Part shown: one piece after another, positions 1-64,000 of the stretch
Layout of the letters: every line of letters starts with the position of its first letter
Position numbering within the stretch: position 1 is the first letter of the stretch
Assembly (NCBI GenBank): GCA_964550955.1
Contig: CAZKAF010000001.1
Location: forward strand, 503,931-567,930
Direction: 5' to 3'
Length of the DNA stretch: 64,000 bases
Source: an uncultured Candidatus Saccharibacteria bacterium
GTDB taxonomy: Bacteria; Patescibacteriota; Minisyncoccia; Phycocordibacterales; CAIZLB01
Notes under the pieces: model-generated
Database searches by the model: none
Seen by the model: the letters and a program-made list of their open reading frames with translations, nothing else
Told to the model about the DNA's origin: nothing
Translations under genes and position numbers: made by a program

Positions 1-806
1 CGATTCCCCTGTACAACAACAACATCTGGCAGACGCCTGCGATCTCCCGCGTCGCCGCGATGACCAGCACGTTCTGGCAGATGATTCAGCAGGAACGGCC
101 GGAAAAGCTGGTGACATTCTCATCGCACTCGCTTTCATTCAAGTCGCTATACGAGGTCGGGTATTGGCAGAAGAACATGATTTCCGACGACTCCCGAATC
201 TTCTTCAATCTCCTGCTCAAGAAAGACGGAGACTACGGAGTGGTGCCGCTGTCGTATCCGGTATCGATGGATGCCAACCTCGCGCCGACATGGTTCCAGA
301 CCGTGAAGAACATCTATCGCCAGCACTTCCGATGGATGTGGGGAGTGGAGAACATCCCGTATCTCCTGTTCGGATTCATAAAGAACAAGAAGATACCTTT
401 CAGGGTAAAATTCTCCCACGCGTTCATCCAGCTCGAGGGATTCTGGTCAAACGCCACCAATCCAATCATGATTCTCGTGCTCGGATGGCTGCCGATCATT
501 CTGGGCGGCCCGGAGTTCCGGGACACGGTGCTTTCGTACAACCTTCCGCACATCACGCAGATGCTGATGACCATCGCGACATGCGGGCTCATCCTTTCGG
601 TCATCATTGCCGCAAGCCTCCTGCCGAAAAGGCCGAAGCACCTGCGGACCAAGAAGTGGCTTTGGATCCCCCTCACGTTGCAATGGCTGTTCGTGCCGGT
701 TACAATTATCGTATTCGGATCGATTCCCGGCATACATGCGCAGACGCGCCTCATGCTCGGCAGATACGTGGGAGAATTTTGGGTAACGCCCAAGCATCGA
801 AAATAA
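1..806 (+). CDS. Processive family-2 glycosyltransferase, C-terminal fragment (5' end outside window)
   Basis: Frame open from base 3 to the window edge. QxxRW-type motif (YRQHFRWMWG) followed by multiple TM helices, as in cellulose/chitin-synthase-like GT2 enzymes. ATG at 60 is probably internal. Confidence 0.6.
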   Translation, partial: IPLYNNNIWQTPAISRVAAMTSTFWQMIQQERPEKLVTFSSHSLSFKSLYEVGYWQKNMISDDSRIFFNLLLKKDGDYGVVPLSYPVSMDANLAPTWFQTVKNIYRQHFRWMWGVENIPYLLFGFIKNKKIPFRVKFSHAFIQLEGFWSNATNPIMILVLGWLPIILGGPEFRDTVLSYNLPHITQMLMTIATCGLILSVIIAASLLPKRPKHLRTKKWLWIPLTLQWLFVPVTIIVFGSIPGIHAQTRLMLGRYVGEFWVTPKHRK

Positions 807-812
807 AACAAC

Positions 813-1787
813 ATGAATCCCCTCTCCACAAAGCAACGCCTTCGGTCCCTGCTGATTCTCGTCGCCGTGTTCGTGCTCATTGCCCCGGTAATCCTGCTCT
901 ACTCCCTCGGCTATCGGCTGGATGACAAGCTCACGCTTCAGAAGACCGGAGGGATCTTCATCCATTCCGACGTCACGAACTCGACCGTATTCGTCGACGG
1001 AGAATTCTTGCGCGATAACGGCATATTCGTCAGGAACACCTGGATTCAGGATCTCACCCCTAACAAGTACTACAAGGTCGAGTTCCACAAGGACGGATTC
1101 CAAAGCTGGGTAAAGGAGCTGCGCGTATATCCGAGCATCGTGACCGAAGGCCGGGTATTGATGCTTCCCAACCAATTTCAAATGAGGGAGATTCTTCCGC
1201 ACCTTGTCAGTGCCGGCAGCGCGACGACGTCGACCGCTCAGTCCGGAATTCCGGCAGCGCCTGCCAACAAGGAATTTATCGCCATAGCGGAGCTCTTCGC
1301 GACTTCGACGGACGAGATCGAGGACGAGAAATCAGCGACGTCGACCGCGACGACCACTGTCGCCAAGCAGAAGGGAGACCTTGAGCTGTTCTTCGAGACC
1401 CTCCTCATAGAGGACTATCAGGCGCTTGAGAATCTCATCGTAAACGGAAAGGAGGTATCATGGCTTTCGGACGGAAATATCAACCTCCATTGGACAAGCG
1501 ACATCTCGTCGATTCCCTACTATTATTGCGGAGGAGATGAACGGGCATGCCAAAGAAGCATCGTCCTTGATTGGGGAGACGACATCGAGCGGTTCGAATA
1601 CATGCCGGGCCGCGACGACATATGGGTCGCGCTGGTAAAAGGAGGAATATACGCGATCGAGGTTGACGGGCGAACGCAAAGAAATATCCAGCAAATCTAC
1701 AAGGGAGAAAATCTGGACTTTCGCCTGACGCAAAACGACAGAATCATCCTGAAGGACGGGACGAGGTTCTTCGAGATAAGCCTTTAA
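813..1787 (+). CDS. Membrane-anchored PEGA-like domain protein (possible GT2 accessory)
   Basis: ATG at 813. N-terminal TM helix. Beta-rich segment IFIHSDVTNSTVFVDGEF resembles a PEGA domain. Starts 7 nt after the GT2 stop. Confidence 0.5.
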   Translation: MNPLSTKQRLRSLLILVAVFVLIAPVILLYSLGYRLDDKLTLQKTGGIFIHSDVTNSTVFVDGEFLRDNGIFVRNTWIQDLTPNKYYKVEFHKDGFQSWVKELRVYPSIVTEGRVLMLPNQFQMREILPHLVSAGSATTSTAQSGIPAAPANKEFIAIAELFATSTDEIEDEKSATSTATTTVAKQKGDLELFFETLLIEDYQALENLIVNGKEVSWLSDGNINLHWTSDISSIPYYYCGGDERACQRSIVLDWGDDIERFEYMPGRDDIWVALVKGGIYAIEVDGRTQRNIQQIYKGENLDFRLTQNDRIILKDGTRFFEISL

Positions 1788-1837
1788 CAGCTTTCTTAAC
1801 GGATTCCGGCTGAATTTTCAATACTGGAAAACACGGG

Positions 1838-1910
1838 AGCCAATGGCCGGGATCGAACCGGCGGCCTTGTCCTTACCATGGACACGCTCTACCAACTGAG
1901 CTACATCGGC
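1838..1910 (-). tRNA. tRNA-Thr (anticodon GGT)
   Basis: Reverse complement reads GCCGATG-TA-GCTCAGTTGGTAGAGC...anticodon loop ATGGTAA...GCCGGTTCGATCCCGGC-CATTGGC-T. Cloverleaf is good, with one G-U in the acceptor stem. No encoded CCA. Confidence 0.8.
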
Positions 1911-2046
1911 ATATCTTTTTTTTCAACCTAGCTTTCGCTTATGTGAACATGATAGCACATAATGCCCACCGGAGCCGAAAGCGCCATTTCAAGGAGGTCT
2001 TAGGCAGGATTGCCACCGCGGGACTTAGGCGCTACTATATCGGAAC

Positions 2047-2646
2047 ATGCCAATCATTCCGCTTGAAGAACTGAAAAAGGACAAGGGAATCAGGGTCCGA
2101 CTCCTGAAGCACGAGCTGAAGTTCAGGACGACTTTGGGACTTTTTTGTCCTGACGAAATAGATGAGGGCACGCTTCTCCTGATGAGCGCGATCGATCCCG
2201 GCGCCGATTTCAAGTCCATTCTGGATATCGGCTGCGGGTACGGCCCTATCGGCATAGCGCTCGCGAAAAGCTTCCCGGATGCCGAAGTGGATCTCATAGA
2301 CAAGGACTTCGTTGCCGTCGATTACGCGAACAAGAACATCGCCCTGAACGGCATCGACGCGAAGAAAGCAAAGTCGTATCTTTCAAACGGATTCTCGCAC
2401 GTTCCGGCAGGCAAGAAGTACGATCTGATCATCTCAAATCTTCCCGCCAAAGTTAACAAGGAATTCTTCTGGATACTTTTCGGCGAGGCGTTCGAGCACC
2501 TGCCCGTCGGAGGAACGTTCCTTGTGGTAGCGATCAAGCAGCTTGAGCCGATGCTCAAGAAAAGCTTCGATGCCGTGTTCGGAAATTCGGAAATCGTCTC
2601 GCAGAACAAGGTGTACAGCGTGGTGCGAACAGTCAGGACGAAGTAA
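2047..2646 (+). CDS. Class I SAM-dependent methyltransferase, RsmC/RlmG-like small-domain rRNA (guanine-N2) methyltransferase
   Basis: SAM-binding motif ILDIGCGYGPIG, acidic D after beta2, and an NPPF-like DLIISNLP motif. Confidence 0.7.
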   Translation: MPIIPLEELKKDKGIRVRLLKHELKFRTTLGLFCPDEIDEGTLLLMSAIDPGADFKSILDIGCGYGPIGIALAKSFPDAEVDLIDKDFVAVDYANKNIALNGIDAKKAKSYLSNGFSHVPAGKKYDLIISNLPAKVNKEFFWILFGEAFEHLPVGGTFLVVAIKQLEPMLKKSFDAVFGNSEIVSQNKVYSVVRTVRTK

Positions 2647-2692
2647 GGCGGACTTCAGCTCAGTTCCCCCGCCTCGCCGGCCCTCTCTCTCC

Positions 2693-2714
2693 CGATATAG
2701 CAAATTTGCTATAT
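2693..2714. repeat. Palindrome GATATAGCAAATTTGCTATATC (copy A of a recurrent intergenic palindrome family)
   Basis: Perfect 9-bp arms. Related copies at 29503-29528, 54003-54028 and 63915-63932. Confidence 0.6.
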
Positions 2715-2716
2715 CT

Positions 2717-2752
2717 CAAAAAAACACGCCTGCCGAAGCTTGCGTGTTTTTC
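2717..2752. terminator. Bidirectional rho-independent terminator between convergent genes
   Basis: AAAAAAA-ACACGC-(12-nt loop)-GCGTGT-TTTTT. A-run and T-run flank the hairpin, so it can terminate both the methyltransferase (+) and the helicase (-). Confidence 0.55.
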
Positions 2753-2842
2753 AATTGCGGAATCAAGCGGGGCGCGCTGATTATAAAATCCGTGCCGCGC
2801 CGACGCTTGGCTTAAGCTTACGCCCAAGCCCAAGCCTGGAGA

Positions 2843-4552
2843 TTATCGTCCGATGAATGTAAGCGCCTTTCCATGCTTTCCTCCTCGGCCGGTTCGTCCG
2901 ATTCGGTGCACGTAATCTTCGTATGTCGAAGGGAGCTCGTAGTTGATGACATGAGTCACGTTCGGGATATCAAGACCTCGAGCAGCAACGTCGGTCGCCA
3001 CGAGAATGTTTATAACATTATCCTTGAACCGCTTGAGGGTTCTCTGTCGCTCGAAATGATTCTTGTCGCCGTGAATCGATCCTACTTCGTGACCGTAGTC
3101 GGCGAGCTCTTCCGTGAGCCGCTCCACGCCGTTCTTCGTCTTGCCGAACACGAGAACTTTCGTGAATTCAGGACCGGAGAGAAGCTCGTGAAGAGTCTCG
3201 ATCTTGGTCTTTCCGGAAGCCGTTCTCACGACGTCCTGATCGACGTTCTTCGAAGTGTCGCCGGTCTTCACCGAAATGGTGACCGGATCGTTCAGGAATT
3301 CGTGAATGAGCTTTTCGATTTCCTTGGAAAGCGTCGCCGTGAAGAACAATGTCTGCCTCGGCTTCGGCATCCTGGAAACCATGAATCGCACGTCGTCGAT
3401 GAATCCCATGTCGAGCATTCGGTCGGCCTCGTCAAGGACGATCGTATTGAACTCCGAAAGGTTGATGTTCCTTCGGTCAATCAGGTCCTTGAGCCGTCCG
3501 GGAGTGCCGATGATGAAGTTATTGAAATATCGAAGCTCCGAAATCTGCCTTCGAATCTGGGCTCCGCCCACGCAGCACACCGAGTAGATCTTGCTGCCTT
3601 TCGTGAAGATGTGAAGCTCCTCCTCGATCTGAATGGCGAGCTCGCGAGTCGGCGCAAGAATCAGGACCTGTTCCTTCGGATTGAGCATCACCTTGTTAAG
3701 CAGCGGAATGAGGAACGCGGCAGTCTTGCCCGTGCCCGTATTCGCGATGCCCACGACGTCCTTGCCTTCGAGTATCGGCGGAATGGCCGAGTCCTGGATA
3801 GGGCTCGGAGTGACGAATCCCTTGTGGCCGATCTTGTCCTTGATCTCCTGCGCGATGGCGAAATCATTGAACGTATGCTTGTTCTGATATACAGGAACGC
3901 TCGCGTCAGCGACGGCATCCGGATCAACCTTGTTTACGAATTTTCTAATATCAAATCCGCTGACCATGTGGCCGGCGCTTCCGCCTGACCGCGCTCCTCC
4001 GCTTCGTCCGCCGAATCTGCTGCCTCCGGAGAAGCCGCCTCGCCGAGCCGATGACCCGCCGAATGACGGTCGGGCAAAAGAGCCGGGTCGCCCTCCTCCG
4101 TATGAGCCTCCGCCGTAGCTTGAGCCGCCATAAGACGGCGCGGATGACTGCCTCGGAGAACCGTAGCTTGAGCCTGAAGACTGAGGTCGCCCGTATGAAG
4201 AGCCTCCTGAGGATGTCCTAGGCGAAAAAGATGAGCGGCTTCCCGCTGATCGATTTCCTCCGTATGAGCTTCCGCCTGAGAAGCCCCCGCCGTAGCTCGA
4301 GCTGTTGCCATAACCCGATCCGCCGCTCCTTCTCGGAGCGCTTGACGAGTACGACGAAGAGCCGCCGTATGCGGGCGCCGAAGAGCTTCGCGGAGATCCG
4401 TAACTGGACGTTGCGGAAGGCGTGAAGCTTGAAGACGAAGGCTTTCGCGGAGCAAATGCCTTCCTTGTTGAGTCGCCGGCCCTGTAACTTGAAGTCTTGG
4501 GGCCGCTAACTTTAGAATCGCGTCCTTTTCGGGCGCTTATATTTTCTTTCAT
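2843..4552 (-). CDS. DEAD-box ATP-dependent RNA helicase with ~195-aa N-terminal Gly/Ser/Tyr/Arg-rich low-complexity extension
   Basis: Q-motif (FNDFAIAQEI...PSPIQ), motif I GTGKTAAF, PTRELA, DEAD (VLDEADRMLDMGF), SAT-like, HRIGRTGR. ATG at 4552 with no SD. Alternative internal ATG (MVSGFDIRKF, ~3967) would give the helicase core only. Confidence 0.9.
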   Translation of the reverse strand: MKENISARKGRDSKVSGPKTSSYRAGDSTRKAFAPRKPSSSSFTPSATSSYGSPRSSSAPAYGGSSSYSSSAPRRSGGSGYGNSSSYGGGFSGGSSYGGNRSAGSRSSFSPRTSSGGSSYGRPQSSGSSYGSPRQSSAPSYGGSSYGGGSYGGGRPGSFARPSFGGSSARRGGFSGGSRFGGRSGGARSGGSAGHMVSGFDIRKFVNKVDPDAVADASVPVYQNKHTFNDFAIAQEIKDKIGHKGFVTPSPIQDSAIPPILEGKDVVGIANTGTGKTAAFLIPLLNKVMLNPKEQVLILAPTRELAIQIEEELHIFTKGSKIYSVCCVGGAQIRRQISELRYFNNFIIGTPGRLKDLIDRRNINLSEFNTIVLDEADRMLDMGFIDDVRFMVSRMPKPRQTLFFTATLSKEIEKLIHEFLNDPVTISVKTGDTSKNVDQDVVRTASGKTKIETLHELLSGPEFTKVLVFGKTKNGVERLTEELADYGHEVGSIHGDKNHFERQRTLKRFKDNVINILVATDVAARGLDIPNVTHVINYELPSTYEDYVHRIGRTGRGGKHGKALTFIGR

Positions 4553-4812
4553 ATTTGTGTGTTGTTATGTAAAACAAAATAAATCGATTAGATTTTATGC
4601 CTTGTTTTAATAACTCCAGCAGGCGCATATCATTGAGGACCATGCAGTGCTTGATGCACATGTGGTCTAACCGTCAGACTCTGATGCGCAGAAATGTAGG
4701 CAATAACTAATAGTTGGTTTACAGGTACTACAATAGCTTATTTTGATAAGATTGTCAACATGCCTATCCAAATTGACTGTCCTTCCGCCCCATCCATCCC
4801 GCCCAAAGGCGG

Positions 4813-4841
4813 TTGACTGTCTTCATATTCGTGTTATCATT
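4813..4841 (+). promoter_or_regulatory. Putative sigma70-like promoter for the 4926 gene
   Basis: TTGACT-16nt-TATCAT. A second TTGACTGTC copy lies 40 bp upstream. AAGAGGA SD sits 8 nt before the ATG at 4926. Confidence 0.4.
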
Positions 4842-4925
4842 TTTGACCGGTACAGTCACCTGATGCGCCTACGCGCAAAAGAGGCTTACAACCGAATAAG
4901 AAACAACAACAAGAGGAACTGACAC

Positions 4926-5270
4926 ATGCAGAAGTCAAAAGAAAAGAAACGTCCAGGAAAAATCCCGGTCCACATCGTCCCGTGCGAAGGCCGGATTCGG
5001 GGCAACCTGCTCCTTGCCCTCAAGCTCTACCACAAGGTGTTTTCAATAGTCCAAAAGCCGCACAAGGCATCCGTGATTTTTCACGATGACCATGTGAGCC
5101 TCAGGCAGGTGAAAGTCGGACCGAACGAGAAGCACATTCTCCTGATTGAGGAGGACGAGTTCTCCCCGCCCTTGTCGGCGCTGCCGAAAGGCGTCGCGGT
5201 CCGCAAAGTGGCCGATGTCGTCAACATGATCACGTCGGGAGATGCCCAAGCTTTGGGCATCGCGGCCTAA
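4926..5270 (+). CDS. Hypothetical small basic protein
   Basis: ATG with good SD (AAGAGGAA) and a strong terminator downstream. No recognisable family. Confidence 0.5.
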   Translation: MQKSKEKKRPGKIPVHIVPCEGRIRGNLLLALKLYHKVFSIVQKPHKASVIFHDDHVSLRQVKVGPNEKHILLIEEDEFSPPLSALPKGVAVRKVADVVNMITSGDAQALGIAA

Positions 5271-5295
5271 GCCAAATTGCGGGCAACCGCAGCTC

Positions 5296-5329
5296 CGCAT
5301 CAGCAAGCCATTGCTGATGCGGTTTTTTT
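5296..5329 (+). terminator. Rho-independent terminator
   Basis: CCGCATCAGCAA-GCCA-TTGCTGATGCGG followed by TTTTTTT. Confidence 0.7.
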
Positions 5330-5375
5330 ACTGCGATTCTTGCTCGGAAATCACGGCGGCAATGCCCGGCGCATC

Positions 5376-5936
5376 TTAAAAAATCTTTCCTCTCATGCCT
5401 TTTTGAATGGCCCGATAGTCAGGAATTGTCTTTTGCACGAGGTTCCAGAAACGGGGAGAATGATTGAATTCCCCCAGGTGACAGAGCTCGTGGACGACGA
5501 CATAGTCGATTTCTTCCGGCGAAAGAAGCGCCAGCCTGTGACTGAAGTTCAAGTTTCCCTTTTTCGAGCAGCTCCCCCATCGGCTTGAGACTTTCTTCAC
5601 CCGCACGTCATGATACGAATATCCGTAAAATGCATTGAAATGCGCCAGGCGCTCCGTCACGATTTCAAGCGTCTTTTTCTTGAGCTCGATGTCAGTGTAT
5701 TTCGGCGCGTGCGCCGCGGCCAGCTTCCTCGCCTCGATCTTTTCAACATTTCTGGAAATCCAATCCCTCTTCGAATCGACGAAGGCCTCCGCCTGCTTCA
5801 GGATGAATTCTCTGGGCCCCCGTTTCGGAATCGTTACCACGCAGACGCCTTCCGCGTTCACGGTAATCCGTATGCTTTTCGCCCTTGGATGCACCTTTAG
5901 CCTGTATGTATTTTTCATGTCGCTTTTATCTGGCAT
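5376..5936 (-). CDS. YgjP/DUF45-family (M48/WLM-like) zinc metallohydrolase
   Basis: HELCHL (HExxH) motif near the C-terminus, and a conserved N-terminal YRLKVHPRAKSIRITV region. ORF-track start at 6035 is over-extended. ATG candidates at 5936 and 5918. Confidence 0.75.
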   Translation of the reverse strand: MPDKSDMKNTYRLKVHPRAKSIRITVNAEGVCVVTIPKRGPREFILKQAEAFVDSKRDWISRNVEKIEARKLAAAHAPKYTDIELKKKTLEIVTERLAHFNAFYGYSYHDVRVKKVSSRWGSCSKKGNLNFSHRLALLSPEEIDYVVVHELCHLGEFNHSPRFWNLVQKTIPDYRAIQKGMRGKIF

Positions 5937-6035
5937 CTTATTTTTAAGGCAGGGCTCATCAATACAACTCAAGATACGGAGCTCGGCTGCGCAAGCCAGT
6001 AGAATGAATTTTAGATAATGATATACTAACACCAT

Positions 6036-6689
6036 ATGAACAAAGAGTTAAAATCTATCGAGGCGGCGGTAGCCATAGTGATCGTTATAAGCATTTTCAT
6101 CTTAATTTTCAACACTCCTTCGGAAGCGCCGTACAAGGCCGGAACGGGCGAGGCGTCGGAGTCAATGCTCCCGGAGCCTAGCGCGGGCGCGGGAGATGCC
6201 GAGCTTGCCGGACAGGCAGGCAAGGAAAGCATGGAAACATACAGCAATCCGTCATTCAACCTGACGTTCCAATATCCTTCTTCGCTGGCCCTGAAATCGA
6301 CATTGTCAGGAAACAGCAACGATCCCGTGCTCACGGTAGACCTGACTAAAAAATTCAGGGCGAGCGTCGGAGCATCCGGCATCAACATCCTCGAGACGGG
6401 CGCCGATTCGTCCAAAATAACCGTTCGGTCCGAGTTTGACCTGCAAGGTCTTTCAGGAGAAGAGCTGGTTCAGGCGGAGGCGACTTGGGCTGATGCAAAG
6501 ACGCAAATCAGCGCATTCCAAATCGGAGATGTCATGGCATACGCATACGGCTGGGAAAATGCGAAGCAAGGAAGAACGGTCGTCATTCCGGACAGCGGAA
6601 GGGTCCACGTGTATTCTGTCAGCTGGAATGATCCGGAAGATCAGATCGTCAAGGACTTTGACATGATCCTGCTAAGCATCAGCATGTAA
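6036..6689 (+). CDS. Hypothetical membrane-anchored/secreted protein
   Basis: ATG at 6036. N-terminal hydrophobic helix followed by a soluble domain. Terminator downstream. Confidence 0.5.
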   Translation: MNKELKSIEAAVAIVIVISIFILIFNTPSEAPYKAGTGEASESMLPEPSAGAGDAELAGQAGKESMETYSNPSFNLTFQYPSSLALKSTLSGNSNDPVLTVDLTKKFRASVGASGINILETGADSSKITVRSEFDLQGLSGEELVQAEATWADAKTQISAFQIGDVMAYAYGWENAKQGRTVVIPDSGRVHVYSVSWNDPEDQIVKDFDMILLSISM

Positions 6690-6722
6690 AAAGGCGCTTC
6701 GGATAAAAATCCGAAGCGCCTG
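6690..6722. terminator. Bidirectional terminator between convergent genes
   Basis: GGCGCTTCGGA-TAAAAA-TCCGAAGCGCC, a perfect 11-bp stem with an A/T-rich context. Confidence 0.65.
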
Positions 6723-6744
6723 AAAGCTTGACCGGCCCGCCCTT

Positions 6745-7407
6745 CTAGAGGGACAAGCCGAGTTCTCGCCCGAGAATCGTATAATTGTCAGCCTTCCTGC
6801 TGGCGTATTGTTCGTTGGCGACAGAACTGTCCCTGACATTCTTAATCAAATCGCGAAACAGGCCTTCCGCTTTAGCGATCAATGCCGTCGAGACGGACAA
6901 GGCGCATTTCGCGCAGTCTTTCTCAAGAAGGAGGTTGATGCTTTTCAGCAGGCCGATGTCCGCCATGGAGAAAAAATAGCCGGCGTCGAATCGGAGCTTC
7001 CAGTCATTCCACAAAAGCGCGATTCTTCTTTCTTCCTCGCCCTGAGTCTTCTGCGACATGCAGAAGTGCGCGTAAATCGCCAGAGCGAGCGCGCAGACTG
7101 CCGCGATGCACGCGACAAGATATTGGCGAGGCAGGCCTTCAAGAAGGATGAGAAGCGTCGCGCCGAGGACGGCGGCGATTGCCGACAGCGCCGCCGCGAA
7201 GCGGAAGCATGATTTCTGATGCTCGCGCAGCTGGGCCAGGAGCAATTCGGCAGGCGTCTTCGACAGGCGCTGCAGCAAGACATACCTGGGACTGATCTTG
7301 ATATTCTGAAGCGTGAACATCAGGCTGAAAACTCCGAGCAGATGATTCTCATTTGCAGTGACAAGATTGACGCCCGTAAGCGTGACGGGAATAGGACTAC
7401 TTTTCAT
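6745..7407 (-). CDS. Hypothetical integral membrane protein
   Basis: ATG at 7407. Several predicted TM helices. No family recognised. Confidence 0.5.
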   Translation of the reverse strand: MKSSPIPVTLTGVNLVTANENHLLGVFSLMFTLQNIKISPRYVLLQRLSKTPAELLLAQLREHQKSCFRFAAALSAIAAVLGATLLILLEGLPRQYLVACIAAVCALALAIYAHFCMSQKTQGEEERRIALLWNDWKLRFDAGYFFSMADIGLLKSINLLLEKDCAKCALSVSTALIAKAEGLFRDLIKNVRDSSVANEQYASRKADNYTILGRELGLSL

Positions 7408-7553
7408 ACACGGTTTTATTCGATGGTTGGGGGGGGTGGAAAGAACATTCCGCCTTCAGGGAATCTGAAAACGGCAGGTAATCTTATACCATGCAAAAAA
7501 CAAAAAAGCGAGAGTTCTTGCGAATCCCGCGAATGCCCTAGCTTTTTGCCGGC

Positions 7554-9101
7554 CTACTTGCCGGCGATGCCGCCTCCCATCTCTTCAAGCAGATCTCCGA
7601 GTTCCTTGTATCGCGGAACGACGGTCTGGCCTTGAATCATCCAGAATACGCTCGGATTAAATTCCTGAATGAATTCATAGTCATGGCTCACGAGGAGGAT
7701 GGTGCTCTTGGACTGCTTGCAGGCGAAAAGCAGGACTTCCCAGGTGACTTCGTCGATATGGTTCGTCGGCTCGTCGAGTATCAGGAAATCCGGATTGGCG
7801 CCGAACACCAGCGCGAACCTGAGGCGCATCCGCTCTCCGCCCGAAAGCCCCTCGATGGGCGTATTCATTTTCTTAAGATCGAAACGCATGGCCCCGAGCG
7901 CCGCCCGCGCCTCGACTTCGAAGCAGTTCAGCTTCTCCATCACGATCTCGACGGGCTTGGCATTCGCGCTGAACTTCATGTGCTGATCGAAATACGCCCA
8001 TTTGACTCCGTCAGCCCAAGTCACGCTTCCCGTCGTGAAATCATGCTCGCCCGTCAGGCATTTCAGGAACGATGACTTCCCCGCCCCGTTTCTTCCGAGC
8101 AGGGTTATGTGCGCGCCGGTTCGAACTTCCAGGTTCACGTCCCTGAACAGGTCCCTGCCTTCGCCCTTGTATCTGAACGCGCCGTCCTTGACGCGGCAAA
8201 GCAGCTTTCCTCCATGGAGGCCGGACGTTCCCTGCGAAAGCTTTATGGTCGTCTTCTTGTCATCAGGCCGCGCATTTTCCTTATGATCCTTCTTGAGCGC
8301 ATCCAATTCCGCCTTCTTTTTCTGGTACGCGGATATTTCCTTTCCCCTAATGGCCTTTTGCCTCAGGATGACGACCGACGCCTCAAGCTGCTTTATGCGC
8401 TTCGTTTCCGTATCGTATGCGCGCTGCATGCCTCCGATTCTCGCCATCTTGTCCTCGATGTAGTCGTCATAGTTCCCCTCGGACACATGTATCTCACCTC
8501 GGGCAAGCTCCGCGACCTTGGTCGCGATGGAGTCGATAAGGAGCCTGTCATGGGAAATGAAGATGAGGCCGCCCCGGAACTCGTTCAGCATCCGGATAAG
8601 CACCACTCGGCTGACGATGTCTATGTGATTTTCCGGCTCGTCAAGAAGCAGGAAGTCGGGACTGGAAGCGAAAGCGGTGGCGAGGGCCAGGATTTTCTGC
8701 TGGCCGCCGGAAAAGGATCCGCAGAGCGAATCATGAGAACGCTCAGCGTCGAAGCCGAGCTCCCTGGCAATCGAGTACGCCTTCTTCGCAAGGTTCGCGC
8801 TCGCCTCCTTTTCGATGTACTGATCGACAGTCAGCGACATGGACGCATGCGGAAACTCCTGAGGAACGTACACGGAGCGAATGTGCCCCGTCTTTTCTAT
8901 GGTTCCGGACATGACCCCGAGATCGGCCTCCGAGTCGGGAGTGATCTGCTCGACGATAATCTTAAGCAGCGTTGACTTCCCCGCCCCGTTCTCCCCGAGA
9001 ATGCAAAGGCTCTCATTATCCGCGCATTTGAGCGACACGTTGGTAAATATGGACCTGTCGCCATATTCGTATGCGATATTTTTTAAGCTGATTATCTTCA
9101 T
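7554..9101 (-). CDS. ABC-F family ATPase (two NBDs, ribosome-associated translation-factor type)
   Basis: Two Walker A motifs (GENGAGKST and GRNGAGKSS), two LSGG signature motifs, and a charged ~80-aa inter-domain linker. True start is probably the ATG at 9101 (MKIISLKNIAYEY). ORF-track start at 9539 is over-extended across a divergent promoter region. Confidence 0.85.
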   Translation of the reverse strand: MKIISLKNIAYEYGDRSIFTNVSLKCADNESLCILGENGAGKSTLLKIIVEQITPDSEADLGVMSGTIEKTGHIRSVYVPQEFPHASMSLTVDQYIEKEASANLAKKAYSIARELGFDAERSHDSLCGSFSGGQQKILALATAFASSPDFLLLDEPENHIDIVSRVVLIRMLNEFRGGLIFISHDRLLIDSIATKVAELARGEIHVSEGNYDDYIEDKMARIGGMQRAYDTETKRIKQLEASVVILRQKAIRGKEISAYQKKKAELDALKKDHKENARPDDKKTTIKLSQGTSGLHGGKLLCRVKDGAFRYKGEGRDLFRDVNLEVRTGAHITLLGRNGAGKSSFLKCLTGEHDFTTGSVTWADGVKWAYFDQHMKFSANAKPVEIVMEKLNCFEVEARAALGAMRFDLKKMNTPIEGLSGGERMRLRFALVFGANPDFLILDEPTNHIDEVTWEVLLFACKQSKSTILLVSHDYEFIQEFNPSVFWMIQGQTVVPRYKELGDLLEEMGGGIAGK

Positions 9102-9269
9102 GGGCGCAATCGAGCTGGATTTCGGCTGATTTCCATCTACCATAGCATACTTATTGAGTAAATATAAAGTCCGTGTTATGGTTTCGACGGATGCGCGAGA
9201 AGACCGACATGAATGTCCTCTCAAGCTTGCAAGCCCAGAAACAACCGAAACACCGACAGAACCAACAAC

Positions 9270-10205
9270 ATGAACCTTCCAAAATGCTTCGCACCGATGC
9301 TGATCCTGATTCCTCTTATCAGCATCGGCCATCCTGTCCCGGCTCACGCCAAAGCGACAGCGACGACAACATACACCCGTTCGGACAACTACCATGTCAG
9401 CCCGGAAAGCGGCTGCAACGGAGTGCCCCTCGCGGATTTCAGAATCAGGGTCAGCCCGGATGAGAAGACGGACTACAAAGTCACGAAAATTCATCTGGTG
9501 TTCGATCCCTACAGCACCGCTCGGCCTCGGACGCTGCATTTTTCAAGCGCGGGCAGCATGCTTTCATCGGCAGTTGTCCCGGCTGAACCGTACGAGATGG
9601 ACATGCGGACCGAATACTTCGTCAAGAAAGGAACCGAGCTCGCATTCTCAGTGAAAGGGTCCTTCTCTTCCGACACGAAGAACGGCACGGCTTTCAGCGC
9701 CAGAGTCTCGACAGTGACCCTGGAAGCGCAGGATGGCACCCAGAAAACCATTCCCGTCCAAAGAAGCTCCGAGCCTCCATTCCACAGGTTCTATACGAAA
9801 GGATCTGCCCGATGGACGCTTGGCAGCGCCGCCATCTCGGACGTGAAGAACGAAAGAGGAGAAACCGTGTCGCGGATCGCGAATTTTACCTTCACGCTGC
9901 AGGCGATCGGAGGCGACATCGAGGCTCCGACGAACAGCGATTTCAAGATTATCGCGACCAACGGCACGCTGAGGATTCCCTGCATCTGCAGCACGGCGCT
10001 GTCGCCGAACATGCCGGTGGTGCCGGAGATGTCCATCATAACCGTGAAGGCCAGCGCTTTCCTGCCAAAGAGCACGATTCTTCAGTACCTGCAGACGCAA
10101 TTCGCAGTTACGGAGATAAAGTGGAAGCAGGCAGGCGAAGGCGGCATGGAGATCGCTCAAGACTGGGGACTTGAGCAATGCACCACCATGTTCAAAGGCA
10201 AGTAA
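9270..10205 (+). CDS. Hypothetical secreted protein
   Basis: ATG at 9270 gives the signal-peptide-like MNLPKCFAPMLILIPLISIGHPVPAHA. Thr/Ser-rich beta-rich body. Terminator follows. Confidence 0.55.
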   Translation: MNLPKCFAPMLILIPLISIGHPVPAHAKATATTTYTRSDNYHVSPESGCNGVPLADFRIRVSPDEKTDYKVTKIHLVFDPYSTARPRTLHFSSAGSMLSSAVVPAEPYEMDMRTEYFVKKGTELAFSVKGSFSSDTKNGTAFSARVSTVTLEAQDGTQKTIPVQRSSEPPFHRFYTKGSARWTLGSAAISDVKNERGETVSRIANFTFTLQAIGGDIEAPTNSDFKIIATNGTLRIPCICSTALSPNMPVVPEMSIITVKASAFLPKSTILQYLQTQFAVTEIKWKQAGEGGMEIAQDWGLEQCTTMFKGK

Positions 10206-10218
10206 GTCAATCCCCATC

Positions 10219-10256
10219 GGCGCGGCATCCAAAAGATGCCGCGCCTTTTATTTTTA
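10219..10256 (+). terminator. Rho-independent terminator
   Basis: GGCGCGGCATC-CAAAA-GATGCCGCGCC followed by TTTTATTTTT. Confidence 0.7.
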
Positions 10257-10745
10257 AAAGAATCCCGCTGATTCGCGGGCAAAAAGAAAGCCGGCGTTCA
10301 GGGAACGACGGCTTTTGTTGAGGTTGAAAGATTTATTTGACGGCTCCTGAAGACGCCCTGATCTCGGGAGAGATGCTGGTGACTTCAAGCGCCGGACCCA
10401 CTGACTTATGCGGAACATCGCGACGGACAATTCTCGGCTGAGAACATCCGCTGAGATGCGACGCATACATGACGACCGAAAACATTGCGAACAGGCACAA
10501 GGGACCGTGCCTGGCGACAATGTCTGCACAACTACAGGATTTCTCTCTGGTCATACAGGTGCGTGTCTTGTTGGTTGCTGAGCTGTCAACGAGTTCTGCA
10601 GGCGAGCGTCCCGCCTGCAGAACCAATATAAATGCTAGCATGCCATTAAATTTCGTCCAGACGGAGCATCGGGCGGAACGCCGGGTATCAGACAGCGGCG
10701 GCGCAGCTTCTGATTAAAACGGCCCTTCTTTCTGCGAATTATCAA

Positions 10746-10789
10746 TAAAAAAAGCCCGGCTCCCGCAAGTAAACCTGCAGGACCGGGCC
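10746..10789 (-). terminator. Putative terminator for the 10819-11664 gene
   Basis: On the minus strand GCCCGGTCC-loop-GGAGCCGGGC followed by TTTTTTT. Imperfect stem. Confidence 0.45.
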
Positions 10790-10818
10790 ATCGTCAATTA
10801 TTGAGGTCAATTGAAAAC

Positions 10819-11664
10819 CTACTTGCAGCGGCGCTTGACCATGATCCCGTACTTGGGATGTCCGGATTCTGATCCGTCCGCAAGGAGCTCCCGAGGGTTG
10901 TACACGCAGTCGGCAGGCACGAGGTCGAAGAGAATCCTTCGTCCTGATTCCGAGAAATCGGGAGTCATCCGCAGGACGAACCTGCGCCCGTCCTTCACCA
11001 TTCCGATATTTGGAAAAATCGGAGCCGGCAGGACATGACCGCTGACAGCCTCGGAACCGATGGCCTTGAAATAATCCACCCAGCCGTAGATGACCGCGTA
11101 CAGCGAGCCGAACGCGGATATCTTCCAGCCGGAAGCGATGTCTGCCGGCGCGACGGGACCGTTCCCTTTCGACACCCGGCAGCTGAACGCGTCCACAAGC
11201 GACCACCATGAATGGTTTGGCTTGAAGCGGATGTCGAACAGCTCGAGCCGAAGCGGACTGAACGTGAGGTACGACCTGACATTTGCCATGTCCAGCGACC
11301 GGAGAAGCATGCTGAACATCATGTTCAGGGTATCCTTCGGATTATCCAAAGTCACGCACAGTACCGGAACGGCGAAGCCCACTTGGTCGGGCGCTCCGCG
11401 GTTCGGCATGAAATCGTCAGGATGGATATCGTAGCCGGCACGCCTTGACCATTGAGCAAACAGCGATCGCTGCATGTGAGGCTTCTGAAACAGGTTGATT
11501 TCCGGATTGTCCGAAACCGTATCGGCCTGAATATCAATCACTTTTCCGCCCAGCAGGGACCTTGAGCTGTCCCCGAGAAGAGGCACTCCCCCGTTTGGCG
11601 GGCGGAAATCCCTGCCAGCGAAGCGCTGAAATCCTCGAACTGCGAGGCTTAACAATTTTTTCAT
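10819..11664 (-). CDS. Hypothetical protein (281 aa), no recognisable family
   Basis: ATG at 11664. Codon usage consistent with neighbours. Divergent from the rsuA-like gene. Confidence 0.55.
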   Translation of the reverse strand: MKKLLSLAVRGFQRFAGRDFRPPNGGVPLLGDSSRSLLGGKVIDIQADTVSDNPEINLFQKPHMQRSLFAQWSRRAGYDIHPDDFMPNRGAPDQVGFAVPVLCVTLDNPKDTLNMMFSMLLRSLDMANVRSYLTFSPLRLELFDIRFKPNHSWWSLVDAFSCRVSKGNGPVAPADIASGWKISAFGSLYAVIYGWVDYFKAIGSEAVSGHVLPAPIFPNIGMVKDGRRFVLRMTPDFSESGRRILFDLVPADCVYNPRELLADGSESGHPKYGIMVKRRCK

Positions 11665-11945
11665 CTTTTATTATTGGCTTTCTACCTTTATTTGTTGGTT
11701 GCGATTGTCTGAAATCCCAAACAGGCGCGCCGCGCAAATATGCCCAATCTCAAAGAACTAAAAATCCTCCGAGACTGGCATTCAAGCGAGCTTGGCATCC
11801 GGATTTGACCAGGATGCATGCGTCTGGGAAGACCCGAATTTATAACATATTTTTCTATTCTTGAAAAGTATGCTAGGATGCTGACTGACGCATGAGGACT
11901 ATGCGATGCCGCAAAAACCCTTATTTCTATAGATTTTAAAGAAAA

Positions 11946-12665
11946 ATGAGAATAAACAAATACCTGGCAGAACACCAATACGCATCGAGACGGCAGGCTG
12001 ACGAGCTCATAAAGCTCGGCCTGGTGACGATCAATGGCAAAGTCGCGGTTCTTGGCGACTCCGTGGAAGAAACTGACAAAGTCGAGGTCAAGAAAAACAA
12101 GGACGCCGTCCAAGCTCAATATTATATGTATAACAAGCCGGTAGGCATCGTGTCTCATTCGGCCCAGGAAGGCGAGGTGGACGTGCAGCAAGCCGTCGGC
12201 AAGATGACAAAGACCCCGCTGTTCCCCATCGGACGGCTCGACAAGGATTCGCACGGGCTCCTGATACTCACGAACGACGGAAGAATCACGGGCAAGCTTC
12301 TTGACCCCGAAGAGAAGCATGAGAAGGAATACGTCGTGCAGACGAAGGACAGGCTGACGTTTAACTTCGACCAGCGAATGGAGCGAGGCCTGATGATCGA
12401 AGACGGCAGCGGCAAGAAATTCAAGACCAAGCCCTGCATCGTGAAAGTGCTCGGAGAACGAAAATTCAGCATTATCCTCACCGAAGGAAAGAAGCGCCAG
12501 ATCCGAAGGATGTGCGAGGCTGTCGGCGCGCAAGTGACCGACCTCAAGCGAATCAGGATCATGGGCATCGAGCTCGGACATCTCGAAGACGGCGCGCTCA
12601 AGAAGATCAAGGGAGACGAGCTGGACGAATTCCTGAAAGAGCTCGGCATCAGGAAGCTGGCGTAG
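11946..12665 (+). CDS. RsuA/RluB-family pseudouridine synthase (S4 domain + catalytic domain)
   Basis: N-terminal S4-like MRINKYLA..SRR.AD.LI..G.V.ING, catalytic-Asp motif GRLDKDSHGLLILTND, and a C-terminal KKRQIRRM motif. Confidence 0.85.
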   Translation: MRINKYLAEHQYASRRQADELIKLGLVTINGKVAVLGDSVEETDKVEVKKNKDAVQAQYYMYNKPVGIVSHSAQEGEVDVQQAVGKMTKTPLFPIGRLDKDSHGLLILTNDGRITGKLLDPEEKHEKEYVVQTKDRLTFNFDQRMERGLMIEDGSGKKFKTKPCIVKVLGERKFSIILTEGKKRQIRRMCEAVGAQVTDLKRIRIMGIELGHLEDGALKKIKGDELDEFLKELGIRKLA

Positions 12666-12702
12666 GCAAAACCGCGGCTGCGGAAAATAAATACATGACC
12701 AA

Positions 12703-12737
12703 TTTGCAAGCTTGGATTCAAGTTCCTGTGCTATAAT
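12703..12737 (+). promoter_or_regulatory. Extended -10 promoter (TGTGCTATAAT) for the 12745 gene, probably leaderless mRNA
   Basis: TGnTATAAT ends 7 nt before the ATG at 12745. A TTGCAA-like -35 lies upstream. Confidence 0.45.
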
Positions 12738-12744
12738 CTGGCAA

Positions 12745-13128
12745 ATGAGCAAGCGGGTAAAAATAATTTTAGTAATACTGGCAATTTTCGCCCTTGGCAT
12801 GCTTGCCCAATCACGAGCCTCAACCAGATTCGGGTCTGCCGCAGAAGCCAATCCTGCAATACAAAAGCTAATACTATCTGGAAAAACCGCGAGCGCGTGC
12901 AAGGAACTGAAAGCGGGAGTCGGCGTCATATCGACACAGCAGATATTTCACCATTGCATCACAGAATTTGCAAAAGCAAAATCTGACCCCTCAATATGCA
13001 ATCATCTCGGATTGGATGGCGTCGGAAACTGCGTTAACGACGTGTACCAGCATGCCATCAAAAACTCTACGACCGAAACACAGTCAGTGAAGAGCTTGCT
13101 GGAGAGCACCAAACCCGCCCTAGACTAA
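12745..13128 (+). CDS. Small secreted Cys-containing hypothetical protein
   Basis: MSKRVKIILVILAIFALGMLAQS signal/TM. ORF-track start at 12712 precedes the promoter. Confidence 0.45.
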   Translation: MSKRVKIILVILAIFALGMLAQSRASTRFGSAAEANPAIQKLILSGKTASACKELKAGVGVISTQQIFHHCITEFAKAKSDPSICNHLGLDGVGNCVNDVYQHAIKNSTTETQSVKSLLESTKPALD

Positions 13129-13889
13129 ACCCTCTTCTTTTCCATGTAGACGGAAACTGTTCTCCGCTTGTACGGCTTGCCGTCCCGTATGTGCTTATAC
13201 GACTTGAGCATCTTGTGAATGATGAAATGTTCGCCGAAGACTTCGTGAATTTCAGCTTCGGTCCAAACATGCTCGTACACGCCGATTCGCGGATGAATGT
13301 ACGAGTTATGCTCCGCCTTGCTGCTGTCTGCCACATTGCCCGTCTCGCCCGGCGTCTGGAGGCCCTTGTCCGGATGCTCTTCTATGAGCCGCTTTGCGTG
13401 GAAATCGCCGTCCAGGATGAACGTTTTAAATATCATCCAGCCGTAGGGCTTCATCACTCGCACAAGCTCCTTTATATATTCGGCCCGTTCGGCATCCCTG
13501 AGGAAATGAGAGGTCATCATGTCGATGACCACGTCGACGGATTCGTCTTCGGCAGGGAGCGGGTCACTGACAGACTGCGTGAACCATTCTATGTCCAGCT
13601 TCTTGCTCTGGCTTCTTTCGAGCTGCTCTTCGGCTTTCTTCGCCTGCTCTATGGCCACGCCCGAGATGTCGAATCCTTTTCCTTTCAGCGAAAATGCGTC
13701 GCATATCTGAATCAGGTTTCGCCCGTTTCCGCATCCGATGTCGAGAACCAGGCCATGCTTCGGAAACGGATACCATTCCGCGTTTCGAACGACCCACCTC
13801 TCGAAGGTTTCCAAGTCCGAAGCGGGCTCGGACGACATGCGAAGATGCTTGGGATTCGCGTACTCTTTGTTCCAGAAGGCTTTTGACAT
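13125..13889 (-). CDS. Class I SAM-dependent methyltransferase (Methyltransf_11/25-like)
   Basis: LDIGCGNGRN SAM motif, acidic residue after beta2 (GFDIS), VDVVID motif. Confidence 0.7.
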   Translation of the reverse strand: MSKAFWNKEYANPKHLRMSSEPASDLETFERWVVRNAEWYPFPKHGLVLDIGCGNGRNLIQICDAFSLKGKGFDISGVAIEQAKKAEEQLERSQSKKLDIEWFTQSVSDPLPAEDESVDVVIDMMTSHFLRDAERAEYIKELVRVMKPYGWMIFKTFILDGDFHAKRLIEEHPDKGLQTPGETGNVADSSKAEHNSYIHPRIGVYEHVWTEAEIHEVFGEHFIIHKMLKSYKHIRDGKPYKRRTVSVYMEKKRV

Positions 13890-13921
13890 TTGTATGTAAA
13901 TTAGAGATTAACCGAGAAGTA

Positions 13922-15412
13922 CTAGCTGAAAAGGGATACGATCACCGCGATTGCCGAGATACTCATCAGCACCACTGTAACCCAGCCGATGATTTTACTC
14001 AAGTTTCCGTTCTTGTGAACGCCCATCACGGATTCCCTGCTGCTCATGTCCAGGATGAGATACAGGATGACCGGAGCGACCAGGCCGTTGCCGACGGCGG
14101 AGTAAATGAGGGCCTTGATGGGATCGAGGCCGATAAAGTTAAGCCCCACGCCGACGAGCGTCGCCGCGGCTATTACCCCGTAAAAGGCATAGGCTTCCTT
14201 GAGCTTCCGATAGAGGCCGAACTTCCAGCCGAAGCTTTCCGAAACGGCGTATGCGGCCGATCCGGCCAGGATAGGAATGGCGAGCATGCCGGTGCCGACG
14301 ATTCCGAGGGCAAAAAGCAGGAACGCGAACTGTCCGGCAAAAGGCTTGAGCGCGAGCGCGGCATCGGCCGCGTCTTCTATGTTCGTTATGCCGTTCGCAT
14401 GCAGGGTAAAGGCGCAGGTCACCATGATGAAGAACATGACCGTATGCGAGACGAACACGCCGGACCACACGTCGACGTTCATCTTTTTTGTTTCAGCCAG
14501 TATTTCTTCAGGAGTATCAATATAGGCTTCATCGTTTTCATTCATTTTGCGTGAATGATCGATCTGGACCACGTCAATATTCGACGTTGCGGATATCACC
14601 GTCGTGGTGGAACCGTCGTCGATGACGTCAGTCTCGCTTATCTTTGCCGAATTATGATGCAGTATCTTTTCTTCCACCTCCTGCGATGTCTGCCAGAAGA
14701 AGAGGTACGGGGAAATGGTCGTTCCGAAAATCGCGCATATTATGAAAATCTGATCCCTTGAAAAGTCGAAGCTCGGAATTACGAGGCTCTTGAAGACAAT
14801 GCCCCATTCGATGTCAATAAAGAAGACCGTCACCACATATGAGACAAGTATCAAGGCCAAGTATTTCAGATACCTGGCGTATTTCTCATATGTCGTGAAT
14901 ACCTGCAGCAGAAGGCTGGTAACGCCAAAAAGGACGACAAGCAGGCCGAAATTAAACGACGGGACCAGCAGCTGAAAGGACTTGGCCATGGCGCCGAGGT
15001 TCGCGCCGATATTGAAAATGTTCGCAGCAAGCAGGAGAACGGTGCAGACGTACAGCAGCGGCCGAGGATAGTACCTGCGGATATTCGCCGCCAAGCCCTG
15101 GCCTGTCACGATGCCGATGCGGGCGCACATGACCTGCACGACCGACATGAGCGGAAACGTGAAGAGCGAGAGCCAGAGGAGGCTGAGACCGTACCGCGCG
15201 CCCACCTGCGAGAACGTGGCTATTCCGGAAGGATCATCATCCGATGCTCCGGTAGTGAGGCCCGGACCGAGGTCATGCCAAAATTTCCTGATCTTCTTCG
15301 AAGCGCCTTCCACGTCCCTGACCACTTCATTGACTCCTCCCTTTACGGCCTTGCCGACGGCGTTCTCCACGTCGCGCTCAAGCTCCCGGATTTTCTCAAA
15401 GTTGTTTGTCAT
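13922..15412 (-). CDS. mntH: Nramp-family divalent metal (Mn2+/Fe2+) transporter
   Basis: Nramp signature GPGLTTGASDDDPSGIATFSQVGARYG (DPGN-like) and ~11 TM helices. Confidence 0.8.
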   Translation of the reverse strand: MTNNFEKIRELERDVENAVGKAVKGGVNEVVRDVEGASKKIRKFWHDLGPGLTTGASDDDPSGIATFSQVGARYGLSLLWLSLFTFPLMSVVQVMCARIGIVTGQGLAANIRRYYPRPLLYVCTVLLLAANIFNIGANLGAMAKSFQLLVPSFNFGLLVVLFGVTSLLLQVFTTYEKYARYLKYLALILVSYVVTVFFIDIEWGIVFKSLVIPSFDFSRDQIFIICAIFGTTISPYLFFWQTSQEVEEKILHHNSAKISETDVIDDGSTTTVISATSNIDVVQIDHSRKMNENDEAYIDTPEEILAETKKMNVDVWSGVFVSHTVMFFIMVTCAFTLHANGITNIEDAADAALALKPFAGQFAFLLFALGIVGTGMLAIPILAGSAAYAVSESFGWKFGLYRKLKEAYAFYGVIAAATLVGVGLNFIGLDPIKALIYSAVGNGLVAPVILYLILDMSSRESVMGVHKNGNLSKIIGWVTVVLMSISAIAVIVSLFS

Positions 15413-15511
15413 CTGATAGTTTCGTGAATTTTTTAGTGATTATACCACGCCGCGTCGGCATGACCGGCGATATTCGCCAACGGTCACGAGCCTGACCCTT
15501 TTGAGACGACT

Positions 15512-18049
15512 CTAGTAATCGTAGAAATGATCTATCTCGACGCCCCTTTGCTTCAGTTCCGCATGAACCTCGTCAATCTGCCGAACAGGCAGGCTCACCG
15601 TAATCCGATCCTTATAATGCTTGATTCCGTTTTCTATCGACTGCACTTCCCCGTATCGCAGTATCTCTTTCGTCAGGGACGAAGGGTCGCTTCCGACTTC
15701 GTCGAGATAGCTGAACGTGATGATGCTGTTCCCCGCTATTTCAAGAATCTCGAAGTCCGCGCCCGAGGCAAGGGCTTCGTCCAGCTTCGACTTGAGAGCG
15801 ACAGTGAAGGGCTGGTAATGAGGAGCCGTGACCGTTCCGTAGGCGCCGTCCTCCCTTACCAAGGCGGTTATGACGTCGTCCTGCACTCCGAACTTGGTTT
15901 CCGTCGCCGATCGGATGACCCATGAATAGAATCTCTTCGCGGTCAGCTCGAAGGAAAGGAACATCTGCCGCTCGAACTTTCGGACCCATCCGCCGATGCC
16001 GTAACCGCTCGGGTCATGAGGCAGTCGATACAGCTCGTCGTAATATCTGTAATATGGAAAGTTGTACCAAGGATTGTCGTAGATGAACGCGTGATAATCC
16101 TTCGCGAGGCGCGCGGCGAACCTGTCCTCCTCCGATTGCCTGCCGCCCGAAACCTTCTCGCTCAATTTCCCTATCGTATTTTCATATGCCCATTTGGCGG
16201 CATTTTCAAAAGTGAAGCTCCAGCCGATGACTTTCAATACGAGGCCGTACCCGGAATTCTGATTCGGAGACCCGATGGCATAGCCCTGAACCTTCCCGTG
16301 CTCCGACCAGTATTCCTTGATGGCGCCGAGATAATCGAACTGCGAAGGCAAGCCGTCGCGGAGCACGTTCGCATATTCGACGGCGCTGTATACGATGTAC
16401 CATTCCGGCAATGTCAGATATATGTTGTCCACATTCCTGACGTAGTCGGTTCCGGCCAGGGTGCTTGAAGCGAAATCACGAGCCGCCTTCGCTTCGGCCT
16501 GCAAGTCTATTTGCTCAGGATCATAGTATGTTTCCCATAAATTATTAGTGAATTTATTATCAGGATCGTATTTTTTCTTTATCTTAAAATAATCCAGCGC
16601 TCCGGGATACGCCCGCAGGAACTGCTCGCCGGTCGCATGAGGCTGATACGGCAGATAATACGTGCCGCCGACGCTGAGGACCTGATCTATCATTTCCCTC
16701 GTCCATCGGGCGACATGGTCCCGCGAAGCCTCGTCCGTTCCCTGCTTGTAGTAGACGACAAACGCGAATACCTCCTCGTTCGCCCAAGCCAGAGTCGCCC
16801 CCGGATCTTTCTCGGCATGGCGAATCGAGACGTTCAGCACGTTCACGTCGTTGCCGACGAAGACATCCTTCATCTTCGGATAAAATTCATCGAAGCGATT
16901 CACCGGCACGAAATACTCCTGAAGAACATACGTCGAATCCTTTCGGCTCATGGGCTCAAGCTCGGCAACGTCGTAGCTGGCCTCGTAGTTTCTGGAATGC
17001 ACAGCATCTTTCGAGTAGATGAGAGGGTCCAGGATATATTCGCGGATATCCTTGCCGAAAGGCCACTCGCTCATTACTACCCATGCGATTCTCTCCGTAA
17101 TGTAATCCTTGGCCCGGGGAATGAGCCTCGTCGGAGTATTCGCAGGCCTGTCGGTCTTGGTCCAGCTCACGGCGCTGACGCTGTCAAAATCTAGCGGATA
17201 GATGTCTCCGTTATGAAAGACAACGTCTCCGGATTCTCGGACATTGCCGAAGAAATAGTCCTTATACTCCGAGATCGGCATCTTCACTCTCTGCCTTTCG
17301 ACGTTCACGTTGTCCGCCAAAGCCAGCGTCACTTCGGTGATGACGCCGATGCCGCCCATTCCGCCTATCGCGGAATAAAACAGCTCTGAATTTTCCGTCG
17401 GGCTGGCGTTCACCGCAGTGCCGTCAGCAAGCACGAGCCTGAAGCCCCTGACGCTCATGATTACCGGACCGAGGCCGACGTATCGCCCGTGCACGTTTAC
17501 TGACAAGGAGCCCCCGACCGTAAAGTTCGAGTACGTCTGCATCACCATGACGGACAAGTCTTCAGGATCAATCCGCTCCTGAATTTCCCTCCACCTGATG
17601 CCGGCCTGAACCGTGATTTCTTTCGTGGTCGTCGAGAAGTCCAATATCTTGTTGAACTCCCGCATGTCTATCTGCACCGCTTTCTCGCTGGCGGTCTGTC
17701 CGCCCATGCTGTATCTTCCCCCTCCGATCGAAACCTTGGAATGAGCCTTCACGGCTTCCTGAATTTCTTCGGTGCTGTGCGGAACGATGACGCCTTCGAC
17801 CTTTATGGGGTAGAGGCCGGTTACGTCCCGCACGATGTTATTTTTCGCATCGGCCTGCGCCTGCTGCTGCCATTCATTTTTAGGCGACCTGAAAAATGAC
17901 AGCACCCAGACTACCAGCGCCAAGAAAGCCAGGGCAAGGAGAATCAAAAAAGCTTTCAGGATTTTTCTTCTATGCGCATGCAGCGCGGACAAGCCTTTTC
18001 TGACCCCTCGCGCGCATGCCCCGAAGAAGCTCTTGAAAACTTTTTTCAT
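15512..18049 (-). CDS. Membrane-anchored FAD-linked oxidase (FAD_binding_4/PCMH + ALO-like domain) fused to ~325-aa C-terminal domain of unknown function
   Basis: N-terminal TM helix. FAD-binding PCMH region (GGGRYSMGGQ...). ALO/BBE-like C-terminal motifs (PYQPHATGEQF...YDPDNKFTNNLW). A further ~325 aa has no recognisable family. Confidence 0.75.
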   Translation of the reverse strand: MKKVFKSFFGACARGVRKGLSALHAHRRKILKAFLILLALAFLALVVWVLSFFRSPKNEWQQQAQADAKNNIVRDVTGLYPIKVEGVIVPHSTEEIQEAVKAHSKVSIGGGRYSMGGQTASEKAVQIDMREFNKILDFSTTTKEITVQAGIRWREIQERIDPEDLSVMVMQTYSNFTVGGSLSVNVHGRYVGLGPVIMSVRGFRLVLADGTAVNASPTENSELFYSAIGGMGGIGVITEVTLALADNVNVERQRVKMPISEYKDYFFGNVRESGDVVFHNGDIYPLDFDSVSAVSWTKTDRPANTPTRLIPRAKDYITERIAWVVMSEWPFGKDIREYILDPLIYSKDAVHSRNYEASYDVAELEPMSRKDSTYVLQEYFVPVNRFDEFYPKMKDVFVGNDVNVLNVSIRHAEKDPGATLAWANEEVFAFVVYYKQGTDEASRDHVARWTREMIDQVLSVGGTYYLPYQPHATGEQFLRAYPGALDYFKIKKKYDPDNKFTNNLWETYYDPEQIDLQAEAKAARDFASSTLAGTDYVRNVDNIYLTLPEWYIVYSAVEYANVLRDGLPSQFDYLGAIKEYWSEHGKVQGYAIGSPNQNSGYGLVLKVIGWSFTFENAAKWAYENTIGKLSEKVSGGRQSEEDRFAARLAKDYHAFIYDNPWYNFPYYRYYDELYRLPHDPSGYGIGGWVRKFERQMFLSFELTAKRFYSWVIRSATETKFGVQDDVITALVREDGAYGTVTAPHYQPFTVALKSKLDEALASGADFEILEIAGNSIITFSYLDEVGSDPSSLTKEILRYGEVQSIENGIKHYKDRITVSLPVRQIDEVHAELKQRGVEIDHFYDY

Positions 18050-18050
18050 G

Positions 18051-18455
18051 TTATTTGAGTTCGATTTTCCTTACTGAGAAGTACAGCGCGATAGCCGTCA
18101 ATACGCTGATGCCGATATGCGGACCATTCAGCAAGAAGTTATCAATGACCGACTGTCCTGTCACGAATCCGTTCAATATGTGGAATACCGCGTCAAGCGT
18201 GTAGTATCCTCCGAAAAGAATGAGATAAAGCACCTGCATCCGGTATCCTCTGGTCAAGGCGTAGAAGCCGACGGCGCCCGAGACCAAGTGAGTGATGTCG
18301 TCCAGGATTGAAATCTTGAACAGGCCGAACATGAGGTATTCGATGCCGTGACCGTCAGAACCCATCGGGACCATGACTCCCGGAATCTGCTCTATGGCCA
18401 CGATTCCCACGTATAATATTGATAAGAATAAAACTATATATTTTGTAATTTTCAT
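18051..18455 (-). CDS. Small 4-TM membrane protein (DUF4383-like), operonic with FAD oxidase
   Basis: ATG at 18455. Four hydrophobic segments. Stop of upstream gene is 1 nt away. Confidence 0.5.
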   Translation of the reverse strand: MKITKYIVLFLSILYVGIVAIEQIPGVMVPMGSDGHGIEYLMFGLFKISILDDITHLVSGAVGFYALTRGYRMQVLYLILFGGYYTLDAVFHILNGFVTGQSVIDNFLLNGPHIGISVLTAIALYFSVRKIELK

Positions 18456-18473
18456 TATATCTTCATTATATCA

Positions 18474-19475
18474 TTACTCGGATATGGCACGGCGAAGCGC
18501 CTCGTCAAACTGTTGATAATCTTCGATCATGGGTATGTGCCCCACGTTTTCCAGCATGTATAATTTTGAACCGGGAACCAAATCTGCCAGCTCATGCGCG
18601 AGCGCCGGCGGAGTCAGGGTGTCCTTGTCTCCCCAAATGATCCTGAGCGGCACGGACAGATTCTCGTAGGACGCGGCTTTCGTGCTCTTGTAATCGAGAG
18701 GATCGGTAACGTAATCGCTCAGCCAATGAGCCAGCCGCTTGCTGTTGCCCTTTGTCCTGAACGCTTTCATGTACAGCTCGACAAGATTGGCGTCAATGTT
18801 TTCCGTTATATGAACAAAGCTTTTCATCCTGTTCTTGACCAGCGCCTTGCTATGCGAAACAGCCAAGACCGGATATTCGAGCAGGGCTTTATTTTTCATG
18901 ATTTTAGAAATAATCCCGCTTGCTTCGTCAGCTTTTGCAGAATTGACATTGAGCACCCCGTCGACAATCACCAGCTTCTCGATATTTTGGCTGCCGTCAT
19001 TTGTCATGACAGCTTCGGTTACGGGTCCTGCGCCGTACGAATGCGCCACGAAAATGACATTGGACATCTTCTTGCTGTCCAGGAACGCATTCAGGCGATC
19101 AGCCTGAACTGACCGATAGAATCCGTTCTCGAGATTCGCGGCTGAAAAGCCGAATGGCGGCAGATCGACCGCAAGAAGATTGTACGAGAAGCCGCCGTCC
19201 AGCAGGGACCTGTCCAGCTCGCGCATGGTCCTTCCCCAAGTCTGGCTCCATCCGGACAGGCCGCCGACGAACACGATGGTCGTCGTGGCATTATTGGAAA
19301 TTTCCTGATAGCCGATCTCTTCCCCATTGCTTATCCTGGCGAACATGCTCTGTTCCGGGGCAATCTCAGAAACGTTCTTGGTCTCGACAAAAAACTTTGC
19401 AGCCAGGGCGAGCAAGGCCGCTCCGACGAGAACGAACGCGATGACTAATGCTATTTTTTTAAGTATGTAAATCAT
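18474..19475 (-). CDS. Membrane-anchored alpha/beta-fold hydrolase
   Basis: N-terminal TM, nucleophile elbow AHSYG, and C-terminal GHIPMIE (His of the triad). Confidence 0.75.
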   Translation of the reverse strand: MIYILKKIALVIAFVLVGAALLALAAKFFVETKNVSEIAPEQSMFARISNGEEIGYQEISNNATTTIVFVGGLSGWSQTWGRTMRELDRSLLDGGFSYNLLAVDLPPFGFSAANLENGFYRSVQADRLNAFLDSKKMSNVIFVAHSYGAGPVTEAVMTNDGSQNIEKLVIVDGVLNVNSAKADEASGIISKIMKNKALLEYPVLAVSHSKALVKNRMKSFVHITENIDANLVELYMKAFRTKGNSKRLAHWLSDYVTDPLDYKSTKAASYENLSVPLRIIWGDKDTLTPPALAHELADLVPGSKLYMLENVGHIPMIEDYQQFDEALRRAISE

Positions 19476-19518
19476 GTCAGGCCTGTTAATTTAAAATTAA
19501 TGCGTCATGAGGCGCAAT

Positions 19519-19962
19519 CTATCTTTTATAGAAGATGCCCTCCCCGTAGTTGTCCAGAATCTTGCGGCTCGGCTCGAACAGCGGCGAAGGAAGCTGATCC
19601 AGCGCGAACCATCCCCATTCGGTGATTTCGTCAGGCTCCATCGCTCTCGGATCGCCCGAGACTTTCTCGCACATCATGCCGATGGTCACGAAATGAGCAT
19701 CGGCAACCTTGTCGTTGGCCAAGCTGATAACTTGAATGTCATCGACATTCACATCCAATCCAGTTTCTTCCAGCACCTCCCTCCTGGCTCCCTCCTCGAA
19801 GCTTTCCCCGAACTCCAGCTTGCCGCCCGGCATCGTCCAAGTTCCCTCGCCGTGCAATTCGCTGTCAGCCTTGGCAGGATCGGCATGCCTTCGCCCCAGC
19901 AGGACCTTGCCTTCCCTCAGGATAAAGACTCCGAAGCCCGCTCCGATTTTCTTAGTTTCCAT
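19519..19962 (-). CDS. NUDIX hydrolase
   Basis: Nudix box GGKLEFGESFEEGARREVLEETG. ATG at 19962 (METKKIG). ORF-track GTG at 19980 is less likely. Confidence 0.8.
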   Translation of the reverse strand: METKKIGAGFGVFILREGKVLLGRRHADPAKADSELHGEGTWTMPGGKLEFGESFEEGARREVLEETGLDVNVDDIQVISLANDKVADAHFVTIGMMCEKVSGDPRAMEPDEITEWGWFALDQLPSPLFEPSRKILDNYGEGIFYKR

Positions 19963-20080
19963 GTGCATAAATGATAGCACAATTCAGAAACGGCACAGGC
20001 TTCCTATCGGAACTCCGTTCCTTGCCCTCACCAATGTAAACAATTAGAACCGAACATGTGTTCGGTTCTAATTATCTATG

Positions 20081-20154
20081 CGCGAGTGATGGGACTCGAA
20101 CCCACGGCCTCTTCCGTGACAGGGAAGCGCTCTAACCAGCTGAGCTACACCCGC
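20081..20154 (-). tRNA. tRNA-Asp (anticodon GTC)
   Basis: Reverse complement reads GCGGGTG-TA-GCTCAGCTGGTTAGAGC...loop CTGTCAC...GTGGGTTCGAGTCCCAT-CACTCGC-G. A perfect hairpin AGAACCGAACA/TGTTCGGTTCT lies just downstream at 20048-20069. Confidence 0.8.
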
Positions 20155-20276
20155 ATATATATGTCGTTTTTCAGCCCTTCAAGTCCGGCCGTCCTGGCTT
20201 CAAATCGAACTTGTGGGGCTTATTATACATAATTTTGCATATTTTCAAAGCTCCTATGCCTGACGGTTCCTGACGA

Positions 20277-20314
20277 TGAAAATAAGATGCCGGCCGTCTT
20301 GGATGACGGCCGGC
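20277..20314 (-). terminator. Rho-independent terminator after gmk
   Basis: GCCGGCCGTC-ATCCAA-GACGGCCGGC followed on the minus strand by ATCTTATTTTC. Confidence 0.55.
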
Positions 20315-20350
20315 AAGTGCTCGAAAAACCGAGCGAATGAGCGTTCGAGC

Positions 20351-20956
20351 CTATCTGCCGGGATAAAGAATTTTCCAAAGCGAATCCACGGTAGTGTCCA
20401 GGCCGCCCACCCAGTTCTTGAGGCTCCGACTGTACAGCCCGCTCTGAGACATCTCCCATTCGGCGGCTTCCAGGCGCTTCTGGATATTGTTGCGCCCCAA
20501 ATCCGCGAGGCGCTGCTCGAGCACCCCGATATCCTGAGGCAGGATCATCACTGAAGTGAGAGTCGTTCCGCATTCTTCAGAAAGATGAGATGCCTGAAGC
20601 TGCAAAAAGCCCCGGACGTCAATGTCGAGCAGAACGTCAATTCCGCTCTCGATTTTCTCCCTGAGAATCCTGCCGGATGTTCCATAGAATTCTCCGTGAA
20701 CCTCGGCGTGCTCGACAAACTTGCCGCGAACCACCATGGCGGCGAAATCGCGTTTTCCGACGAAGTGATAGTTGACGCCGTCCGTCTCGCCCTCCCGCCT
20801 GTCCCTCGTCGTGTGAGAGACTGAAAAGTACAGCTCGGGCACGTTCATGCCGGAAGCAGCATTTCTGATTTCTTCCACTTTCTTGATGATTTGCCGTATC
20901 ACCGTCGATTTCCCGACGCAGCTTGGCCCAGATATGACGAATATGTTTCCTTTCAC
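20351..20956 (-). CDS. gmk: Guanylate kinase
   Basis: P-loop ISGPSCVGKST, SVSHTTR, and an E.DGV.YHFV motif. Start is the GTG at 20954-20956, preceded 9 nt upstream by a perfect AGGAGG SD. ORF-track start at 21025 runs up to the tRNA-Met 3' end. Confidence 0.85.
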   Translation of the reverse strand: MKGNIFVISGPSCVGKSTVIRQIIKKVEEIRNAASGMNVPELYFSVSHTTRDRREGETDGVNYHFVGKRDFAAMVVRGKFVEHAEVHGEFYGTSGRILREKIESGIDVLLDIDVRGFLQLQASHLSEECGTTLTSVMILPQDIGVLEQRLADLGRNNIQKRLEAAEWEMSQSGLYSRSLKNWVGGLDTTVDSLWKILYPGR

Positions 20957-21028
20957 GCGATGTGTCCTCCTGTATGTGTTTGGGTTGAATAGCTCTTCGT
21001 ATCTTGAAAATATGCAAAGAACCACGTG

Positions 21029-21102
21029 TGTCGGCGGGAGGGAACGATCCTCCGACCTCGGGCTTATGAGTCCCGCGCTCTAACCAACTGAGCTACGCCG
21101 AC
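21029..21102 (-). tRNA. tRNA-Met (anticodon CAT), elongator type or tRNA-Ile2
   Basis: Reverse complement reads GTCGGCG-TA-GCTCAGTTGGTTAGAGC-G-CGGGA-CTCATAA-GCCCG...GGAGG-ATCGTTC-CCTCC-CGCCGAC-A. G1-C72 is paired, so not a bacterial initiator. T-loop is atypical. Confidence 0.65.
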
Positions 21103-21170
21103 ATGTACTGGCTACTATAATACATTACTCCCCTTTTTTCAATCTTGAGCCCGAAACGAGGATTAAAGGA

Positions 21171-22151
21171 TTAATTGGCGATCATCTCGGAAAGAACCTC
21201 GACGGTGTCATGATATGAGCTCACGGAAACGCACTGAACGCCCGTGCTTATGACGGAATGGTCATTGCCGCCTTCAAAAAGCGCATCGCCGAAAAAGACG
21301 GCCTTTTCAATCGGCAATGCCAATTGTTCCAAAAGCCGCGTCACGCCGAAAGCCTTGTTGATGCCGGACCTGACAATGTCGATGGATGTGGAGCCTCCGA
21401 TTTTGAGTTCAAACTGAGGTATTCTTTCTCTGAGAAATTCAACTAATTTTAATCGAATCTTCATGTCCGGATCCCAGGTTTTTTTTAGCTCATACGGCGC
21501 ATTCTGTCCCAGTCCCGAGAACGTCACTTGAGATCCCCTATCTTCAACAATTTCCCCGAACGCCCGTTCGGGCTTTTGATATAGGCCGCTTTCAATAGCT
21601 TGATTCACCGCTCCGATAATCAAATCTTTTTCTTCCTTGGAAAAATATTCAGCGTACTCTTCCTTCCACACATCTCTTTTAGTAACATCCTGCGCAATTC
21701 TTGAAATGTCAGCAGTGCCGAGTGCGTCAGCAGCGTCACGAATGCCGGCGACACCCATCGCCTCTTCATCAATGACATCCACGCTTGCGCCTGCGTAAGA
21801 ATACATGCAGGCGCCCGATGTCGGCAGCAGATACATGTTCTTCAAAAAATCAAAGTTGTCCGCGAGGACCTCACCAGCCGAATCAGCTTCGAAGCCGCGG
21901 TTTCCAGCATCAGCAGCGCCATCTGCAACAAGGCCGGCCCTGTCGTCGTCATCGAAGTCGCACATTTTTTGCACGATCTGCGCGGTCATCTGCTCAAACG
22001 TCGCTCCTGATATGAGAGCTACTTTTTTCGCGGAAGAGAGCGTCCGAAGAGTCCTTGCCATGTCGGGAGTCAAAGGCATCTTGCTTTCGGTCAGAGTCCC
22101 GTCGATATCAAAAATGAATATTTCTTTCTCTTTTATTTCTTTTTCTTTCAT
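21171..22151 (-). CDS. Eukaryotic-type phosphomannomutase (HAD-IIB, PMM/Sec53 family) with Asp/Ala-rich insertion
   Basis: N-terminal FIFDIDGTLT motif, C-terminal FFGDALFEGGNDHSV (cf. Sec53 FFGDKT.EGGNDYEI). ATG at 22151 (MKEKEIKEKEIFIFD). ORF-track start at 22184 probably over-extended. Confidence 0.7.
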   Translation of the reverse strand: MKEKEIKEKEIFIFDIDGTLTESKMPLTPDMARTLRTLSSAKKVALISGATFEQMTAQIVQKMCDFDDDDRAGLVADGAADAGNRGFEADSAGEVLADNFDFLKNMYLLPTSGACMYSYAGASVDVIDEEAMGVAGIRDAADALGTADISRIAQDVTKRDVWKEEYAEYFSKEEKDLIIGAVNQAIESGLYQKPERAFGEIVEDRGSQVTFSGLGQNAPYELKKTWDPDMKIRLKLVEFLRERIPQFELKIGGSTSIDIVRSGINKAFGVTRLLEQLALPIEKAVFFGDALFEGGNDHSVISTGVQCVSVSSYHDTVEVLSEMIAN

Positions 22152-22232
22152 GTACGTAGGTATATAAGCTGATTCATGGCGCAAGGGAAAATGAGGGCAA
22201 ATAGCCGCGACAAGCGCAAGCGAGCGCAGAAA

Positions 22233-24137
22233 TCATCCTGCAGCCTGCAAAGTCTTGAGGATGTCCGCGATTCCGAACGTTGCCACGCCGGTCACGTAAT
22301 CCCCTCCGCCATAATAGATGCGGCACGCATTTTCTTTCACGACGATTCCGCACGGGAATACCACGCGGGAAACGACGCCGTTCAATTCATACTGAGTTTC
22401 GGGCTTGAAGATGGGCGCCGCGCTTCGGGCCTTCACGATGGTCGGATTTTTCAGATCGAGAAGGACGGCTCCGACGCTGTATACCCTCTCCGCCGAGACG
22501 CCATGATACAGAAGCAGCCAGCCTTCTTCCGTCTTGACGGGAGGCGTCGCCGCGCCTATCTTCCAGCCGTCCCACATGCCCCTTCTCGGCCCCATGACAT
22601 CGATGCATTTCGAGAGCGGCTGCGGATCGTCGAGCGACTCGATATAATCGGCGCAGATATGCTCGCCGATTCGATGAATGACCATGAATTTTCCATCAAT
22701 TTTATCTGGAAAAATGCAGGCATCCTTGTCGTCAATGGTATCCGGAGTAAGCGCGAATGGCTCTGACCAGGCATCGAACTTTCTTTTCAGGAAATCGGAA
22801 ACTGAAATGGAAGACATGACGACCCTCGGGACTTTCCCGTCATACCCCGTATATGTCATGTACAGGCGCTTGCCTATTTTCACCACTCTCGGATCCTCGG
22901 TTCCGTAGTTTGAGTCTTCGCCGGAAGCGGAAATTTCGAAATCAGCTCGCCCTCTGTAGACAGGCTCATCCAATCGCTCGTCAATGACGAAGCCGTCGGA
23001 CGAGACGGCCAAGCCGATGACGGAAACGTTCGACTTGGTAACCGCCCGATACAATATATAGGTATTCCCCTCAAGCTCGATGGCGGCAGGATTGAAGACC
23101 CCTCCTTCTTCCCACTCAAAGCCGGGACGAGGAGCAAGTATGGGATTCTTCGCATATCGCTTGACCAGGTGGCCGGGATTGACCAGCGCGTTCAGGAGCG
23201 GCTTCAGAGGGATGGAAGCGACGGCCGAATGCGTGTCCGAAGCGCCGTAGTACAGTTCGACTATATTTTTCCGAAGCAATGCCCCGGACGGAAAGACGAT
23301 ATTCGAAATCAGGCCGATTCTTTCATAGTGATCTTCGGGGACCATGAACGGACTGTCGGTTCTTGAAATGATCTGCAGGGGATTTTCAGAATCGAGAAGG
23401 AGCGCTTCGACACCGAAGACGGGCGCGTCGGTTCCGTATCCTTGGATATGAGAGTAAATGAGCAGCCAGCCGTCCTTCGTCTTCAGCGGCGCGGCGCCCA
23501 CTTCGACTTGATCATGCTCATGCCTTTGAATGTGCAGCTTGTGATCGTCGAGATGCGCATACCAGCTATCCCAATATTTTTTCGACCACATGTCCTCGAT
23601 CTTCTTGAAGCGCGCGATGCAGATATCCGAAGGCTTGCGATCCGTATTCACGGCGAGAATGGCCACGTACTCGCCGTTGATTTTCTCCGGAAAAAGGGTC
23701 ATGGCCTTCGCGTTGAACGGAGTGACCAGGTGCCGCTCGTCTATGTTTTTCAAATCGCGCGTGACGGCGACGGCAACCTTGATATTGTCCGCTGAAAAAG
23801 GAAACCCTCCCAGGGCCGTATAAAAAATGTAATGCACGCCGTCGATGGTCGTGGCTCGGGGATCCTCCAATCCGAACTTCTCATATTCTTTCTCCGGCGC
23901 GATGAGCACTCGCCTGTCTTCGAACGATCCTTTCCCGTCTTCCGTGGCGCAGCCGATGACGGACATGCGAAACGAAGGGCTGATCATGTGGTCGACGCCG
24001 GACATGGCGCGGTACAGAAGATTCAATTTCTTCTTGTGAATGACGGGCGACGGATTGAAAGTCGCGACCGATTCCCAGGGATGATTCTTTATCGGCGAAA
24101 GTATTGGATTTTTTGAAGAAGGAGTGACTGAGAACAT
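22233..24137 (-). CDS. Tandem double GH130-family (mannoside phosphorylase/beta-mannosidase-like) protein
   Basis: Two ~310-aa repeats, each with GH130-like motifs (EDPR...G..Y..YT, DGW.L.YH, YYGASD/YYGGGD). 5-bladed beta-propeller family. Confidence 0.75.
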   Translation of the reverse strand: MFSVTPSSKNPILSPIKNHPWESVATFNPSPVIHKKKLNLLYRAMSGVDHMISPSFRMSVIGCATEDGKGSFEDRRVLIAPEKEYEKFGLEDPRATTIDGVHYIFYTALGGFPFSADNIKVAVAVTRDLKNIDERHLVTPFNAKAMTLFPEKINGEYVAILAVNTDRKPSDICIARFKKIEDMWSKKYWDSWYAHLDDHKLHIQRHEHDQVEVGAAPLKTKDGWLLIYSHIQGYGTDAPVFGVEALLLDSENPLQIISRTDSPFMVPEDHYERIGLISNIVFPSGALLRKNIVELYYGASDTHSAVASIPLKPLLNALVNPGHLVKRYAKNPILAPRPGFEWEEGGVFNPAAIELEGNTYILYRAVTKSNVSVIGLAVSSDGFVIDERLDEPVYRGRADFEISASGEDSNYGTEDPRVVKIGKRLYMTYTGYDGKVPRVVMSSISVSDFLKRKFDAWSEPFALTPDTIDDKDACIFPDKIDGKFMVIHRIGEHICADYIESLDDPQPLSKCIDVMGPRRGMWDGWKIGAATPPVKTEEGWLLLYHGVSAERVYSVGAVLLDLKNPTIVKARSAAPIFKPETQYELNGVVSRVVFPCGIVVKENACRIYYGGGDYVTGVATFGIADILKTLQAAG

Positions 24138-24178
24138 GTGAATATTTGTGATGAATAATGCAAGCTACCGAAGGCGCG

Positions 24179-25381
24179 TCATGAGGAAGAGCCGCCCCTC
24201 CCGGTCACGGTGCTGTTTTCCCTAAGCCAGCTTAATAATTTTTCTATCGGCATGTGAGCGGCGCACACATGCTTGTCGCCTCCTCCGTAATACACGTGCA
24301 ATATGCCTTCCTGAAGCACGGCGCCGCAAACGTAGACCACCCCCGGCTTCGAATCGTTTTCATACCACATGTCCGGAGTCAGAACGGGGCGCGAGGACCG
24401 GGCAATCACCTTCTCGGGATTATCGAGATCAAGAAGCATCGCGCCGAGCTTGTATTTGTGAGACTCGGTCTTGTCAGTCGCATGGTAGAGCACAAGCCAG
24501 CCGTCCTCCGTCTTCACTGGCGGGGCGCCCACCCCTCTCGGCCACGTATCCCATTCCTCCCGCTCCTTCTTCGATCCGAAAACGCTCTGTATTTTCTTGA
24601 CTCCGCGGACAATGTCTTTCATGTCATCGACATAGTCCACCTGAATTTTCGGCGAAATGCTGTGCAAAATCGCAAATTTTCCCTGAATCTTTTCGGGGAA
24701 AATTACCCAATTCTTGTGTATCTCGTTTTTTGGCGAAATTAGCACGGGCTTGGACCATTTCCATTTCTGCTCCAGAAAATCTTTCTTTGAAATCGTCGTC
24801 AGGGCAATCCGTATGAAATCCCAGCCGTCGAAGGCGCTGAACGTCAGATAAAACCTGTCCTCGATAAGGACCATGCGCGGATCCTCGCACCCTCCCCAGC
24901 TTCCGCCTGACGGATACATGACCGGGTCATATTTCCTGGAATCATGATGCCCTTCTCGTTCTTTTTGATTCCCGGCTCTCTTCAGGCCCTCAAGATTCCG
25001 TTCCATCAGCCGAGGACTTTCCATGAAGAAGACGGGGTATGGCAATCTGTCAAAATCATGGCCGTTCTCGCTTGACGCGTATCCGAACCTCGAGACGCCG
25101 TCAGCGCCTATGGCCCTGTATATCAAGTGAACCGTTCCGTCCTCGTCGTGCCAGGCCGCCGGATTGAACGTGCCTCCGTATTCCCATTCATTCTCGATGG
25201 ACGGGCTTATGACAGGATTGCTGGCATGACGCCTTACGATTTCGGCATGACTCTGAGCGCCCGCAGTCGCGCGTCCCTTTCCGGCAGAACGAAAAAGCCC
25301 CGAGACGATGTATGAGACAAGCAGGAAAAATAGCGCGGCGGAAAGTATTAAGAATGCAAGATTATATATTTCAGATGCCAT
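24179..25381 (-). CDS. Membrane-anchored GH130-family glycoside phosphorylase/hydrolase
   Basis: N-terminal TM helix, then a GH130 domain (CEDPRMVLIEDRFYLTFSAFDG, DGWLVLYH, YYGGGD). Confidence 0.75.
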   Translation of the reverse strand: MASEIYNLAFLILSAALFFLLVSYIVSGLFRSAGKGRATAGAQSHAEIVRRHASNPVISPSIENEWEYGGTFNPAAWHDEDGTVHLIYRAIGADGVSRFGYASSENGHDFDRLPYPVFFMESPRLMERNLEGLKRAGNQKEREGHHDSRKYDPVMYPSGGSWGGCEDPRMVLIEDRFYLTFSAFDGWDFIRIALTTISKKDFLEQKWKWSKPVLISPKNEIHKNWVIFPEKIQGKFAILHSISPKIQVDYVDDMKDIVRGVKKIQSVFGSKKEREEWDTWPRGVGAPPVKTEDGWLVLYHATDKTESHKYKLGAMLLDLDNPEKVIARSSRPVLTPDMWYENDSKPGVVYVCGAVLQEGILHVYYGGGDKHVCAAHMPIEKLLSWLRENSTVTGRGGSSS

Positions 25382-25766
25382 GAGCGACGCTTGCGTTATT
25401 GCTGACGACCTCCCGACCGTACTGATCCTCCACCCTGATAATGTCCTGCTCGTCGAAGTCCCCGGTGGAAATTTCGAGAATCACGAGCGGCTCGTCTGTT
25501 GACTGGATCCGATGAGTCTTTCCGACGATGACCGAATGCCGCTCGCCCGGTTTTGCCTCGAAGACATCGTCTCCGATATGCAGAAAGCCTTCCCCGGAAA
25601 TGACAACCCAGAATTCGCTTCTATGATTGTGATACTGCAAGCTTGTCGACTGGCCGGGATTGACGGTGATGAGCTTTACCGTGGATTGAAGATTATGAGT
25701 AAACTGATCGAACGATCCCCAGGGCCGATCTTCGTGATATGCATTGAGTTCGGAAGAGTCTTTCAT
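25371..25766 (-). CDS. Cupin-type mannose-6-phosphate isomerase (type II PMI cupin domain, stand-alone)
   Basis: RPWGSF...GQSTSLQYHNHRSEFWVVISG...GERHSV...HRIQ...LVILEISTGDFDEQDIIRVEDQYGR matches the C-terminal PMI domain of ManC-type enzymes. Overlaps the downstream GH130 gene by 11 nt. Confidence 0.7.
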   Translation of the reverse strand: MKDSSELNAYHEDRPWGSFDQFTHNLQSTVKLITVNPGQSTSLQYHNHRSEFWVVISGEGFLHIGDDVFEAKPGERHSVIVGKTHRIQSTDEPLVILEISTGDFDEQDIIRVEDQYGREVVSNNASVAHGI

Positions 25767-25849
25767 TTCACCTTAATTTTAGAACATATATCCGCATATG
25801 CCCAGCACGTTATGTACAGCGCGAATGCGATTCATGCGCGCCCGGCAAA

Positions 25850-25891
25850 GCAAAAGCGCCCGTTTTCAGGAGCGCTTTTGCTTGTATTTTT
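25850..25891 (+). terminator. Orphan rho-independent terminator-like hairpin on + strand (no + CDS upstream)
   Basis: GCAAAAGCGC-CCGTTTTCAGGA-GCGCTTTTGC followed by TTGTATTTTT. Confidence 0.4.
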
Positions 25892-26255
25892 GACCATCTC
25901 TCTTGTTGCGGGTCGTGGAATTGCACCACGTCTATAAGGTTATGCGTACTTCTACAGTTTTCACTGCGCCTGTCTCTCGACAGACTTTGGAGTCTGGACT
26001 ATACCTTCATCTGGAGAACGAATTCTCCAGAGTCCACCGTCTAGTCTCTACACCTTCATGAACATAAATGTTCAAGCTTGGCTCGGTATTGCCATGCGAT
26101 TAAGCAAAGGTTTCACCGAATTTGATGGATGTTTTCCATACAACATCGCTGTCGTATGAGCCCTATTGAGCCTCATGTGCTACTGTTACACTTACCCGCT
26201 ATATTGCACCCTGTGAGTATAATACAAAATCGGAATCGTGCAAGCTTTTCCGGCG

Positions 26256-27029
26256 CTATATAAAATAAAACTCGTCGAAGACTTTCTTGTACAGGCGAAT
26301 GGCCCTGTCAGCTTCCTCTTTCGTCAGTATGTAATCGGCGCCCTCATGCGCGATGATGTTTCGAATGCGATGCGCTTTCCATGCCTCGTCCAGCGTCGTG
26401 AACGAAGACTTGTCAGCCTGCTTCAGCATTTCGCCTATCGAATCGCCAGGGTACCCCATCTGACTGAGCATGTCGTACAGCAATATGTCCGCCTCGAGAA
26501 TGGCGATCCTCCATTCTGACTGGTTCGGGGAACTCGCATGCCGCTCTACCTGTTCCCATTTAGGATTCGCGTACTTTTCCTGCGCAGGCGAATGACCGCC
26601 GGCCGAATGCTGGCCAGGAAGGCCGGGCAAGCCGAAACTTTGAGAGCTTCCCTGCTGCGCGGCCGCTCCGAAGCCTTGCGCGCCTTTCGGCCTCTGCATC
26701 AGGCTCTCCGAATTCGCGACATGGCTTTCGTGCGCGACGACGATTTCCTTATGACCCATCTTTGCATAGAGAATGCCGAGCACCAGCACGAAAGAAATGA
26801 AAATGGAGACGAAGCTCACGCTTTCAAGAAATGATGAGAACGCGTATGAGATGCGATCGCCGATGCCGGGAGTGATGACGTTGACATCGCCGCTGTATCC
26901 GAAAAACATCGCCACCGTCGGAAATATCACGAACAGGACAAGGACGACGACCATGAGGCCGAAAACCCATTCGTTTCCTCCTCCGCTGCTGCTGCTCGCT
27001 GGTTTTGCTGGTTTTTTAGGATCGGCCAT
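26256..27029 (-). CDS. Membrane-anchored protein with C-terminal HEPN-like domain (Rx4HxG motif, DUF4145-like)
   Basis: Gly/Ser-rich N-terminus, two TM helices, low-complexity linker, then a ~100-aa helical domain with KAHRIRNIIAHEG (R-x4-H HEPN signature). Confidence 0.5.
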   Translation of the reverse strand: MADPKKPAKPASSSSGGGNEWVFGLMVVVLVLFVIFPTVAMFFGYSGDVNVITPGIGDRISYAFSSFLESVSFVSIFISFVLVLGILYAKMGHKEIVVAHESHVANSESLMQRPKGAQGFGAAAQQGSSQSFGLPGLPGQHSAGGHSPAQEKYANPKWEQVERHASSPNQSEWRIAILEADILLYDMLSQMGYPGDSIGEMLKQADKSSFTTLDEAWKAHRIRNIIAHEGADYILTKEEADRAIRLYKKVFDEFYFI

Positions 27030-27056
27030 GGAATATGGATATTAAAAAAGCGTGAA

Positions 27057-27485
27057 TTACTCCTGAGTAATGACGAAGCCCTTATCTTTTAATGTCGCGA
27101 CCGTCGAGTCAATCAGGATATTCAGGTCGCCTTCAGGAATGGCCTCGCCAGGATTGTTCAATCCGCCCGCATTGATATGCCCGAGCACGAATTCCCTGAC
27201 TTGGCTTCGCGCAAACTCTTTCTTGTCCCCGCTTGCGGCAGGGCCGGATTCGCTGATCAAAGATTGCGCGACCTCATTTACCAAAACTGCAAAAGGCCCG
27301 TCTTCGTCGGAAAGAGATTCTTCCGCTTCGCCCGGACTGTCCCCTTGCGCTTGAAGCTCGTGCTGTTTTTCCTCCAATTTCTCCAGCAAAGAAAGCAGCC
27401 CGGAAGCTCCTTTTTCAGTAAGCTCTTCCTTGCCGGCCGAATTCCCTTCGTCGAACCCCGGATTTCTAAATCCTTCGAAAATCAT
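27057..27485 (-). CDS. Hypothetical acidic protein
   Basis: ATG at 27485 (ORF-track start is TTG two codons upstream). Glu/Asp-rich, no family. Confidence 0.4.
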   Translation of the reverse strand: MIFEGFRNPGFDEGNSAGKEELTEKGASGLLSLLEKLEEKQHELQAQGDSPGEAEESLSDEDGPFAVLVNEVAQSLISESGPAASGDKKEFARSQVREFVLGHINAGGLNNPGEAIPEGDLNILIDSTVATLKDKGFVITQE

Positions 27486-27502
27486 ATACAACTAGTATAC
27501 CA

Positions 27503-28987
27503 CTAAAAACCCCTCGATTCCTCAACTTTTTTACCCACAGCAAACAGTATGTCTTCCCGGCAATGCGGCGCCGTGAACTGAACGCCGATCGGAAGCTTGG
27601 CGGAGCCTTCCTCCTTGAAACCGGCCGGAACCGATATGGCCGGAGCGCCGATGAGGTTGGCCGTAACCGTGAAGACGTCCTCAAGATACATCTGTACCGG
27701 ATCGTCCGTATGAGAACCGATCTTGAATGCAGGAGTCGGAGTCGTCGGCGTGAGGATAACGTCGACTTCCTCAAAAGCCTTCTTGAAGTCTGCCGCGATG
27801 AGATTCTTTACGATGTTCGCCTTGTTATAGTACGCATCGTGATATCCGCTTGAAAGCACGTACGTGCCGAGCATGATCCTTCGTCGCACCTCCTTTCCGA
27901 GAAGTTCCCCTCTCGTATTGAGATAGTCGCCGAGAAGGTCGGCACCGTCCACTTTTGAACCGTACTTAACGCCGTCAAACCGGGCCATGTTAGATGATAC
28001 TTCGGCTGGCATGAGGATGTAATAAACTGCAAGTGAATATTTGATATGAGGGAGAGAGATCTCTTTCACTTCGCATCCGGCAGCCTTGAGCGCCTCGACC
28101 GTCCTGTTCATGGAATCGACGACGGAGGCATCGAGTCCGCCCACGTTCATGAGTTCAGGCACGATTCCAACTCGAATCTTCGCGGCATTGAATGAGTGTT
28201 CGGACGAGACCTTCTCAACGTCAGACTTGGCAAGGCTGGTAGAATCGTATCTGTCGCCGTTCTCGTTCTTTATAACATTGAAAATGAGCTCGATGTCCGC
28301 AACCGTATGCGCAAGCGGACCGATGACATCGAGCGAAGAGCCCATGGCCATGAGGCCATGCCGCGAGACAGTTCCATATGTAGGCTTGAGGCCGACGACG
28401 CCGTTGTATGCGGCGGGCTGCCTGATGGACCCGCCTGTGTCGGAACCAAGACTTGCCGGCGCTCCGCCCATGGCAAGAACCGCAGCGGAGCCTCCCGAGG
28501 AACCTCCGGCAACTCGCTCAAGGTCATGAGGATTTTTCGTAACGCCATATGCGGAGTTTTCAGTCGAACCTCCCATGGCAAACTCATCCATGTTTACCCG
28601 CCCGAGAAAGACAGCTCCGGCTGCCTTAAGCTTCGCAGTCACAGTCGAGTCATACGGAGATGCGTACTTTTCCAAAATCTTCGAGGCAGCGCTCGCGATC
28701 TTATCCTTGATGACGATGTTGTCTTTCATCGCAAGCGGCACGCCGAGAAGCGGAAACTCTGTATTGATTTCATCTGCACTCTTTCCAGCGGCGGCAAGTT
28801 CAGCCCTCTTCTGATCTGCCTTCTTCGCCTCTTCCAAAGCATCATTGAAAAATTCGAGATACGCATTGATGTCAGCGTTTCGCTTTTCAAACGCATCCTT
28901 ATACGCGGCAACAAGCTGCTCGCTTGTCACGCTTCCCTTCGCAAGCATGTCCCTGATTTCCAGTACCGTAAGTTTTGATGTGTCCAT
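27503..28987 (-). CDS. gatA: Glutamyl-tRNA(Gln) amidotransferase subunit A
   Basis: Amidase signature GGSSGGSAAVLA with the Ser-cisSer-Lys context. ATG at 28987 (MDTSKLTVLEIRDML). ORF-track TTG at 29044 would overlap gatC. Confidence 0.9.
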   Translation of the reverse strand: MDTSKLTVLEIRDMLAKGSVTSEQLVAAYKDAFEKRNADINAYLEFFNDALEEAKKADQKRAELAAAGKSADEINTEFPLLGVPLAMKDNIVIKDKIASAASKILEKYASPYDSTVTAKLKAAGAVFLGRVNMDEFAMGGSTENSAYGVTKNPHDLERVAGGSSGGSAAVLAMGGAPASLGSDTGGSIRQPAAYNGVVGLKPTYGTVSRHGLMAMGSSLDVIGPLAHTVADIELIFNVIKNENGDRYDSTSLAKSDVEKVSSEHSFNAAKIRVGIVPELMNVGGLDASVVDSMNRTVEALKAAGCEVKEISLPHIKYSLAVYYILMPAEVSSNMARFDGVKYGSKVDGADLLGDYLNTRGELLGKEVRRRIMLGTYVLSSGYHDAYYNKANIVKNLIAADFKKAFEEVDVILTPTTPTPAFKIGSHTDDPVQMYLEDVFTVTANLIGAPAISVPAGFKEEGSAKLPIGVQFTAPHCREDILFAVGKKVEESRGF

Positions 28988-29015
28988 ATATATAATGTAT
29001 GTGCGCGAACGCGTA

Positions 29016-29321
29016 TTAGCCGAGTATTTTCTTAACCTTAACAAGACCGTCCTGATGGGATGGCGCCCGGGAAAGAACCTCTGATGAATCAGGATTCAAG
29101 TCAGTGTCCGCAGCGTCTTCTCGCATGATGTTTCGGTGAAGCGGAGGATTCGCATGAACTCCGACAGAGGCCGCAGCGTCGCCAGCCGACACTTCTTTTA
29201 TCTGCTCTACATATCCGAGAATGGCGTCTATCTCCTTTGTAAATTGGGTTGTTTCCTCGTCGCTGAGCTTGATTCGGGACAAGGACGCAAGCTTCTGGAC
29301 GTCGGCTTCGGTTAATGACAT
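29016..29321 (-). CDS. gatC: Asp/Glu-tRNA amidotransferase subunit C
   Basis: MSLTEADVQKLASLSRIKLSDEE...LGYVEQI is typical of GatC. Immediately upstream of gatA. Confidence 0.8.
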   Translation of the reverse strand: MSLTEADVQKLASLSRIKLSDEETTQFTKEIDAILGYVEQIKEVSAGDAAASVGVHANPPLHRNIMREDAADTDLNPDSSEVLSRAPSHQDGLVKVKKILG

Positions 29322-29439
29322 ATGGGCAAATGATATCATTTTAGGATTTCAGAGGCTATTGACATAACTGACATGAATGCTGTTGTACTGGCCAGACATG
29401 CAATGTACCGAACAGCACAACGCTGCAACGCAGCGAAAC

Positions 29440-29470
29440 CCAAAACGCCCCATCCCGGGCGTTTTTTTAT
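29440..29470. terminator. Terminator downstream of ligA (usable on both strands)
   Basis: AAAACGCCC-CATCCC-GGGCGTTTTTTT. A/T runs on both sides. Confidence 0.55.
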
Positions 29471-29502
29471 TTTCAGAATCTGCGCGCCGAAAGATTTTGA
29501 GT

Positions 29503-29528
29503 GTCATATCGCATTTTTGCTATATGAC
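29503..29528. repeat. Palindrome GTCATATCGCATTTTTGCTATATGAC (copy B of intergenic palindrome family)
   Basis: One mismatch in the arms. ~180 bp upstream of the gatC start. Confidence 0.55.
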
Positions 29529-29569
29529 AAAAGAAATGCGTAAAAAATGGGTCGCGAAGCAACCCTGAA

Positions 29570-31741
<2,172 letters not shown>

Positions 31742-31766
31742 TTAGAATATACCACAAACTCATGAC

Positions 31767-32381
31767 CTAATACGACAAGACTATGGCTCGCTCCACCACT
31801 CGAGGATTCGTAAGGTTGCAAGACCCCGAACTTGGCGTAGCCGGCCCTGAATACCCCACGCTGCCGGTGAACGGCGCATTGTAACCTCGGGAGTCGATAT
31901 GAGTATAGACCCTGACATCGTCAGGATCGGAATCATCCACTGTTTTCGTGACGGTCACGAAAGCGCAAGACGGGTCGCTGCCCGGTCGGGTGTAATTGAC
32001 CGAAAAGGTTGTCCTGACCACATTGGGAATTGAAAAATCATCTTTTAGAAACCCGCCGATTTGACCAGTGCCGCCTCCAAAACCGCATTTGATGCCGTCA
32101 AGAATGTCGACATCGGTTGTCGTGCTGGCGAAAACTCCCTCGAATGTCGTAAGGCCGGCGATGTCCTTTCGATCCCAATACAATGCACATTCTGCCCCGC
32201 TATCAGCCGCATAGAATGCGATCTGAGATTCTTTTCCAGTACTTGAGAAAATGAGCTGTTTCAAAATTATGTTACCGAGAGACAGGCCGATCGCAAGCAG
32301 CATGCTTGATACGATCACGGCAACAAAAAGCGTGAATCCGCTTCTTGCATTTGCCTTTTTAAGTGAGGGTGCGCATTTCAT
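31767..32381 (-). CDS. Type IV minor pilin/pseudopilin (prepilin-type N-terminus)
   Basis: Leader MKCAPSLKKANARSG|FTLFVAVIVSSMLLAIGL (no Glu at +5). ATG at 32381; ORF-track TTG at 32387. Confidence 0.65.
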   Translation of the reverse strand: MKCAPSLKKANARSGFTLFVAVIVSSMLLAIGLSLGNIILKQLIFSSTGKESQIAFYAADSGAECALYWDRKDIAGLTTFEGVFASTTTDVDILDGIKCGFGGGTGQIGGFLKDDFSIPNVVRTTFSVNYTRPGSDPSCAFVTVTKTVDDSDPDDVRVYTHIDSRGYNAPFTGSVGYSGPATPSSGSCNLTNPRVVERAIVLSY

Positions 32382-32391
32382 GGTCAATCAA

Positions 32392-33048
32392 TTAAAATTT
32401 ATCAAGCTGCCAGTTATTAAGATTATCGCGAAGAAGCACCGAATGGCTGCCGGAAGGAGTGTTCCACTTTACCCGTACGGTGACGACAAGTTCCCTGCGA
32501 ACAGCCTCCAAAAACGCATCGTCATCGGTGCCGCCCCCTGTTGCAGCGTACGGAGGTATGCTGAAGATGATTTCTCTGGTAAACCTCGAATAGGTAGGTC
32601 CCGCCCCCTCTCCATATGTAGCGTATCCTTGAACATTCTCCGGATCCCAATACTTCAAACGCCCGCAGACACCGCTTGGGCACATCTTGAGCGTGTACCC
32701 GCTCGAACTGCGTTCAAGATTCATCTTACGGCTTTCGCCCGACTCATTCAAATGCCACGCCCTCACTCCCGAGTATATCTTCGGCACGACGCCTGCAAGC
32801 CAGTCATCGGCAGCTTCCGGCGGATCCTTTAAAGCATTGTTGTCTCGCTGATTTCGCAAGTACTCTATGGCCTCTTGAGCAAGGTAAAAAGCGGTGACCT
32901 GGTCTCGCGCATAAAATGAATTTCGAAGAGCCTGAGAGATGATCGAGAGAGGACCGGTCAATGCGATGGCGAGTATGGAAATGGCGACCAGCGTCTCGAT
33001 GATCGTAAAGCCTTTTTTATGCGATGTTTCTTTATGTGTAAATTTCAT
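32392..33048 (-). CDS. Type IV minor pilin/pseudopilin
   Basis: Leader MKFTHKETSHKKG|FTIIETLVAISILAIAL, class III signal with Glu+5. ATG at 33048. Confidence 0.65.
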   Translation of the reverse strand: MKFTHKETSHKKGFTIIETLVAISILAIALTGPLSIISQALRNSFYARDQVTAFYLAQEAIEYLRNQRDNNALKDPPEAADDWLAGVVPKIYSGVRAWHLNESGESRKMNLERSSSGYTLKMCPSGVCGRLKYWDPENVQGYATYGEGAGPTYSRFTREIIFSIPPYAATGGGTDDDAFLEAVRRELVVTVRVKWNTPSGSHSVLLRDNLNNWQLDKF

Positions 33049-33068
33049 AATCGTTCTGCGTGATTTTG

Positions 33069-33737
33069 TCAATCGATTCCTATGTTAAGAATTCTCTGCG
33101 ATACGAAAGTTTGAAGCACGAAATCAGACTCCTTGGCATTAGGTCCCGCAGTTCCTGAAATCAAAATGAAAATGCTCGGCTGAACAGTCCCTCCCGGCGC
33201 AGGGCTATTCACATAAAATTTGGCCGATTTAATATTGACTTCAGGAGGAGTAATGTCCGTTTCAACCCACATATCCGCTTCAGGATCGAAATAAGTTTTG
33301 ACAATCCTTCCTGTGCGATTTATCGTCTGCGGCTCAAATCGATACTCCACCCCCAAAGGGCTGCCTGACAACACGGACACGAAGGCAACCACTGTCTGAG
33401 GGGCGCTTACGGCAGCTGCGCAGAGAATGTCATCGGAAGCAGGAATCTGGTAAAAATTAGAGGAAGGGTCTTCCATCTCCGAGAAATCGTAATTTCCCTC
33501 GCATCTGTAGAAATACCCCGTCTTCATGTCTCGGACCATGCTCTCAATTGCAAAGTTCAAATTATTAACCACCGCATTAATTGCCTGCGCCTTTCGATTC
33601 CCCCCAATGATGCTTAGCACGACGGATACCGCGACGAGCATGAATACGGAAAAAATCGCAACGGAGACGAGCATCTCTACCAATGTAAAGCCCGACTTGG
33701 CCTGGATATTTTTTTTGCTAAAGTGAAATCGCATCAT
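33069..33737 (-). CDS. Type IV minor pilin/pseudopilin
   Basis: Leader ...NIQAKSG|FTLVEMLVSVAIFSVFMLVAV. Confidence 0.65.
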   Translation of the reverse strand: MMRFHFSKKNIQAKSGFTLVEMLVSVAIFSVFMLVAVSVVLSIIGGNRKAQAINAVVNNLNFAIESMVRDMKTGYFYRCEGNYDFSEMEDPSSNFYQIPASDDILCAAAVSAPQTVVAFVSVLSGSPLGVEYRFEPQTINRTGRIVKTYFDPEADMWVETDITPPEVNIKSAKFYVNSPAPGGTVQPSIFILISGTAGPNAKESDFVLQTFVSQRILNIGID

Positions 33738-33751
33738 GTGAATCTATTATA

Positions 33752-34468
33752 TTACGAATTCGCGCAGAGAGTGCTGGATGAATCCACTATTCGAGTCTGA
33801 CCGGTCGGCTCAATGACGACAACCTTGCAATTCTCTCCATCGCCAGTATCAACCACGATGTACACCCGGTCTCCAGGGTATGGCGCCAAGGCATCGCTGC
33901 CCCCTCTTTTTGCATAGACCCGCGGGGCAGGATTCGGCCTTTTGAATACGACGTGAACCTCAGTGGCAACAAAATCAGGATTAGTTCCGCATGCGGGCTG
34001 GTAAGAACCCTCAAGCTTGCCGACGCAGATAGTTCGAATCCTGTTCGTTCTCTGATTCTGAAATATGTATTGGATTACCTCTTCGCCAGGCTCATATGTC
34101 GGCATGCTTGTCCCTGAAGACGTATTCGAATAGACAACGACTTGCCGGGGACTTGCAATGTTAAAATATGCACCGGCTTCGCTTTCGAAATTGCCGACAT
34201 CTCCAGCCGCCCGCACGCTGATGCCGTACAGCTGAGCCTCCCTGACTGCCAGCGCAATTTCATACGCCATATTTGTCAAAAGCGTATTGCTCGAGAGCTT
34301 TGCCTGATCGAACAGCGCGATGGAGCTGACAATGGTGAATATCGCGATTACGATGATCATCTCCGCCAGCGTGAAGCCCGCATTGACCAGCCTGCGCGTT
34401 TTTTTGACTGCCTTTCCTGCAGCATCCTGCACGCTTTTATAGAACGTTTTGCGCATGTTTAATTTCAT
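33752..34468 (-). CDS. Type IV minor pilin/pseudopilin
   Basis: Leader ...RRLVNAG|FTLAEMIIVIAIFTIVSSIAL. Overlaps the pilD stop by 4 nt. Confidence 0.6.
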   Translation of the reverse strand: MKLNMRKTFYKSVQDAAGKAVKKTRRLVNAGFTLAEMIIVIAIFTIVSSIALFDQAKLSSNTLLTNMAYEIALAVREAQLYGISVRAAGDVGNFESEAGAYFNIASPRQVVVYSNTSSGTSMPTYEPGEEVIQYIFQNQRTNRIRTICVGKLEGSYQPACGTNPDFVATEVHVVFKRPNPAPRVYAKRGGSDALAPYPGDRVYIVVDTGDGENCKVVVIEPTGQTRIVDSSSTLCANS

Positions 34469-35436
34469 AGAATATACTCGAGCGGCTCAAATATATTATA
34501 CCCAAAAAAGAAGACGATAAGAAGACCTGCTATGAGAAAAGGCGCGAACGGAATTTCGCTTTTCAGCGACAAGACCGGCACCTGGAAGCCCGTCGCGTAT
34601 TTTATGACACCCTTGATCTTGCGGAAAACCGATCTCATGCTCTTGAGCTTGTTCATGGACGTGGACGCACGGCCGAGAACGAGAAGAATGATGGAAACTG
34701 CCGCGCCTATCCAGAATCCGTAGATGATGGCGCTGGCCCCGGCCGACAAGCCAAGGAACCATCCGATGCCGAGGGACAATTTTGCATCTCCCAACCCCAT
34801 CCAGCGGCCGTCCGATACCAGCCAAAGTATGTAGAACGGGAAAGCCAGGATAAGGCCCGATGAGAGCGACAGCAGGGTCGGGATCACGAGCCTGATCTGG
34901 CCCGAGCCGTCGAAACCGAGAAACAGCGTGACGAGCGCAAGAGCGGCAAACGTATATGAAAACAAATCCGGAATTATCTTATGCCTCATGTCATAGACGG
35001 TAATGAGGACAAGGAACGCCATGATGACGCATGTGTAGAAAGTCTGAATCAGAAACTGGACCGGATACGCGAGAGCCGTCGGCGCGAAAACCAGGTACGT
35101 TCCCAGAAACAGAAAGGCGGTCAATAATTCTACGGCAGGATACTGAAGGGAGATTTCGCTTTTGCATGTCCGGCACCTTCCCCTGAAGGCGACATAGCTC
35201 AGCACGGGAATGAGGTCAATGGCGCTCAGATGCCTCTTGCATGAGAAGCACTGCGACCTTCCCATCAGGCCCTTGCCGGTATTGTATCGATACAGCACTA
35301 CGTTCAAGAAGCTTCCGATGATGGCGCCGAGCCCGAGAAAAAAAATGCTGAGTACAATATTCACGCATATATCATATCTTAGTTTATTGCCAGAGCAAAG
35401 GATGCGCGTGCGTTCAAGAGACGGCCTCGGCGCCAA
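34465..35436 (-). CDS. pilD: Prepilin peptidase (A24 family)
   Basis: N-terminal GLGAIIGSFLNVV, Zn-binding CxxC...CxxC (CFSCKRH...CRTCKSE), and multiple TM helices with the catalytic-Asp regions. ORF-track start is TTG at 35436; a GTG at ~35364 (VNIVLSIFFLGLG) fits family N-termini better. Confidence 0.85.
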   Translation of the reverse strand: MAPRPSLERTRILCSGNKLRYDICVNIVLSIFFLGLGAIIGSFLNVVLYRYNTGKGLMGRSQCFSCKRHLSAIDLIPVLSYVAFRGRCRTCKSEISLQYPAVELLTAFLFLGTYLVFAPTALAYPVQFLIQTFYTCVIMAFLVLITVYDMRHKIIPDLFSYTFAALALVTLFLGFDGSGQIRLVIPTLLSLSSGLILAFPFYILWLVSDGRWMGLGDAKLSLGIGWFLGLSAGASAIIYGFWIGAAVSIILLVLGRASTSMNKLKSMRSVFRKIKGVIKYATGFQVPVLSLKSEIPFAPFLIAGLLIVFFFGYNIFEPLEYIL

Positions 35437-35468
35437 GGAAAGTCATGCACGGCAGGGTTTGAATGCAG

Positions 35469-35561
35469 CCCGCCAAACTCTTAAGAGGCAATACAAAACC
35501 CGCCTTTTTGGGGCGGGTTCTTGGGTTTTGGGGAAACTGAAAATTTAGACTAGTTGCAAAC
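35469..35561. repeat. 93-nt direct repeat, copy 1 (pilin 3' flank including terminator)
   Basis: Identical to 36152-36244. Confidence 0.85.
35495..35520 (-). terminator. Terminator after pilA (inside the duplicated 93-nt 3' flank)
   Basis: Minus strand reads AACCCGCCCC-AAAAA-GGCGGGTT followed by TTGTATTG. Confidence 0.6.
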
Positions 35562-35987
35562 AGCTCCCGTAAGAGTCGAAGAAGCTGACTTTCCAGTACT
35601 ATCTACACAGTATGTTGTTCCGCCAAACGCCGCTGCAACCGCCCATGTCGTCTCAGTCACGCTACAAGTTACCGATGTTGTCTTACCGTAAACGCTAGTG
35701 ATAAGCGCACCTAATCCATTCGCGCCTCCGAGTACGTTAGTTGTCTGACCTGTTGTACAAGCTGTGCCTGTTCCTGCAACTACGTCAGAACCGCTGGCCT
35801 TATATTTGTTAGCTGCACTGTAGTAAAGCTCAGCCTGCGCTCGCATGTTCGAGAGCTCGTTCTGGACCGCCGCCGCCGTTCCCCTGGACCGAGCCGTCGT
35901 GAGGGACGCGAGCACTACTGATGATAGGATACCGATGATGGCGATTACCACCAAGAGTTCGATGAGTGTGAAACCTCGAGTTTTCAT
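35550..35987 (-). CDS. pilA: Type IVa major pilin
   Basis: MKTRG|FTLIELLVVIAIIGILSSVVLASL, a canonical class III signal with a 5-aa leader and Glu+5. C-terminal Cys pair. ATG at 35987; ORF-track TTG at 36041 is less likely. Confidence 0.8.
   Translation of the reverse strand: MKTRGFTLIELLVVIAIIGILSSVVLASLTTARSRGTAAAVQNELSNMRAQAELYYSAANKYKASGSDVVAGTGTACTTGQTTNVLGGANGLGALITSVYGKTTSVTCSVTETTWAVAAAFGGTTYCVDSTGKSASSTLTGAVCN
35835..35972. repeat. 138-nt direct repeat, copy 1 (conserved N-terminal pilin coding block)
   Basis: 100% identical to 36488-36625. Divergence starts exactly 5' of the LIELLVV codons. Confidence 0.85.
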
Positions 35988-36151
35988 AATCGAATTGATT
36001 GAATTAAATGTAAATTGAATACCTGTTAAATTTTTCTTCAAAAGTCACGCAAACGCGACCTTGTATTCCTGATCTTCGACAGACCAAAAACGTGCCTTTA
36101 TTATACCAACTTATACAAAGGTAAAGATACCCTTGACCTGTGGATAGATTT

Positions 36152-36244
36152 CCCGCCAAACTCTTAAGAGGCAATACAAAACCCGCCTTTTTGGGGCGGG
36201 TTCTTGGGTTTTGGGGAAACTGAAAATTTAGACTAGTTGCAAAC
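36152..36244. repeat. 93-nt direct repeat, copy 2 (3' flank of silent pilin cassette)
   Basis: Identical to 35469-35561. Contains the same terminator hairpin (36178-36202). Confidence 0.85.
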
Positions 36245-36652
36245 TCCGCCTGTGACAGCGATAGTCGTTGTGCTTTTCTTAGACACCCCCTTGCTATCCA
36301 CGCAGAAGTAATCTGATCCTGCTGACGCAGTAACTGCCCAAGCCTGAGCCGGTGTTCCTGAAGCCACGCAAGTTGGAGTTATGCTTTTAGCTGCAATACC
36401 ATCAAGAAGCGGCTTGAGCCCGTTTGCTGATGTGAAAAGAGTGCCAGTTGAACAGTCTCCGGCAGTTCCATAACTTCCCGTTGTACTGTAGAACAATTCA
36501 GCCTGCGCTCGCATGTTCGAGAGCTCGTTCTGGACCGCCGCCGCCGTTCCCCTGGACCGAGCCGTCGTGAGGGACGCGAGCACTACTGATGATAGGATAC
36601 CGATGATGGCGATTACCACCAAGAGTTCGATGAGCGCGCCGGCCGCCTGAAG
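36233..36652 (-). pseudogene. Leaderless/promoterless pilin paralog (silent pilin cassette)
   Basis: Conserved N-terminal mature-pilin block is identical to pilA, but there is no Met, no KRG|F leader and no class III cleavage site. Upstream in-frame sequence is TAG(pilC stop)-LQAAGALIELLVV. C-terminal half diverges from pilA. Confidence 0.6.
36488..36625. repeat. 138-nt direct repeat, copy 2
   Basis: 100% identical to 35835-35972. Confidence 0.85.
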
Positions 36653-37861
36653 CTAGATTCCCGAAGAGATGTTATAGATAGGAATGAGAACTGACGCGAG
36701 AAGGAAGCCTACGCCGAGGCCGAGCATCACGATCATGACCGGCTCGATGAGGTCGACGAGCGTGTCTACCGCGTTCATCACTTCTCGCTGATAGAATTTC
36801 GCCAGCGTTTTCAGGATGCTTCCGAGCTCGCCCGTTTCCTCGCCCACGCGAATCATCTGCACGAGAATGCCCGGTATTTCCGGATACTTTCCTACCGCGT
36901 CGGAAAGCGCGCTGCCCGTCTTTACCGCGTCGAGCGATTCGCGCATGATTCCCTCGTATACCTTGTTATCGACGACATTGGCAGTGAGCTCAAGCGCCTT
37001 TACCATCGGAATGCCGCTGGCAAGCATGGTGTTCAGGTTGTCCGCAATTCGGGACAGGTATAATTTTCTGTACAGGTCGCCGATGTATGGAACATCAAGC
37101 CGAACGCGCGATGACGCGTCCTTGCCCGCATCGGTCTGCAGGAATCTGAACAGGAAGAATATGCCCACGATAATGAGCACTATCAGGAACGGCCCGAAGT
37201 TGACCAGGATGTCGCTGAGCGCGATTACGAATTTCGTATAAATAGGAACCTCCTGCCCCGATTCGGTGATGATGCTGCTGATCTTCGGAATGACCACCGT
37301 GAGCATCAATGACATTACGGCAATGAACGTGAAGACCACGAATGCCGGATAAATGAGGGCGTTCTTCACTTTCGAGTTCACTTCGTATGATCGGTCGAGA
37401 TAGTCGGCAAGGAAGTTGAACGTCTCGTCGAGCTTTCCGGACTCCTCGCCCGCCTTGACCATGTTCACGTAAAATGTCGAGAAGACTTTCGGATGCTTGG
37501 AAAGCGCGTTCGAGATGCTCGAGCCGCCCTGAATGTCTTCCGAAATCTCAAAGAGATTCTTCCTGAGAGTCTTGTTCTCCGCCTCGGCCGAGAGCAGCTT
37601 GAAGATACGGAGCGCGGACACCTGCGCGGTGAACAGCGTCGCCATCTGCCGCGACAGGATCACGACATCCTTGTTCTTTACGCCGCTGAAGATGCTAATC
37701 TCTTTCCCGAGAAGGCCTCCTGCCTCCTCCGCCGGCTTGATGGAAGTGATGACGAAGCCGCGTCGCTGAAGCGAGCTGATCGCAATGTCAATAGTGACCG
37801 CATCGATCGATCCTTCCGTTTCGGCCCCTGATTGGTTTATTGCTTTGTATTTAAATAGCAT
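36653..37861 (-). CDS. pilC: Type IV pilus inner-membrane platform protein (GspF family)
   Basis: Two GspF-like repeats with conserved cytoplasmic domains and 3 TM helices. 402 aa. Confidence 0.9.
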   Translation of the reverse strand: MLFKYKAINQSGAETEGSIDAVTIDIAISSLQRRGFVITSIKPAEEAGGLLGKEISIFSGVKNKDVVILSRQMATLFTAQVSALRIFKLLSAEAENKTLRKNLFEISEDIQGGSSISNALSKHPKVFSTFYVNMVKAGEESGKLDETFNFLADYLDRSYEVNSKVKNALIYPAFVVFTFIAVMSLMLTVVIPKISSIITESGQEVPIYTKFVIALSDILVNFGPFLIVLIIVGIFFLFRFLQTDAGKDASSRVRLDVPYIGDLYRKLYLSRIADNLNTMLASGIPMVKALELTANVVDNKVYEGIMRESLDAVKTGSALSDAVGKYPEIPGILVQMIRVGEETGELGSILKTLAKFYQREVMNAVDTLVDLIEPVMIVMLGLGVGFLLASVLIPIYNISSGI

Positions 37862-37953
37862 GGTTTTGTTTGCTTAGCTTCGATTGCCTGAAATCCCGAA
37901 TGAGTCCGCGCTTGCAGGGCCGCTTTTTTCTGCCAACAGCGGCATCGCCCGGC

Positions 37954-39015
37954 TTAAATCAGACGCTCGAGAATCTGCGGATTCAGCGAATGCTGATACG
38001 CGCTTTCGATGGTGATTTCCCCTCTCCGGACAAGATCCGCCAGGCACCGGTTCAGGTCGATCATGCCGTCCTGCGAGCCGGTCTCGATGACCGTGTTGAT
38101 TTCATGGCTTCTCTTCTCCCTAATCAGGTTCGCCACGGCCGCGTTCGCCACAAGAAGCTCGTACGCGGGAATCATTCCGCCTGAAATTCGGGGAATGAGC
38201 CGCTGAGAGAAGATGCCCGAAAGCGACGCCGCGAGCTGAACTCGGATCTGGTCCTGCTGGCCGGCCGGGAACGTGTCGATGATTCGGTCGATGGTCTGCG
38301 CGGCATTGTTCGTATGGAGCGTCGAGAATACCATGTGGCCGGTTTCTGCAGCCGTAACGGCCGCAGCCATCGTCTCATGGCCTCTCATCTCCCCAAGCAG
38401 GATCACGTTGACGTCCTGCCGAAGCACCGAGACGAGAGCGTCTTCGAAGCTGTCGGTATCAACTCCTACTTCCCGCTGGTCGATGACGGACTTCTTCTGG
38501 TCGTACACGTACTCGACCGGATCCTCGATCGTGATGATATGCTCCGCCCGTTCCTGATTGATCAGCTCGATCATCGAAGCGAGCGTCGTGGACTTTCCTT
38601 GACCCACCGGACCTACCACGAGAAAGAATCCCTGCTTCTTTCGGGCGAACGTCTCGAGCATCGGAGGAAGGCCGAGTTCAGACAGCGTCTTGATCTGCTT
38701 CGGAATAAGCCTGAGCGCGATGCTGAAATAGCCTTGCTGAATATACGCATTGCCTCGAAAGCGGGCAGTTTCTCCGAACCGATACGAGAAGTCGTATTCC
38801 TTCTTTTCGATGAACTTCATCATCTTCTCCTTTCCGATCATGACTTCGAGAACTCCGAGAATCGCGTCGTGGCTCAGGATGTCCTTCTTTACGAGAGGAA
38901 GTAGCGAGCTGTTCGTGCGGATCATCGGATGCCTGCCTTCGGACAAGTGAAGATCCGACGCGCCTTCTCGCACCACTATCGAAAGCAGATCCCCTAGTTC
39001 ATCGTTGTAATTCAT
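37954..39015 (-). CDS. pilT: Twitching-motility retraction ATPase
   Basis: Walker A GPVGQGKSTT, Asp box, Walker B, His box, and AIRNLIRE-like motif (AVANLIREKR). 353 aa. Confidence 0.9.
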   Translation of the reverse strand: MNYNDELGDLLSIVVREGASDLHLSEGRHPMIRTNSSLLPLVKKDILSHDAILGVLEVMIGKEKMMKFIEKKEYDFSYRFGETARFRGNAYIQQGYFSIALRLIPKQIKTLSELGLPPMLETFARKKQGFFLVVGPVGQGKSTTLASMIELINQERAEHIITIEDPVEYVYDQKKSVIDQREVGVDTDSFEDALVSVLRQDVNVILLGEMRGHETMAAAVTAAETGHMVFSTLHTNNAAQTIDRIIDTFPAGQQDQIRVQLAASLSGIFSQRLIPRISGGMIPAYELLVANAAVANLIREKRSHEINTVIETGSQDGMIDLNRCLADLVRRGEITIESAYQHSLNPQILERLI

Positions 39016-39018
39016 ATC

Positions 39019-39417
39019 TTATAGTTTCTTTTTGTTATTTAGCATCCTGAGAACTTCCGTCACTACCTCCGACGGAATGGTCGTCGCTTTCACGATGTAC
39101 CCGTCGATTCCCAGCCGCTTTGCCTTGTCGATGTCGGACGATTGGCCCTGGTTGCTCAGGATGAGCACGACCGCGTCGTCGGCCAGCTTCTTGTCCCGGA
39201 TATTCTTGAGGGCCTCAAGACCGTCCATGACCGGCATGACGATGTCGAGAACGATGGCGTCCGGAACGAACCCCTCTTCGAGCCTCTTCAGCGCCTCGGA
39301 ACCGTCGCTCGCGGTCGTTACCGCGAACTTTTCCTTTTGGAACTTGATTGAATACATGTTCAAAAGGAACTTGTCATCGTCAACTATCAGTATTTTGTAT
39401 GGAATGTCTCCGTTCAT
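39019..39417 (-). CDS. Single-domain response regulator (CheY/PilH-like receiver)
   Basis: KILIVDDD, phospho-acceptor Asp in LDIVMPVMDG, conserved T/S and K (DGYIVK). No output domain and no cognate kinase in the window. Confidence 0.8.
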   Translation of the reverse strand: MNGDIPYKILIVDDDKFLLNMYSIKFQKEKFAVTTASDGSEALKRLEEGFVPDAIVLDIVMPVMDGLEALKNIRDKKLADDAVVLILSNQGQSSDIDKAKRLGIDGYIVKATTIPSEVVTEVLRMLNNKKKL

Positions 39418-39465
39418 GGTTTTATTTTAAGTATACCAATTGTTGCCTGGATAATGCTGAAAGTT

Positions 39466-41190
39466 TTACACAGTGCTCACTTCCTCGAACGGTATCTTCT
39501 TCGTAAGCGATTTGATGATCGCGTCCTCCTTGAGCGTAGTGAATCCTTTCTTCCTGAGGACGTCGTAGATGGCAGGCTCGCTGGCGTCCTTGAGAATCAG
39601 CCGCTCGAGCTCCTTGTCCATCTCGAAGACCTCGAATACGGCCTGCCGCCCCTTGGTGCCCTTCGGGCAGTCAGGCGTCGGCGATATTTCATACACTTCC
39701 GCAATGGGCGGAAGCTCCTTCTTGTACTGTTCCGGCAGGTCTTCGAATTCCTTGTCGATCATTACCTTGATGCTGTCTTCCACCGGAACGGGCTTGACTG
39801 CGGGATCGTAGGCCTTCCCCACCAGTCGCTGCGCCATGCCGAGAACGAGCGTCGGAGCGATAAGGAAAGGATCGATTCCCATGTCGATAAGTCGGGGGAC
39901 GATGCCGATGGAGCTGTTGGTGTGAATCGTGGAGAATACCAAGTGACCGGTAAGCGCGGCCTGGATGGCAAGCTGCGCGGTTTCCTTGTCTCGGATCTCT
40001 CCCACCATGATGATGTCGGGGTCCTGTCGGAGCGTCGTTCGGAGACCGGACGCGAACGTGTATCCGATTTCGGGCCGGACTTGCGACTGGCTGATGCCCT
40101 CGATGTTGTATTCCACCGGATCTTCAAGCGAGAGCACGTTCTGCGTTTCCCTGTCGAGCGCCGTAAGCATCGAGTAAAGAGTCGTGGTCTTACCTGAGCC
40201 TGTCGGACCGGAAATGAGAATGAGGCCGTACGGCCTGTTGATGGCCTTGCGGATCATCTCGTAATGGCGGGCCGAAAAGCCGAGCTCTTCGAGCTTCTGC
40301 ACGCCTTTCTGCTGGTCTAAGATTCGCATCACCACCTTCTCTCCGAAGTATGTCGGGAACGTGGAGACTCGGAAGTCGATCTTCCTGTTGTCGATGCGCG
40401 CCGAGAATCGGCCGTCCTGGGGCTTTCGCTTCTCGTCGAGCTTCATGTTGCAAAGGACCTTGATTCGCGCGACGACGGCATCAAGAACCTTTATGGGAAG
40501 GACGAGGCTGGTATTGAGAACGCCGTCCACTCGAAACCTGATGCGCACCTTGTCCCGAAGCGGCTCGATGTGAATGTCGGACGCCTCGCCTTCGATGGCG
40601 TACCGAAGCGTCGTGGCCACGATCTTTGTTACCGGAGCGTCTTCCACGATGTTCACCTTGCCGCTCGCGTCGGGCTTGCCGACCATGTCATCCTGGCTCA
40701 CTTCGACTTTTCCGGCTCCGGCGAATTCGCTTTCGAGGTCGCCCAGCGCCTTGCTTACCTCCCCGGTCAATCCCTTGTACCAGTCAATCACCTTCTGAAA
40801 ATCGTCCTCGGAAACGACGAATATCTTGAAAGGCATGTTCACCTTGGCGGAAATGAAGTTCAGGGCATCCCGCGCCTCGATATTGTCCGGGTCTACTACG
40901 CCCACTTCCAGCGCGCCGTCCTTTATCTGTATGGGAATGATCTTGTAATGAACGGCGGATTCTTCGGGAATGTATTTTAAAATTTCGAACGGAATTTCCT
41001 TGTCGCCGATTTCCTTTCTCGGAATATGAAGAAGCTCGCTCTTCGCATGCGCGATTTGAGCGGCCGTAATGCCCCTTTCCCTCAGGATGTCCTCGACGGG
41101 CTTTCCGCTTTCCTGGGCTTCGGTCTGAATGAACGCCATGTCATCCTGCGATATGATATTTTCCTTTACAAGTACGCTTAAAAAATTCAT
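39466..41190 (-). CDS. pilB: Type IV pilus assembly ATPase (GspE family)
   Basis: N-terminal GSPII domains, Walker A SGPTGSGKTTT, Asp/His boxes, and a tetracysteine-like region replaced by CPKGTKG. 574 aa. Confidence 0.9.
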   Translation of the reverse strand: MNFLSVLVKENIISQDDMAFIQTEAQESGKPVEDILRERGITAAQIAHAKSELLHIPRKEIGDKEIPFEILKYIPEESAVHYKIIPIQIKDGALEVGVVDPDNIEARDALNFISAKVNMPFKIFVVSEDDFQKVIDWYKGLTGEVSKALGDLESEFAGAGKVEVSQDDMVGKPDASGKVNIVEDAPVTKIVATTLRYAIEGEASDIHIEPLRDKVRIRFRVDGVLNTSLVLPIKVLDAVVARIKVLCNMKLDEKRKPQDGRFSARIDNRKIDFRVSTFPTYFGEKVVMRILDQQKGVQKLEELGFSARHYEMIRKAINRPYGLILISGPTGSGKTTTLYSMLTALDRETQNVLSLEDPVEYNIEGISQSQVRPEIGYTFASGLRTTLRQDPDIIMVGEIRDKETAQLAIQAALTGHLVFSTIHTNSSIGIVPRLIDMGIDPFLIAPTLVLGMAQRLVGKAYDPAVKPVPVEDSIKVMIDKEFEDLPEQYKKELPPIAEVYEISPTPDCPKGTKGRQAVFEVFEMDKELERLILKDASEPAIYDVLRKKGFTTLKEDAIIKSLTKKIPFEEVSTV

Positions 41191-41198
41191 GGAGTAAA

Positions 41199-41663
41199 TT
41201 ATCGTGAAACGGATGTCGTCGCCCTAGCTGCGGCAGCCGTGCCGGTCGCGGTCGAGGTTGACGAGAAAGAGGAACCGGAAGAGACGTTGGAAACCGCCTC
41301 GGAAACGGTTCCAGGAAGAGCCGACCGAGTCGAGTCGTTAAGCGGAGCGAACGGGTTAGGTCGTCCGATCGGCTGAAGCTGTATTTCTTGGCTGAAGTCC
41401 TGCAAGCCCATGAAGACCGGGTCGGCGAAGATGCTCAAGTTGAATTTGATGTTCTGAATCGCCAGAAGCTGAGTCACGAATTCCCGGCCAGGACCGTCAA
41501 GATTGTTCGTCGTCATGCCCCCGGCCTGCGCGGCCTGTCCCGATACGACCTGCCTCACGACGCCGCCCACGGACGTGTCGCCCTTGCTCGTATATACGTA
41601 TACGCCATAGCCTGTTCCGGCCAGCAGGATGATTATTATGATTAGTATCGTTTTCTTGCTCAT
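41199..41663 (-). CDS. Membrane-anchored pilus-assembly accessory protein (PilP-like?)
   Basis: N-terminal TM, RPNPFAP motif, Ser/Thr-rich tail. Sits between pilO and pilB. Confidence 0.4.
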   Translation of the reverse strand: MSKKTILIIIIILLAGTGYGVYVYTSKGDTSVGGVVRQVVSGQAAQAGGMTTNNLDGPGREFVTQLLAIQNIKFNLSIFADPVFMGLQDFSQEIQLQPIGRPNPFAPLNDSTRSALPGTVSEAVSNVSSGSSFSSTSTATGTAAAARATTSVSR

Positions 41664-41670
41664 ATATTTT

Positions 41671-42210
41671 TTATTTTAGCCAGTACGTCTGCAGCGTCAG
41701 CGTGAAATCATATCGACCTCCGGTTGTCGCCGCGAAATTGAGAGCCGTCACGTCGACCAGCCGGAGGCTTGCCTCCAGATCGCGAAGGAACACGAGGAAT
41801 GTCTGATACTCGGACGTGACCGAAAACGTAAGGGCGATCGACCCGTGCCGCTTTGAGTCCGGACCGACGGCGGACGAAGCCGTCCTGGAAGTGAGCTCGT
41901 TGATGCTCGTGTTCCGGATTCTCATCCCGTACTTGATCGCGATATTGTCTATGTCGATGATGAGACCCACGTTTTCGACGCTGTCAGGCAGCATCTTGTT
42001 GAGCCTGTTGACGTCGACTTCCTTTATCTTGTTTCGATCGCTCAGGAGCCTCTCTCGTTCCGCCCGAAGGGCATTGGCTTTCTTGTTCGCGTCGACGACT
42101 TGCTGCTGTTCCTCCCTCTTTTCCTGCATCTTCTGATATTGAGGATTCGTAAACAGGACGAATCCGGCGATGGCACCGAGTATGAAAATGAATGGGAGTA
42201 GGAATCTCAT
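41671..42210 (-). CDS. pilO: Type IV pilus assembly protein PilO-like
   Basis: N-terminal TM + coiled coil + ferredoxin-like C-terminus. Size and position are typical of PilO. Confidence 0.65.
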   Translation of the reverse strand: MRFLLPFIFILGAIAGFVLFTNPQYQKMQEKREEQQQVVDANKKANALRAERERLLSDRNKIKEVDVNRLNKMLPDSVENVGLIIDIDNIAIKYGMRIRNTSINELTSRTASSAVGPDSKRHGSIALTFSVTSEYQTFLVFLRDLEASLRLVDVTALNFAATTGGRYDFTLTLQTYWLK

Positions 42211-42215
42211 GATAA

Positions 42216-42989
42216 TTAATTGGTTGTATTCGTAATGCCCTCGTCTGCCTCGGCATCATCGTCATTGTCCGCGGAAACCCCGCCGATCGGCGCGATTGCC
42301 GAGCCCTCGACCTTCGTTTCGACAAGCGGCTGGCTTGTCTGGATGAAGCTGTTTACCTGGTTCCGTGCCGCGGCTTCCCCGGGAGGAGTCAGGCCGGCCT
42401 CGTCCCTCTTGAGCGTGTAGTAATCTACGAGAAGAGGATCGACCCCCGTAGTGAAGCTGAAGCCGACATTTCCGGACTGATCCAGGTTCAGGTCGCCGAA
42501 GATGGGACTTCGAAAGACGTTCTTCAGCGCCGGGTCAGTGAAAGCTTTGGCCTGCAGCGCCACGGTATCGTATCCCGTAGCGACCCCCCTCATGGAGAGA
42601 GTGATCTTGTCATCCGCGGACGAGTAGTTGAAATCCGTGAACCGGACGTTTTGCAGCGTCGTGTTGCTCAGGATCTGAAACACGGTCGACACGCCCTTAT
42701 GCTGTCTCAGGAGAGTGCTCGCGGCATTGATTCGGTCATTAAGCCGAGTAACTTCCTTGATGGTGTTCGGATCGAAGGCATTCTTGTTGATCAGGAGCTG
42801 CTCGTTTCCGGACTTGATGCTCTGCTCGATGACCCTGCCGTAGATGACGACTCCGCCCGCCGAAGCGACGCTGGCCATGAAAATGATGAATGAGATTAGA
42901 AAAAAAATGCTCGCGGAAGAAGTACGATGGGGAGCTTCCACATTCAGGGGCTGCTTTGGGATAAATGAAGTTTGAAATTTTGTCTCCAT
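42216..42989 (-). CDS. pilN: Type IV pilus assembly protein PilN-like (fimbrial assembly)
   Basis: N-terminal cytoplasmic segment, single TM, periplasmic-type domain. Follows pilM. Confidence 0.65.
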   Translation of the reverse strand: METKFQTSFIPKQPLNVEAPHRTSSASIFFLISFIIFMASVASAGGVVIYGRVIEQSIKSGNEQLLINKNAFDPNTIKEVTRLNDRINAASTLLRQHKGVSTVFQILSNTTLQNVRFTDFNYSSADDKITLSMRGVATGYDTVALQAKAFTDPALKNVFRSPIFGDLNLDQSGNVGFSFTTGVDPLLVDYYTLKRDEAGLTPPGEAAARNQVNSFIQTSQPLVETKVEGSAIAPIGGVSADNDDDAEADEGITNTTN

Positions 42990-43099
42990 GTACGTTTATA
43001 TTCCCTCTTAGTATATCATCCAACTTCCTCAAACATCAACACGCGTATACACAAACGGGCATCCGTCCGGGCCCGCCCGACTTTGATCTGATCCGAACG

Positions 43100-44224
43100 C
43101 TAATTTAATTCCTGCAGCTTCCTGAGCGCCAGCCCGAGCGCCGCTGAAAATTCCAAGCCGGTCACCTTGAGCACGTCCTCCAGAAACGCCGGAGATTCCA
43201 CCTTCATGAACGGGTCTCCGATGACGACTTCGGTCTGAAAGTTGGCGCGCGCAAGCTCGTACACGCCCTTCATGGCGACGCCTCCTCCCGTCAAGATGAC
43301 CTTGCCTATGGCTTTGCTGAACTTTCTCTGATAATTGATGATGACGCTGTTCGCTTCCGAGAAGATATAGTCCATTGTCAGCGAGATTATCTCGTACACG
43401 TTTCTCTCTTCCGACGGGGCGCTTGTCCCGAGATTCCTCTTTATGTGCTCGGCGCGGTCGAACGTGACGTTAAGGCCCTTCGAGATGCTCATCGTGATTT
43501 CCTGCGACCCCTTGTTGATGATATGCGAGTACCTCACCACCCCCCTTTCGAGCACGTACACTTTCGTGGAAGACGCGCCCATGTCAAAGATCATCACGGG
43601 ATCAGTTTCGCCGGAAAGCAGCGCGCGAGTCGAGCTGAACATTTCTATCTCGAAAAACGAGGTGCGGAGGGCCGCGCCTTTCACGATGTTGGTGTACGTG
43701 CTGAGAACGTCGTTGTGAATCGACACGACAAGCACTTGCACCTTCTTCCCCGCAGGGCGCGTGGAGTTGTTTTCCTCGTCGACGCCGTCGACGAAATCGA
43801 GGTCGTTCGATCCGGTCGGCACGACCCACCAGTCCATCGTGACCTCGCTGATCGGCACCGGAATGTATTTTCGGGCTTCGAGAGGAATCATCTCCTGAAG
43901 CTGCTTGGGCTCCGCATGCGGCAGCTCAATGAGCGAAACGAGGCTGGACTTGAACGGAATGGAAACGCCGGCGGAAACGCTCGTGACATTCGCCTCGCGT
44001 ATCACGTCCTTGATGGCCTCGGCCAATTTGTCCGCGGGAAGATTCGTGACCTGGCCCACCGCGAGGCCGGCATACGGACCGAGCGCAAGCTCTCCGTACG
44101 TTTCAAGCACGGCTCTCCCCTTTTTTTTGCGCAGCTGAACAACCTTCACCGATGAAGAACCAATATCAATGCCGATGACGCTCTCATCGGGTTGCTTGAA
44201 CAAATTTTGAAGAAAACTTGACAT
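43100..44224 (-). CDS. pilM: Type IV pilus assembly ATPase-like protein (actin/FtsA fold)
   Basis: N-terminal IGIDIGSSSVKVVQL, actin-fold phosphate motifs. 374 aa. Confidence 0.85.
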   Translation of the reverse strand: MSSFLQNLFKQPDESVIGIDIGSSSVKVVQLRKKKGRAVLETYGELALGPYAGLAVGQVTNLPADKLAEAIKDVIREANVTSVSAGVSIPFKSSLVSLIELPHAEPKQLQEMIPLEARKYIPVPISEVTMDWWVVPTGSNDLDFVDGVDEENNSTRPAGKKVQVLVVSIHNDVLSTYTNIVKGAALRTSFFEIEMFSSTRALLSGETDPVMIFDMGASSTKVYVLERGVVRYSHIINKGSQEITMSISKGLNVTFDRAEHIKRNLGTSAPSEERNVYEIISLTMDYIFSEANSVIINYQRKFSKAIGKVILTGGGVAMKGVYELARANFQTEVVIGDPFMKVESPAFLEDVLKVTGLEFSAALGLALRKLQELN

Positions 44225-44272
44225 ACAGTATGTAGACTCTGCTTCTTACTAGTATATATCAGTATCCTCACA

Positions 44273-45172
44273 ATGAGAATATCATTTCGCGTATATAAGT
44301 TGTGCATTAAGTGTTTTTCGCCGGTCGCGCGATTTTTTCGCGCGGGCTTCAGCTTGTCTTGCGCGTCAATCAGGCTCGTCGTCGAATCGATATTTCCCAA
44401 GAAGCTCCCGCGTCCTCGCGCGAGAACGCGCATGCCGCAAAAAACGGAAAATTCGATTCGCATCGGCAATGTAGCATTTCAAGATGAAGACGTGCTAAAG
44501 AATGTCTCAAAAATGAACGAGGAGAGGCTGCGCAGACCGAACGAGCCGAACACAATGACGACAATGGGAATGAAAGCAGGCGGAAAGCCGCTTATATTGT
44601 TCAGATACAGGGAGGCATGCATCAAGCCATTCCTGTGGCAGATAAAGTATTATGACGACCGGAGGTTTCTCAAGCTCGCTTCCGACATGTGGAGCGACGA
44701 GCTCATTGCATTTCACGCGGAACAAGCATTTGCCAAGAGACAGGAGCGCGCGCTTGATGAAAAATTCATGCTCATTCACCCTCCCTCTTCCGGACATGCG
44801 CTCGGCACCAAAAGTTTCGACCAGATGGATTCGGTCATCCAGACAATGATGTCTCAGACTTCTTTAGGAAATTTTTATGCGCGCTTCAGCGACGCTCTTG
44901 AGTATCGCCGGAAAGACATAGCGCCCCAGCATAGCGGAAACCGAAGGGAGCGCATGAGCTGGACCGAGGGCAAATTCAGGCTGTCTGAAGATTTCATAAA
45001 GACCCTGCGCGAACGCGAGGGCAAGGGCCAACGCGTTCATATAATATGTATCGATGACATCATGACGACCGGCGCGACGTTCAGGGCAATCGAGAGGCTG
45101 ATCAGGCAGCATGGCAAATCGATGAAAACTAGTCCGAATATCGAGGTTTCATTTTCCGCTTTTGCACATTAA
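44273..45172 (+). CDS. comF: ComF-family phosphoribosyltransferase-like competence protein
   Basis: C-terminal PRTase motif VHIICIDDIMTTGATF and an N-terminal CxxC. Divergent from the pilM operon. Confidence 0.7.
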   Translation: MRISFRVYKLCIKCFSPVARFFRAGFSLSCASIRLVVESIFPKKLPRPRARTRMPQKTENSIRIGNVAFQDEDVLKNVSKMNEERLRRPNEPNTMTTMGMKAGGKPLILFRYREACIKPFLWQIKYYDDRRFLKLASDMWSDELIAFHAEQAFAKRQERALDEKFMLIHPPSSGHALGTKSFDQMDSVIQTMMSQTSLGNFYARFSDALEYRRKDIAPQHSGNRRERMSWTEGKFRLSEDFIKTLREREGKGQRVHIICIDDIMTTGATFRAIERLIRQHGKSMKTSPNIEVSFSAFAH

Positions 45173-45288
45173 GGTCAAATTTGATATCGTGAGTCGGTAA
45201 AAGATGCACATATCCGGTCGCGGCCTGCGCTGAAGCTTCCCGAAGCTTCAGCCAAACAGCCATAAACCTGAGTGCGGCTTGTACGAAT

Positions 45289-45381
45289 GGAGACGTGTCG
45301 GAGTGGTCTAACGTGCCTCTTTGCTAAAGAGGTGTACCCCCTAAAAGGGTACCGAGGGTTCGAATCCCTCCGTCTCCGCCA
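45289..45381 (+). tRNA. tRNA-Ser (anticodon GCT), class II, CCA encoded
   Basis: GGAGACG...CCTCT-TTGCTAA-AGAGG, long variable arm GTACCCCCTAAAAGGGTAC, T-arm GAGGGTTCGAATCCCTC, acceptor CGTCTCC, G73, CCA. Confidence 0.8.
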
Positions 45382-45443
45382 TGGCTGTGCAGGATATCTG
45401 CAGAGCGGATATCCAAGCAGACATGTGTTGCGGGAGCATGTGT

Positions 45444-45472
45444 GGGATCGTACCCATCCCTCCGTCTCCGCA
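45444..45472 (+). repeat. tRNA-3'-end mimic element (GGGATCGTACCCATCCC + copy of tRNA-Ser(GCT) acceptor 3' strand)
   Basis: 16 nt (ATCCCTCCGTCTCCGC) are identical to the 3' end of the tRNA 65 nt upstream. The 17-nt motif is shared with loci at 51302 and 57522. Confidence 0.6.
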
Positions 45473-45538
45473 CCAAGAACTTAGTATCGGAGTGTGGACC
45501 GAGTACCTTAATCCTTGTATTTAGGCTAAGATTGCTAT

Positions 45539-45976
45539 GTGATAATACAAAGCTGGAAAATAAAATTAATCCTTCCGATAATCTACTTTGTCGCCACGAT
45601 AACAGTATTTTACCTGATTGGTATAACTAATAATTTTGATTTCAGCGGAATACAAACAGCAGGAATCATGATTTCTGTAGTTTCTTTCATACTTTGGATT
45701 GTATCCCGTATTCAGCTTGCAAATTCTTTCTCTGTCGCTCCTAAGGCTACCGAATTAGTTAGTTCCGGTATCTATTCCAAGATCCGTCACCCGGTCTATG
45801 TTTTTTCTTTTTTAGCAGTTTTAGGGATTTTTCTTTTCCTGCAGAATTGGATTCTATTTCTGTTACTTATCCCTCTGATTATTTTGCAGATTTTTAGAAT
45901 ACGCAAAGAGGATAAAATTCTCGTCAAGGAATTTGGAGATACATACACTCAATATCAGCGTAATACTTGGTTTTAG
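45539..45976 (+). CDS. ICMT/PEMT-family membrane methyltransferase (isoprenylcysteine carboxyl methyltransferase-like)
   Basis: Four TM helices and the C-terminal IRHPVY...E motif typical of ICMT/phospholipid methyltransferases. Lies in an AT-rich islet next to tRNA-Ser. Confidence 0.65.
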   Translation: MIIQSWKIKLILPIIYFVATITVFYLIGITNNFDFSGIQTAGIMISVVSFILWIVSRIQLANSFSVAPKATELVSSGIYSKIRHPVYVFSFLAVLGIFLFLQNWILFLLLIPLIILQIFRIRKEDKILVKEFGDTYTQYQRNTWF

Positions 45977-46240
45977 GTATGACCCGCACACCTCATTTCA
46001 ATTCCCAAATCGACTCGATATTTTCTATTTTTCTTAATTCTATTCGTCCCATCTTTTTTTGATTGCCTTCAAGGAGAGTTCTAATCCGAACATAGGCCTT
46101 TATACATTGTCAGCGTCCCTAATCATTCCATTGATCACGATTCCTTTATATCGAAGAAAAAATATCCCCGTTAATCCCTCCTTCGGCCAAGGCAGCGAAC
46201 ACGCGTGCGGCCGTGGCAAATTGTGATGTATACTATTCGC

Positions 46241-47182
46241 ATGAAAACACAAAAGGGATTCATGATCCCACTTTTGATAATTATAACTGCCGGATTATTA
46301 ATTGGCGGCGGCAGCCTGTACGTGATGAGTAAAAATTCAGAGCCGGCAAAGAATGTCACTGGCATAGAAAACCAGATAGATTCCTCCGTGACCGAAACGA
46401 CTGCTGTCCAGGCTGATGATGAGCCAAGCGTGTCGGCGTCGATTAATGCGACAGTCGGCGTCGATGCTGACATCCAAGCGGTTTCTAACCTTATGCAAAG
46501 GTACAAGACGGCTTTCGAGAACGAAGATGCGACAACGGTGAAATCTCTCTTCTCCAAAGCGACTCTCGATTTATTCACCCAACTGGGCGGTGGTTTTTCC
46601 CTGCCGTCCGGATCAAAGATTACCATCGGAAGCATTACACGTTCAGGAAATAATATACGAGCAGAGGCGGTCGAGACGAGAAAGAATGGAGCGAAAGAGA
46701 CCCAGACATATATTTTCATATCGGAAAATGGTCAATGGAAAATCGACATGAACGCGTCGCTTGAGTCGGACATTCAGAAAAATGATGCTTCGCAAAGCGA
46801 TCAGAACGGATACGTTGACTTGGTCGTTACCGGAATCAAGGTTCATCCTTCGCGTCCGATAGTGAACGATGAAAACGTTGAGATCGCAGTGACCATTAAG
46901 AATATCGGGACTAAGAGTTCGGAGAAAGGAGCGCCTGCCATCGCTACAATTCTAGAAAATACAGAATATACCCCGACGCAGGGAGGATCGCTTGCTCCGC
47001 TCGGAGCCGGACAGTCCGTCACTTGGACATACCGACCTTATGGCCAAAACAAATTTTTCAATCGGACTGATGCCGCAGGAAAAAAGACAGTGAGCATAGA
47101 ACTGAACATCCTCAAGGAGGTCGCGGAAAAGAATTACGACAACAACGTCTTTACCCAGAGCATCGAGATATTTGCGCAATAG
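46241..47182 (+). CDS. Membrane-anchored secreted protein with NTF2-like N-domain and CARDB-like C-domain
   Basis: MKTQKGFMIPLLIIITAGLL anchor. C-terminal VDLVVTGIKVHP...VEIAVTIKNIGT resembles CARDB. Confidence 0.55.
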   Translation: MKTQKGFMIPLLIIITAGLLIGGGSLYVMSKNSEPAKNVTGIENQIDSSVTETTAVQADDEPSVSASINATVGVDADIQAVSNLMQRYKTAFENEDATTVKSLFSKATLDLFTQLGGGFSLPSGSKITIGSITRSGNNIRAEAVETRKNGAKETQTYIFISENGQWKIDMNASLESDIQKNDASQSDQNGYVDLVVTGIKVHPSRPIVNDENVEIAVTIKNIGTKSSEKGAPAIATILENTEYTPTQGGSLAPLGAGQSVTWTYRPYGQNKFFNRTDAAGKKTVSIELNILKEVAEKNYDNNVFTQSIEIFAQ

Positions 47183-47231
47183 ACGCCAAGGCCATTGTGC
47201 CAAAACAAGCGGCATGCGGACGCGAGAAGAA

Positions 47232-47267
47232 AAAAGCCCCTGGGTTTCCCAGGGGCTTTGCTTTTTC
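47232..47267 (+). terminator. Rho-independent terminator
   Basis: AAGCCCCTGGG-TTTC-CCAGGGGCTT followed by TGCTTTTT. Confidence 0.65.
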
Positions 47268-47283
47268 AGCGGTTGAAATAAAA

Positions 47284-47313
47284 GGGCCGGCGGATATGCA
47301 TATCCGCCGGCCC
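47284..47313 (-). terminator. Perfect 13-bp palindromic hairpin, terminator for asd
   Basis: GGGCCGGCGGATA-TGCA-TATCCGCCGGCCC, followed on the minus strand by TTTATTT. Confidence 0.6.
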
Positions 47314-47321
47314 TAACAGAC

Positions 47322-48314
47322 CTAGATGAGCCGTTCGGCAATCTGGATTGCGTTCTGAGCCGCGCCTTTCCAGATATTGTCGCCCGAGCACCAGAGGGCG
47401 AGTCCTTTCTCGACGCTTTGATCCTTGCGGATTCTTCCGACCAGAACATCGAATTGGCCCGATGCGCTGATTGACATCGGATACATTGAATTCGCAGGAT
47501 CATCAACGACTCGCACGCCGGGCGAGCATTCGAGGATTTTCCTTGCTTCGGCTGGATCAAGCGATTGCTCGAACTCGACGTTCATCGCAATGCTGTGTCC
47601 GTTGAAGACGGGTACCCGCACGCAGGTATTCGAGATCCGAATCGCGGGATCGCCGAGAATCTTATGCGTCTCGCGACGCATCTTGATCTCCTCGGTACTC
47701 TCCCCCGACTCATCCTTGAATGAGCCCACGCAAGGAATCACGTTGAACGCTATCTGGTGCGGATACACTTCGGCCGACAGCGGCCGGCCCTCCGCCCAGG
47801 CTTTGCCTTGGGCTTCAAGTTCCGAAACGGCTGAAGCGCCGGTTCCGGAAACCGCCTGATACGTGCTTGCGACGATTCTCTTGATTCTCGCCGCCTGATG
47901 AAGAGGGGCGAGAGGCATCAAGGCGATGATGGTGCTGCAATTCGGATTGGCGATGAATCCCTGATGGCCCTTGAGCGCCGACGCGTTGATTTCAGGGACG
48001 ACGAGCGGAATCCGTTCGTCCATCCTGAAATCGTCGCCGTTATCGATCACTATGCATCCCCTTTTCACCGCTTCCCAGCCGAGAGTCTGCGAGGCGCCTT
48101 TCGAGCCCTCCGTTCCCGCAAAGAAAGCGATGTCGATGCCCTCGAACGACTCGGGACTTGCGACTCGCACCTCGTAAGGCTTTCCGTCGATGACTTCGGT
48201 CCGTTCGGAACGGGCCAGGATGACTATCGAACTGAATGGGAATTTCCTCTTTACGAGCAGGCGTACCAGCTCGGTACCGACTGCCCCGACTCCGACTATT
48301 GCTACTTTTTTCAT
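47322..48314 (-). CDS. asd: Aspartate-semialdehyde dehydrogenase
   Basis: NAD(P) Rossmann VAIVGVGAVG. Catalytic Cys in IANPNCSTI and a conserved His (HSIAMNVEFEQ) in the dimerisation domain. Confidence 0.9.
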   Translation of the reverse strand: MKKVAIVGVGAVGTELVRLLVKRKFPFSSIVILARSERTEVIDGKPYEVRVASPESFEGIDIAFFAGTEGSKGASQTLGWEAVKRGCIVIDNGDDFRMDERIPLVVPEINASALKGHQGFIANPNCSTIIALMPLAPLHQAARIKRIVASTYQAVSGTGASAVSELEAQGKAWAEGRPLSAEVYPHQIAFNVIPCVGSFKDESGESTEEIKMRRETHKILGDPAIRISNTCVRVPVFNGHSIAMNVEFEQSLDPAEARKILECSPGVRVVDDPANSMYPMSISASGQFDVLVGRIRKDQSVEKGLALWCSGDNIWKGAAQNAIQIAERLI

Positions 48315-48451
48315 AGAACTTTCTCCTGGATGGTTAGTTGTTTGTCTGGCATGAAAGTACCAGACTTTTTAAAAAATGTCTAATATTTCAGCCCGACTTG
48401 AGCGGCCCGTCCATCTTTCAGAAATCTGCATTTAAGTTAAAATTAGCCTGC

Positions 48452-49192
48452 ATGAAAATAATCACTTTAAATGCATGGGGCGGAAAAATCAAAGACCTCC
48501 TGATTTCATTCATCGATTCGCACAGGGACCGAATCGACATCTTTTGCTTCCAGGAGGTATACCATGCAGCGGCAAAAGACTTCGGAGGCTTCGACGACGT
48601 TCATCTCGACTTGTTCAATGAGATGCAATCCCTGCTGCCTGATCATGACGGCTATTTCTGCCCGACAGTGGATAATTGCTATGGAATAGCCACGTTTATC
48701 AGGAAAAGTTTCAGCGTAAAGGCGTCCGGGGACATTACGATTCATGACAATCCTCATTATGACGGAAAAGGCGGAAATCATTCGCGAAAAGCCTTGTGGC
48801 ACGATATAAATCTGGGAGACAAGCGGCTTTCCCTGCTAAATGTCCACGGATTGTGGAATGGAAAAGGAAAAACAGATACTCCGGAACGGATCGACCAGTC
48901 AAAAAGAATCAGAGGCTTCATGGATTCCGTTAAAGGTTCCCAGATAGTGTGCGGAGATTTCAATCTTCTTCCAGAAACAGAATCCCTTTCCATATTGTCG
49001 GAAGGAATGCAGGACTTGGTAGATATGAGCGGCGTAACCTCTACAAGGACTTCTTTTTACACGCGAGCGGAAACGTCCGGAAAATTCGCAGATTACATCT
49101 TCGCATCTCCTGAAATAAAAGTGATTGATTTCAGGGTTCTCCCCGACGAGGTCTCGGACCATGCGGCCCTTTTCGCGGAAATCGACTTGTAA
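48452..49192 (+). CDS. Endonuclease/exonuclease/phosphatase (EEP) family protein
   Basis: ITLNAWGG...FCFQEV...NVHGLW...VCGDFN...SDHAAL conserved EEP catalytic motifs. ATG at 48452. Confidence 0.7.
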   Translation: MKIITLNAWGGKIKDLLISFIDSHRDRIDIFCFQEVYHAAAKDFGGFDDVHLDLFNEMQSLLPDHDGYFCPTVDNCYGIATFIRKSFSVKASGDITIHDNPHYDGKGGNHSRKALWHDINLGDKRLSLLNVHGLWNGKGKTDTPERIDQSKRIRGFMDSVKGSQIVCGDFNLLPETESLSILSEGMQDLVDMSGVTSTRTSFYTRAETSGKFADYIFASPEIKVIDFRVLPDEVSDHAALFAEIDL

Positions 49193-49255
49193 AATCCGAA
49201 CGAGGCAAGAACGCCATCCTGAAAGATATCAAGAAAAGAAACATTAAGATAAGCC

Positions 49256-49954
49256 ATGAATCATTCATCGCATAGCTGGGCAGTCACTCCAAAGGAGGCA
49301 ATAGAAATACAAAAGCGGCTTCGCGAGGAGGTGAGGCTCGTTCGCCTGACCAAGCCCGTCGAATACATCGGAGGGGCTGATGTCAGCATGAATTTATTTT
49401 CAAAATTCGGCTTTGCCGGATTCGTGACGCTCTCATTCAAAAGCCTGGCTGTCGTGGATCATGCAGTAGTTAAAGATGACATAAAGTTTCCGTACATTCC
49501 CGGACTGCTTTCGTTCAGGGAAATTCCAATGCTCCTGAAGGCATGGAAACGCCTGAAGACGAAGCCCGACGTCATCATCGTGGACGGCGTCGGCATAGCG
49601 CATCCGCGGAGGCTCGGCATCGCCACGCACCTCGGGCTCATTCTCGGCGTACCGACCATCGGCTGCTCCAAGAATCTTCTCATGGGCACGTACGAAGAAC
49701 CGCGAAACGAGCCCGGATCCTTATCGCGCATCTACGACAAATTTAACAAAGACGAGATCATCGGCGCGGCGCTCCGGACGAAAAGGAACGTGAAGCCGGT
49801 ATTCGTATCCCCCGGACATCTCATCACGCTTGAGGAATCCATAGGCATCGTCAAGAAGTCCGTCATGAAGCACAGGCTGCCCGAGCCGACGCGCCAGGCC
49901 CACGACGCGGTCAACGAATGCAGGGTTGCGGCAAAGGCGGACGGGCAAGTATGA
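49256..49954 (+). CDS. nfi: Endonuclease V
   Basis: GGADVS, YIPGLLSFRE, VDGVGIAHPRRLGIATHLG motifs. Confidence 0.85.
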   Translation: MNHSSHSWAVTPKEAIEIQKRLREEVRLVRLTKPVEYIGGADVSMNLFSKFGFAGFVTLSFKSLAVVDHAVVKDDIKFPYIPGLLSFREIPMLLKAWKRLKTKPDVIIVDGVGIAHPRRLGIATHLGLILGVPTIGCSKNLLMGTYEEPRNEPGSLSRIYDKFNKDEIIGAALRTKRNVKPVFVSPGHLITLEESIGIVKKSVMKHRLPEPTRQAHDAVNECRVAAKADGQV

Positions 49955-49966
49955 TAAAATGACAGC

Positions 49967-50584
49967 ATGAAAAACATATTGAAAATTTTGCTCGCGGCGG
50001 CAGTTCTTCTCGGACTGGCGATACTCGCGTACGAGAGGGCGCAGGCGCCGGATTTGACGACGCCCGCAGACAGCGCGCCGTCATCCTCGATTACCCCGTA
50101 TTTTGACGACAGCATATCATTCGCATACAAGTCCGGACCGGACGGATACACGCTGTCGGTCAAGGGAGACGAGCTTCAGGAATATCAGGAATTCATCAAG
50201 AGCATCGTCCTCATGAATACGAGGGAATATGAAGAGCTGCTCAAAAGCGATTTCCCGAGAAGCGGACCGCCGGCCATCTCCATCACGATTCTGGAAAGCG
50301 GAGCGGAAACCTCTCCCCGCGCCTGGGTGCAGGGCAACCCATTCTGGTCGCTGTTAGGAACCAGAGGATCTGAAATGACCGAGATTACCGTCGACGGAAT
50401 CCGCGCAGTTCAATATCAGGCGGACGGCCTCTACCCTTCCGACATGATTGCCGTCATACATGAAGGGAGAGCATACCTCATGTCAGGCTCATACAATGAC
50501 CCTTCGGATGCCATGCGAGACGACTTCAATTCGCTCGTGGATTCCGTCAGGTTCGCGGGCGCCGAAACAGGATCCGACGAATAG
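49967..50584 (+). CDS. Hypothetical secreted protein
   Basis: Signal peptide MKNILKILLAAAVLLGLAILA. No family. Confidence 0.45.
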   Translation: MKNILKILLAAAVLLGLAILAYERAQAPDLTTPADSAPSSSITPYFDDSISFAYKSGPDGYTLSVKGDELQEYQEFIKSIVLMNTREYEELLKSDFPRSGPPAISITILESGAETSPRAWVQGNPFWSLLGTRGSEMTEITVDGIRAVQYQADGLYPSDMIAVIHEGRAYLMSGSYNDPSDAMRDDFNSLVDSVRFAGAETGSDE

Positions 50585-50656
50585 CCGGCAACAGGGCAAA
50601 TTGCGCCCCGAACGGCTCGCTTGACATACTCTCACTAACAACCTAAATTTTAAGAA

Positions 50657-51037
50657 ATGAAAAAACGACCAATACTCATCTCGCTGCTTTGCATCGTCAT
50701 CAGCCTCGGCACATTCGGAATCCTCTACGGGCTCATGTCCGGAACATTCCCGTCTACGAACGGAGAGACCATTCCTGAATGGTTTATCAAGCTCACGGTC
50801 GTCCTGTCCTTCGTATATCTCCTCTCCATCGGATATCTTTGGAAAATGCAGAAGCGCGGCGTCGAGCTCTACATCTTCACCACGCTCATCGCGGACGTTT
50901 CGGCAGTCAGCGTCGGCTTCGGATCATTGTCCGAATTCATCGTGCCCGTCATATTCATCATAATCATGCTGTCCGAATACAAGAACATGTCGGGGCCGAG
51001 CCTCATTCCCAAGAAAATCGCGGAACGAAAGCTGTAA
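50657..51037 (+). CDS. Hypothetical small membrane protein
   Basis: 3-4 TM helices. No family. Confidence 0.4.
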   Translation: MKKRPILISLLCIVISLGTFGILYGLMSGTFPSTNGETIPEWFIKLTVVLSFVYLLSIGYLWKMQKRGVELYIFTTLIADVSAVSVGFGSLSEFIVPVIFIIIMLSEYKNMSGPSLIPKKIAERKL

Positions 51038-51160
51038 ATGCCATCGCGCGGCCGGACGCTTCGGGCGCCTGATCGGCGAGGCGGGACCTGAAGCCGTTTT
51101 CTTTCAACTGCGCGATTCTTTGTAAAAGAATAATTTTGGGTTAGTATGGCGTACACGCAT

Positions 51161-51249
51161 GGAGGCGTGGATGAGTGGTTTAAATCAACGGTTTACTAAA
51201 CCGTCGTTCCCTAACAGGAACCGTGGGTTCGAATCCCACTGCCTCCGCA
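51161..51249 (+). tRNA. Class II (Ser-type, G73) tRNA with apparent anticodon ACT
   Basis: GGAGGCG...ACGGT-TTACTAA-ACCGT, long variable arm GTTCC-CTAACA-GGAAC, T-arm GTGGGTTCGAATCCCAC, acceptor TGCCTCC, G73, CA. Anticodon reading needs tRNAscan-SE/ARAGORN confirmation. Confidence 0.6.
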
Positions 51250-51301
51250 TTGACAGTACGAACCAGCTTCAGCTGGTAAGTGCTGGTAACTTTCGGATAG
51301 C

Positions 51302-51330
51302 GGGATTGCACCCATCCCACTGCCTCCGCA
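51302..51330 (+). repeat. tRNA-3'-end mimic element (GGGATTGCACCCATCCC + copy of upstream tRNA acceptor 3' strand)
   Basis: 17 nt (ATCCCACTGCCTCCGCA) are identical to the 3' end of the tRNA 55 nt upstream. Confidence 0.6.
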
Positions 51331-51420
51331 GAAAACTTTTTATCGGAGTGACCTGAATACCAATCGATAAAGAGTAACCTGAAAACCTGACGCCGCAATC
51401 GCCCAATGGGAAATACATTA

Positions 51421-51452
51421 AAAAAACCGCCATCACTTTGCAATGATGGCGG
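51421..51452 (-). terminator. Rho-independent terminator for the 51502-52125 gene
   Basis: Minus strand reads CCGCCATCA-loop-TGATGGCGG followed by TTTTTTT. Confidence 0.6.
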
Positions 51453-51501
51453 ATTCTCAAAAGAGGTTTCTAACTTCTGCGTAGCGGCAGCCGACTGTCA
51501 G

Positions 51502-52125
51502 TTACGCGCAGGCATCGAAGACGGCCTTCTCGACCTTCACCCTTTCGGCAAGGCTGCTCAAAGTTTTAAGCTTTTCTTCAGTGCTGGTGTGCCAATATTC
51601 AATCAATGCCCCAATTTCGCTCCACAATTCCTCCCTTAAAGGAGATGCGGCCAATGCATTGATGTTTGAGGGAATAATTTCGATTGGCTGCAGTTCGAAA
51701 AACCTGGTCACCATGCTCCCTGAGTCGCAACACGCAGGATCTTCATTTTTTCTCAAATCAGCACAGACCGTCGCGGTGACCCACTGTTTTTTCCTCGTAA
51801 ATCCCCACAAGGACATGGATACCGTCTGACCAATCTTGAGGTCTTTATACATCTCTGATGTGTCCATGACGAAGATACCGCTAGTCGTGCTGCCGAACCT
51901 TGCCGCTTTAGCCCACTTATCTTTGTCGTCTTCGAGACGTCTGTGATACGGACCATGACTCTTCGACCAGTATGAGGGATATCGTATCCCGCCAATCTTA
52001 TCCAAGGTCATTGAATCAAGAAGAGGGCTGATCATTTCGATACGGTCCCCGATGAGTTTTTTCCATTCTGCTGGCGTGGTCGGCTTGCGAACGCCGAACA
52101 TTTTGACTGTACTTACTGTCTTCAT
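51502..52125 (-). CDS. Hypothetical protein (207 aa) in islet next to the class-II tRNA
   Basis: ATG at 52125, terminator downstream. No recognisable family. Lower-GC context. Confidence 0.5.
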   Translation of the reverse strand: MKTVSTVKMFGVRKPTTPAEWKKLIGDRIEMISPLLDSMTLDKIGGIRYPSYWSKSHGPYHRRLEDDKDKWAKAARFGSTTSGIFVMDTSEMYKDLKIGQTVSMSLWGFTRKKQWVTATVCADLRKNEDPACCDSGSMVTRFFELQPIEIIPSNINALAASPLREELWSEIGALIEYWHTSTEEKLKTLSSLAERVKVEKAVFDACA

Positions 52126-52518
52126 GTGCTTACTCCTGTGTTGTAGGGCGAACCCTGGTTTTGTATGTGCGATTTATTCGAAAGGCGAGCCTCTCGACCT
52201 GAGAATAGTAATATACTGTTTATTGCCCCGTGTCAACAATCATTGTTTGCCCATTTTAACCCCGGCCCGCATACCTCGCCTCGGCTTCCAAAAATCTGCT
52301 AAAATATCTTTTTGAGCTCTCTTATCGGCACCCGCTTGTGCGGACCAATGTTGATGCCGAGAAGGAATGCGCCATCAAGCTTGAAATCCGGAGCTCACGC
52401 GCCCATGAAACGCCCATAATCAGGGGCCGAGGGCAATATAGAAATTCCCTGCATGCATGCTAAAATTATTTGAGCATTATCATTATATTGCGCACACTTA
52501 TCATTCACATCAATCAAC

Positions 52519-52749
52519 ATGATCACGTACATCGGACTCGGACTCATCATAATCGCCTGGGGCATATACGTCCTCGGAATTCATAACGCCCGCCGGCTTT
52601 TCCCGGCCGTTTACGCCTTGGGAGTCTTGCTGCTCGTGGCAGAAGGGCTCCGAATCGGACCGGATGCCGCGACATGGCTCAACCTGATCGTGCTCGTTCT
52701 TGTCATTGCGGCAATTATCAAGTCCAGCTGGAAATCGACGTCAGCTTAA
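52519..52749 (+). CDS. Hypothetical small 2-TM membrane protein
   Basis: 76 aa, hydrophobic. Weak support. Confidence 0.35.
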   Translation: MITYIGLGLIIIAWGIYVLGIHNARRLFPAVYALGVLLLVAEGLRIGPDAATWLNLIVLVLVIAAIIKSSWKSTSA

Positions 52750-52770
52750 CCAATTAACCGAACAAAACTC

Positions 52771-53358
52771 ATGGCTCCGAAACCTTTCATCACGGAGGCG
52801 ACCTCCGTAACGGACGAGCTCCTCAACGTCATCGCTCATTTGCCCACGGCAAGCCTCTCCGTCACGGTCGAAAATGGCTTCTTCAGGAAATTGACTGACG
52901 CTCACTTCATGCGCATCGCCGTGTCGTTGGCGAGGAAGGGCTACGACGAAGGCGGCTGCCCCATCGGAGGCGTCATCATAGATAATGAGACTCGTCAGAT
53001 TGTCGGCAAAGGCCACAACACGCTCGTGCAGGAAAGCCATCCGTACAATCACGGGGAGACGTCGGCCATCCGCGATGCCGGTCGCAAGGATTTCAGCAGG
53101 ATGACCATCTTCACCACGCTCAGCCCGTGCGATGTCTGCGCGGCACTGATATACATGCGTCAATTCAGCAGAGTAGTGGTCGGAGACGTTACCAATGCTT
53201 CGGGAAATGAAAGCATGCTCAGGGACAAAGGCGTGCGAGTCGATGTCCTGGAAGATGCCGCGGGCGCAGAGCTGTACGCCAGATACCGCAAAGAAAAGCC
53301 GGAGCTCGACCTTGAAGACTGGAAAGGCCTGGCCGCGGTCAAGCAGCAAAATCCATGA
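52771..53358 (+). CDS. CDA-fold cytosine/guanine deaminase (yeast Fcy1-like)
   Basis: GGCPIGGVII, HGETSAI (HxE zinc motif), SPCDVC (PCxxC). Alignable with yeast cytosine deaminase. Start uncertain: ATG at 52771 or 52909. Confidence 0.7.
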   Translation: MAPKPFITEATSVTDELLNVIAHLPTASLSVTVENGFFRKLTDAHFMRIAVSLARKGYDEGGCPIGGVIIDNETRQIVGKGHNTLVQESHPYNHGETSAIRDAGRKDFSRMTIFTTLSPCDVCAALIYMRQFSRVVVGDVTNASGNESMLRDKGVRVDVLEDAAGAELYARYRKEKPELDLEDWKGLAAVKQQNP

Positions 53359-53867
53359 GATATCTCGCGCACGTGGAAGAAGGACAAGGAATCAAGTGGA
53401 TGCAAGAGGCCGCTCAAGTCGCCGGCGAAGCCCTCTGCCTTAAGGCAAAATGCGGAACCGTCATCGTCAAGGACGGCGAGATAATCGGCCGCGGATACAA
53501 TGCTCCCCCGCTCGACAACATCGAAGGCCGAAGATGCCTCGACGCGTATGATTTCTCCGGAAAGCCGAGGTACGACCATACCTGCTGCATGCATGCGGAA
53601 TGGAGGGCCATCATGGACGCGCTGAGAAATAATTCAGAAAAGATACAAGGCTCTCAGCTTTATTTCACCAGGGTCGATGATGAAGGAAACATCAAGAAGT
53701 CCGGCGACCCGTTCTGCACCGTATGCAGCAGATTCGCATTGGATGCGGGCATCGCGGAATTCATGCTTTGGAATGACACGGGAATCTGTTCCTACCCTAC
53801 TGACGAATACAACAAGCTGTCTTACGCGTACAGGCATCCAAAGGAGGAGGAGGCGAAGCGGATTTAG
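53355..53867 (+). CDS. CDA-fold dCMP-deaminase-like (ComEB/dCD family) zinc deaminase
   Basis: CCMHAEWRAIMDA (C/HAE zinc motif) and PFCTVCSRFA (PCxxC). Start ATG overlaps the upstream stop (ATGA). Confidence 0.7.
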   Translation: MRYLAHVEEGQGIKWMQEAAQVAGEALCLKAKCGTVIVKDGEIIGRGYNAPPLDNIEGRRCLDAYDFSGKPRYDHTCCMHAEWRAIMDALRNNSEKIQGSQLYFTRVDDEGNIKKSGDPFCTVCSRFALDAGIAEFMLWNDTGICSYPTDEYNKLSYAYRHPKEEEAKRI

Positions 53868-54002
53868 TTGGGAACCTAAGGAGGAGCCCGGAGCTTGAAA
53901 GCAACGAGGGCTTATGGCTTAAGATTAAGCCCCTTTCGGGGGGATGTTTGATGGCACCCGCTTGCGTCCTGAGACGCGCCCGGCCTTTTAGATTTATTCG
54001 AG

Positions 54003-54028
54003 AGTGATATAGCATTTTTGCGATATCA
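54003..54028. repeat. Palindrome GTGATATAGCATTTTTGCGATATCAC (copy C)
   Basis: One mismatch in the arms. In the convergent intergenic region. Confidence 0.55.
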
Positions 54029-54097
54029 CCACCATATCACTCAAGGAAAGTTTTAGATTTAGAGCTTGCTTGAGCTCGCTTGATTCCAAGCGGATTT

Positions 54098-54460
54098 TTA
54101 TCCAGACACGTTTTCATGCTGGTCGGGCGTCCAGGGCGGAGTGCTGATTACGTAAAGCTTCACGTAATCCTGCGGAATCCAGCAATATGGCCTGTCTGTC
54201 TGCACGAGAACGGTCGAGCCCTCAGGCAACCGAACCTCTTCCCCTTCGCATTGAAATGTCGCGGAACCCTCAAGAATCCTGACGATCATTTCGGACTTTT
54301 TGTTGAGCGCGAATCCGCTTTCAGGATATCTGCCCGTCAGGCTGATTTCAGCCGCGTTCGCCGCCTCAGTAGGCAGCTCGATATCGACAGCCGAAAACCC
54401 CTCTTTCGCTCGATCAGCTTGGGCGTCCGGCGATATATTTGGCAATGAATAATGAATCAT
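54098..54460 (-). CDS. Cupin-domain protein
   Basis: Two-motif cupin signature (G...Y...E...G, then P.G..H). 120 aa. Confidence 0.55.
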   Translation of the reverse strand: MIHYSLPNISPDAQADRAKEGFSAVDIELPTEAANAAEISLTGRYPESGFALNKKSEMIVRILEGSATFQCEGEEVRLPEGSTVLVQTDRPYCWIPQDYVKLYVISTPPWTPDQHENVSG

Positions 54461-54537
54461 GGTTTTATTTTCACCCTATCGGCGCATTAAAGCAAGCGAA
54501 GGAATCGGCACCGCCGCCCCGTCTGCGAAGCTCGCAA

Positions 54538-55284
54538 TCACGCGCATTCATGTGATGCATTTTTAAAGCGCTCATCCAATACTTCAAAATCATCCCTGAG
54601 CCTGAAGAGCAGGCCATCGGTCTTGTCTATAATTTCCTTTACGGTGTTCATGATTTTAACCATGTCCTTTTCATTCCTTTTGCTTTGAATGTCCTTGTCC
54701 ACATATACATAAAACCTGTTGCCGCCGAATTCGATTGAAAAATTAGTGGATATTTCCTGTATGGAAGCAAGCAAAGGCTCGGTAAATATCTGCAAAGCCT
54801 CTATTTCGTAATCCTCAGGACAATACAAATCAAAATCTTTCAGATATCCTTCCTCTATGGAAATTTTCCTGTCGTTCTTCTCCGCTTTTTGATACAGGAA
54901 CATTTTTTTGCTTTTGAGCAGAATATGCGGGAATTCAGTTTTACCAAACTCAGAGCTACCGACGGTGAAGTTTCTTATCGAGTAGCGCGCATAAAAGCTC
55001 TTCGTGAAAATGACAAAGTCATGATCATTGTGACTGCCATTAAAGACGCCGGAGGTCTTGACCGTTTTCTCATATTTAAACAGCCGGGACCTGAAGCTTC
55101 TCATCAAATCGATCTGCTGATTCTTGGAATAGACAAGGTTGTATTTCTTGGCCAAATTATCATAAAACTCATTCTTTCTTTTTTGAATGACTCCCACGAG
55201 AATGCTCACAAGCATTGCGATAAGCAGAGCGGGAACGAATGGCAGAAAAGGTTCTATTGCGAACTCGAATAGTTTGTTTTTCAT
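54538..55284 (-). CDS. Hypothetical membrane-anchored protein (AT-rich gene)
   Basis: N-terminal TM, Lys/Asn-rich, low GC. No family. Confidence 0.45.
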   Translation of the reverse strand: MKNKLFEFAIEPFLPFVPALLIAMLVSILVGVIQKRKNEFYDNLAKKYNLVYSKNQQIDLMRSFRSRLFKYEKTVKTSGVFNGSHNDHDFVIFTKSFYARYSIRNFTVGSSEFGKTEFPHILLKSKKMFLYQKAEKNDRKISIEEGYLKDFDLYCPEDYEIEALQIFTEPLLASIQEISTNFSIEFGGNRFYVYVDKDIQSKRNEKDMVKIMNTVKEIIDKTDGLLFRLRDDFEVLDERFKNASHECA

Positions 55285-55311
55285 TTGTTGAAATTATACC
55301 ATCGCCGACTA

Positions 55312-57264
55312 CTACCAGCTCCCTCCCCCTCCTCCACCGCCGCCGCCTCCGGAAGATCCGCCCCCACCGCTGCCGCTGCTTGGCATGGCAGTCATGGAAG
55401 AACTTGCATGCGAGCTGAAATCGGACAAGGCGCTGCTCAAGACCGCGGCATTGAACGCGCTGCCCGAAGGACCCGAGTACCAGGACGGCTGGACGAGATA
55501 CATGTCCTCAAACTCCTTTGCCCAGATAGCCGATACGCCAAGCACCATGGCGTAAGGCAAGAGCCTTTCGAAGACTTCCGGCCTCTTCTCCGGCGCATTG
55601 TGGAACTCAAGCCGGTCTTTTTCGGCAATCTGCAGATATTCCTTGAGGCCGAGCAGGTGCTCCTTCGCGGCCACGCCTTTTTCAGTTTTTGAAGGATTGA
55701 ATTTCGAGATGATTCCGTAGATGACGACGGACAGGAAGATGCCTCCGATAAGCGGAAAGGGATTGACTCTCAGCACGAAAATGCTTATCAGCGTTCCGAA
55801 CACGCCGGCCAGCCACAAGCCGACAAGGGCAATGAGCAAGGTCCTGAAAGAGCCGTCGCCCGCCTCTTTCATTCTCCCGAGATTTCTGTAATAGCCCTTG
55901 CTGACCAAGGCGTCCAGCACCGAAGACTTTATCAGGGCAACGTCGGAATAAAACGCATACTTCAGGTCAGAGAGCTTGACCGAAGCGCCGCCGGATTTGA
56001 AAATGGCGGACAAGAGCTTGCGGTCAAATTCATTTGGAAGGTCCGAGAAATCCCCGAGCTTCACGATTTCATAATCGACGAACGGATTGCCGGCCTTGCT
56101 CGCCCGGGTCAGGATCTTTTGCACCTCGAACTGGGACTTCTTGATTGCCGCCGAAACATCCGCGAGTATCTCCTGATGCGCCTCAATCTGATTGATTCTT
56201 ATGTATCCGCGAACGGCCAAATATATGAGCTCGGCGGAAATATTGTTCTCGCCCACTTTCTCATGAGCGATGCCGTCCGCCTCCATGGGAGTCAGCCCGT
56301 CGATGACATCATATTGCGGGACAATGACGCCCGTGCCCTTGGGATCCCTCCCGTGCCTCCGCCAATGCCGAAAGCTCAGCGCGAACGTGGCAATCGGCAA
56401 AAGCATGGCCAGAATCCAGGACAGATACATGCCGAGAAATTGCCATGCATTCTCAGCGGCCGTATACGGAATGACAGCCCCTTTTTGAAATCCGAGCGCC
56501 ACGGTAAGTCCTTCCCCCGCGTCGAGAGAGGCCGGAGTCCTGAACAGATAGACCGCCTTGGACATGCCGACGCCCTCTCCAGCATTCTCGACCGACAGCT
56601 GGCATCTTTCCCTGCTCTTTGCCGGGCCGAAATAGCAGGCATTCTGAACGACCTCCGCGCCCGCGGGCAGCGTGACATATGCTTCCGCGTGCAGAATTGG
56701 CATGGACCATTCGTTCCCCGTAACATTCCAGTATATTTCGTCGATTTCCTGGAGCTGAGCCACGGCATTTGTCGCCTTGTAGCTGATTACATATGTCTTC
56801 TGACCGCTGAACGTAGTTTCCGGATCCCCGATCTTAAGCCGGAACTCTCTGCCGACACGGGATGTCGTGTATTGATATTCATTTCCCGATTCGTCCGTAA
56901 CCAAAACATTCTCTATGGACATCCTCCTTCCTTCTGAAGAATACGGATTGATGTCCCTGTATATGCCGTGCCGAGAAATCGGACCAGTCGAATATTGAAT
57001 GATTTCAGTAACATCTACCGAATTGTCCGCGTTCACGCTTATGAACGCGGAATAGCTTGCGATGGATTCGGCAGCTGATCCTGGAGCGGGCTCCCGTGCA
57101 GCCGCGAGATCCGAATCAGAACCAGGACCGGAATCCGGCCCGGGAACCTGTACTTGTTCCTGCCCTGGCCCCTGCGCCGCCGCGGCATTGAAAATCCCAA
57201 AAACCGAAAACAGAATTCCGAGAGAGACCACGACCGAAATCAGGCTGAAAGCGGCTTTTTTCAT
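55312..57264 (-). CDS. DUF2207-family membrane protein with Gly-rich C-terminal tail
   Basis: Signal/TM, large extracytoplasmic domain, three TM helices, cytoplasmic domain, and a terminal GGGGSSGGGGGGGGGGSW. ATG at 57264 (MKKAAFSLISVV). ORF-track start at 57426 would overlap tRNA-Ser. Confidence 0.65.
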   Translation of the reverse strand: MKKAAFSLISVVVSLGILFSVFGIFNAAAAQGPGQEQVQVPGPDSGPGSDSDLAAAREPAPGSAAESIASYSAFISVNADNSVDVTEIIQYSTGPISRHGIYRDINPYSSEGRRMSIENVLVTDESGNEYQYTTSRVGREFRLKIGDPETTFSGQKTYVISYKATNAVAQLQEIDEIYWNVTGNEWSMPILHAEAYVTLPAGAEVVQNACYFGPAKSRERCQLSVENAGEGVGMSKAVYLFRTPASLDAGEGLTVALGFQKGAVIPYTAAENAWQFLGMYLSWILAMLLPIATFALSFRHWRRHGRDPKGTGVIVPQYDVIDGLTPMEADGIAHEKVGENNISAELIYLAVRGYIRINQIEAHQEILADVSAAIKKSQFEVQKILTRASKAGNPFVDYEIVKLGDFSDLPNEFDRKLLSAIFKSGGASVKLSDLKYAFYSDVALIKSSVLDALVSKGYYRNLGRMKEAGDGSFRTLLIALVGLWLAGVFGTLISIFVLRVNPFPLIGGIFLSVVIYGIISKFNPSKTEKGVAAKEHLLGLKEYLQIAEKDRLEFHNAPEKRPEVFERLLPYAMVLGVSAIWAKEFEDMYLVQPSWYSGPSGSAFNAAVLSSALSDFSSHASSSMTAMPSSGSGGGGSSGGGGGGGGGGSW

Positions 57265-57378
57265 ATGAGTATTCGTTATAGGGCTCAATCTGAAACAATA
57301 TGCCCAAATCATGCCCGGATATTGCTTATGGACATGATAGCACATAAGAAAACGCCGATGTGATATACTGCAAAACCA

Positions 57379-57467
57379 TGGAGAGATGGCAGAGCGGTCG
57401 AATGTACCACCTTGGAAAGGTGGCATGGGAGCAATCCCATCGGGGGTTCGAATCCCCCTCTCTCCGC
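57379..57467 (+). tRNA. tRNA-Ser (anticodon GGA), class II
   Basis: GGAGAGA...CCACC-TTGGAAA-GGTGG, variable arm ATGGGAGCAATCCCAT, T-arm GGGGGTTCGAATCCCCC, acceptor TCTCTCC, G73, CA. Confidence 0.8.
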
Positions 57468-57521
57468 ATGACCTGTCCGAATTCTGTCGAAGACAGAATA
57501 AGGCAGGGCAATTGCGATGGC

Positions 57522-57550
57522 GGGATCGTACCCATCCCCCTCTCTCCGCC
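57522..57550 (+). repeat. tRNA-3'-end mimic element (GGGATCGTACCCATCCC + copy of tRNA-Ser(GGA) acceptor 3' strand)
   Basis: 16 nt (ATCCCCCTCTCTCCGC) are identical to the 3' end of the tRNA 57 nt upstream. A third degenerate copy lies at 57610-57638 (gggattgcaagcatctccatctctctgcc). Confidence 0.6.
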
Positions 57551-57782
57551 CATAAAAGAAAAACCGCCCTTCCGGACGGCCTTCCTTTTATGCGGTCGGA
57601 AAAATGTGCGGGATTGCAAGCATCTCCATCTCTCTGCCCCCCCCATGGTAAGGGCTTAAGTAAGTCCGGAAAAAATCTGCCTCCTCTTCACCGCATCTTC
57701 ATGCCTCCTCTTTTAAAATGAAAGTGCTACAATTAGCCTGATTCGGTCATGATTATCAGCCCATAGCCAAAAACGTAATTTT

Positions 57783-58415
57783 ATGAAATTCAAAAAAATC
57801 CTCATAGCCATTATCGTCGTATTTCTCATACTCATCGCGGTATATGCGACGCGCGTTCAAAACCCTCAAGTGACTCCCCCGGTACAGCAAGTCGCATGTA
57901 CCATGGAAGCGCGACTCTGCCCTGACGGATCCTATGTCGGCAGGTCGGGACCTCTCTGCGAATTCGCCGAATGCCCTGACGCGAACGCAGGCCCTCTCGA
58001 ATCGTTCAATGACGAAGCGAGAGGAATCTCCTTCAATTATCAGAAGACCCTGTCGACGACATACATAACAGCCGTCGACTGGCCGCCAATGCTGCAAATC
58101 GTCAAAGGCCCGTTCTCATGCCTTGAAGCCGGCGATGTCAGCGCGCGGGCTGGCAAGACGGAGAAGCGCTCGATCAACGGACGAGAATATTGCGTCACGG
58201 TTCAGGGCGAAGGCGCAGCGGGCAGCACGTATCTGCAATATGCATACGCATTTCCAGTCGACGATCAGGTCGGAATCCTGACCTTCAGCACCAGGGAAAC
58301 GCAATGCGCCAACTACGACGAGCCCAAGCAGGCAGAGTGCCAGACTGAGCGAGCGACGTTCAATGTCGACAGCGTCGTAGACCGAATTGTCCGAACCCTG
58401 GTAATCGCCAGCTAG
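57783..58415 (+). CDS. Hypothetical secreted Cys-rich protein
   Basis: Signal/TM MKFKKILIAIIVVFLILIAV and 8 Cys residues. Confidence 0.5.
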   Translation: MKFKKILIAIIVVFLILIAVYATRVQNPQVTPPVQQVACTMEARLCPDGSYVGRSGPLCEFAECPDANAGPLESFNDEARGISFNYQKTLSTTYITAVDWPPMLQIVKGPFSCLEAGDVSARAGKTEKRSINGREYCVTVQGEGAAGSTYLQYAYAFPVDDQVGILTFSTRETQCANYDEPKQAECQTERATFNVDSVVDRIVRTLVIAS

Positions 58416-58472
58416 CGCTCGCGCCTAATATTCCCGTCTAAATATCTCCGCATGACCTCAGGACATGAACGC

Positions 58473-59465
58473 ATGAAAAAAGAATCTGTCAGAATCAATT
58501 CGCTCGGCGACACGCTTGCAGGAACGCTGTTCCTGCCTGATTCGCATGCAACTACGCCCGAAGCCGCGACAGCGCCAGCATTAATGCCCGCGACTGCGAC
58601 TGCAGTCATGGCTGCGCGAGTTCCCGCGCTCATTGTCTGTCACGGGGCCGGCGATTTCAAGGAAAACTTTTTCGAGCTCGCGGAATGCGTTGCCGCGAAA
58701 AGCAACGTTGCCGTCTTGTGCCTGGACATGCACGGTCATGGTGCCAGCGGCGGAAACAGATTTCACGTAAATATGAACGAATGGAAATCGGATATTCGCT
58801 CGGCTGTTTCTTTTCTAAGCGATGATCCGCGAATAGACGGCAAGAACATCCATGCTTTCGGATTTTCTTCCGGAGGAACGGCGGTCCTGGAATTTGCCAT
58901 CGACCAGAGTCGGGCAAACAGCTCTATGCCAGCTCGCAAAGCCGAGGAGTCAGAAACTGCTCATGCCGCGGAATTGAAATCAGTCATCGCGCTCGACGCC
59001 ACGGTTCGAGACCTCTTCCCTTTCTTCGAGAGGATAGCCTTGAAGACGCTCGTCCTTATCGGCCGAATTAAGAGGGCTGTCACGGGAACTGACTTGCGAC
59101 TGCCTTTTGCAAAGCTCAGCAAGCATACCCACCTCGCATCGGATATCAATTTAAACTCAAGAATCGAATCGGACTCGCGATTCACGTCGGCCCTGAACTC
59201 ATTTCCGCTGCCCGGAGCAGCGCAGGCCTTTTTCACAGACACTTTAAAGCGAGTTCATCTCATACAAATACCGACGCTCGTGCTTTGGGGAGAGAAGGAC
59301 GAGATAGACCCCCAGGAAACAGCGAAACTTCTTTATGAGGCGCTGACATGCGTCAAGGAACTGCATGTCATTCCGGAAAACGGGCATGTCGGACATCTTG
59401 ATACGAACAAGAAAAAAGTGTTCGGGCTGATCGGAAAGTGGCTGGATGATACGAAGGCCAATTGA
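58473..59465 (+). CDS. Alpha/beta hydrolase (dienelactone-hydrolase-like)
   Basis: HGAGDFKE, nucleophile elbow GFSSGG, C-terminal GHVGHLD. ATG at 58473. Confidence 0.65.
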   Translation: MKKESVRINSLGDTLAGTLFLPDSHATTPEAATAPALMPATATAVMAARVPALIVCHGAGDFKENFFELAECVAAKSNVAVLCLDMHGHGASGGNRFHVNMNEWKSDIRSAVSFLSDDPRIDGKNIHAFGFSSGGTAVLEFAIDQSRANSSMPARKAEESETAHAAELKSVIALDATVRDLFPFFERIALKTLVLIGRIKRAVTGTDLRLPFAKLSKHTHLASDINLNSRIESDSRFTSALNSFPLPGAAQAFFTDTLKRVHLIQIPTLVLWGEKDEIDPQETAKLLYEALTCVKELHVIPENGHVGHLDTNKKKVFGLIGKWLDDTKAN

Positions 59466-59568
59466 GGATGCATGCCGACCACACCGATTAACTGACACGT
59501 TATGAAAAGGCTGTTCCGAACGTCGGAACAGCCTTTGCGCGTGACCCCTTAATCTCCAATCATTGAGA

Positions 59569-59952
59569 TTATTTTTCTGAATCGCCGTCCCAGTCATCGC
59601 GCATGATCGCGACCGGTTGCGTGACGCCTTGAATGATTTCCGCCTCATCCACGCCGAATCCGAAAAAGCCTTCGGGATGCGGATAACCGGAGCAATGAAA
59701 CCAGTCCGCCGCGACCTTGGATTTCTGAGCCAGGATTTCAAGGGCCTCCTTTTGAGGCACGCTGAACGTCGGCCTTATGCGCGGCCTGAAATGGCCGCTC
59801 ACGACTCCTAACTCCGGGAATTCCCCCGCGGTTGGCTCGCAAGGCAAAACGAGCCCGACCCATTCTTCCCTGGCCCAAACGGGGGCTTCCCCCGCCGGCA
59901 CTTTTGTTATCCTGATTAATCCAGAAGCGTCTGGCGTAGCTGCATGTGTCAT
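59569..59952 (-). CDS. Hypothetical protein
   Basis: ATG at 59952. No family. Weak. Confidence 0.35.
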   Translation of the reverse strand: MTHAATPDASGLIRITKVPAGEAPVWAREEWVGLVLPCEPTAGEFPELGVVSGHFRPRIRPTFSVPQKEALEILAQKSKVAADWFHCSGYPHPEGFFGFGVDEAEIIQGVTQPVAIMRDDWDGDSEK

Positions 59953-60074
59953 GGTGACCGTGTCTTTCTATTGAAGCTGATGCTTGTATTCGCGTTTGAA
60001 CTCTGCCGGAATACATCATACGAATCCGCGCTTGATTTGCAACCCGCCTGTCATATACTACACAGTACAAGCAT

Positions 60075-60947
60075 ATGACCGACCGTTCCGCAGACATGAA
60101 GAAATTCAAGGAAGAAGTATGGGGCCATTACAAGGGATACGCCCGGGATCTCCCCTGGAGAAAGACCGCCGACCCATACTGCATTTTCGTGTCCGAGATG
60201 ATGCTTCAGCAGACGCAGGTCTCAAGGGTGATTCCAAAGTATGAAGCTTTCATAAAAAAGTTCCCGACATTGAAGAAGGTTGCGAGCGCGCCCATCCCCG
60301 AAATACTGACGCTTTGGCAGGGACTCGGATATAACAGGCGCGCCCTTCAGCTCAAGCGAGCCTGCGAGGAAATAGCGAAGAAGCACGGAGGCATCTTCCC
60401 TGCCGACCGCGAAGAGCTGATCTCGCTCCCGGGAATAGGCCAATCGACGGCAGGAGCGATACGGGCATTCGCGTTCAACCTGCCTTCAGTCTTTATCGAG
60501 ACGAACATACGGGCCGTCTATCTTTACCACTTCTTTAAGGATTCTTCATCCGTATCTGATAAGAATATACTCGAGCTCATAGAAGCTACGGTCGACAGGG
60601 AAAGTCCGCGCGAATGGTATTATGCCCTGTACGATTACGGCTCGATGCTGAAGGCCAAGCTCGGCGGCGAGAAGACAAGAATCCACAAGCAAAGCAAGCA
60701 TTATAACAAGCAGTCCAAGTTCGAAGGCTCCAACAGGCAAATCCGGTCAAATATCCTCAAGAGCGTCTTGGACCTGCATTCGAGGAAAGTCCGCCCGACA
60801 TTTGAAACCATCAAAAACAATAATCCCGTCTTGGCAGAAAAAACCGACGACAGCATGCTCGCTAACTTGGAATCGCTCGTGCGGGAGGGGTTCTTGGCCG
60901 AGACCAAAAACAAGAGCATTAAAACATGGAACATAGCCCTAAAATAA
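60075..60947 (+). CDS. HhH-GPD base-excision glycosylase, MutY-like catalytic domain lacking Fe-S cysteines and C-terminal NUDIX-like domain
   Basis: MLQQTQV, LPGIGQSTAGAI (MutY-type Ser instead of Nth Lys), IETNIRAV in place of VDGNV. No Cx6Cx2Cx5C cluster. 290 aa. Confidence 0.7.
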   Translation: MTDRSADMKKFKEEVWGHYKGYARDLPWRKTADPYCIFVSEMMLQQTQVSRVIPKYEAFIKKFPTLKKVASAPIPEILTLWQGLGYNRRALQLKRACEEIAKKHGGIFPADREELISLPGIGQSTAGAIRAFAFNLPSVFIETNIRAVYLYHFFKDSSSVSDKNILELIEATVDRESPREWYYALYDYGSMLKAKLGGEKTRIHKQSKHYNKQSKFEGSNRQIRSNILKSVLDLHSRKVRPTFETIKNNNPVLAEKTDDSMLANLESLVREGFLAETKNKSIKTWNIALK

Positions 60948-61030
60948 AGACTCAAAACCGGCTTCGGTCGCTTTTTAAGGTGCAATTTGACCCTAAAAAT
61001 GCTACAATGCACCAGTAATTAATAAGATAT

Positions 61031-61513
61031 ATGCTTAGAAATTCTCTCATAAGCCTGATTCTCAAGATCGGGCTGTCAATTTCCCTCTTATACGCCAGCC
61101 TCGCCTCATTCGTCGTGCCGGCGCTCGTGGTGGAAAAATGGCCTAACTTCATCTCTCAAAACCTGAGCGAGGTGTTTCTTTCGACTCTCACGGGCCTCAT
61201 GGCGCTTTTCTACATCGTCTGGCTTTTTTCCCGCAAATACCGATTCACGGCTACGGCAAGCCTTTCGGTCATCATCGTGCTTTTCGCGCTCTCGAACGTT
61301 CGGCAAGTCCCCCTTCTCTTCGACCTCGGGCCGCTCCTTGCCATCTCGGCAGCGCTGTCGCTCAGATACTATCCTCGGGTGAGGGTCGTCACGCAGACGA
61401 AAGTAAGCACGCTCTCGCATGACGGAACTCATGATCACGTGAAGGACAGGAACGGAAGCAGGACGGCGAACGAGAAAGATCATGACCAACACCTTTTTAT
61501 CCCGACCAATTAA
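61031..61513 (+). CDS. Hypothetical membrane protein
   Basis: 4 TM helices and a His/Asp-rich tail. Overlaps the recG start by 32 nt. Confidence 0.4.
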   Translation: MLRNSLISLILKIGLSISLLYASLASFVVPALVVEKWPNFISQNLSEVFLSTLTGLMALFYIVWLFSRKYRFTATASLSVIIVLFALSNVRQVPLLFDLGPLLAISAALSLRYYPRVRVVTQTKVSTLSHDGTHDHVKDRNGSRTANEKDHDQHLFIPTN

Positions 61514-63776
61514 ATCCCAGTTTCGGCTTCAGGATTCGCAGCTCAAGGCGCTGGGCGCTCTCGGCATCAGGACAATCAGGGACCTTCTCTACCATTTTCC
61601 AAAAAGATACGACAACATAACGTCCTCGAAGCTCATCGTCGACCTGGAAGCCGGCGAGCAAGTTACCGTCTACGGGAGAATCAAGGGCCTGAAAACCGGA
61701 AAATCATTTCGCGGAAAAATGCCGAAAGCCGAGGGAACGGTTTTCGACGAGACGGCATCGGTCAAGGTCCTGTGGTTTCACCAGCCGTACATCGCCAAGA
61801 TCATCCAAAACGACAGCCTCGTGAAGCTTCACGGAAAGGTCAGCGAACGGAACGGGACGCTGAGCATGCTCAACCCCGAGATAGAAACGGTAAGCAGCGT
61901 GCCGGGAACCATAGGCAACAATCTTTTCAGCACGGCGGACGAGCAGTCCGAAACGGGCGCGATGATTCCCGTATATGCCGAAAGCAAGGGCATCACCTCG
62001 CGCTGGATATTTCACGCGCTCCTCAAGGTATTTTCAAATGAAGAATTTCAGAAAATCGCCGACCCGGTGCCTGAAGAAATCCGAGCCAGATACAGCCTTC
62101 CCTCCCTGAATACGGCATTCATCTGGATGCATAACCCGAAAAAGGAGTCCGACTCGGTCGTGGCGCGAAAGCGATTCGCCTTTGAGGAAATTTTTTTCAT
62201 ACAGCTCAAGAATGAGCAGCAGCGGGCGCTCCACGCTCGGGAAAAGGCGTTCATCATAGACGCCAAGAATTCCGGAAGCGAAAGCGGCGATGCCGGGAGC
62301 AAGAAAATCGTCGAGGAGTTCACGTCGAGATTCCCTTTTCCCCTTACGGAGTCCCAGCACAAGTCCATCGACGACGTTCTCGCTGATTTTACGAAAGGAC
62401 ATCCGATGTCCCGGCTTCTTGAAGGCGACGTGGGCTCCGGCAAGACGGCAGTCGCCGCATCGACCGCGTACGCAGTAGTGACCTCGAGGCCGAAAGGACA
62501 GAATTTCGGAACGCTCCAGGTCGCATACATGGCACCGACCGAAATACTCGCAAAGCAGCATTTCGAATCCTTCATCCAATACTTCAGGCACATGCCCATT
62601 TCCATCGGGCTCATTACCGGAAACGGCTGCAGGAAGTTTCCTTCCAAGCTGAATCCGGGCGGATGGACGGACATATCAAGGCCTCAGTTTCAAAAATGGG
62701 TGGCGAACGGCGAGATAGCCATCGTCATCGGCACGCATGCGCTCATACAGAAGTCCGTGGCGTTCAAGCATCTCGCATACGTGATTATCGACGAGCAGCA
62801 TAGGTTCGGAACGGCGCAGCGGCAGAAGCTTACGAAGAAGCAGGTTCAGATGCCGCATCTGCTTTCGATGACCGCCACTCCCATTCCCAGGACCCTCGCG
62901 CTGACGCTTTACGGAGACCTGGACCTTTCGCTTCTCGACCAGATGCCGATCGGAAGAAAGAAAGTCATTACCGAAATCGTCATGCCGGCGCAGCGGGACG
63001 GAACGTACGAGAAGATTCGGAGCGAATTGCAAGCGGGACGGCAGGCATATGTCATCTGCCCGCGCATCGAGGAACCGGATCCTGACAAGCAGCAGACGCT
63101 GATGGCGAAGTCGGTGAAATCGGAAGCGAAGCGCCTGCAGAAAGACGTGTTCCCCGAATGCAGGATAGACATCATGCACAGCAAGATGAAGCCTGCCGAG
63201 AAGGACAGGATAATGGACAGGTTCACGAGGCATGAAATAGACATCCTGGTCTCGACGTCGGTGATCGAGGTGGGCGTGAACGTGCCGAATGCGTCCGTCA
63301 TCGTGATCGAAGGCGGCGAGCGCTTCGGGCTGTCGCAGCTCCACCAGCTGCGAGGACGAGTCATACGAGGAAATCATCAGCCGTACTGCTACGTATTTAC
63401 CAGCGAAAGCGGCAAGTCAGCCGGAGGCTCAAGGAAAACCGGCTCGCTGACAAGTGGCACGCCGGCAAAATCCGCGGCTTCGAAACAGAGCGACAAGACT
63501 GTCGACCGGCTGAAGGCGCTTGTCACGGCGAAGAACGGGTTCGAGCTTTCGGAATTGGACATGGCGCAGCGAGGCGCCGGAGAATTGTACGGAAACAAGC
63601 AATGGGGCATCTCCGACCTGGCGATGGAAGCCATCAAGAATATAAAAATGGTCGAGGCGGCCCGAAAGGAAGCGAAGGCCATCATCGAATCCTGTCCGAC
63701 TGAGTCGGAAATTGCCGCGGCGTATCCCCTTCTCTCAGAAGCCATCCTGGCAAAGAAGGACGTGCATTTTGAATAG
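61482..63776 (+). CDS. recG: ATP-dependent DNA helicase RecG
   Basis: Wedge/OB N-domain, SF2 motifs (GDVGSGKT, DEQHRFG, SMTATPIPRTL, QLRGRV) and a C-terminal TRG-like region. 764 aa. Confidence 0.9.
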   Translation: MTNTFLSRPIKSQFRLQDSQLKALGALGIRTIRDLLYHFPKRYDNITSSKLIVDLEAGEQVTVYGRIKGLKTGKSFRGKMPKAEGTVFDETASVKVLWFHQPYIAKIIQNDSLVKLHGKVSERNGTLSMLNPEIETVSSVPGTIGNNLFSTADEQSETGAMIPVYAESKGITSRWIFHALLKVFSNEEFQKIADPVPEEIRARYSLPSLNTAFIWMHNPKKESDSVVARKRFAFEEIFFIQLKNEQQRALHAREKAFIIDAKNSGSESGDAGSKKIVEEFTSRFPFPLTESQHKSIDDVLADFTKGHPMSRLLEGDVGSGKTAVAASTAYAVVTSRPKGQNFGTLQVAYMAPTEILAKQHFESFIQYFRHMPISIGLITGNGCRKFPSKLNPGGWTDISRPQFQKWVANGEIAIVIGTHALIQKSVAFKHLAYVIIDEQHRFGTAQRQKLTKKQVQMPHLLSMTATPIPRTLALTLYGDLDLSLLDQMPIGRKKVITEIVMPAQRDGTYEKIRSELQAGRQAYVICPRIEEPDPDKQQTLMAKSVKSEAKRLQKDVFPECRIDIMHSKMKPAEKDRIMDRFTRHEIDILVSTSVIEVGVNVPNASVIVIEGGERFGLSQLHQLRGRVIRGNHQPYCYVFTSESGKSAGGSRKTGSLTSGTPAKSAASKQSDKTVDRLKALVTAKNGFELSELDMAQRGAGELYGNKQWGISDLAMEAIKNIKMVEAARKEAKAIIESCPTESEIAAAYPLLSEAILAKKDVHFE

Positions 63777-63914
63777 ATGACCATGCCGGCACCGGCAAGG
63801 CGGCGCGTTGTTGGTGCGATGCAGAAATGACGGGCCAGGTCAGGCCGAGAAGCTAGGCAAATCTGATACAGATCAAACTACAATCGAGCTTTGAAAAATA
63901 TTCCATCTTCCACG

Positions 63915-63932
63915 TATAGCATTTTTGCTATA
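63915..63932. repeat. Palindrome TATAGCATTTTTGCTATA (copy D)
   Basis: Perfect 7-bp arms. Just upstream of possible ATGs at 63941/63958 near the window end. Confidence 0.55.
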
Positions 63933-64000
63933 TTGCTCCAATGAAACTATTACGAGAAAATGATTCAGACTTTGAACCCGGAGAATTCGATGATAGAGAT

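Follow-up and report, generated by a model that had tools for sequence, protein, structure and literature searches.

Three serine tRNA genes of a Paceibacterota (CPR) bacterium are each followed by a short, folded and non-coding insert which ends in an exact copy of the 3′-tail of that very tRNA. Most likely the insert marks a very small mobile element whose kind has so far gone undescribed. In related genomes the insertion sites are also found empty, inserts are stacked in tandem with decay of their distal copies, and a sister family, termed C-type, is present at different tRNA-Ser genes with the copy matching the local tRNA. Furthermore, two near-identical C-type units are sharply bounded and the helices are kept by compensatory changes. 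All coordinates refer to the window, i.e. the whole stretch of 64,000 nt of DNA that was analysed.

The tRNA genes were identified with ARAGORN and Rfam (Table 1). In the preliminary description the second of them had been given as a class-II tRNA; it is here specified as a tRNA-Ser with the anticodon ACT. Each gene is followed in the 3′ direction by a two-tier hairpin, a short spacer, a constant hairpin and the tRNA-tail copy, the constant hairpin being GGGAU-YGYACCC-AUCCC at all three loci. The motif GGGATYGYACCCATCCC was matched exactly at these three places and is confined to positions 3′ of tRNA-Ser; when up to three mismatches were allowed, six matches were obtained in the window versus 0.48 expected, a number equalled in none of 100 shuffles. 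Nucleotides 59-74 of the own tRNA (ATCCC..CCGC) are exactly repeated at every locus, the chance of a 16-nt exact repeat within 100 nt being approximately 2e-8 per locus. The reported fusion of a motif to an exact copy of the own tail was thus confirmed for all three tRNA-Ser loci, and the same repeat check found no copy at the Thr, Asp and Met tRNAs of the window, as had been stated. Since Logan assemblies made independently from two sequencing runs (L001, L002) contain the same sequences, the repeats are not an assembly artefact.

Table 1 Features of the three tRNA-Ser loci (positions in the window)
Feature	Position	Strand	Remarks
tRNA-Ser(GCT), CCA encoded	45289..45381	+	proximal copy = nt 59-74, 45364-45379
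Two-tier hairpin hpGCT: outer stem, internal loop, 10-bp inner stem	45385..45420	+	z = -4.0
GCT-locus spacer with GCGGGAG	45421..45443	+	
GCT-locus constant hairpin motif GGGATCGTACCCATCCC	45444..45460	+	
GCT-locus distal copy, exact, tRNA-Ser(GCT) nt 59-74	45456..45471	+	
GCT-locus trailer module B (..ACTTAGTATCGGAGTG..GACCGAGTACCT), imperfect palindrome	45473..45508	+	
tRNA-Ser(ACT)	51161..51248	+	proximal copy 51233-51249
Two-tier hairpin hpACT	51254..51285	+	z = -5.2
ACT-locus spacer (..CGGAUAGC), weak pairing to acceptor 3′ strand	51286..51301	+	
ACT-locus constant hairpin motif GGGATTGCACCCATCCC	51302..51318	+	
ACT-locus distal copy, exact 17 nt, tRNA-Ser(ACT) 3′ end	51314..51330	+	
ACT-locus trailer module B (..TTTTTATCGGAGTGACCTGAATACC)	51331..51361	+	
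tRNA-Ser(GGA)	57380..57467	+	proximal copy 57452-57467
Two-tier hairpin hpGGA	57472..57507	+	z = -5.0
GGA-locus spacer GCAATTGCGATGGC	57508..57521	+	
GGA-locus constant hairpin motif GGGATCGTACCCATCCC	57522..57538	+	
GGA-locus distal copy, exact, tRNA-Ser(GGA) nt 59-74	57534..57549	+	
GGA-locus second, decayed tandem unit	57551..57638	+	hairpin 57551-57592
GGA-locus degenerate motif and copy (GGGATTGCAAGCATCTCCATCTCTCTGCC) in decayed second unit	57610..57638	+	

The window units, referred to as A-type, are non-coding and repeat-bounded with no ORF inside, and 60-75 bp lie between their repeats. The two-tier hairpin is located 3-6 nt from the left junction, and 11 nt separate the constant hairpin from the right end. 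With ATGGCTG.. at one end and ..GTACCC at the other, the units lack terminal inverted repeats. Some details had to be corrected. A sequence following the copy had been assigned to the first and third loci; instead, TATCGGAGTG is common to the first and second (45485, 51341), and the degenerate extra copy ascribed to the second locus belongs to the third. The view of the unit as a T-arm-plus-acceptor mimic lacking a 5′ half stands only in part: the spacer 5′ of the motif is a degenerate 5′-acceptor-like strand which pairs with ..CUCCGC, and GCGGGAG in the spacer of the GCT locus is complementary to ..CUCCGC of either the tRNA 3′ end or the copy. This acceptor-like pairing comprises 4-7 imperfect pairs in A-type units, and their loop is YGYACCC, not UUCRANY.

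The search for empty sites that had been proposed was successful, as 7 of 14 tRNA-Ser loci in nine related genomes are empty. There, the tRNA is joined directly to the trailer which in the window follows the distal copy. In L130 and L138, tRNA-Ser(GCT) directly abuts AGAGAACTAAGTATCGGAGTGACCCGAGTACC (module B), which in the window is positioned 3′ of the distal copy; further empty sites were found in L136, L140, L141 and L145, and the tRNA-Ser(ACT) trailer of L136 matches the L146 sequence 3′ of the distal copy. Since the tRNA runs straight into the trailer in these relatives, the unit is seen to be inserted DNA flanked by two copies of the tRNA 3′ end. About 12 units were found, every one of them compact, cargo-less and of the same architecture.

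The C-type module of the relatives is larger, with a length of approximately 150 nt; these modules are stacked in tandem with sharp boundaries and contain no genes. One C-type body is shared by tRNA(GCT) of L137 and tRNA(ACT) of L146, and it ends each time in the tail of the local tRNA. The duplication has a length of 16 nt in A-type and 20-24 nt in C-type units; the A-type boundary is at 58/59, and C-type copies run through A58 and reach nt 53-55. The order in L146 is tRNA(ACT)|hp-C-copy|hp-A-copy, and the repeat is 63 nt long with the trailer hairpin included. The copy|hairpin junction in this array is the sole hint, and an indirect one, of an excised or circular form (attP). L137 holds three C-type units, and distal copies carry one mismatch or small inserts. 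Its units C2 and C3 are approximately 97% identical from the first base after a tRNA-like 3′ end, 'X', through the copy, and their upstream flanks are far more divergent. Decayed copies are located at 57610-57638 in the window and at 5923-5802 in L146. In the MAG SMAG_U3656 (L048) the A(GCT) unit was found away from the tRNA, behind X. The copies are followed by CCA irregularly or not at all. Hairpin type matches tRNA type both in the window and in L146, and the distal copy follows the substitutions in tRNA(ACT) between these two.

A check for covariation, also proposed beforehand, supported the C-type fold. In the C-type alignment 92.7% of the cells pair and 12 pairs are changed on both sides versus 4.5 in shuffles, none of 500 shuffles reaching 12; when the partners were slid as a control, 0-2 such pairs were obtained. 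Between the hpACT copies in L146, three pairs have both partners changed, and compensatory changes are also present in the hpGCT orthologues of L048 and L146. The helices are thus maintained by compensatory changes. Approximately 10 G.U versus 3 A.C pairs were counted, and G.U pairing favours the tRNA strand. The A(GCT) units of the window and L048 share approximately 85% identity by count, and the flanking pilus operon is 78% identical to that of L130, which belongs to the same MAG as L048; judged from these comparisons, the units are better conserved than the neighbouring coding genes.

Integrase, transposase, TnpB/IscB, IS110 recombinase and reverse transcriptase genes were found neither in the units nor in the approximately 40 ORFs of the window nor in about 15 related loci. 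In particular, the integrase search suggested in the preliminary description gave no tyrosine recombinase in the window or the related loci examined, TnpA and TnpB domains were absent from all gene lists of window and related loci, and no IntI-type integrase was contained in any locus gene list. The only recombinases seen were the large serine recombinases of L130 and L138/L139, which appear to be tied to a separate palindromic B site. The units remained unmatched by Rfam covariance models even at E<=10, the tRNAs alone giving matches, and phage and viral-contig searches yielded no match to the unit, in line with the earlier remark that no described element could be recognised. Among the matches listed from the genome collection, and in metagenomes, viral contigs and phages, there was no larger relative that bears the hairpin or the motif terminally, where the pattern for the metagenome collection was stricter and required CCGC 3′ of the motif; a circular or full-length autonomous relative was likewise not found in those collections.

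Partial tRNA copies beside tRNA genes, single or stacked, are the known footprint of integrating elements (PMC9897764; bioRxiv 10.1101/2020.12.28.424599). As in prophages, ICEs, genomic islands and Prochlorococcus tycheposons, an intact tRNA is accompanied by a direct partial 3′ copy, the identity block extends from the T-loop to the 3′ end, empty sites exist in relatives, and older copies in stacked insertions are decayed (PMC9897764; bioRxiv 10.1101/2020.12.28.424599). However, the known elements comprise 9-120 kb with integrase and cargo, whereas here 60-170 bp without genes lie between the repeats, no integrase gene is nearby, and the copy adjoins a conserved folded module with compensatory changes. 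CIMEs, the decayed gene-less, cis-mobilizable derivatives of ICEs/IMEs which retain attL and attR, are similar in being att-flanked at tRNA 3′ ends, in forming tandem accretions and in lacking recombination and transfer genes (PMC5704250). In contrast to these kilobase remnants of identifiable ICEs, the units are uniform, tiny and structurally conserved at three tRNA-Ser isoacceptor genes, and no parent ICE/IME was found. Mosaic arrays of short non-coding modules between copies of one att-like repeat also link the units to the Neisserial intergenic mosaic elements (NIMEs), in which units of 50-150 bp are located between dRS3 repeats that are phage attachment sites and in which module order and number differ between strains; here, however, the repeat varies by locus, being the tail of whichever tRNA it adjoins, and modules are restricted to positions 3′ of tRNA-Ser. 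Integron attC sites and the miniature elements of IS200/IS605 (PATEs), both of which act as folded single strands, share structure kept under sequence drift, terminal hairpins (subterminal at both ends in PATEs and in the units), one-strand folding bias, small size and the possibility of arrays of structured, sequence-variable sites. They differ in that IntI/attI and TnpA/TnpB were not found here and in that those systems have neither a target duplication of 16-22 nt, as compared with the 16-nt duplication of the units, nor a link to tRNA tails.

Miniature cargo-less integrative modules, inserted at tRNA-Ser by attL/attR logic and acted on in trans, are the favoured reading, which is held at somewhat below an even chance. 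At each locus a compact, structured non-coding module of approximately 85-95 bp lies between the tRNA-Ser and the trailer that adjoins this tRNA in relatives. It would enter the gene at the T-loop/3′ end, position 58/59, and bring a replacement 3′ end with the trailer hairpin, so that the proximal copy is presumably the element-supplied one and the original 3′ end would be displaced downstream as the distal copy. Since genes are absent from the modules, these are read as non-autonomous integrative elements of miniature size, similar in spirit to CIMEs or MITEs, which would be moved or copied by an enzyme encoded elsewhere. The selected parts may be the folded ends, namely the two-tier hairpin, which lengthens a helix formed with the 3′ strand of the tRNA, and the constant GGGAU/AUCCC hairpin next to the copy. 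Movement of units between tRNAs and contexts (C-type bodies, L048, C2/C3 of L137) is counted for insertion, and the modules would be mobile now or have been so recently. Against this reading, no enzyme for the movement was found in the units, the window ORFs and the related loci. The between-repeat distance in the window does not exceed the length at which double-stranded circles are excised by known tyrosine recombinases. The attL T-loop TTCGAAT differs from the constant-hairpin loop YGYACCC, and therefore the classic T-loop overlap geometry misfits. The tracking of tRNA type by hairpin type looks like vertical inheritance. In that case selection, conversion or repeated rounds of excision and re-entry have to be assumed to account for a distal copy that exactly follows the substitutions in tRNA(ACT). 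A protein-bound duplex site accounts less well for compensated helices and G.U bias than does a folded RNA or single strand.

These last features also suit a co-transcribed structured RNA, which is doubtful but the main rival. On this reading the tRNA-Ser precursor would include the unit, or RNase P/RNase Z would release the unit from it as a small RNA; the unit would mimic the acceptor/T-arm of its own tRNA, and selection would keep the copy identical. The unit might serve as a trailer competing for the acceptor strands, might engage tRNA-Ser-specific enzymes as their decoy or substrate, or might offer an alternative 3′ strand that yields a tRNA with a T-loop insertion. The unit lies on the tRNA strand directly 3′ of the tRNA with no + strand terminator predicted in between, G.U pairs occur on the sense strand, conservation exceeds that of neighbouring coding DNA, and the distal copy tracks the changes in tRNA(ACT) between window and L146. 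Unit C1 of L137 folds like a tRNA, with a perfect 7-bp acceptor stem equal to that of tRNA-Ser(GCT), a hairpin at the variable-arm position, an extended T stem, G73 and encoded CCA; tRNA-like RNAs such as the tRNA-like domain of tmRNA, the bacterial Y RNA YrlA, viral TLS and mascRNA share the acceptor-plus-T-arm fold without an anticodon arm, and the position could allow processing by RNase P/RNase Z. However, half of the related tRNA-Ser loci do without the unit, which makes it dispensable, and decayed copies exist. Units A(ACT) and A(GGA) form a poor acceptor-like stem and C2 and C3 form none, their 5′ strand being paired with the preceding X instead; the stem varies across units, YGYACCC is not a T-loop, Rfam matches none, and the sequence is copied from the neighbouring tRNA instead of being an independent mimic. 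Stacking, the displacement in L048 and the sharp boundaries of near-identical copies are element-like behaviour. An improbable alternative is a small transposon-like or retro-copied (MITE-/SINE-like) element using staggered cuts or target-primed synthesis at tRNA-Ser 3′ ends, in which case the 16-22-nt copy would be a true target-site duplication from the local gene. In accordance with this, the copy matches the local tRNA even when one element body is found at different tRNAs, the duplication length varies by type, and the A-type boundary is exactly after A58, where reverse transcriptases stop on m1A58-modified tRNAs; moreover, the C1 copy of L137 ends in GCCA while its tRNA gene has no encoded CCA. 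Yet terminal inverted repeats are absent, the duplication is 16-24 nt instead of the 2-10 bp of MITEs and DNA transposons, the copies occur only behind tRNA-Ser-like ends instead of being dispersed, and neither transposase nor reverse transcriptase was seen in the loci examined. A retroelement primer-binding site (nt 59-76 including CCA, bounded at A58) disagrees with the inconsistent CCA and with C-type copies passing through A58, and the repeat in L146 is too long for a staggered cut.

Distinctly improbable are decayed tandem tRNA-Ser duplicates, i.e. internally deleted pseudo-tRNAs kept similar by gene conversion. The spacer 5′ of the motif is similar to nt 1-12 of the local tRNA (e.g. GAUGGC in tRNA(GGA) and its unit), C1 retains both acceptor and both T-stem strands, and the tRNA tail and trailer hairpin of L146 are duplicated as a single block, but three different tRNAs have the non-tRNA motif GGGAUYGYACCC in common, one C-type body is present at both tRNA(GCT) and tRNA(ACT), the L048 unit is away from the tRNA, and conversion of only 16 nt without left-side flanking homology is unlikely. 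Passive scars, remains of large integrated islands deleted independently at each tRNA, are very improbable despite literature precedent (PMC9897764) and the hypervariable regions with defence-type cargo and serine recombinases downstream of tRNA-Ser(GCT) in relatives. Independent deletions would not converge on such uniform, compact units, and neutral remnants would not keep approximately 85% identity or compensated helices; the absence of cargo from the units, with cargo located in the B site instead, the conservation above neighbours and the compensated helices argue against them. The preliminary description had offered three readings, namely att-like scars left by elements of a tyrosine-recombinase family, a miniature mobile element specific for tRNA-Ser, or a mimic RNA co-transcribed with the tRNA. 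This range of ideas was right and is partly supported, with none of the three proven: empty sites, tandem stacks and degenerate distal copies agree with insertion and att duplication, and the tyrosine-recombinase scars are the weakest option as worded. It is rather doubtful that the units form a new class of tRNA-linked structured nucleic acid, be it self-contained elements which would target tRNA-Ser genes through the fold that they adopt and through a sequence that copies or complements the tail, or co-transcribed RNAs mimicking the tRNA-Ser acceptor/T-arm with the tail held identical by selection. If true, either option would mean a function in reduced CPR genomes for A-type and C-type units.

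Additionally, the region 3′ of tRNA-Ser(GCT) was observed to be hypervariable among the relatives, with Abi_C, HamA, HNH, methyltransferases and serine recombinases. The cargo of the relatives is located in the B site, outside the hairpin-A/C-copy units.

Six tRNA genes were called in the window by ARAGORN and Rfam, three of which are tRNA-Ser genes with the anticodons GCT, ACT and GGA (loci 1, 2 and 3); the middle one had been described as a class-II tRNA and is more exactly a tRNA-Ser with the anticodon ACT. The 17-mer GGGATYGYACCCATCCC occurs exactly three times in the window, and with up to three mismatches 6 matches were obtained versus 0.48 expected, a number equalled by 0 shuffles; a decayed copy at locus 3 is one of the mismatched matches. 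The final five bases of the motif form the start of an exact copy of positions 59-74 of the local tRNA (ATCCC..CCGC). The fusion of a motif to a local tail copy noted in the preliminary description was hence recovered at all three tRNA-Ser genes with exact motifs and copies, and a tail copy was looked for and found absent at the Thr, Asp and Met tRNAs of the window, as had also been stated there. Two details had to be corrected: TATCGGAGTG is common to loci 1 and 2 rather than to loci 1 and 3, and the additional degenerate copy that had been assigned to locus 2 is part of locus 3. The same sequences are present in independent Logan assemblies of two runs, and therefore an assembly artefact, which had been named as a possible refutation, is excluded.

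Positions of tRNA-Ser genes, unit components and further features in the window and in contigs of related genomes or metagenome assemblies (L-numbers)
Feature	Sequence	Position	Strand	Remark
tRNA-Ser(GCT), locus 1	window	45289-45381	+	ARAGORN, Rfam
tRNA-Ser(ACT), locus 2	window	51161-51248	+	ARAGORN, Rfam
tRNA-Ser(GGA), locus 3	window	57380-57467	+	ARAGORN, Rfam
tRNA-Ser(ACT)	L136	12657-12744		
tRNA-Ser(ACT)	L137	3378-3467		
tRNA-Ser(ACT)	L146	6831-6918		
17-mer, starts	window	45444; 51302; 57522		exact
17-mer, decayed copy, start	window	57610		mismatched
Distal copy, tRNA-Ser(GCT)	window	45456-45471		exact
Distal copy, tRNA-Ser(ACT)	window	51314-51330		exact, 17 nt
Distal copy, tRNA-Ser(GGA)	window	57534-57549		exact
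Second hairpin and decayed second unit, locus 3	window	57551-57638		
Loop triplets	window	45449-45451; 51307-51309; 57527-57529; 57615-57617		CGU or UGC
Trailer B	window	45473-45508; 51331-51361		
Trailer B	L130	10936-10970		
Trailer B	L138	about 8900-8960		
Trailer B	L137	about 7400-7440; 6385-6425		
Motif X	L048	about 975-1000	-	
Motif X	L137	about 7600-7625; 6655-6680	-	
Motif X	L146	about 5975-6000	-	
Hairpin mini-insert	L075 (= L146)	4843-4868; 7136-7160		about 25 nt
Group I intron	window	25975-26178	-	RF00028, 55.2 bits; within 25905-26200
Deaminase gene 1	window	52771-53358		
Deaminase gene 2	window	53355-53867		

Directly 3′ of each tRNA-Ser gene of the window lies a two-tier hairpin (hpGCT, hpACT and hpGGA) with an outer stem of 4-6 bp, an internal loop of 2-3 nt per side, an inner stem of 6-10 bp and a loop of 3-4 nt. 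The three hairpins have this architecture in common, yet are not alignable by sequence, and each folds much more stably than shuffled sequences do (z = -4.0, -5.2 and -5.0). The spacer of 14-23 nt that follows is partially complementary to ..CUCCGC and therefore has two alternative pairings available: in the modelled folds it can pair with the tRNA's own 3′ strand, lengthening the hairpin, or with the distal copy, forming a weak acceptor-like stem. The constant hairpin GGGAU/AUCCC (5 bp) with the 7-nt loop YGYACCC, which is not a T-loop, then leads into the copy and completes the unit, here termed A-type. After the copy, loci 1 and 2 continue with a common trailer, B (..ACTTAGTATCGGAGTG..GACCGAGTACCT), which is an imperfect palindrome, and locus 3 with another hairpin and a second unit, now decayed. 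A terminator scan predicted none on the + strand between tRNA and unit, and the interpretation of the hairpin as a tRNA terminator was dropped since neither a U-tract after the hairpin nor a called terminator was found; the sole hairpin resembling a terminator is hp1 of the related contig L137. As a separate observation, the first three bases of the constant-hairpin loop are CGU or UGC in 7/7 cases, relatives included, and never mixed. The triplet switches between orthologous units, with CGU creating GATC and GTAC sites and UGC creating TGCA, and a search for a pairing partner of the triplet found none.

The flanking housekeeping genes in the window comprise a type IV pilus operon, asd, endonuclease V, recG and a ComF-like gene, and the closest homologues of the neighbouring genes are annotated as Candidatus Paceibacterota or Taylorbacteria, which identifies the host as a member of the CPR. 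A scan of 185,579 reference genomes with the motif matched at least 117 loci; among the matches listed nearly all are chance matches within coding DNA, and the only true relatives are L075, from a pond MAG and extended as L146, and L048, from the Paceibacterota MAG SMAG_U3656. A stricter pattern (motif, seven free bases and CCGC) gave one chance match and nothing else in JGI metagenomes. Viral contigs searched for the motif, for B, for the tRNA-like 3′ end X preceding some units and for the body of a sister module (C-type) yielded nothing or chance matches, and blastn of the unit-plus-trailer stretch and of the X-plus-C-type region against phages gave no match. No Rfam match to the window units was obtained even at E<=10, and for these units and the C-type region gathering and permissive thresholds returned just tRNAs and noise. 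With PilM and its neighbour gene as handles, tRNA-Ser loci were collected from nine related genomes. Profiles of both module types run with nhmmer over the window and the collected related sequence detected extra C-type copies in L137 and L146; the Thr, Asp and Met tRNAs gave no match. Among the Logan contigs of relatives (L131-L135, L147 and L129), several independent ones end at or just before tRNA-Ser(GCT), which is consistent with strain-level variation or repeats there and with the units accounting for assembly breaks at tRNA-Ser loci.

Empty sites were found in related genomes, as the preliminary description had proposed to check: 7 of 14 tRNA-Ser loci are empty, 6 are filled, and in 1 (SMAG_U3656) the unit is displaced from the tRNA. 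In L130 and L138 tRNA-Ser(GCT) runs directly into B (..CCGCCA followed by AGAGAACTAAGTATCGGAGTGACCCGAGTACC), which in the window stands after the distal copy. The tRNA-Ser(GCT) and tRNA-Ser(ACT) genes of L136 match those of L146 exactly but have no units, and the ACT trailer of L136 corresponds to the L146 sequence after the distal copy; L140, L141 and L145 are also empty. By these sequence comparisons, the unit is an insertion with the duplicated tRNA tail at its two ends. In SMAG_U3656, contig L130 shows the tRNA followed by B and an island with a large serine recombinase and HamA, while contig L048 has the order ParB-methylase region, partial B, X (GGTACTTAACCCACATGGCCCGCCA) and complete A(GCT) unit; from both contigs, B was probably split by this island. 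L048, with zero genes in common with the window, was rejected as an orthologue of its downstream region, and downstream of tRNA-Ser(GCT) gene content is without overlap between relatives.

B (TTAGTATCGG-AGTGAC-CCGAGTACCTAA) is also split by insertions in other relatives, namely by two ORFs in L137 and a hairpin in L138, with partial GACCCRMGTACCT repeats at both ends of the insertions, and looks like a second, separate attachment site; a palindromic insertion site is the better reading of B. Motif X, GGTACTTAACCC....CCCGC(CA), has the look of a T-arm with acceptor 3′ end, from a tRNA not existing nearby, and in every case a hairpin and a unit of either type (A or C) come after it; a single folded RNA from B to X was dropped as its folds are weak and not conserved. 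The hairpin mini-insert TGAATCAG(C/A)AGATTCA(C/A)CTACTGG occurs twice: once in the A(GCT) unit, where it separates ATCCC from TCCGTCTCC, and once in the tRNA(ACT) trailer.

The C-type modules of the relatives, about 150 nt long, parallel the A-type in layout, with a hairpin, a body, a small hairpin (GA-NNNN-GUA-NNNN-UC) and a tRNA-tail copy from position 53-55 on. They stand at tRNA(GCT) in L137 and at tRNA(ACT) in L146 and end each time in the sequence of the local tRNA; L137 has two more copies behind X motifs, and L146 has decayed ones. The fold of the C-type body is well supported (z = -5.2 and -8.5). In an alignment of three sequences, which are few and one of which supplied the structure, 92.7% of cells pair and 12 pairs are changed on both sides, compared with 4.5 in shuffles (0/500 reach 12) and 0-2 when partners were slid; 4/6 pairs of the small hairpin are fully compensated in this alignment. 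The modelled fold of the first L137 unit, C1, is tRNA-like, with a perfect 7-bp acceptor stem identical to that of tRNA-Ser(GCT), a hairpin at the variable-arm position, a T stem lengthened to 9-11 bp, two hairpins in place of the T-loop, and G73 plus CCA. In C2 and C3 the pairing partner of the 5′ strand (GCGGGAC) is the preceding X (GUCCCGC or GGCCCGC) and not the unit's own copy. As a general rule, units therefore have a 5′ strand complementary to the tRNA-like 3′ end before them, whichever it is, and this places the junction inside a long hairpin. Furthermore, three pairs are changed on both sides between the two L146 copies of hpACT, and hpGCT shows a G-C to A-U change between L146 and the window. 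The tRNA strand shows about 10 G.U pairs for 3 A.C mismatches, an excess that points to folding of this strand, as RNA or single-stranded DNA. Folding and covariation, suggested earlier as a check, thus returned strong hairpin z-scores and compensatory changes in hpACT, hpGCT and the C-type.

Tandem stacks were found at locus 3 of the window, in L146 (tRNA(ACT) followed by hairpin, C-type, copy, hairpin, A-type and copy) and as three C-type units in L137, and distal copies decay by 1 mismatch or small inserts. Between X and the copy, C2 and C3 share about 97% identity, starting with the very first base that follows X, whereas their upstream flanks are far more divergent. The A(GCT) unit is about 85% identical (own count) between the window and L048, compared with 78% for the pilus operon between the window and L130. 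None of the about 12 units seen carries a gene; cargo lies in the separate palindromic B site (the L137 ORFs, a methyltransferase and the SMAG_U3656 serine-recombinase island). Because of the tail duplication from the T-loop on, the empty sites, the stacking and the decay, a combination known from textbooks as the footprint left by DNA that integrates into tRNA genes, the units are tentatively favoured as miniature, non-autonomous integrative modules, with somewhat less than an even chance of being so. Precedents for this footprint at tRNA genes have been described (PMC9897764), tycheposon islands provide another for tRNA-gene integration (bioRxiv 10.1101/2020.12.28.424599), and CIMEs are gene-less derivatives retaining both att sites (PMC5704250). 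The insert would bring a replacement tRNA tail and a trailer hairpin and displace the original tail downstream, while an enzyme encoded elsewhere would act on the folded ends of the unit. If units cycle in and out, both copies would take turns as the working tRNA tail, which would explain why both track the substitutions of tRNA(ACT) between the window and L146. A classic T-loop crossover was dropped since the putative overlaps differ (TTCGAAT in the tRNA, YGYACCC in the constant-hairpin loop).

The integrative reading has its weak points. No integrase, transposase, TnpB/IscB, IS110 recombinase or reverse transcriptase was found in the window or in the related sequences collected, so that the search for an integrase proposed earlier came out negative; the units are no larger than the minimum size for excision as double-stranded DNA; their geometry is at odds with a T-loop overlap; and in the window as in L146 each tRNA type has its own hairpin type, suggesting vertical descent. 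Strand bias, compensatory changes, the tRNA-like fold of C1 and conservation would all be accounted for by a co-transcribed tRNA-mimic or trailer RNA, a possible but rather doubtful explanation, which however leaves dispensability, stacking, relocation and the poor acceptor stems of most units unaccounted for. A transposon- or retro-type mechanism that produces a true target duplication is unlikely: it fits the local tRNA match and the A58 boundary, but TIRs are lacking, CCA is not consistent and the 63-nt repeat in L146 is left unexplained; a retro/PBS model was dropped on the inconsistent copying of CCA. It is a little more improbable still that the units are decayed tandem tRNA duplicates since, although the spacer is like the 5′ end of the local tRNA, one non-tRNA motif and body recur at different tRNAs. 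Hypervariable downstream regions would suit passive scars of large islands, but the units are uniform, conserved and cargo-less, and this origin is very improbable.

tRNA genes are classic landing sites of mobile DNA, and the known players targeting them are kilobase elements with their own integrase, whereas the modules described here are folded, gene-less and 90-200 bp long. The duplication logic is already known but the object itself is not, namely structurally conserved modules of this size specific to tRNA-Ser genes, present at three isoacceptor genes in one genome, whose constant hairpin runs straight into the copy and which have a sister family that is larger and covaries. No described equivalent was found in Rfam or in the searchable literature, and it is conceivable, if far from assured, that the modules constitute a new class of tRNA-linked structured nucleic acid. 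In a CPR host with a genome probably under 1 Mb they exceed nearby genes in conservation and are gained, lost and stacked among relatives. If mobile, they would be the smallest tRNA-targeting integrative units described and would point to an enzyme acting in trans; if RNAs, they would be a new tRNA-mimic family. On either reading, tRNA-Ser loci would be seeds of variable, defence-rich regions in these genomes.

Further observations concern other tRNA features of the window. A tRNA with the anticodon CAT is interrupted in its anticodon loop by a group I intron (flanks GCGGGTAAGTGTAACAGTAGCACATGAGGCT, intron, CATAACCTTATAGACGTGGTGCAATTCCACGACCCGCA), and this intron-split tRNA received no ARAGORN call. 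The tRNA-Ser with the unusual anticodon ACT (A34) occurs beside tRNA-Ser(GCT) and is conserved in four related genomes. A reassignment of AGA tied to tRNA-Ser(ACU) was rejected, as AGA codons of PilM align with Arg or Lys in homologues. The codon AGT is rare (52 versus 276 AGC). Some 1.5 kb downstream of tRNA-Ser(ACT) there is a pair of adjacent genes for cytidine/deoxycytidylate-type deaminases, of which the first resembles TadA only weakly (51.8 bits, cut-off 150).

Follow-up and report, generated by a model that had tools for sequence, protein, structure and literature searches.

Background

The closest described relatives of the tRNA gene considered here are the bacterial tRNA-Ser(GCU) genes of the serV type. 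They share with it the class-II architecture with a long variable arm, G73, the acceptor start GGAG and the codon box. Their anticodon loop, UU-NCU-AA, is identical except for position 34, which is G34 in these tRNAs and A34 in our gene, and the latter moreover stands on a separate paralogue backbone (0.67 identity to the GCU tRNA of the same genome). A34 in the Ser/Arg box has been described in reviews as universally missing and as lying outside the set of any domain of life (PMC8007984). A preprint from 2026 repeats the absence of A34 from split boxes and builds a Ser-tRNA(ACU) artificially to study it (10.64898/2026.05.15.725136); in both publications the reason for this absence is an open puzzle.

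Encoded A34 is known from other contexts. It occurs in the inosine-34 tRNAs, namely tRNA-Arg(ACG), which is served by TadA, and tRNA-Leu(AAG) of the Lactobacillales. The former has U33-A34-C35 in common with the ACU tRNA, whereas position 36 is G36 there and U36 here. A natural unmodified A34 is known from tRNA-Thr(AGU) of Mycoplasma capricolum (Andachi 1987 and Inagaki 1995, as cited in PMC11066159). As far as it is described there, this is likewise a genomically encoded A34 in a small-genome bacterium, and it stays adenosine, as is presumed for the ACU tRNA. It differs in serving a four-fold box, where loose reading is harmless. The ACU tRNA belongs to a split Ser/Arg box, so that loose reading would put serine at arginine codons.

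The same anticodon has been engineered in E. coli, both in an orthogonal M. jannaschii tRNA(ACU) (PMC11066159) and in a Ser-tRNA(ACU) (10.64898/2026.05.15.725136). These tRNAs read AGU almost exclusively, are not deaminated and are tolerated. The M. jannaschii tRNA(ACU) was not deaminated by TadA and decoded AGU at 9.4% and AGG at 0.36%, with AGC and AGA below detection (PMC11066159). Overexpression of the Ser-tRNA(ACU) was not harmful, and growth measures improved (10.64898/2026.05.15.725136). In contrast to these laboratory constructs, whose natural counterpart was thought nonexistent, the ACU tRNA of Patescibacteria is natural and conserved.

Genomic context

The 64,000-nucleotide stretch of DNA analysed in this study (the window) carries genes of bacterial, chromosomal type, among them a type IV pilus operon, Asd, endonuclease V and RecG. 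Its protein-coding stretches share 64-70% DNA identity with contigs of Patescibacteria (CPR), and for two local proteins the only named homologues stem from a "Candidatus Paceibacterota" MAG. The GC content of 52% is unusually high for Patescibacteria. Synteny was followed through the 126-aa upstream protein, whose sole homologue (63% identity) did not lie beside a tRNA. Positions 51000-51520 were also searched for consensus promoters and, with permissive settings, for Rfam families, which added nothing. Elsewhere in the window, a group I intron was found on the minus strand at 25975-26178 (Rfam, 55.2 bits). Its surroundings showed no rRNA or tRNA gene that could be its host, and the ORFs beside it (25512-25937 and 26256-27029) had no Pfam match.

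The tRNA gene with the anticodon ACT is flanked by the gene of endonuclease V (49256-49954). Two genes of CDA-fold deaminases lie 1.5 kb downstream of it, a yeast-type cytosine deaminase (52771-53358; PDB 1ysd, E 7e-24) and, overlapping it, a dCMP-deaminase-like gene (53355-53867) assigned by homology. Endonuclease V and the two deaminases hint at inosine metabolism, but homology points to nucleotide salvage and repair, and in other loci these genes are not regularly linked to the tRNA. The deaminase pair was considered as a dedicated A34 deaminase (ADAT-like and heterodimeric). This was rejected, as the two are a cytosine deaminase and a dCMP-deaminase-like protein, not TadA.

Gene, fold and anticodon

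ARAGORN reported six tRNAs in the window, three of which were tRNA-Ser with the anticodons GCT (45289-45381), ACT (51161-51248) and GGA (57380-57467). The Rfam tRNA model assigned 55.3 bits to the ACT gene (gathering score 29), level with the other two tRNA-Ser (54.2 and 56.7 bits), and the resulting alignment is that of a class-II tRNA whose loop reads UUACUAA. The gene extends on the plus strand from G1 to G73 (51161..51247) and does not encode CCA. It is of full length, with no truncation and no broken stems. The cloverleaf is formed by a 7-bp acceptor stem, in which G7-U66 is a wobble pair, a D arm with G18-G19, the anticodon arm (51188..51204), a long variable arm of a 5-bp stem and a 6-nt loop (51206..51221), which is a class-II feature used by SerRS, and the T arm GTGGG-TTCGAAT-CCCAC (51223..51239). 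The T arm is supported by the Rfam alignment and by pairing across the 118 sequences analysed below, and the variable arm by changes on both sides of its five pairs in the same set. The acceptor pairs G1-C72, G2-C71 and A3-U70 as well as G73 are common to the ACT, GCU and GGA tRNA-Ser of the window.

By direct reading, the strands ACGGT (51188-51192) and ACCGT (51200-51204) enclose the loop TTACTAA (51193-51199), which places A34, C35 and U36 at 51195..51197. This anticodon is outside the canonical serine set (NGA or GCU), though it is complementary to the serine codon AGU. ARAGORN and Rfam gave the same anticodon. Hence, the class-II tRNA with serine identity elements, good cloverleaf and apparent anticodon ACT described in the initial annotation was confirmed, with the fold as drawn there. 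The ARAGORN run which had been proposed as a check returned tRNA-Ser(act) and no canonical anticodon through a different arm register. Such a register is excluded by the perfect anticodon stem with U33 and A37 in place. A misfold by eye, which had been considered, can be dismissed, as two programs produced the same fold and anticodon. The range originally given for the gene, 51161-51249, needs correction only at its end, since 51249 lies outside the tRNA.

Independent Logan assemblies of three sequencing runs provided further information on the gene (DNA runs of the source samples: SRR16797976, SRR16797977 and SRR16797981). It was identical in the two contigs that span it, and the contig of the third run ends about 20 nt into the gene. 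The identity in independent assemblies argues against an error of one assembly as the source of A at position 34.

Conservation and structural constraint

At least 119 species-level genomes contain the exact ACT anticodon arm, and almost all of them belong to the Patescibacteria. One genome per species was scanned and ACT was fixed in the pattern, so this count covers carriers only and says nothing on CPR genomes without the gene. The tRNAs obtained were near-identical to the ACT tRNA of the window. Among the first 80 record titles, Patescibacteria lineages were named in 69, while 8 were unclassified and 3 belonged to other phyla. Paceibacterota, Nomurabacteria, "Saccharibacteria" MAGs, Parcubacteria, Levyibacteriota, Woesebacteria and Taylorbacteria were among the lineages named.

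Because the genome scan had required ACT, JGI metagenomes were scanned with an anticodon-blind backbone pattern (GGATGAGTGGYTTAAATCAACGGT-N7-ACCGT), which resulted in at least 120 loci. Among the matches listed, the loop was TTACTAA in 113 of 120 cases and TTGCTAA in 7 of 120, with no other loop; A34 was thus present in 94% of the listed matches. For the D-loop T variant, ACT was found in 103 out of 103 loci among the matches listed. Two orthologues outside the search patterns had kept ACT with compensated anticodon stems, namely ACAGT/ACTGT in locus L364, which was found by synteny, and GCGGT/ACCGC in L123 (2709-2793).

Viral contigs were searched for exact matches of the anticodon arm, any base being allowed at position 34, and yielded 108 loci, 98 with G, 7 with A and 3 with T. 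The three T34 matches were not tRNA-Ser. Phage-type arrays with tRNA-Ser(ACT) were observed on other backbones, usually without an adjoining tRNA-Ser(GCT), in L011/L104, L012, L028/L086/L093 and L080 (IMG/VR contigs) and in L137. This indicates that the anticodon is not confined to CPR chromosomes.

A set of 118 distinct ACT tRNAs was aligned and scored against the cloverleaf. Standard pairing was found in 98.7% of 2950 stem cells compared to 84.7% in shuffles, and paired stem cells fell to 29-57% in a control in which the partner was slid by 1-3 columns. Changes on both sides occurred in 16 of the 25 pairs (10.2 in shuffles). The number of compensatory cells was 402, compared to 108 in shuffles, and none of 500 shuffles reached this value. 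Each of the acceptor pairs 5:68, 6:67 and 7:66 showed three or four pair types, and all five pairs of the variable arm covaried. There were 95 distinct variable arms, and all correctly parsed ones form hairpins of 4-6 bp. G73 and the first three acceptor pairs were invariant in 118 out of 118 sequences. The loop TTACTAA was likewise found in all 118, which is partly the result of selection by the pattern. At position 7:66, the copy of the window has G-U and most relatives have G-C. The nearest relative, L243, differs from this copy only by the G-U and by one compensatory pair in the T stem.

The pairing, the covariation and the invariance of G73 and the acceptor pairs argue for a working tRNA with serine identity and against a pseudogene. 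The ACT tRNA is a conserved family, neither a one-off nor a pseudogene. A pseudo-tRNA, one of the possibilities raised initially, is contradicted by the conservation of the gene across hundreds of genomes and by the compensatory changes in its stems. The unusual isoacceptor that had been proposed next to it is borne out by this conserved and structurally constrained ACU family.

Relation to the tRNA-Ser(GCU)

The partner tRNA-Ser(GCU), a predicted reader of AGC and AGU, is located on the plus strand at 45289..45381 (ARAGORN, Rfam), with CCA encoded. A tRNA-Ser(GCT) was found within the same few-kb stretch as the ACT gene in 71 out of 110 genome loci and in 70 out of 111 metagenome loci, at a median distance of 267 nt and 180 nt, respectively, and often in divergent orientation. 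In the window, the two genes are 5.8 kb apart. The median identity between genomes was 0.88 for the ACT tRNAs and 0.82 for the GCT tRNAs, in contrast to 0.67 between the ACT tRNA and the GCT tRNA of the same genome. These values point to two old paralogue families, which rules out a recent or repeated G34A mutation of the GCU gene as the source of the ACT gene. The putative ACT and GCT tRNAs coexist, and ACT has not replaced GCT. An especially dense arrangement was observed on a Levyibacteriota contig (L123, 102-2793), where six tRNA-Ser in the order CGA, TGA, ACT, GCT, TGA and ACT are clustered with one tRNA-Arg(GCG); the two ACT copies of this cluster are divergent.

Genetic code and codon demand

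Predicted proteins of the window and of 119 CPR loci were aligned mutually, and the residues facing each codon were tallied. AGA faced R in 51% and K in 20% of cases and AGG faced R in 49% and K in 17%, the same R/K pattern as that of the CGN codons. AGT and AGC faced S in 38% and 33% of cases, resembling the TCN codons. Within the window, AGA sites mostly align with R/K, and the 7 alignable AGT sites are too thin to be read on their own. The genetic code is standard, with AGR as arginine and AGY as serine. A reassignment of AGA to serine, as in invertebrate mitochondria, was considered and ruled out, as AGA and AGG align as CGN codons do. In the carrier genomes the AGN box is split into AGY (serine) and AGR (arginine), and is not four-fold degenerate.

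In the pooled 151 other carrier loci, AGT accounts for 15.2 and AGC for 6.8 per 1000 codons, and AGA is the most used arginine codon (11.9 per 1000). The AGT share of AGY has a median of 0.70 over 152 carriers, including the window, and drops with rising GC (Spearman -0.49). The window, with the highest GC content of these 152 carriers, contains 70 AGT and 389 AGC codons. AGT is the rarest serine codon there, with 3.8 per 1000 codons. A tRNA that reads only AGU would therefore have little work in this genome, which fits either a relaxed need or partial reading of AGC.

Insertions behind the tRNA-Ser genes

Duplications of att sites occur at the 3'-ends of tRNA genes. In the window, inserts of 64-76 nt were found behind all three tRNA-Ser and behind none of the tRNAs for Thr, Asp and Met. 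Each insert ends with G(C/T)GGGAT(C/T)G(T/C)ACCC. Behind it, the segment of the respective tRNA from the T-loop to the 3'-end recurs as an exact copy of 16-17 nt. Behind the ACT gene, the insert body of 64 nt (51250..51313, plus strand) lies in the tRNA trailer, outside the tRNA, and consists of a hairpin and then GCGGGATTGCACCC. It is followed by the 3'-mimic (51314..51330, plus strand), which by direct reading is an exact 17-nt second copy of 51233-51249 (ATCCCACTGCCTCCGCA). The same arrangement is present behind the GCU tRNA (copy at 45456-45471; insert and copy region 45380-45471) and behind the tRNA-Ser(GGA) (57380..57467, plus strand; ARAGORN, Rfam), with the copy at 57534-57549 and the insert and copy region at 57468-57549. 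The previous assignment of the ACT tRNA to a group of three tRNAs with a 3'-mimic was therefore correct.

In a relative, L361 (6844-6990), the site is empty, and the tRNA-Ser(GCT) is directly joined to the sequence which, in the case of the window, is located behind the repeat. The more distant relative L364 carries a homologous insert behind its GCT tRNA with a nested 25-nt insertion, and a tandem series of three 3'-end copies behind its ACT tRNA (insert and copy regions 7089-7330 and 9156-9520). Homologous inserts were found in L364 and L366. Beyond these and the lineage of the window, none of about 360 fetched loci contains the insert bodies. They were absent from the 119 genome loci and from about 240 orthologous CPR loci, and an exact-pattern scan of JGI metagenomes for the 3'-mimic gave 0 matches. 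The 3'-mimic as a widespread CPR feature was rejected on account of this restriction to the lineage of the window and L364/L366.

An exact direct repeat of a tRNA 3' segment was thus found together with an empty site in a relative, as is typical of att-type integration. The fragments of tRNA genes left by integrating elements (van der Gulik et al. 2023, PMC9897764) resemble the situation in the window in the direct repeat, the empty site and the tandem copies elsewhere. In contrast to them, the inserts of the window are only 64-76 nt long, contain no integrase or gene, and follow three tRNA-Ser with their own matching repeats. Neither a recombinase nor cargo was found between the repeats, and the inserts have no ORF. 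They look like miniature insertions targeting the 3'-ends of tRNA-Ser genes, and are read as the footprint of such small putative insertions in one Paceibacteria sub-lineage. An RNA minihelix or an alternative tRNA 3' strand was also considered. In minimum free energy folds, the copy is paired with an upstream segment and, if the long fold is considered, with the 5' strand of the tRNA itself, three or four copies being too few to judge covariation of this pairing. As the ACT-type copy of L364 does not preserve the 5' partner, this idea is not supported.

Two further observations concern the surroundings of these tRNAs. About 1.3 kb downstream of the tRNA-Ser(GCT) of L361, genes of a large serine recombinase and of HamA (Hachiman defence) were found (8200-10411); this region may be an island beside the tRNA. 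The motif (T/A)AGTATCGGAGT(G/C) is found behind the tRNA-Ser or their repeats in the window (45490-45505 and 51337-51350) and directly after the tRNA-Ser(ACT) in the distant CPR genomes of L133, L157, L201 and L227. This motif may represent a -10 promoter element or mark the beginning of a conserved transcript.

Proposed decoding and alternative explanations

We consider it probable that the gene encodes a functional tRNA-Ser(ACU), an old paralogue conserved in Patescibacteria, whose A34 is not inosine and which decodes AGU by Watson-Crick pairing. SerRS recognises its tRNAs without regard to the anticodon. Following the identity rules of this enzyme, the ACU tRNA should be charged with serine via the long variable arm, G73 and the pairs G1-C72, G2-C71 and A3-U70. 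A34 most probably stays adenosine, or is at least unconverted to inosine, because the clade appears to be without the TadA/tRNA-Arg(ACG) system. The tRNA would then read AGU with Watson-Crick pairs at all three positions, the GCU tRNA would read AGC and be able to wobble on AGU, and AGA and AGG would stay arginine. The ACU tRNA would serve the main AGY codon in typical AT-rich carriers, and the GC-rich genome of the window keeps the gene intact though AGU is rare.

The initial annotation had suggested that A34 might be modified to inosine. Deaminated by TadA or another deaminase, the tRNA would read AGU, AGC and partly AGA, which would be useful in the GC-rich genome of the window, where AGC by far exceeds AGU. 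U33-A34-C35 matches the context in tRNA-Arg(ACG), A-to-I conversion has been inferred for a split-box Phe-AAA tRNA in E. coli (10.64898/2026.05.15.725136), and the two deaminase genes are located nearby. However, these genes do not encode TadA, and among about 240 CPR loci a deaminase homologue was found near the tRNA in only two others, so that the linkage is inconsistent. Neither tRNA-Arg(ACG) nor TadA was detected in the window or, as a TadA-like ORF or otherwise, in these loci, each of which is a small sample of its genome. CPR appear to be without tRNA-Arg(ACG) and to use Arg(GCG) instead (Shulgina and Eddy, PMC8629427). The Arg(GCG) genes in two ACT-carrying loci (L123, 282-355; L183, 2014-2088) fit this reported lack and hence that of an inosine-34 system. 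Furthermore, the loop UUACUAA has U36 and not G36 of the Arg2-type TadA substrate A34-C35-G36, and E. coli TadA leaves the ACU anticodon unmodified (PMC11066159). An inosine-bearing tRNA-Ser would also be costly, since AGA, the top arginine codon in the carriers and still aligning with arginine, would be misread. Taken together, this makes conversion to inosine unlikely.

It is also quite unlikely that the family is functional elsewhere and the copy in the GC-rich genome of the window is redundant and heading for loss. The scarcity of AGT, the GC content at the upper end of the carriers, G7-U66 in place of G-C and the insertion directly after the 3'-end of the tRNA would fit such a decay. On the other hand, every stem is intact, the Rfam score is level with those of the other tRNA-Ser, a compensatory T-stem pair accounts for the remaining difference from L243, the insertion restores a perfect 3'-end, and the gene is identical in both spanning assemblies. 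Some Gram-positive bacteria use non-proteinogenic tRNA isoacceptors in cell-wall synthesis. A role outside the ribosome, either as serine donor for cell-envelope chemistry or as regulatory RNA, would leave the odd anticodon merely tolerated, and non-canonical roles have been proposed for "missing" tRNAs (Ehrlich et al., PMC8007984). We regard such a role as very unlikely: the invariant loop, even if partly due to the search pattern, and the predominance of A34 among the listed anticodon-blind matches argue that the anticodon itself is under selection, G18-G19 and the T-loop TTCGAAT are of the canonical type, in contrast to known cell-wall tRNAs, and the codon AGU is abundant in the carriers. 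A foreign tRNA, delivered by a phage or by a small element that left the downstream copy of the 3'-end, would be compatible with tRNA-Ser(ACT) in phage arrays (7 of the 108 viral matches) and with the insertion and duplicated 3'-end behind the gene. Nevertheless, it is hardly conceivable, as the backbone in the window matches the chromosomal CPR family and not the phage-type backbones, and the local GC content resembles the rest of the window. The earlier idea that the tRNA was captured with the downstream element can be discarded for related reasons: the element is missing from about 240 orthologous loci, also follows the GCU and GGA tRNA-Ser, and its site is empty in a relative. Compared to the element, the tRNA family is much older and more widespread, so that the element did not bring it.

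Implications of a tRNA-Ser(ACU) in Patescibacteria

Coming back to the reading as an AGU-specific tRNA-Ser, we lean on balance towards a more general view, in which Patescibacteria break the rule that A34 does not occur in split boxes and employ an unmodified, or novelly modified, A34 tRNA-Ser(ACU) as dedicated AGU reader in a lineage without an inosine-34 system. The premise of the initial annotation that bacterial A34 is essentially confined to tRNA-Arg(ACG) agrees with reviews, but fails for this clade. Our full-text literature search, whose coverage is incomplete so that an earlier mention is possible, found no description of tRNA-Ser(ACU) in CPR. Presumably, such genes sit in many public MAG records, annotated without comment. 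The predicted tRNA is a natural and clade-wide counter-example to the universal absence of A34 from split boxes, and it occurs in a lineage reported to be without the deaminase that normally masks A34. This opens several points to experimental test, namely whether an unmodified A34 is tolerated in vivo, how misreading of AGA is avoided, and which property of CPR translation favours the retention of a Watson-Crick reader of AGU. If the proposed decoding is true, these bacteria would allow the avoidance of A34 in all other organisms to be studied in a natural setting. In practice, a tRNA-Ser(ACU) in a CPR genome should not be treated as an error or pseudogene by annotation pipelines or in genetic-code screens.

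Another unusual anticodon was observed in the loci fetched in this study. tRNA-Ile(UAU) was common in CPR loci, with 9 genome and 16 metagenome loci including L122, L130, L154 and L173. Reviews describe the UAU anticodon as lost in prokaryotes, and its presence in CPR thus is a second departure from the usual bacterial anticodon set. Together with tRNA-Ser(ACU) and tRNA-Arg(GCG), it would constitute distinct wobble rules of CPR, provided that the proposed AGU reading holds.
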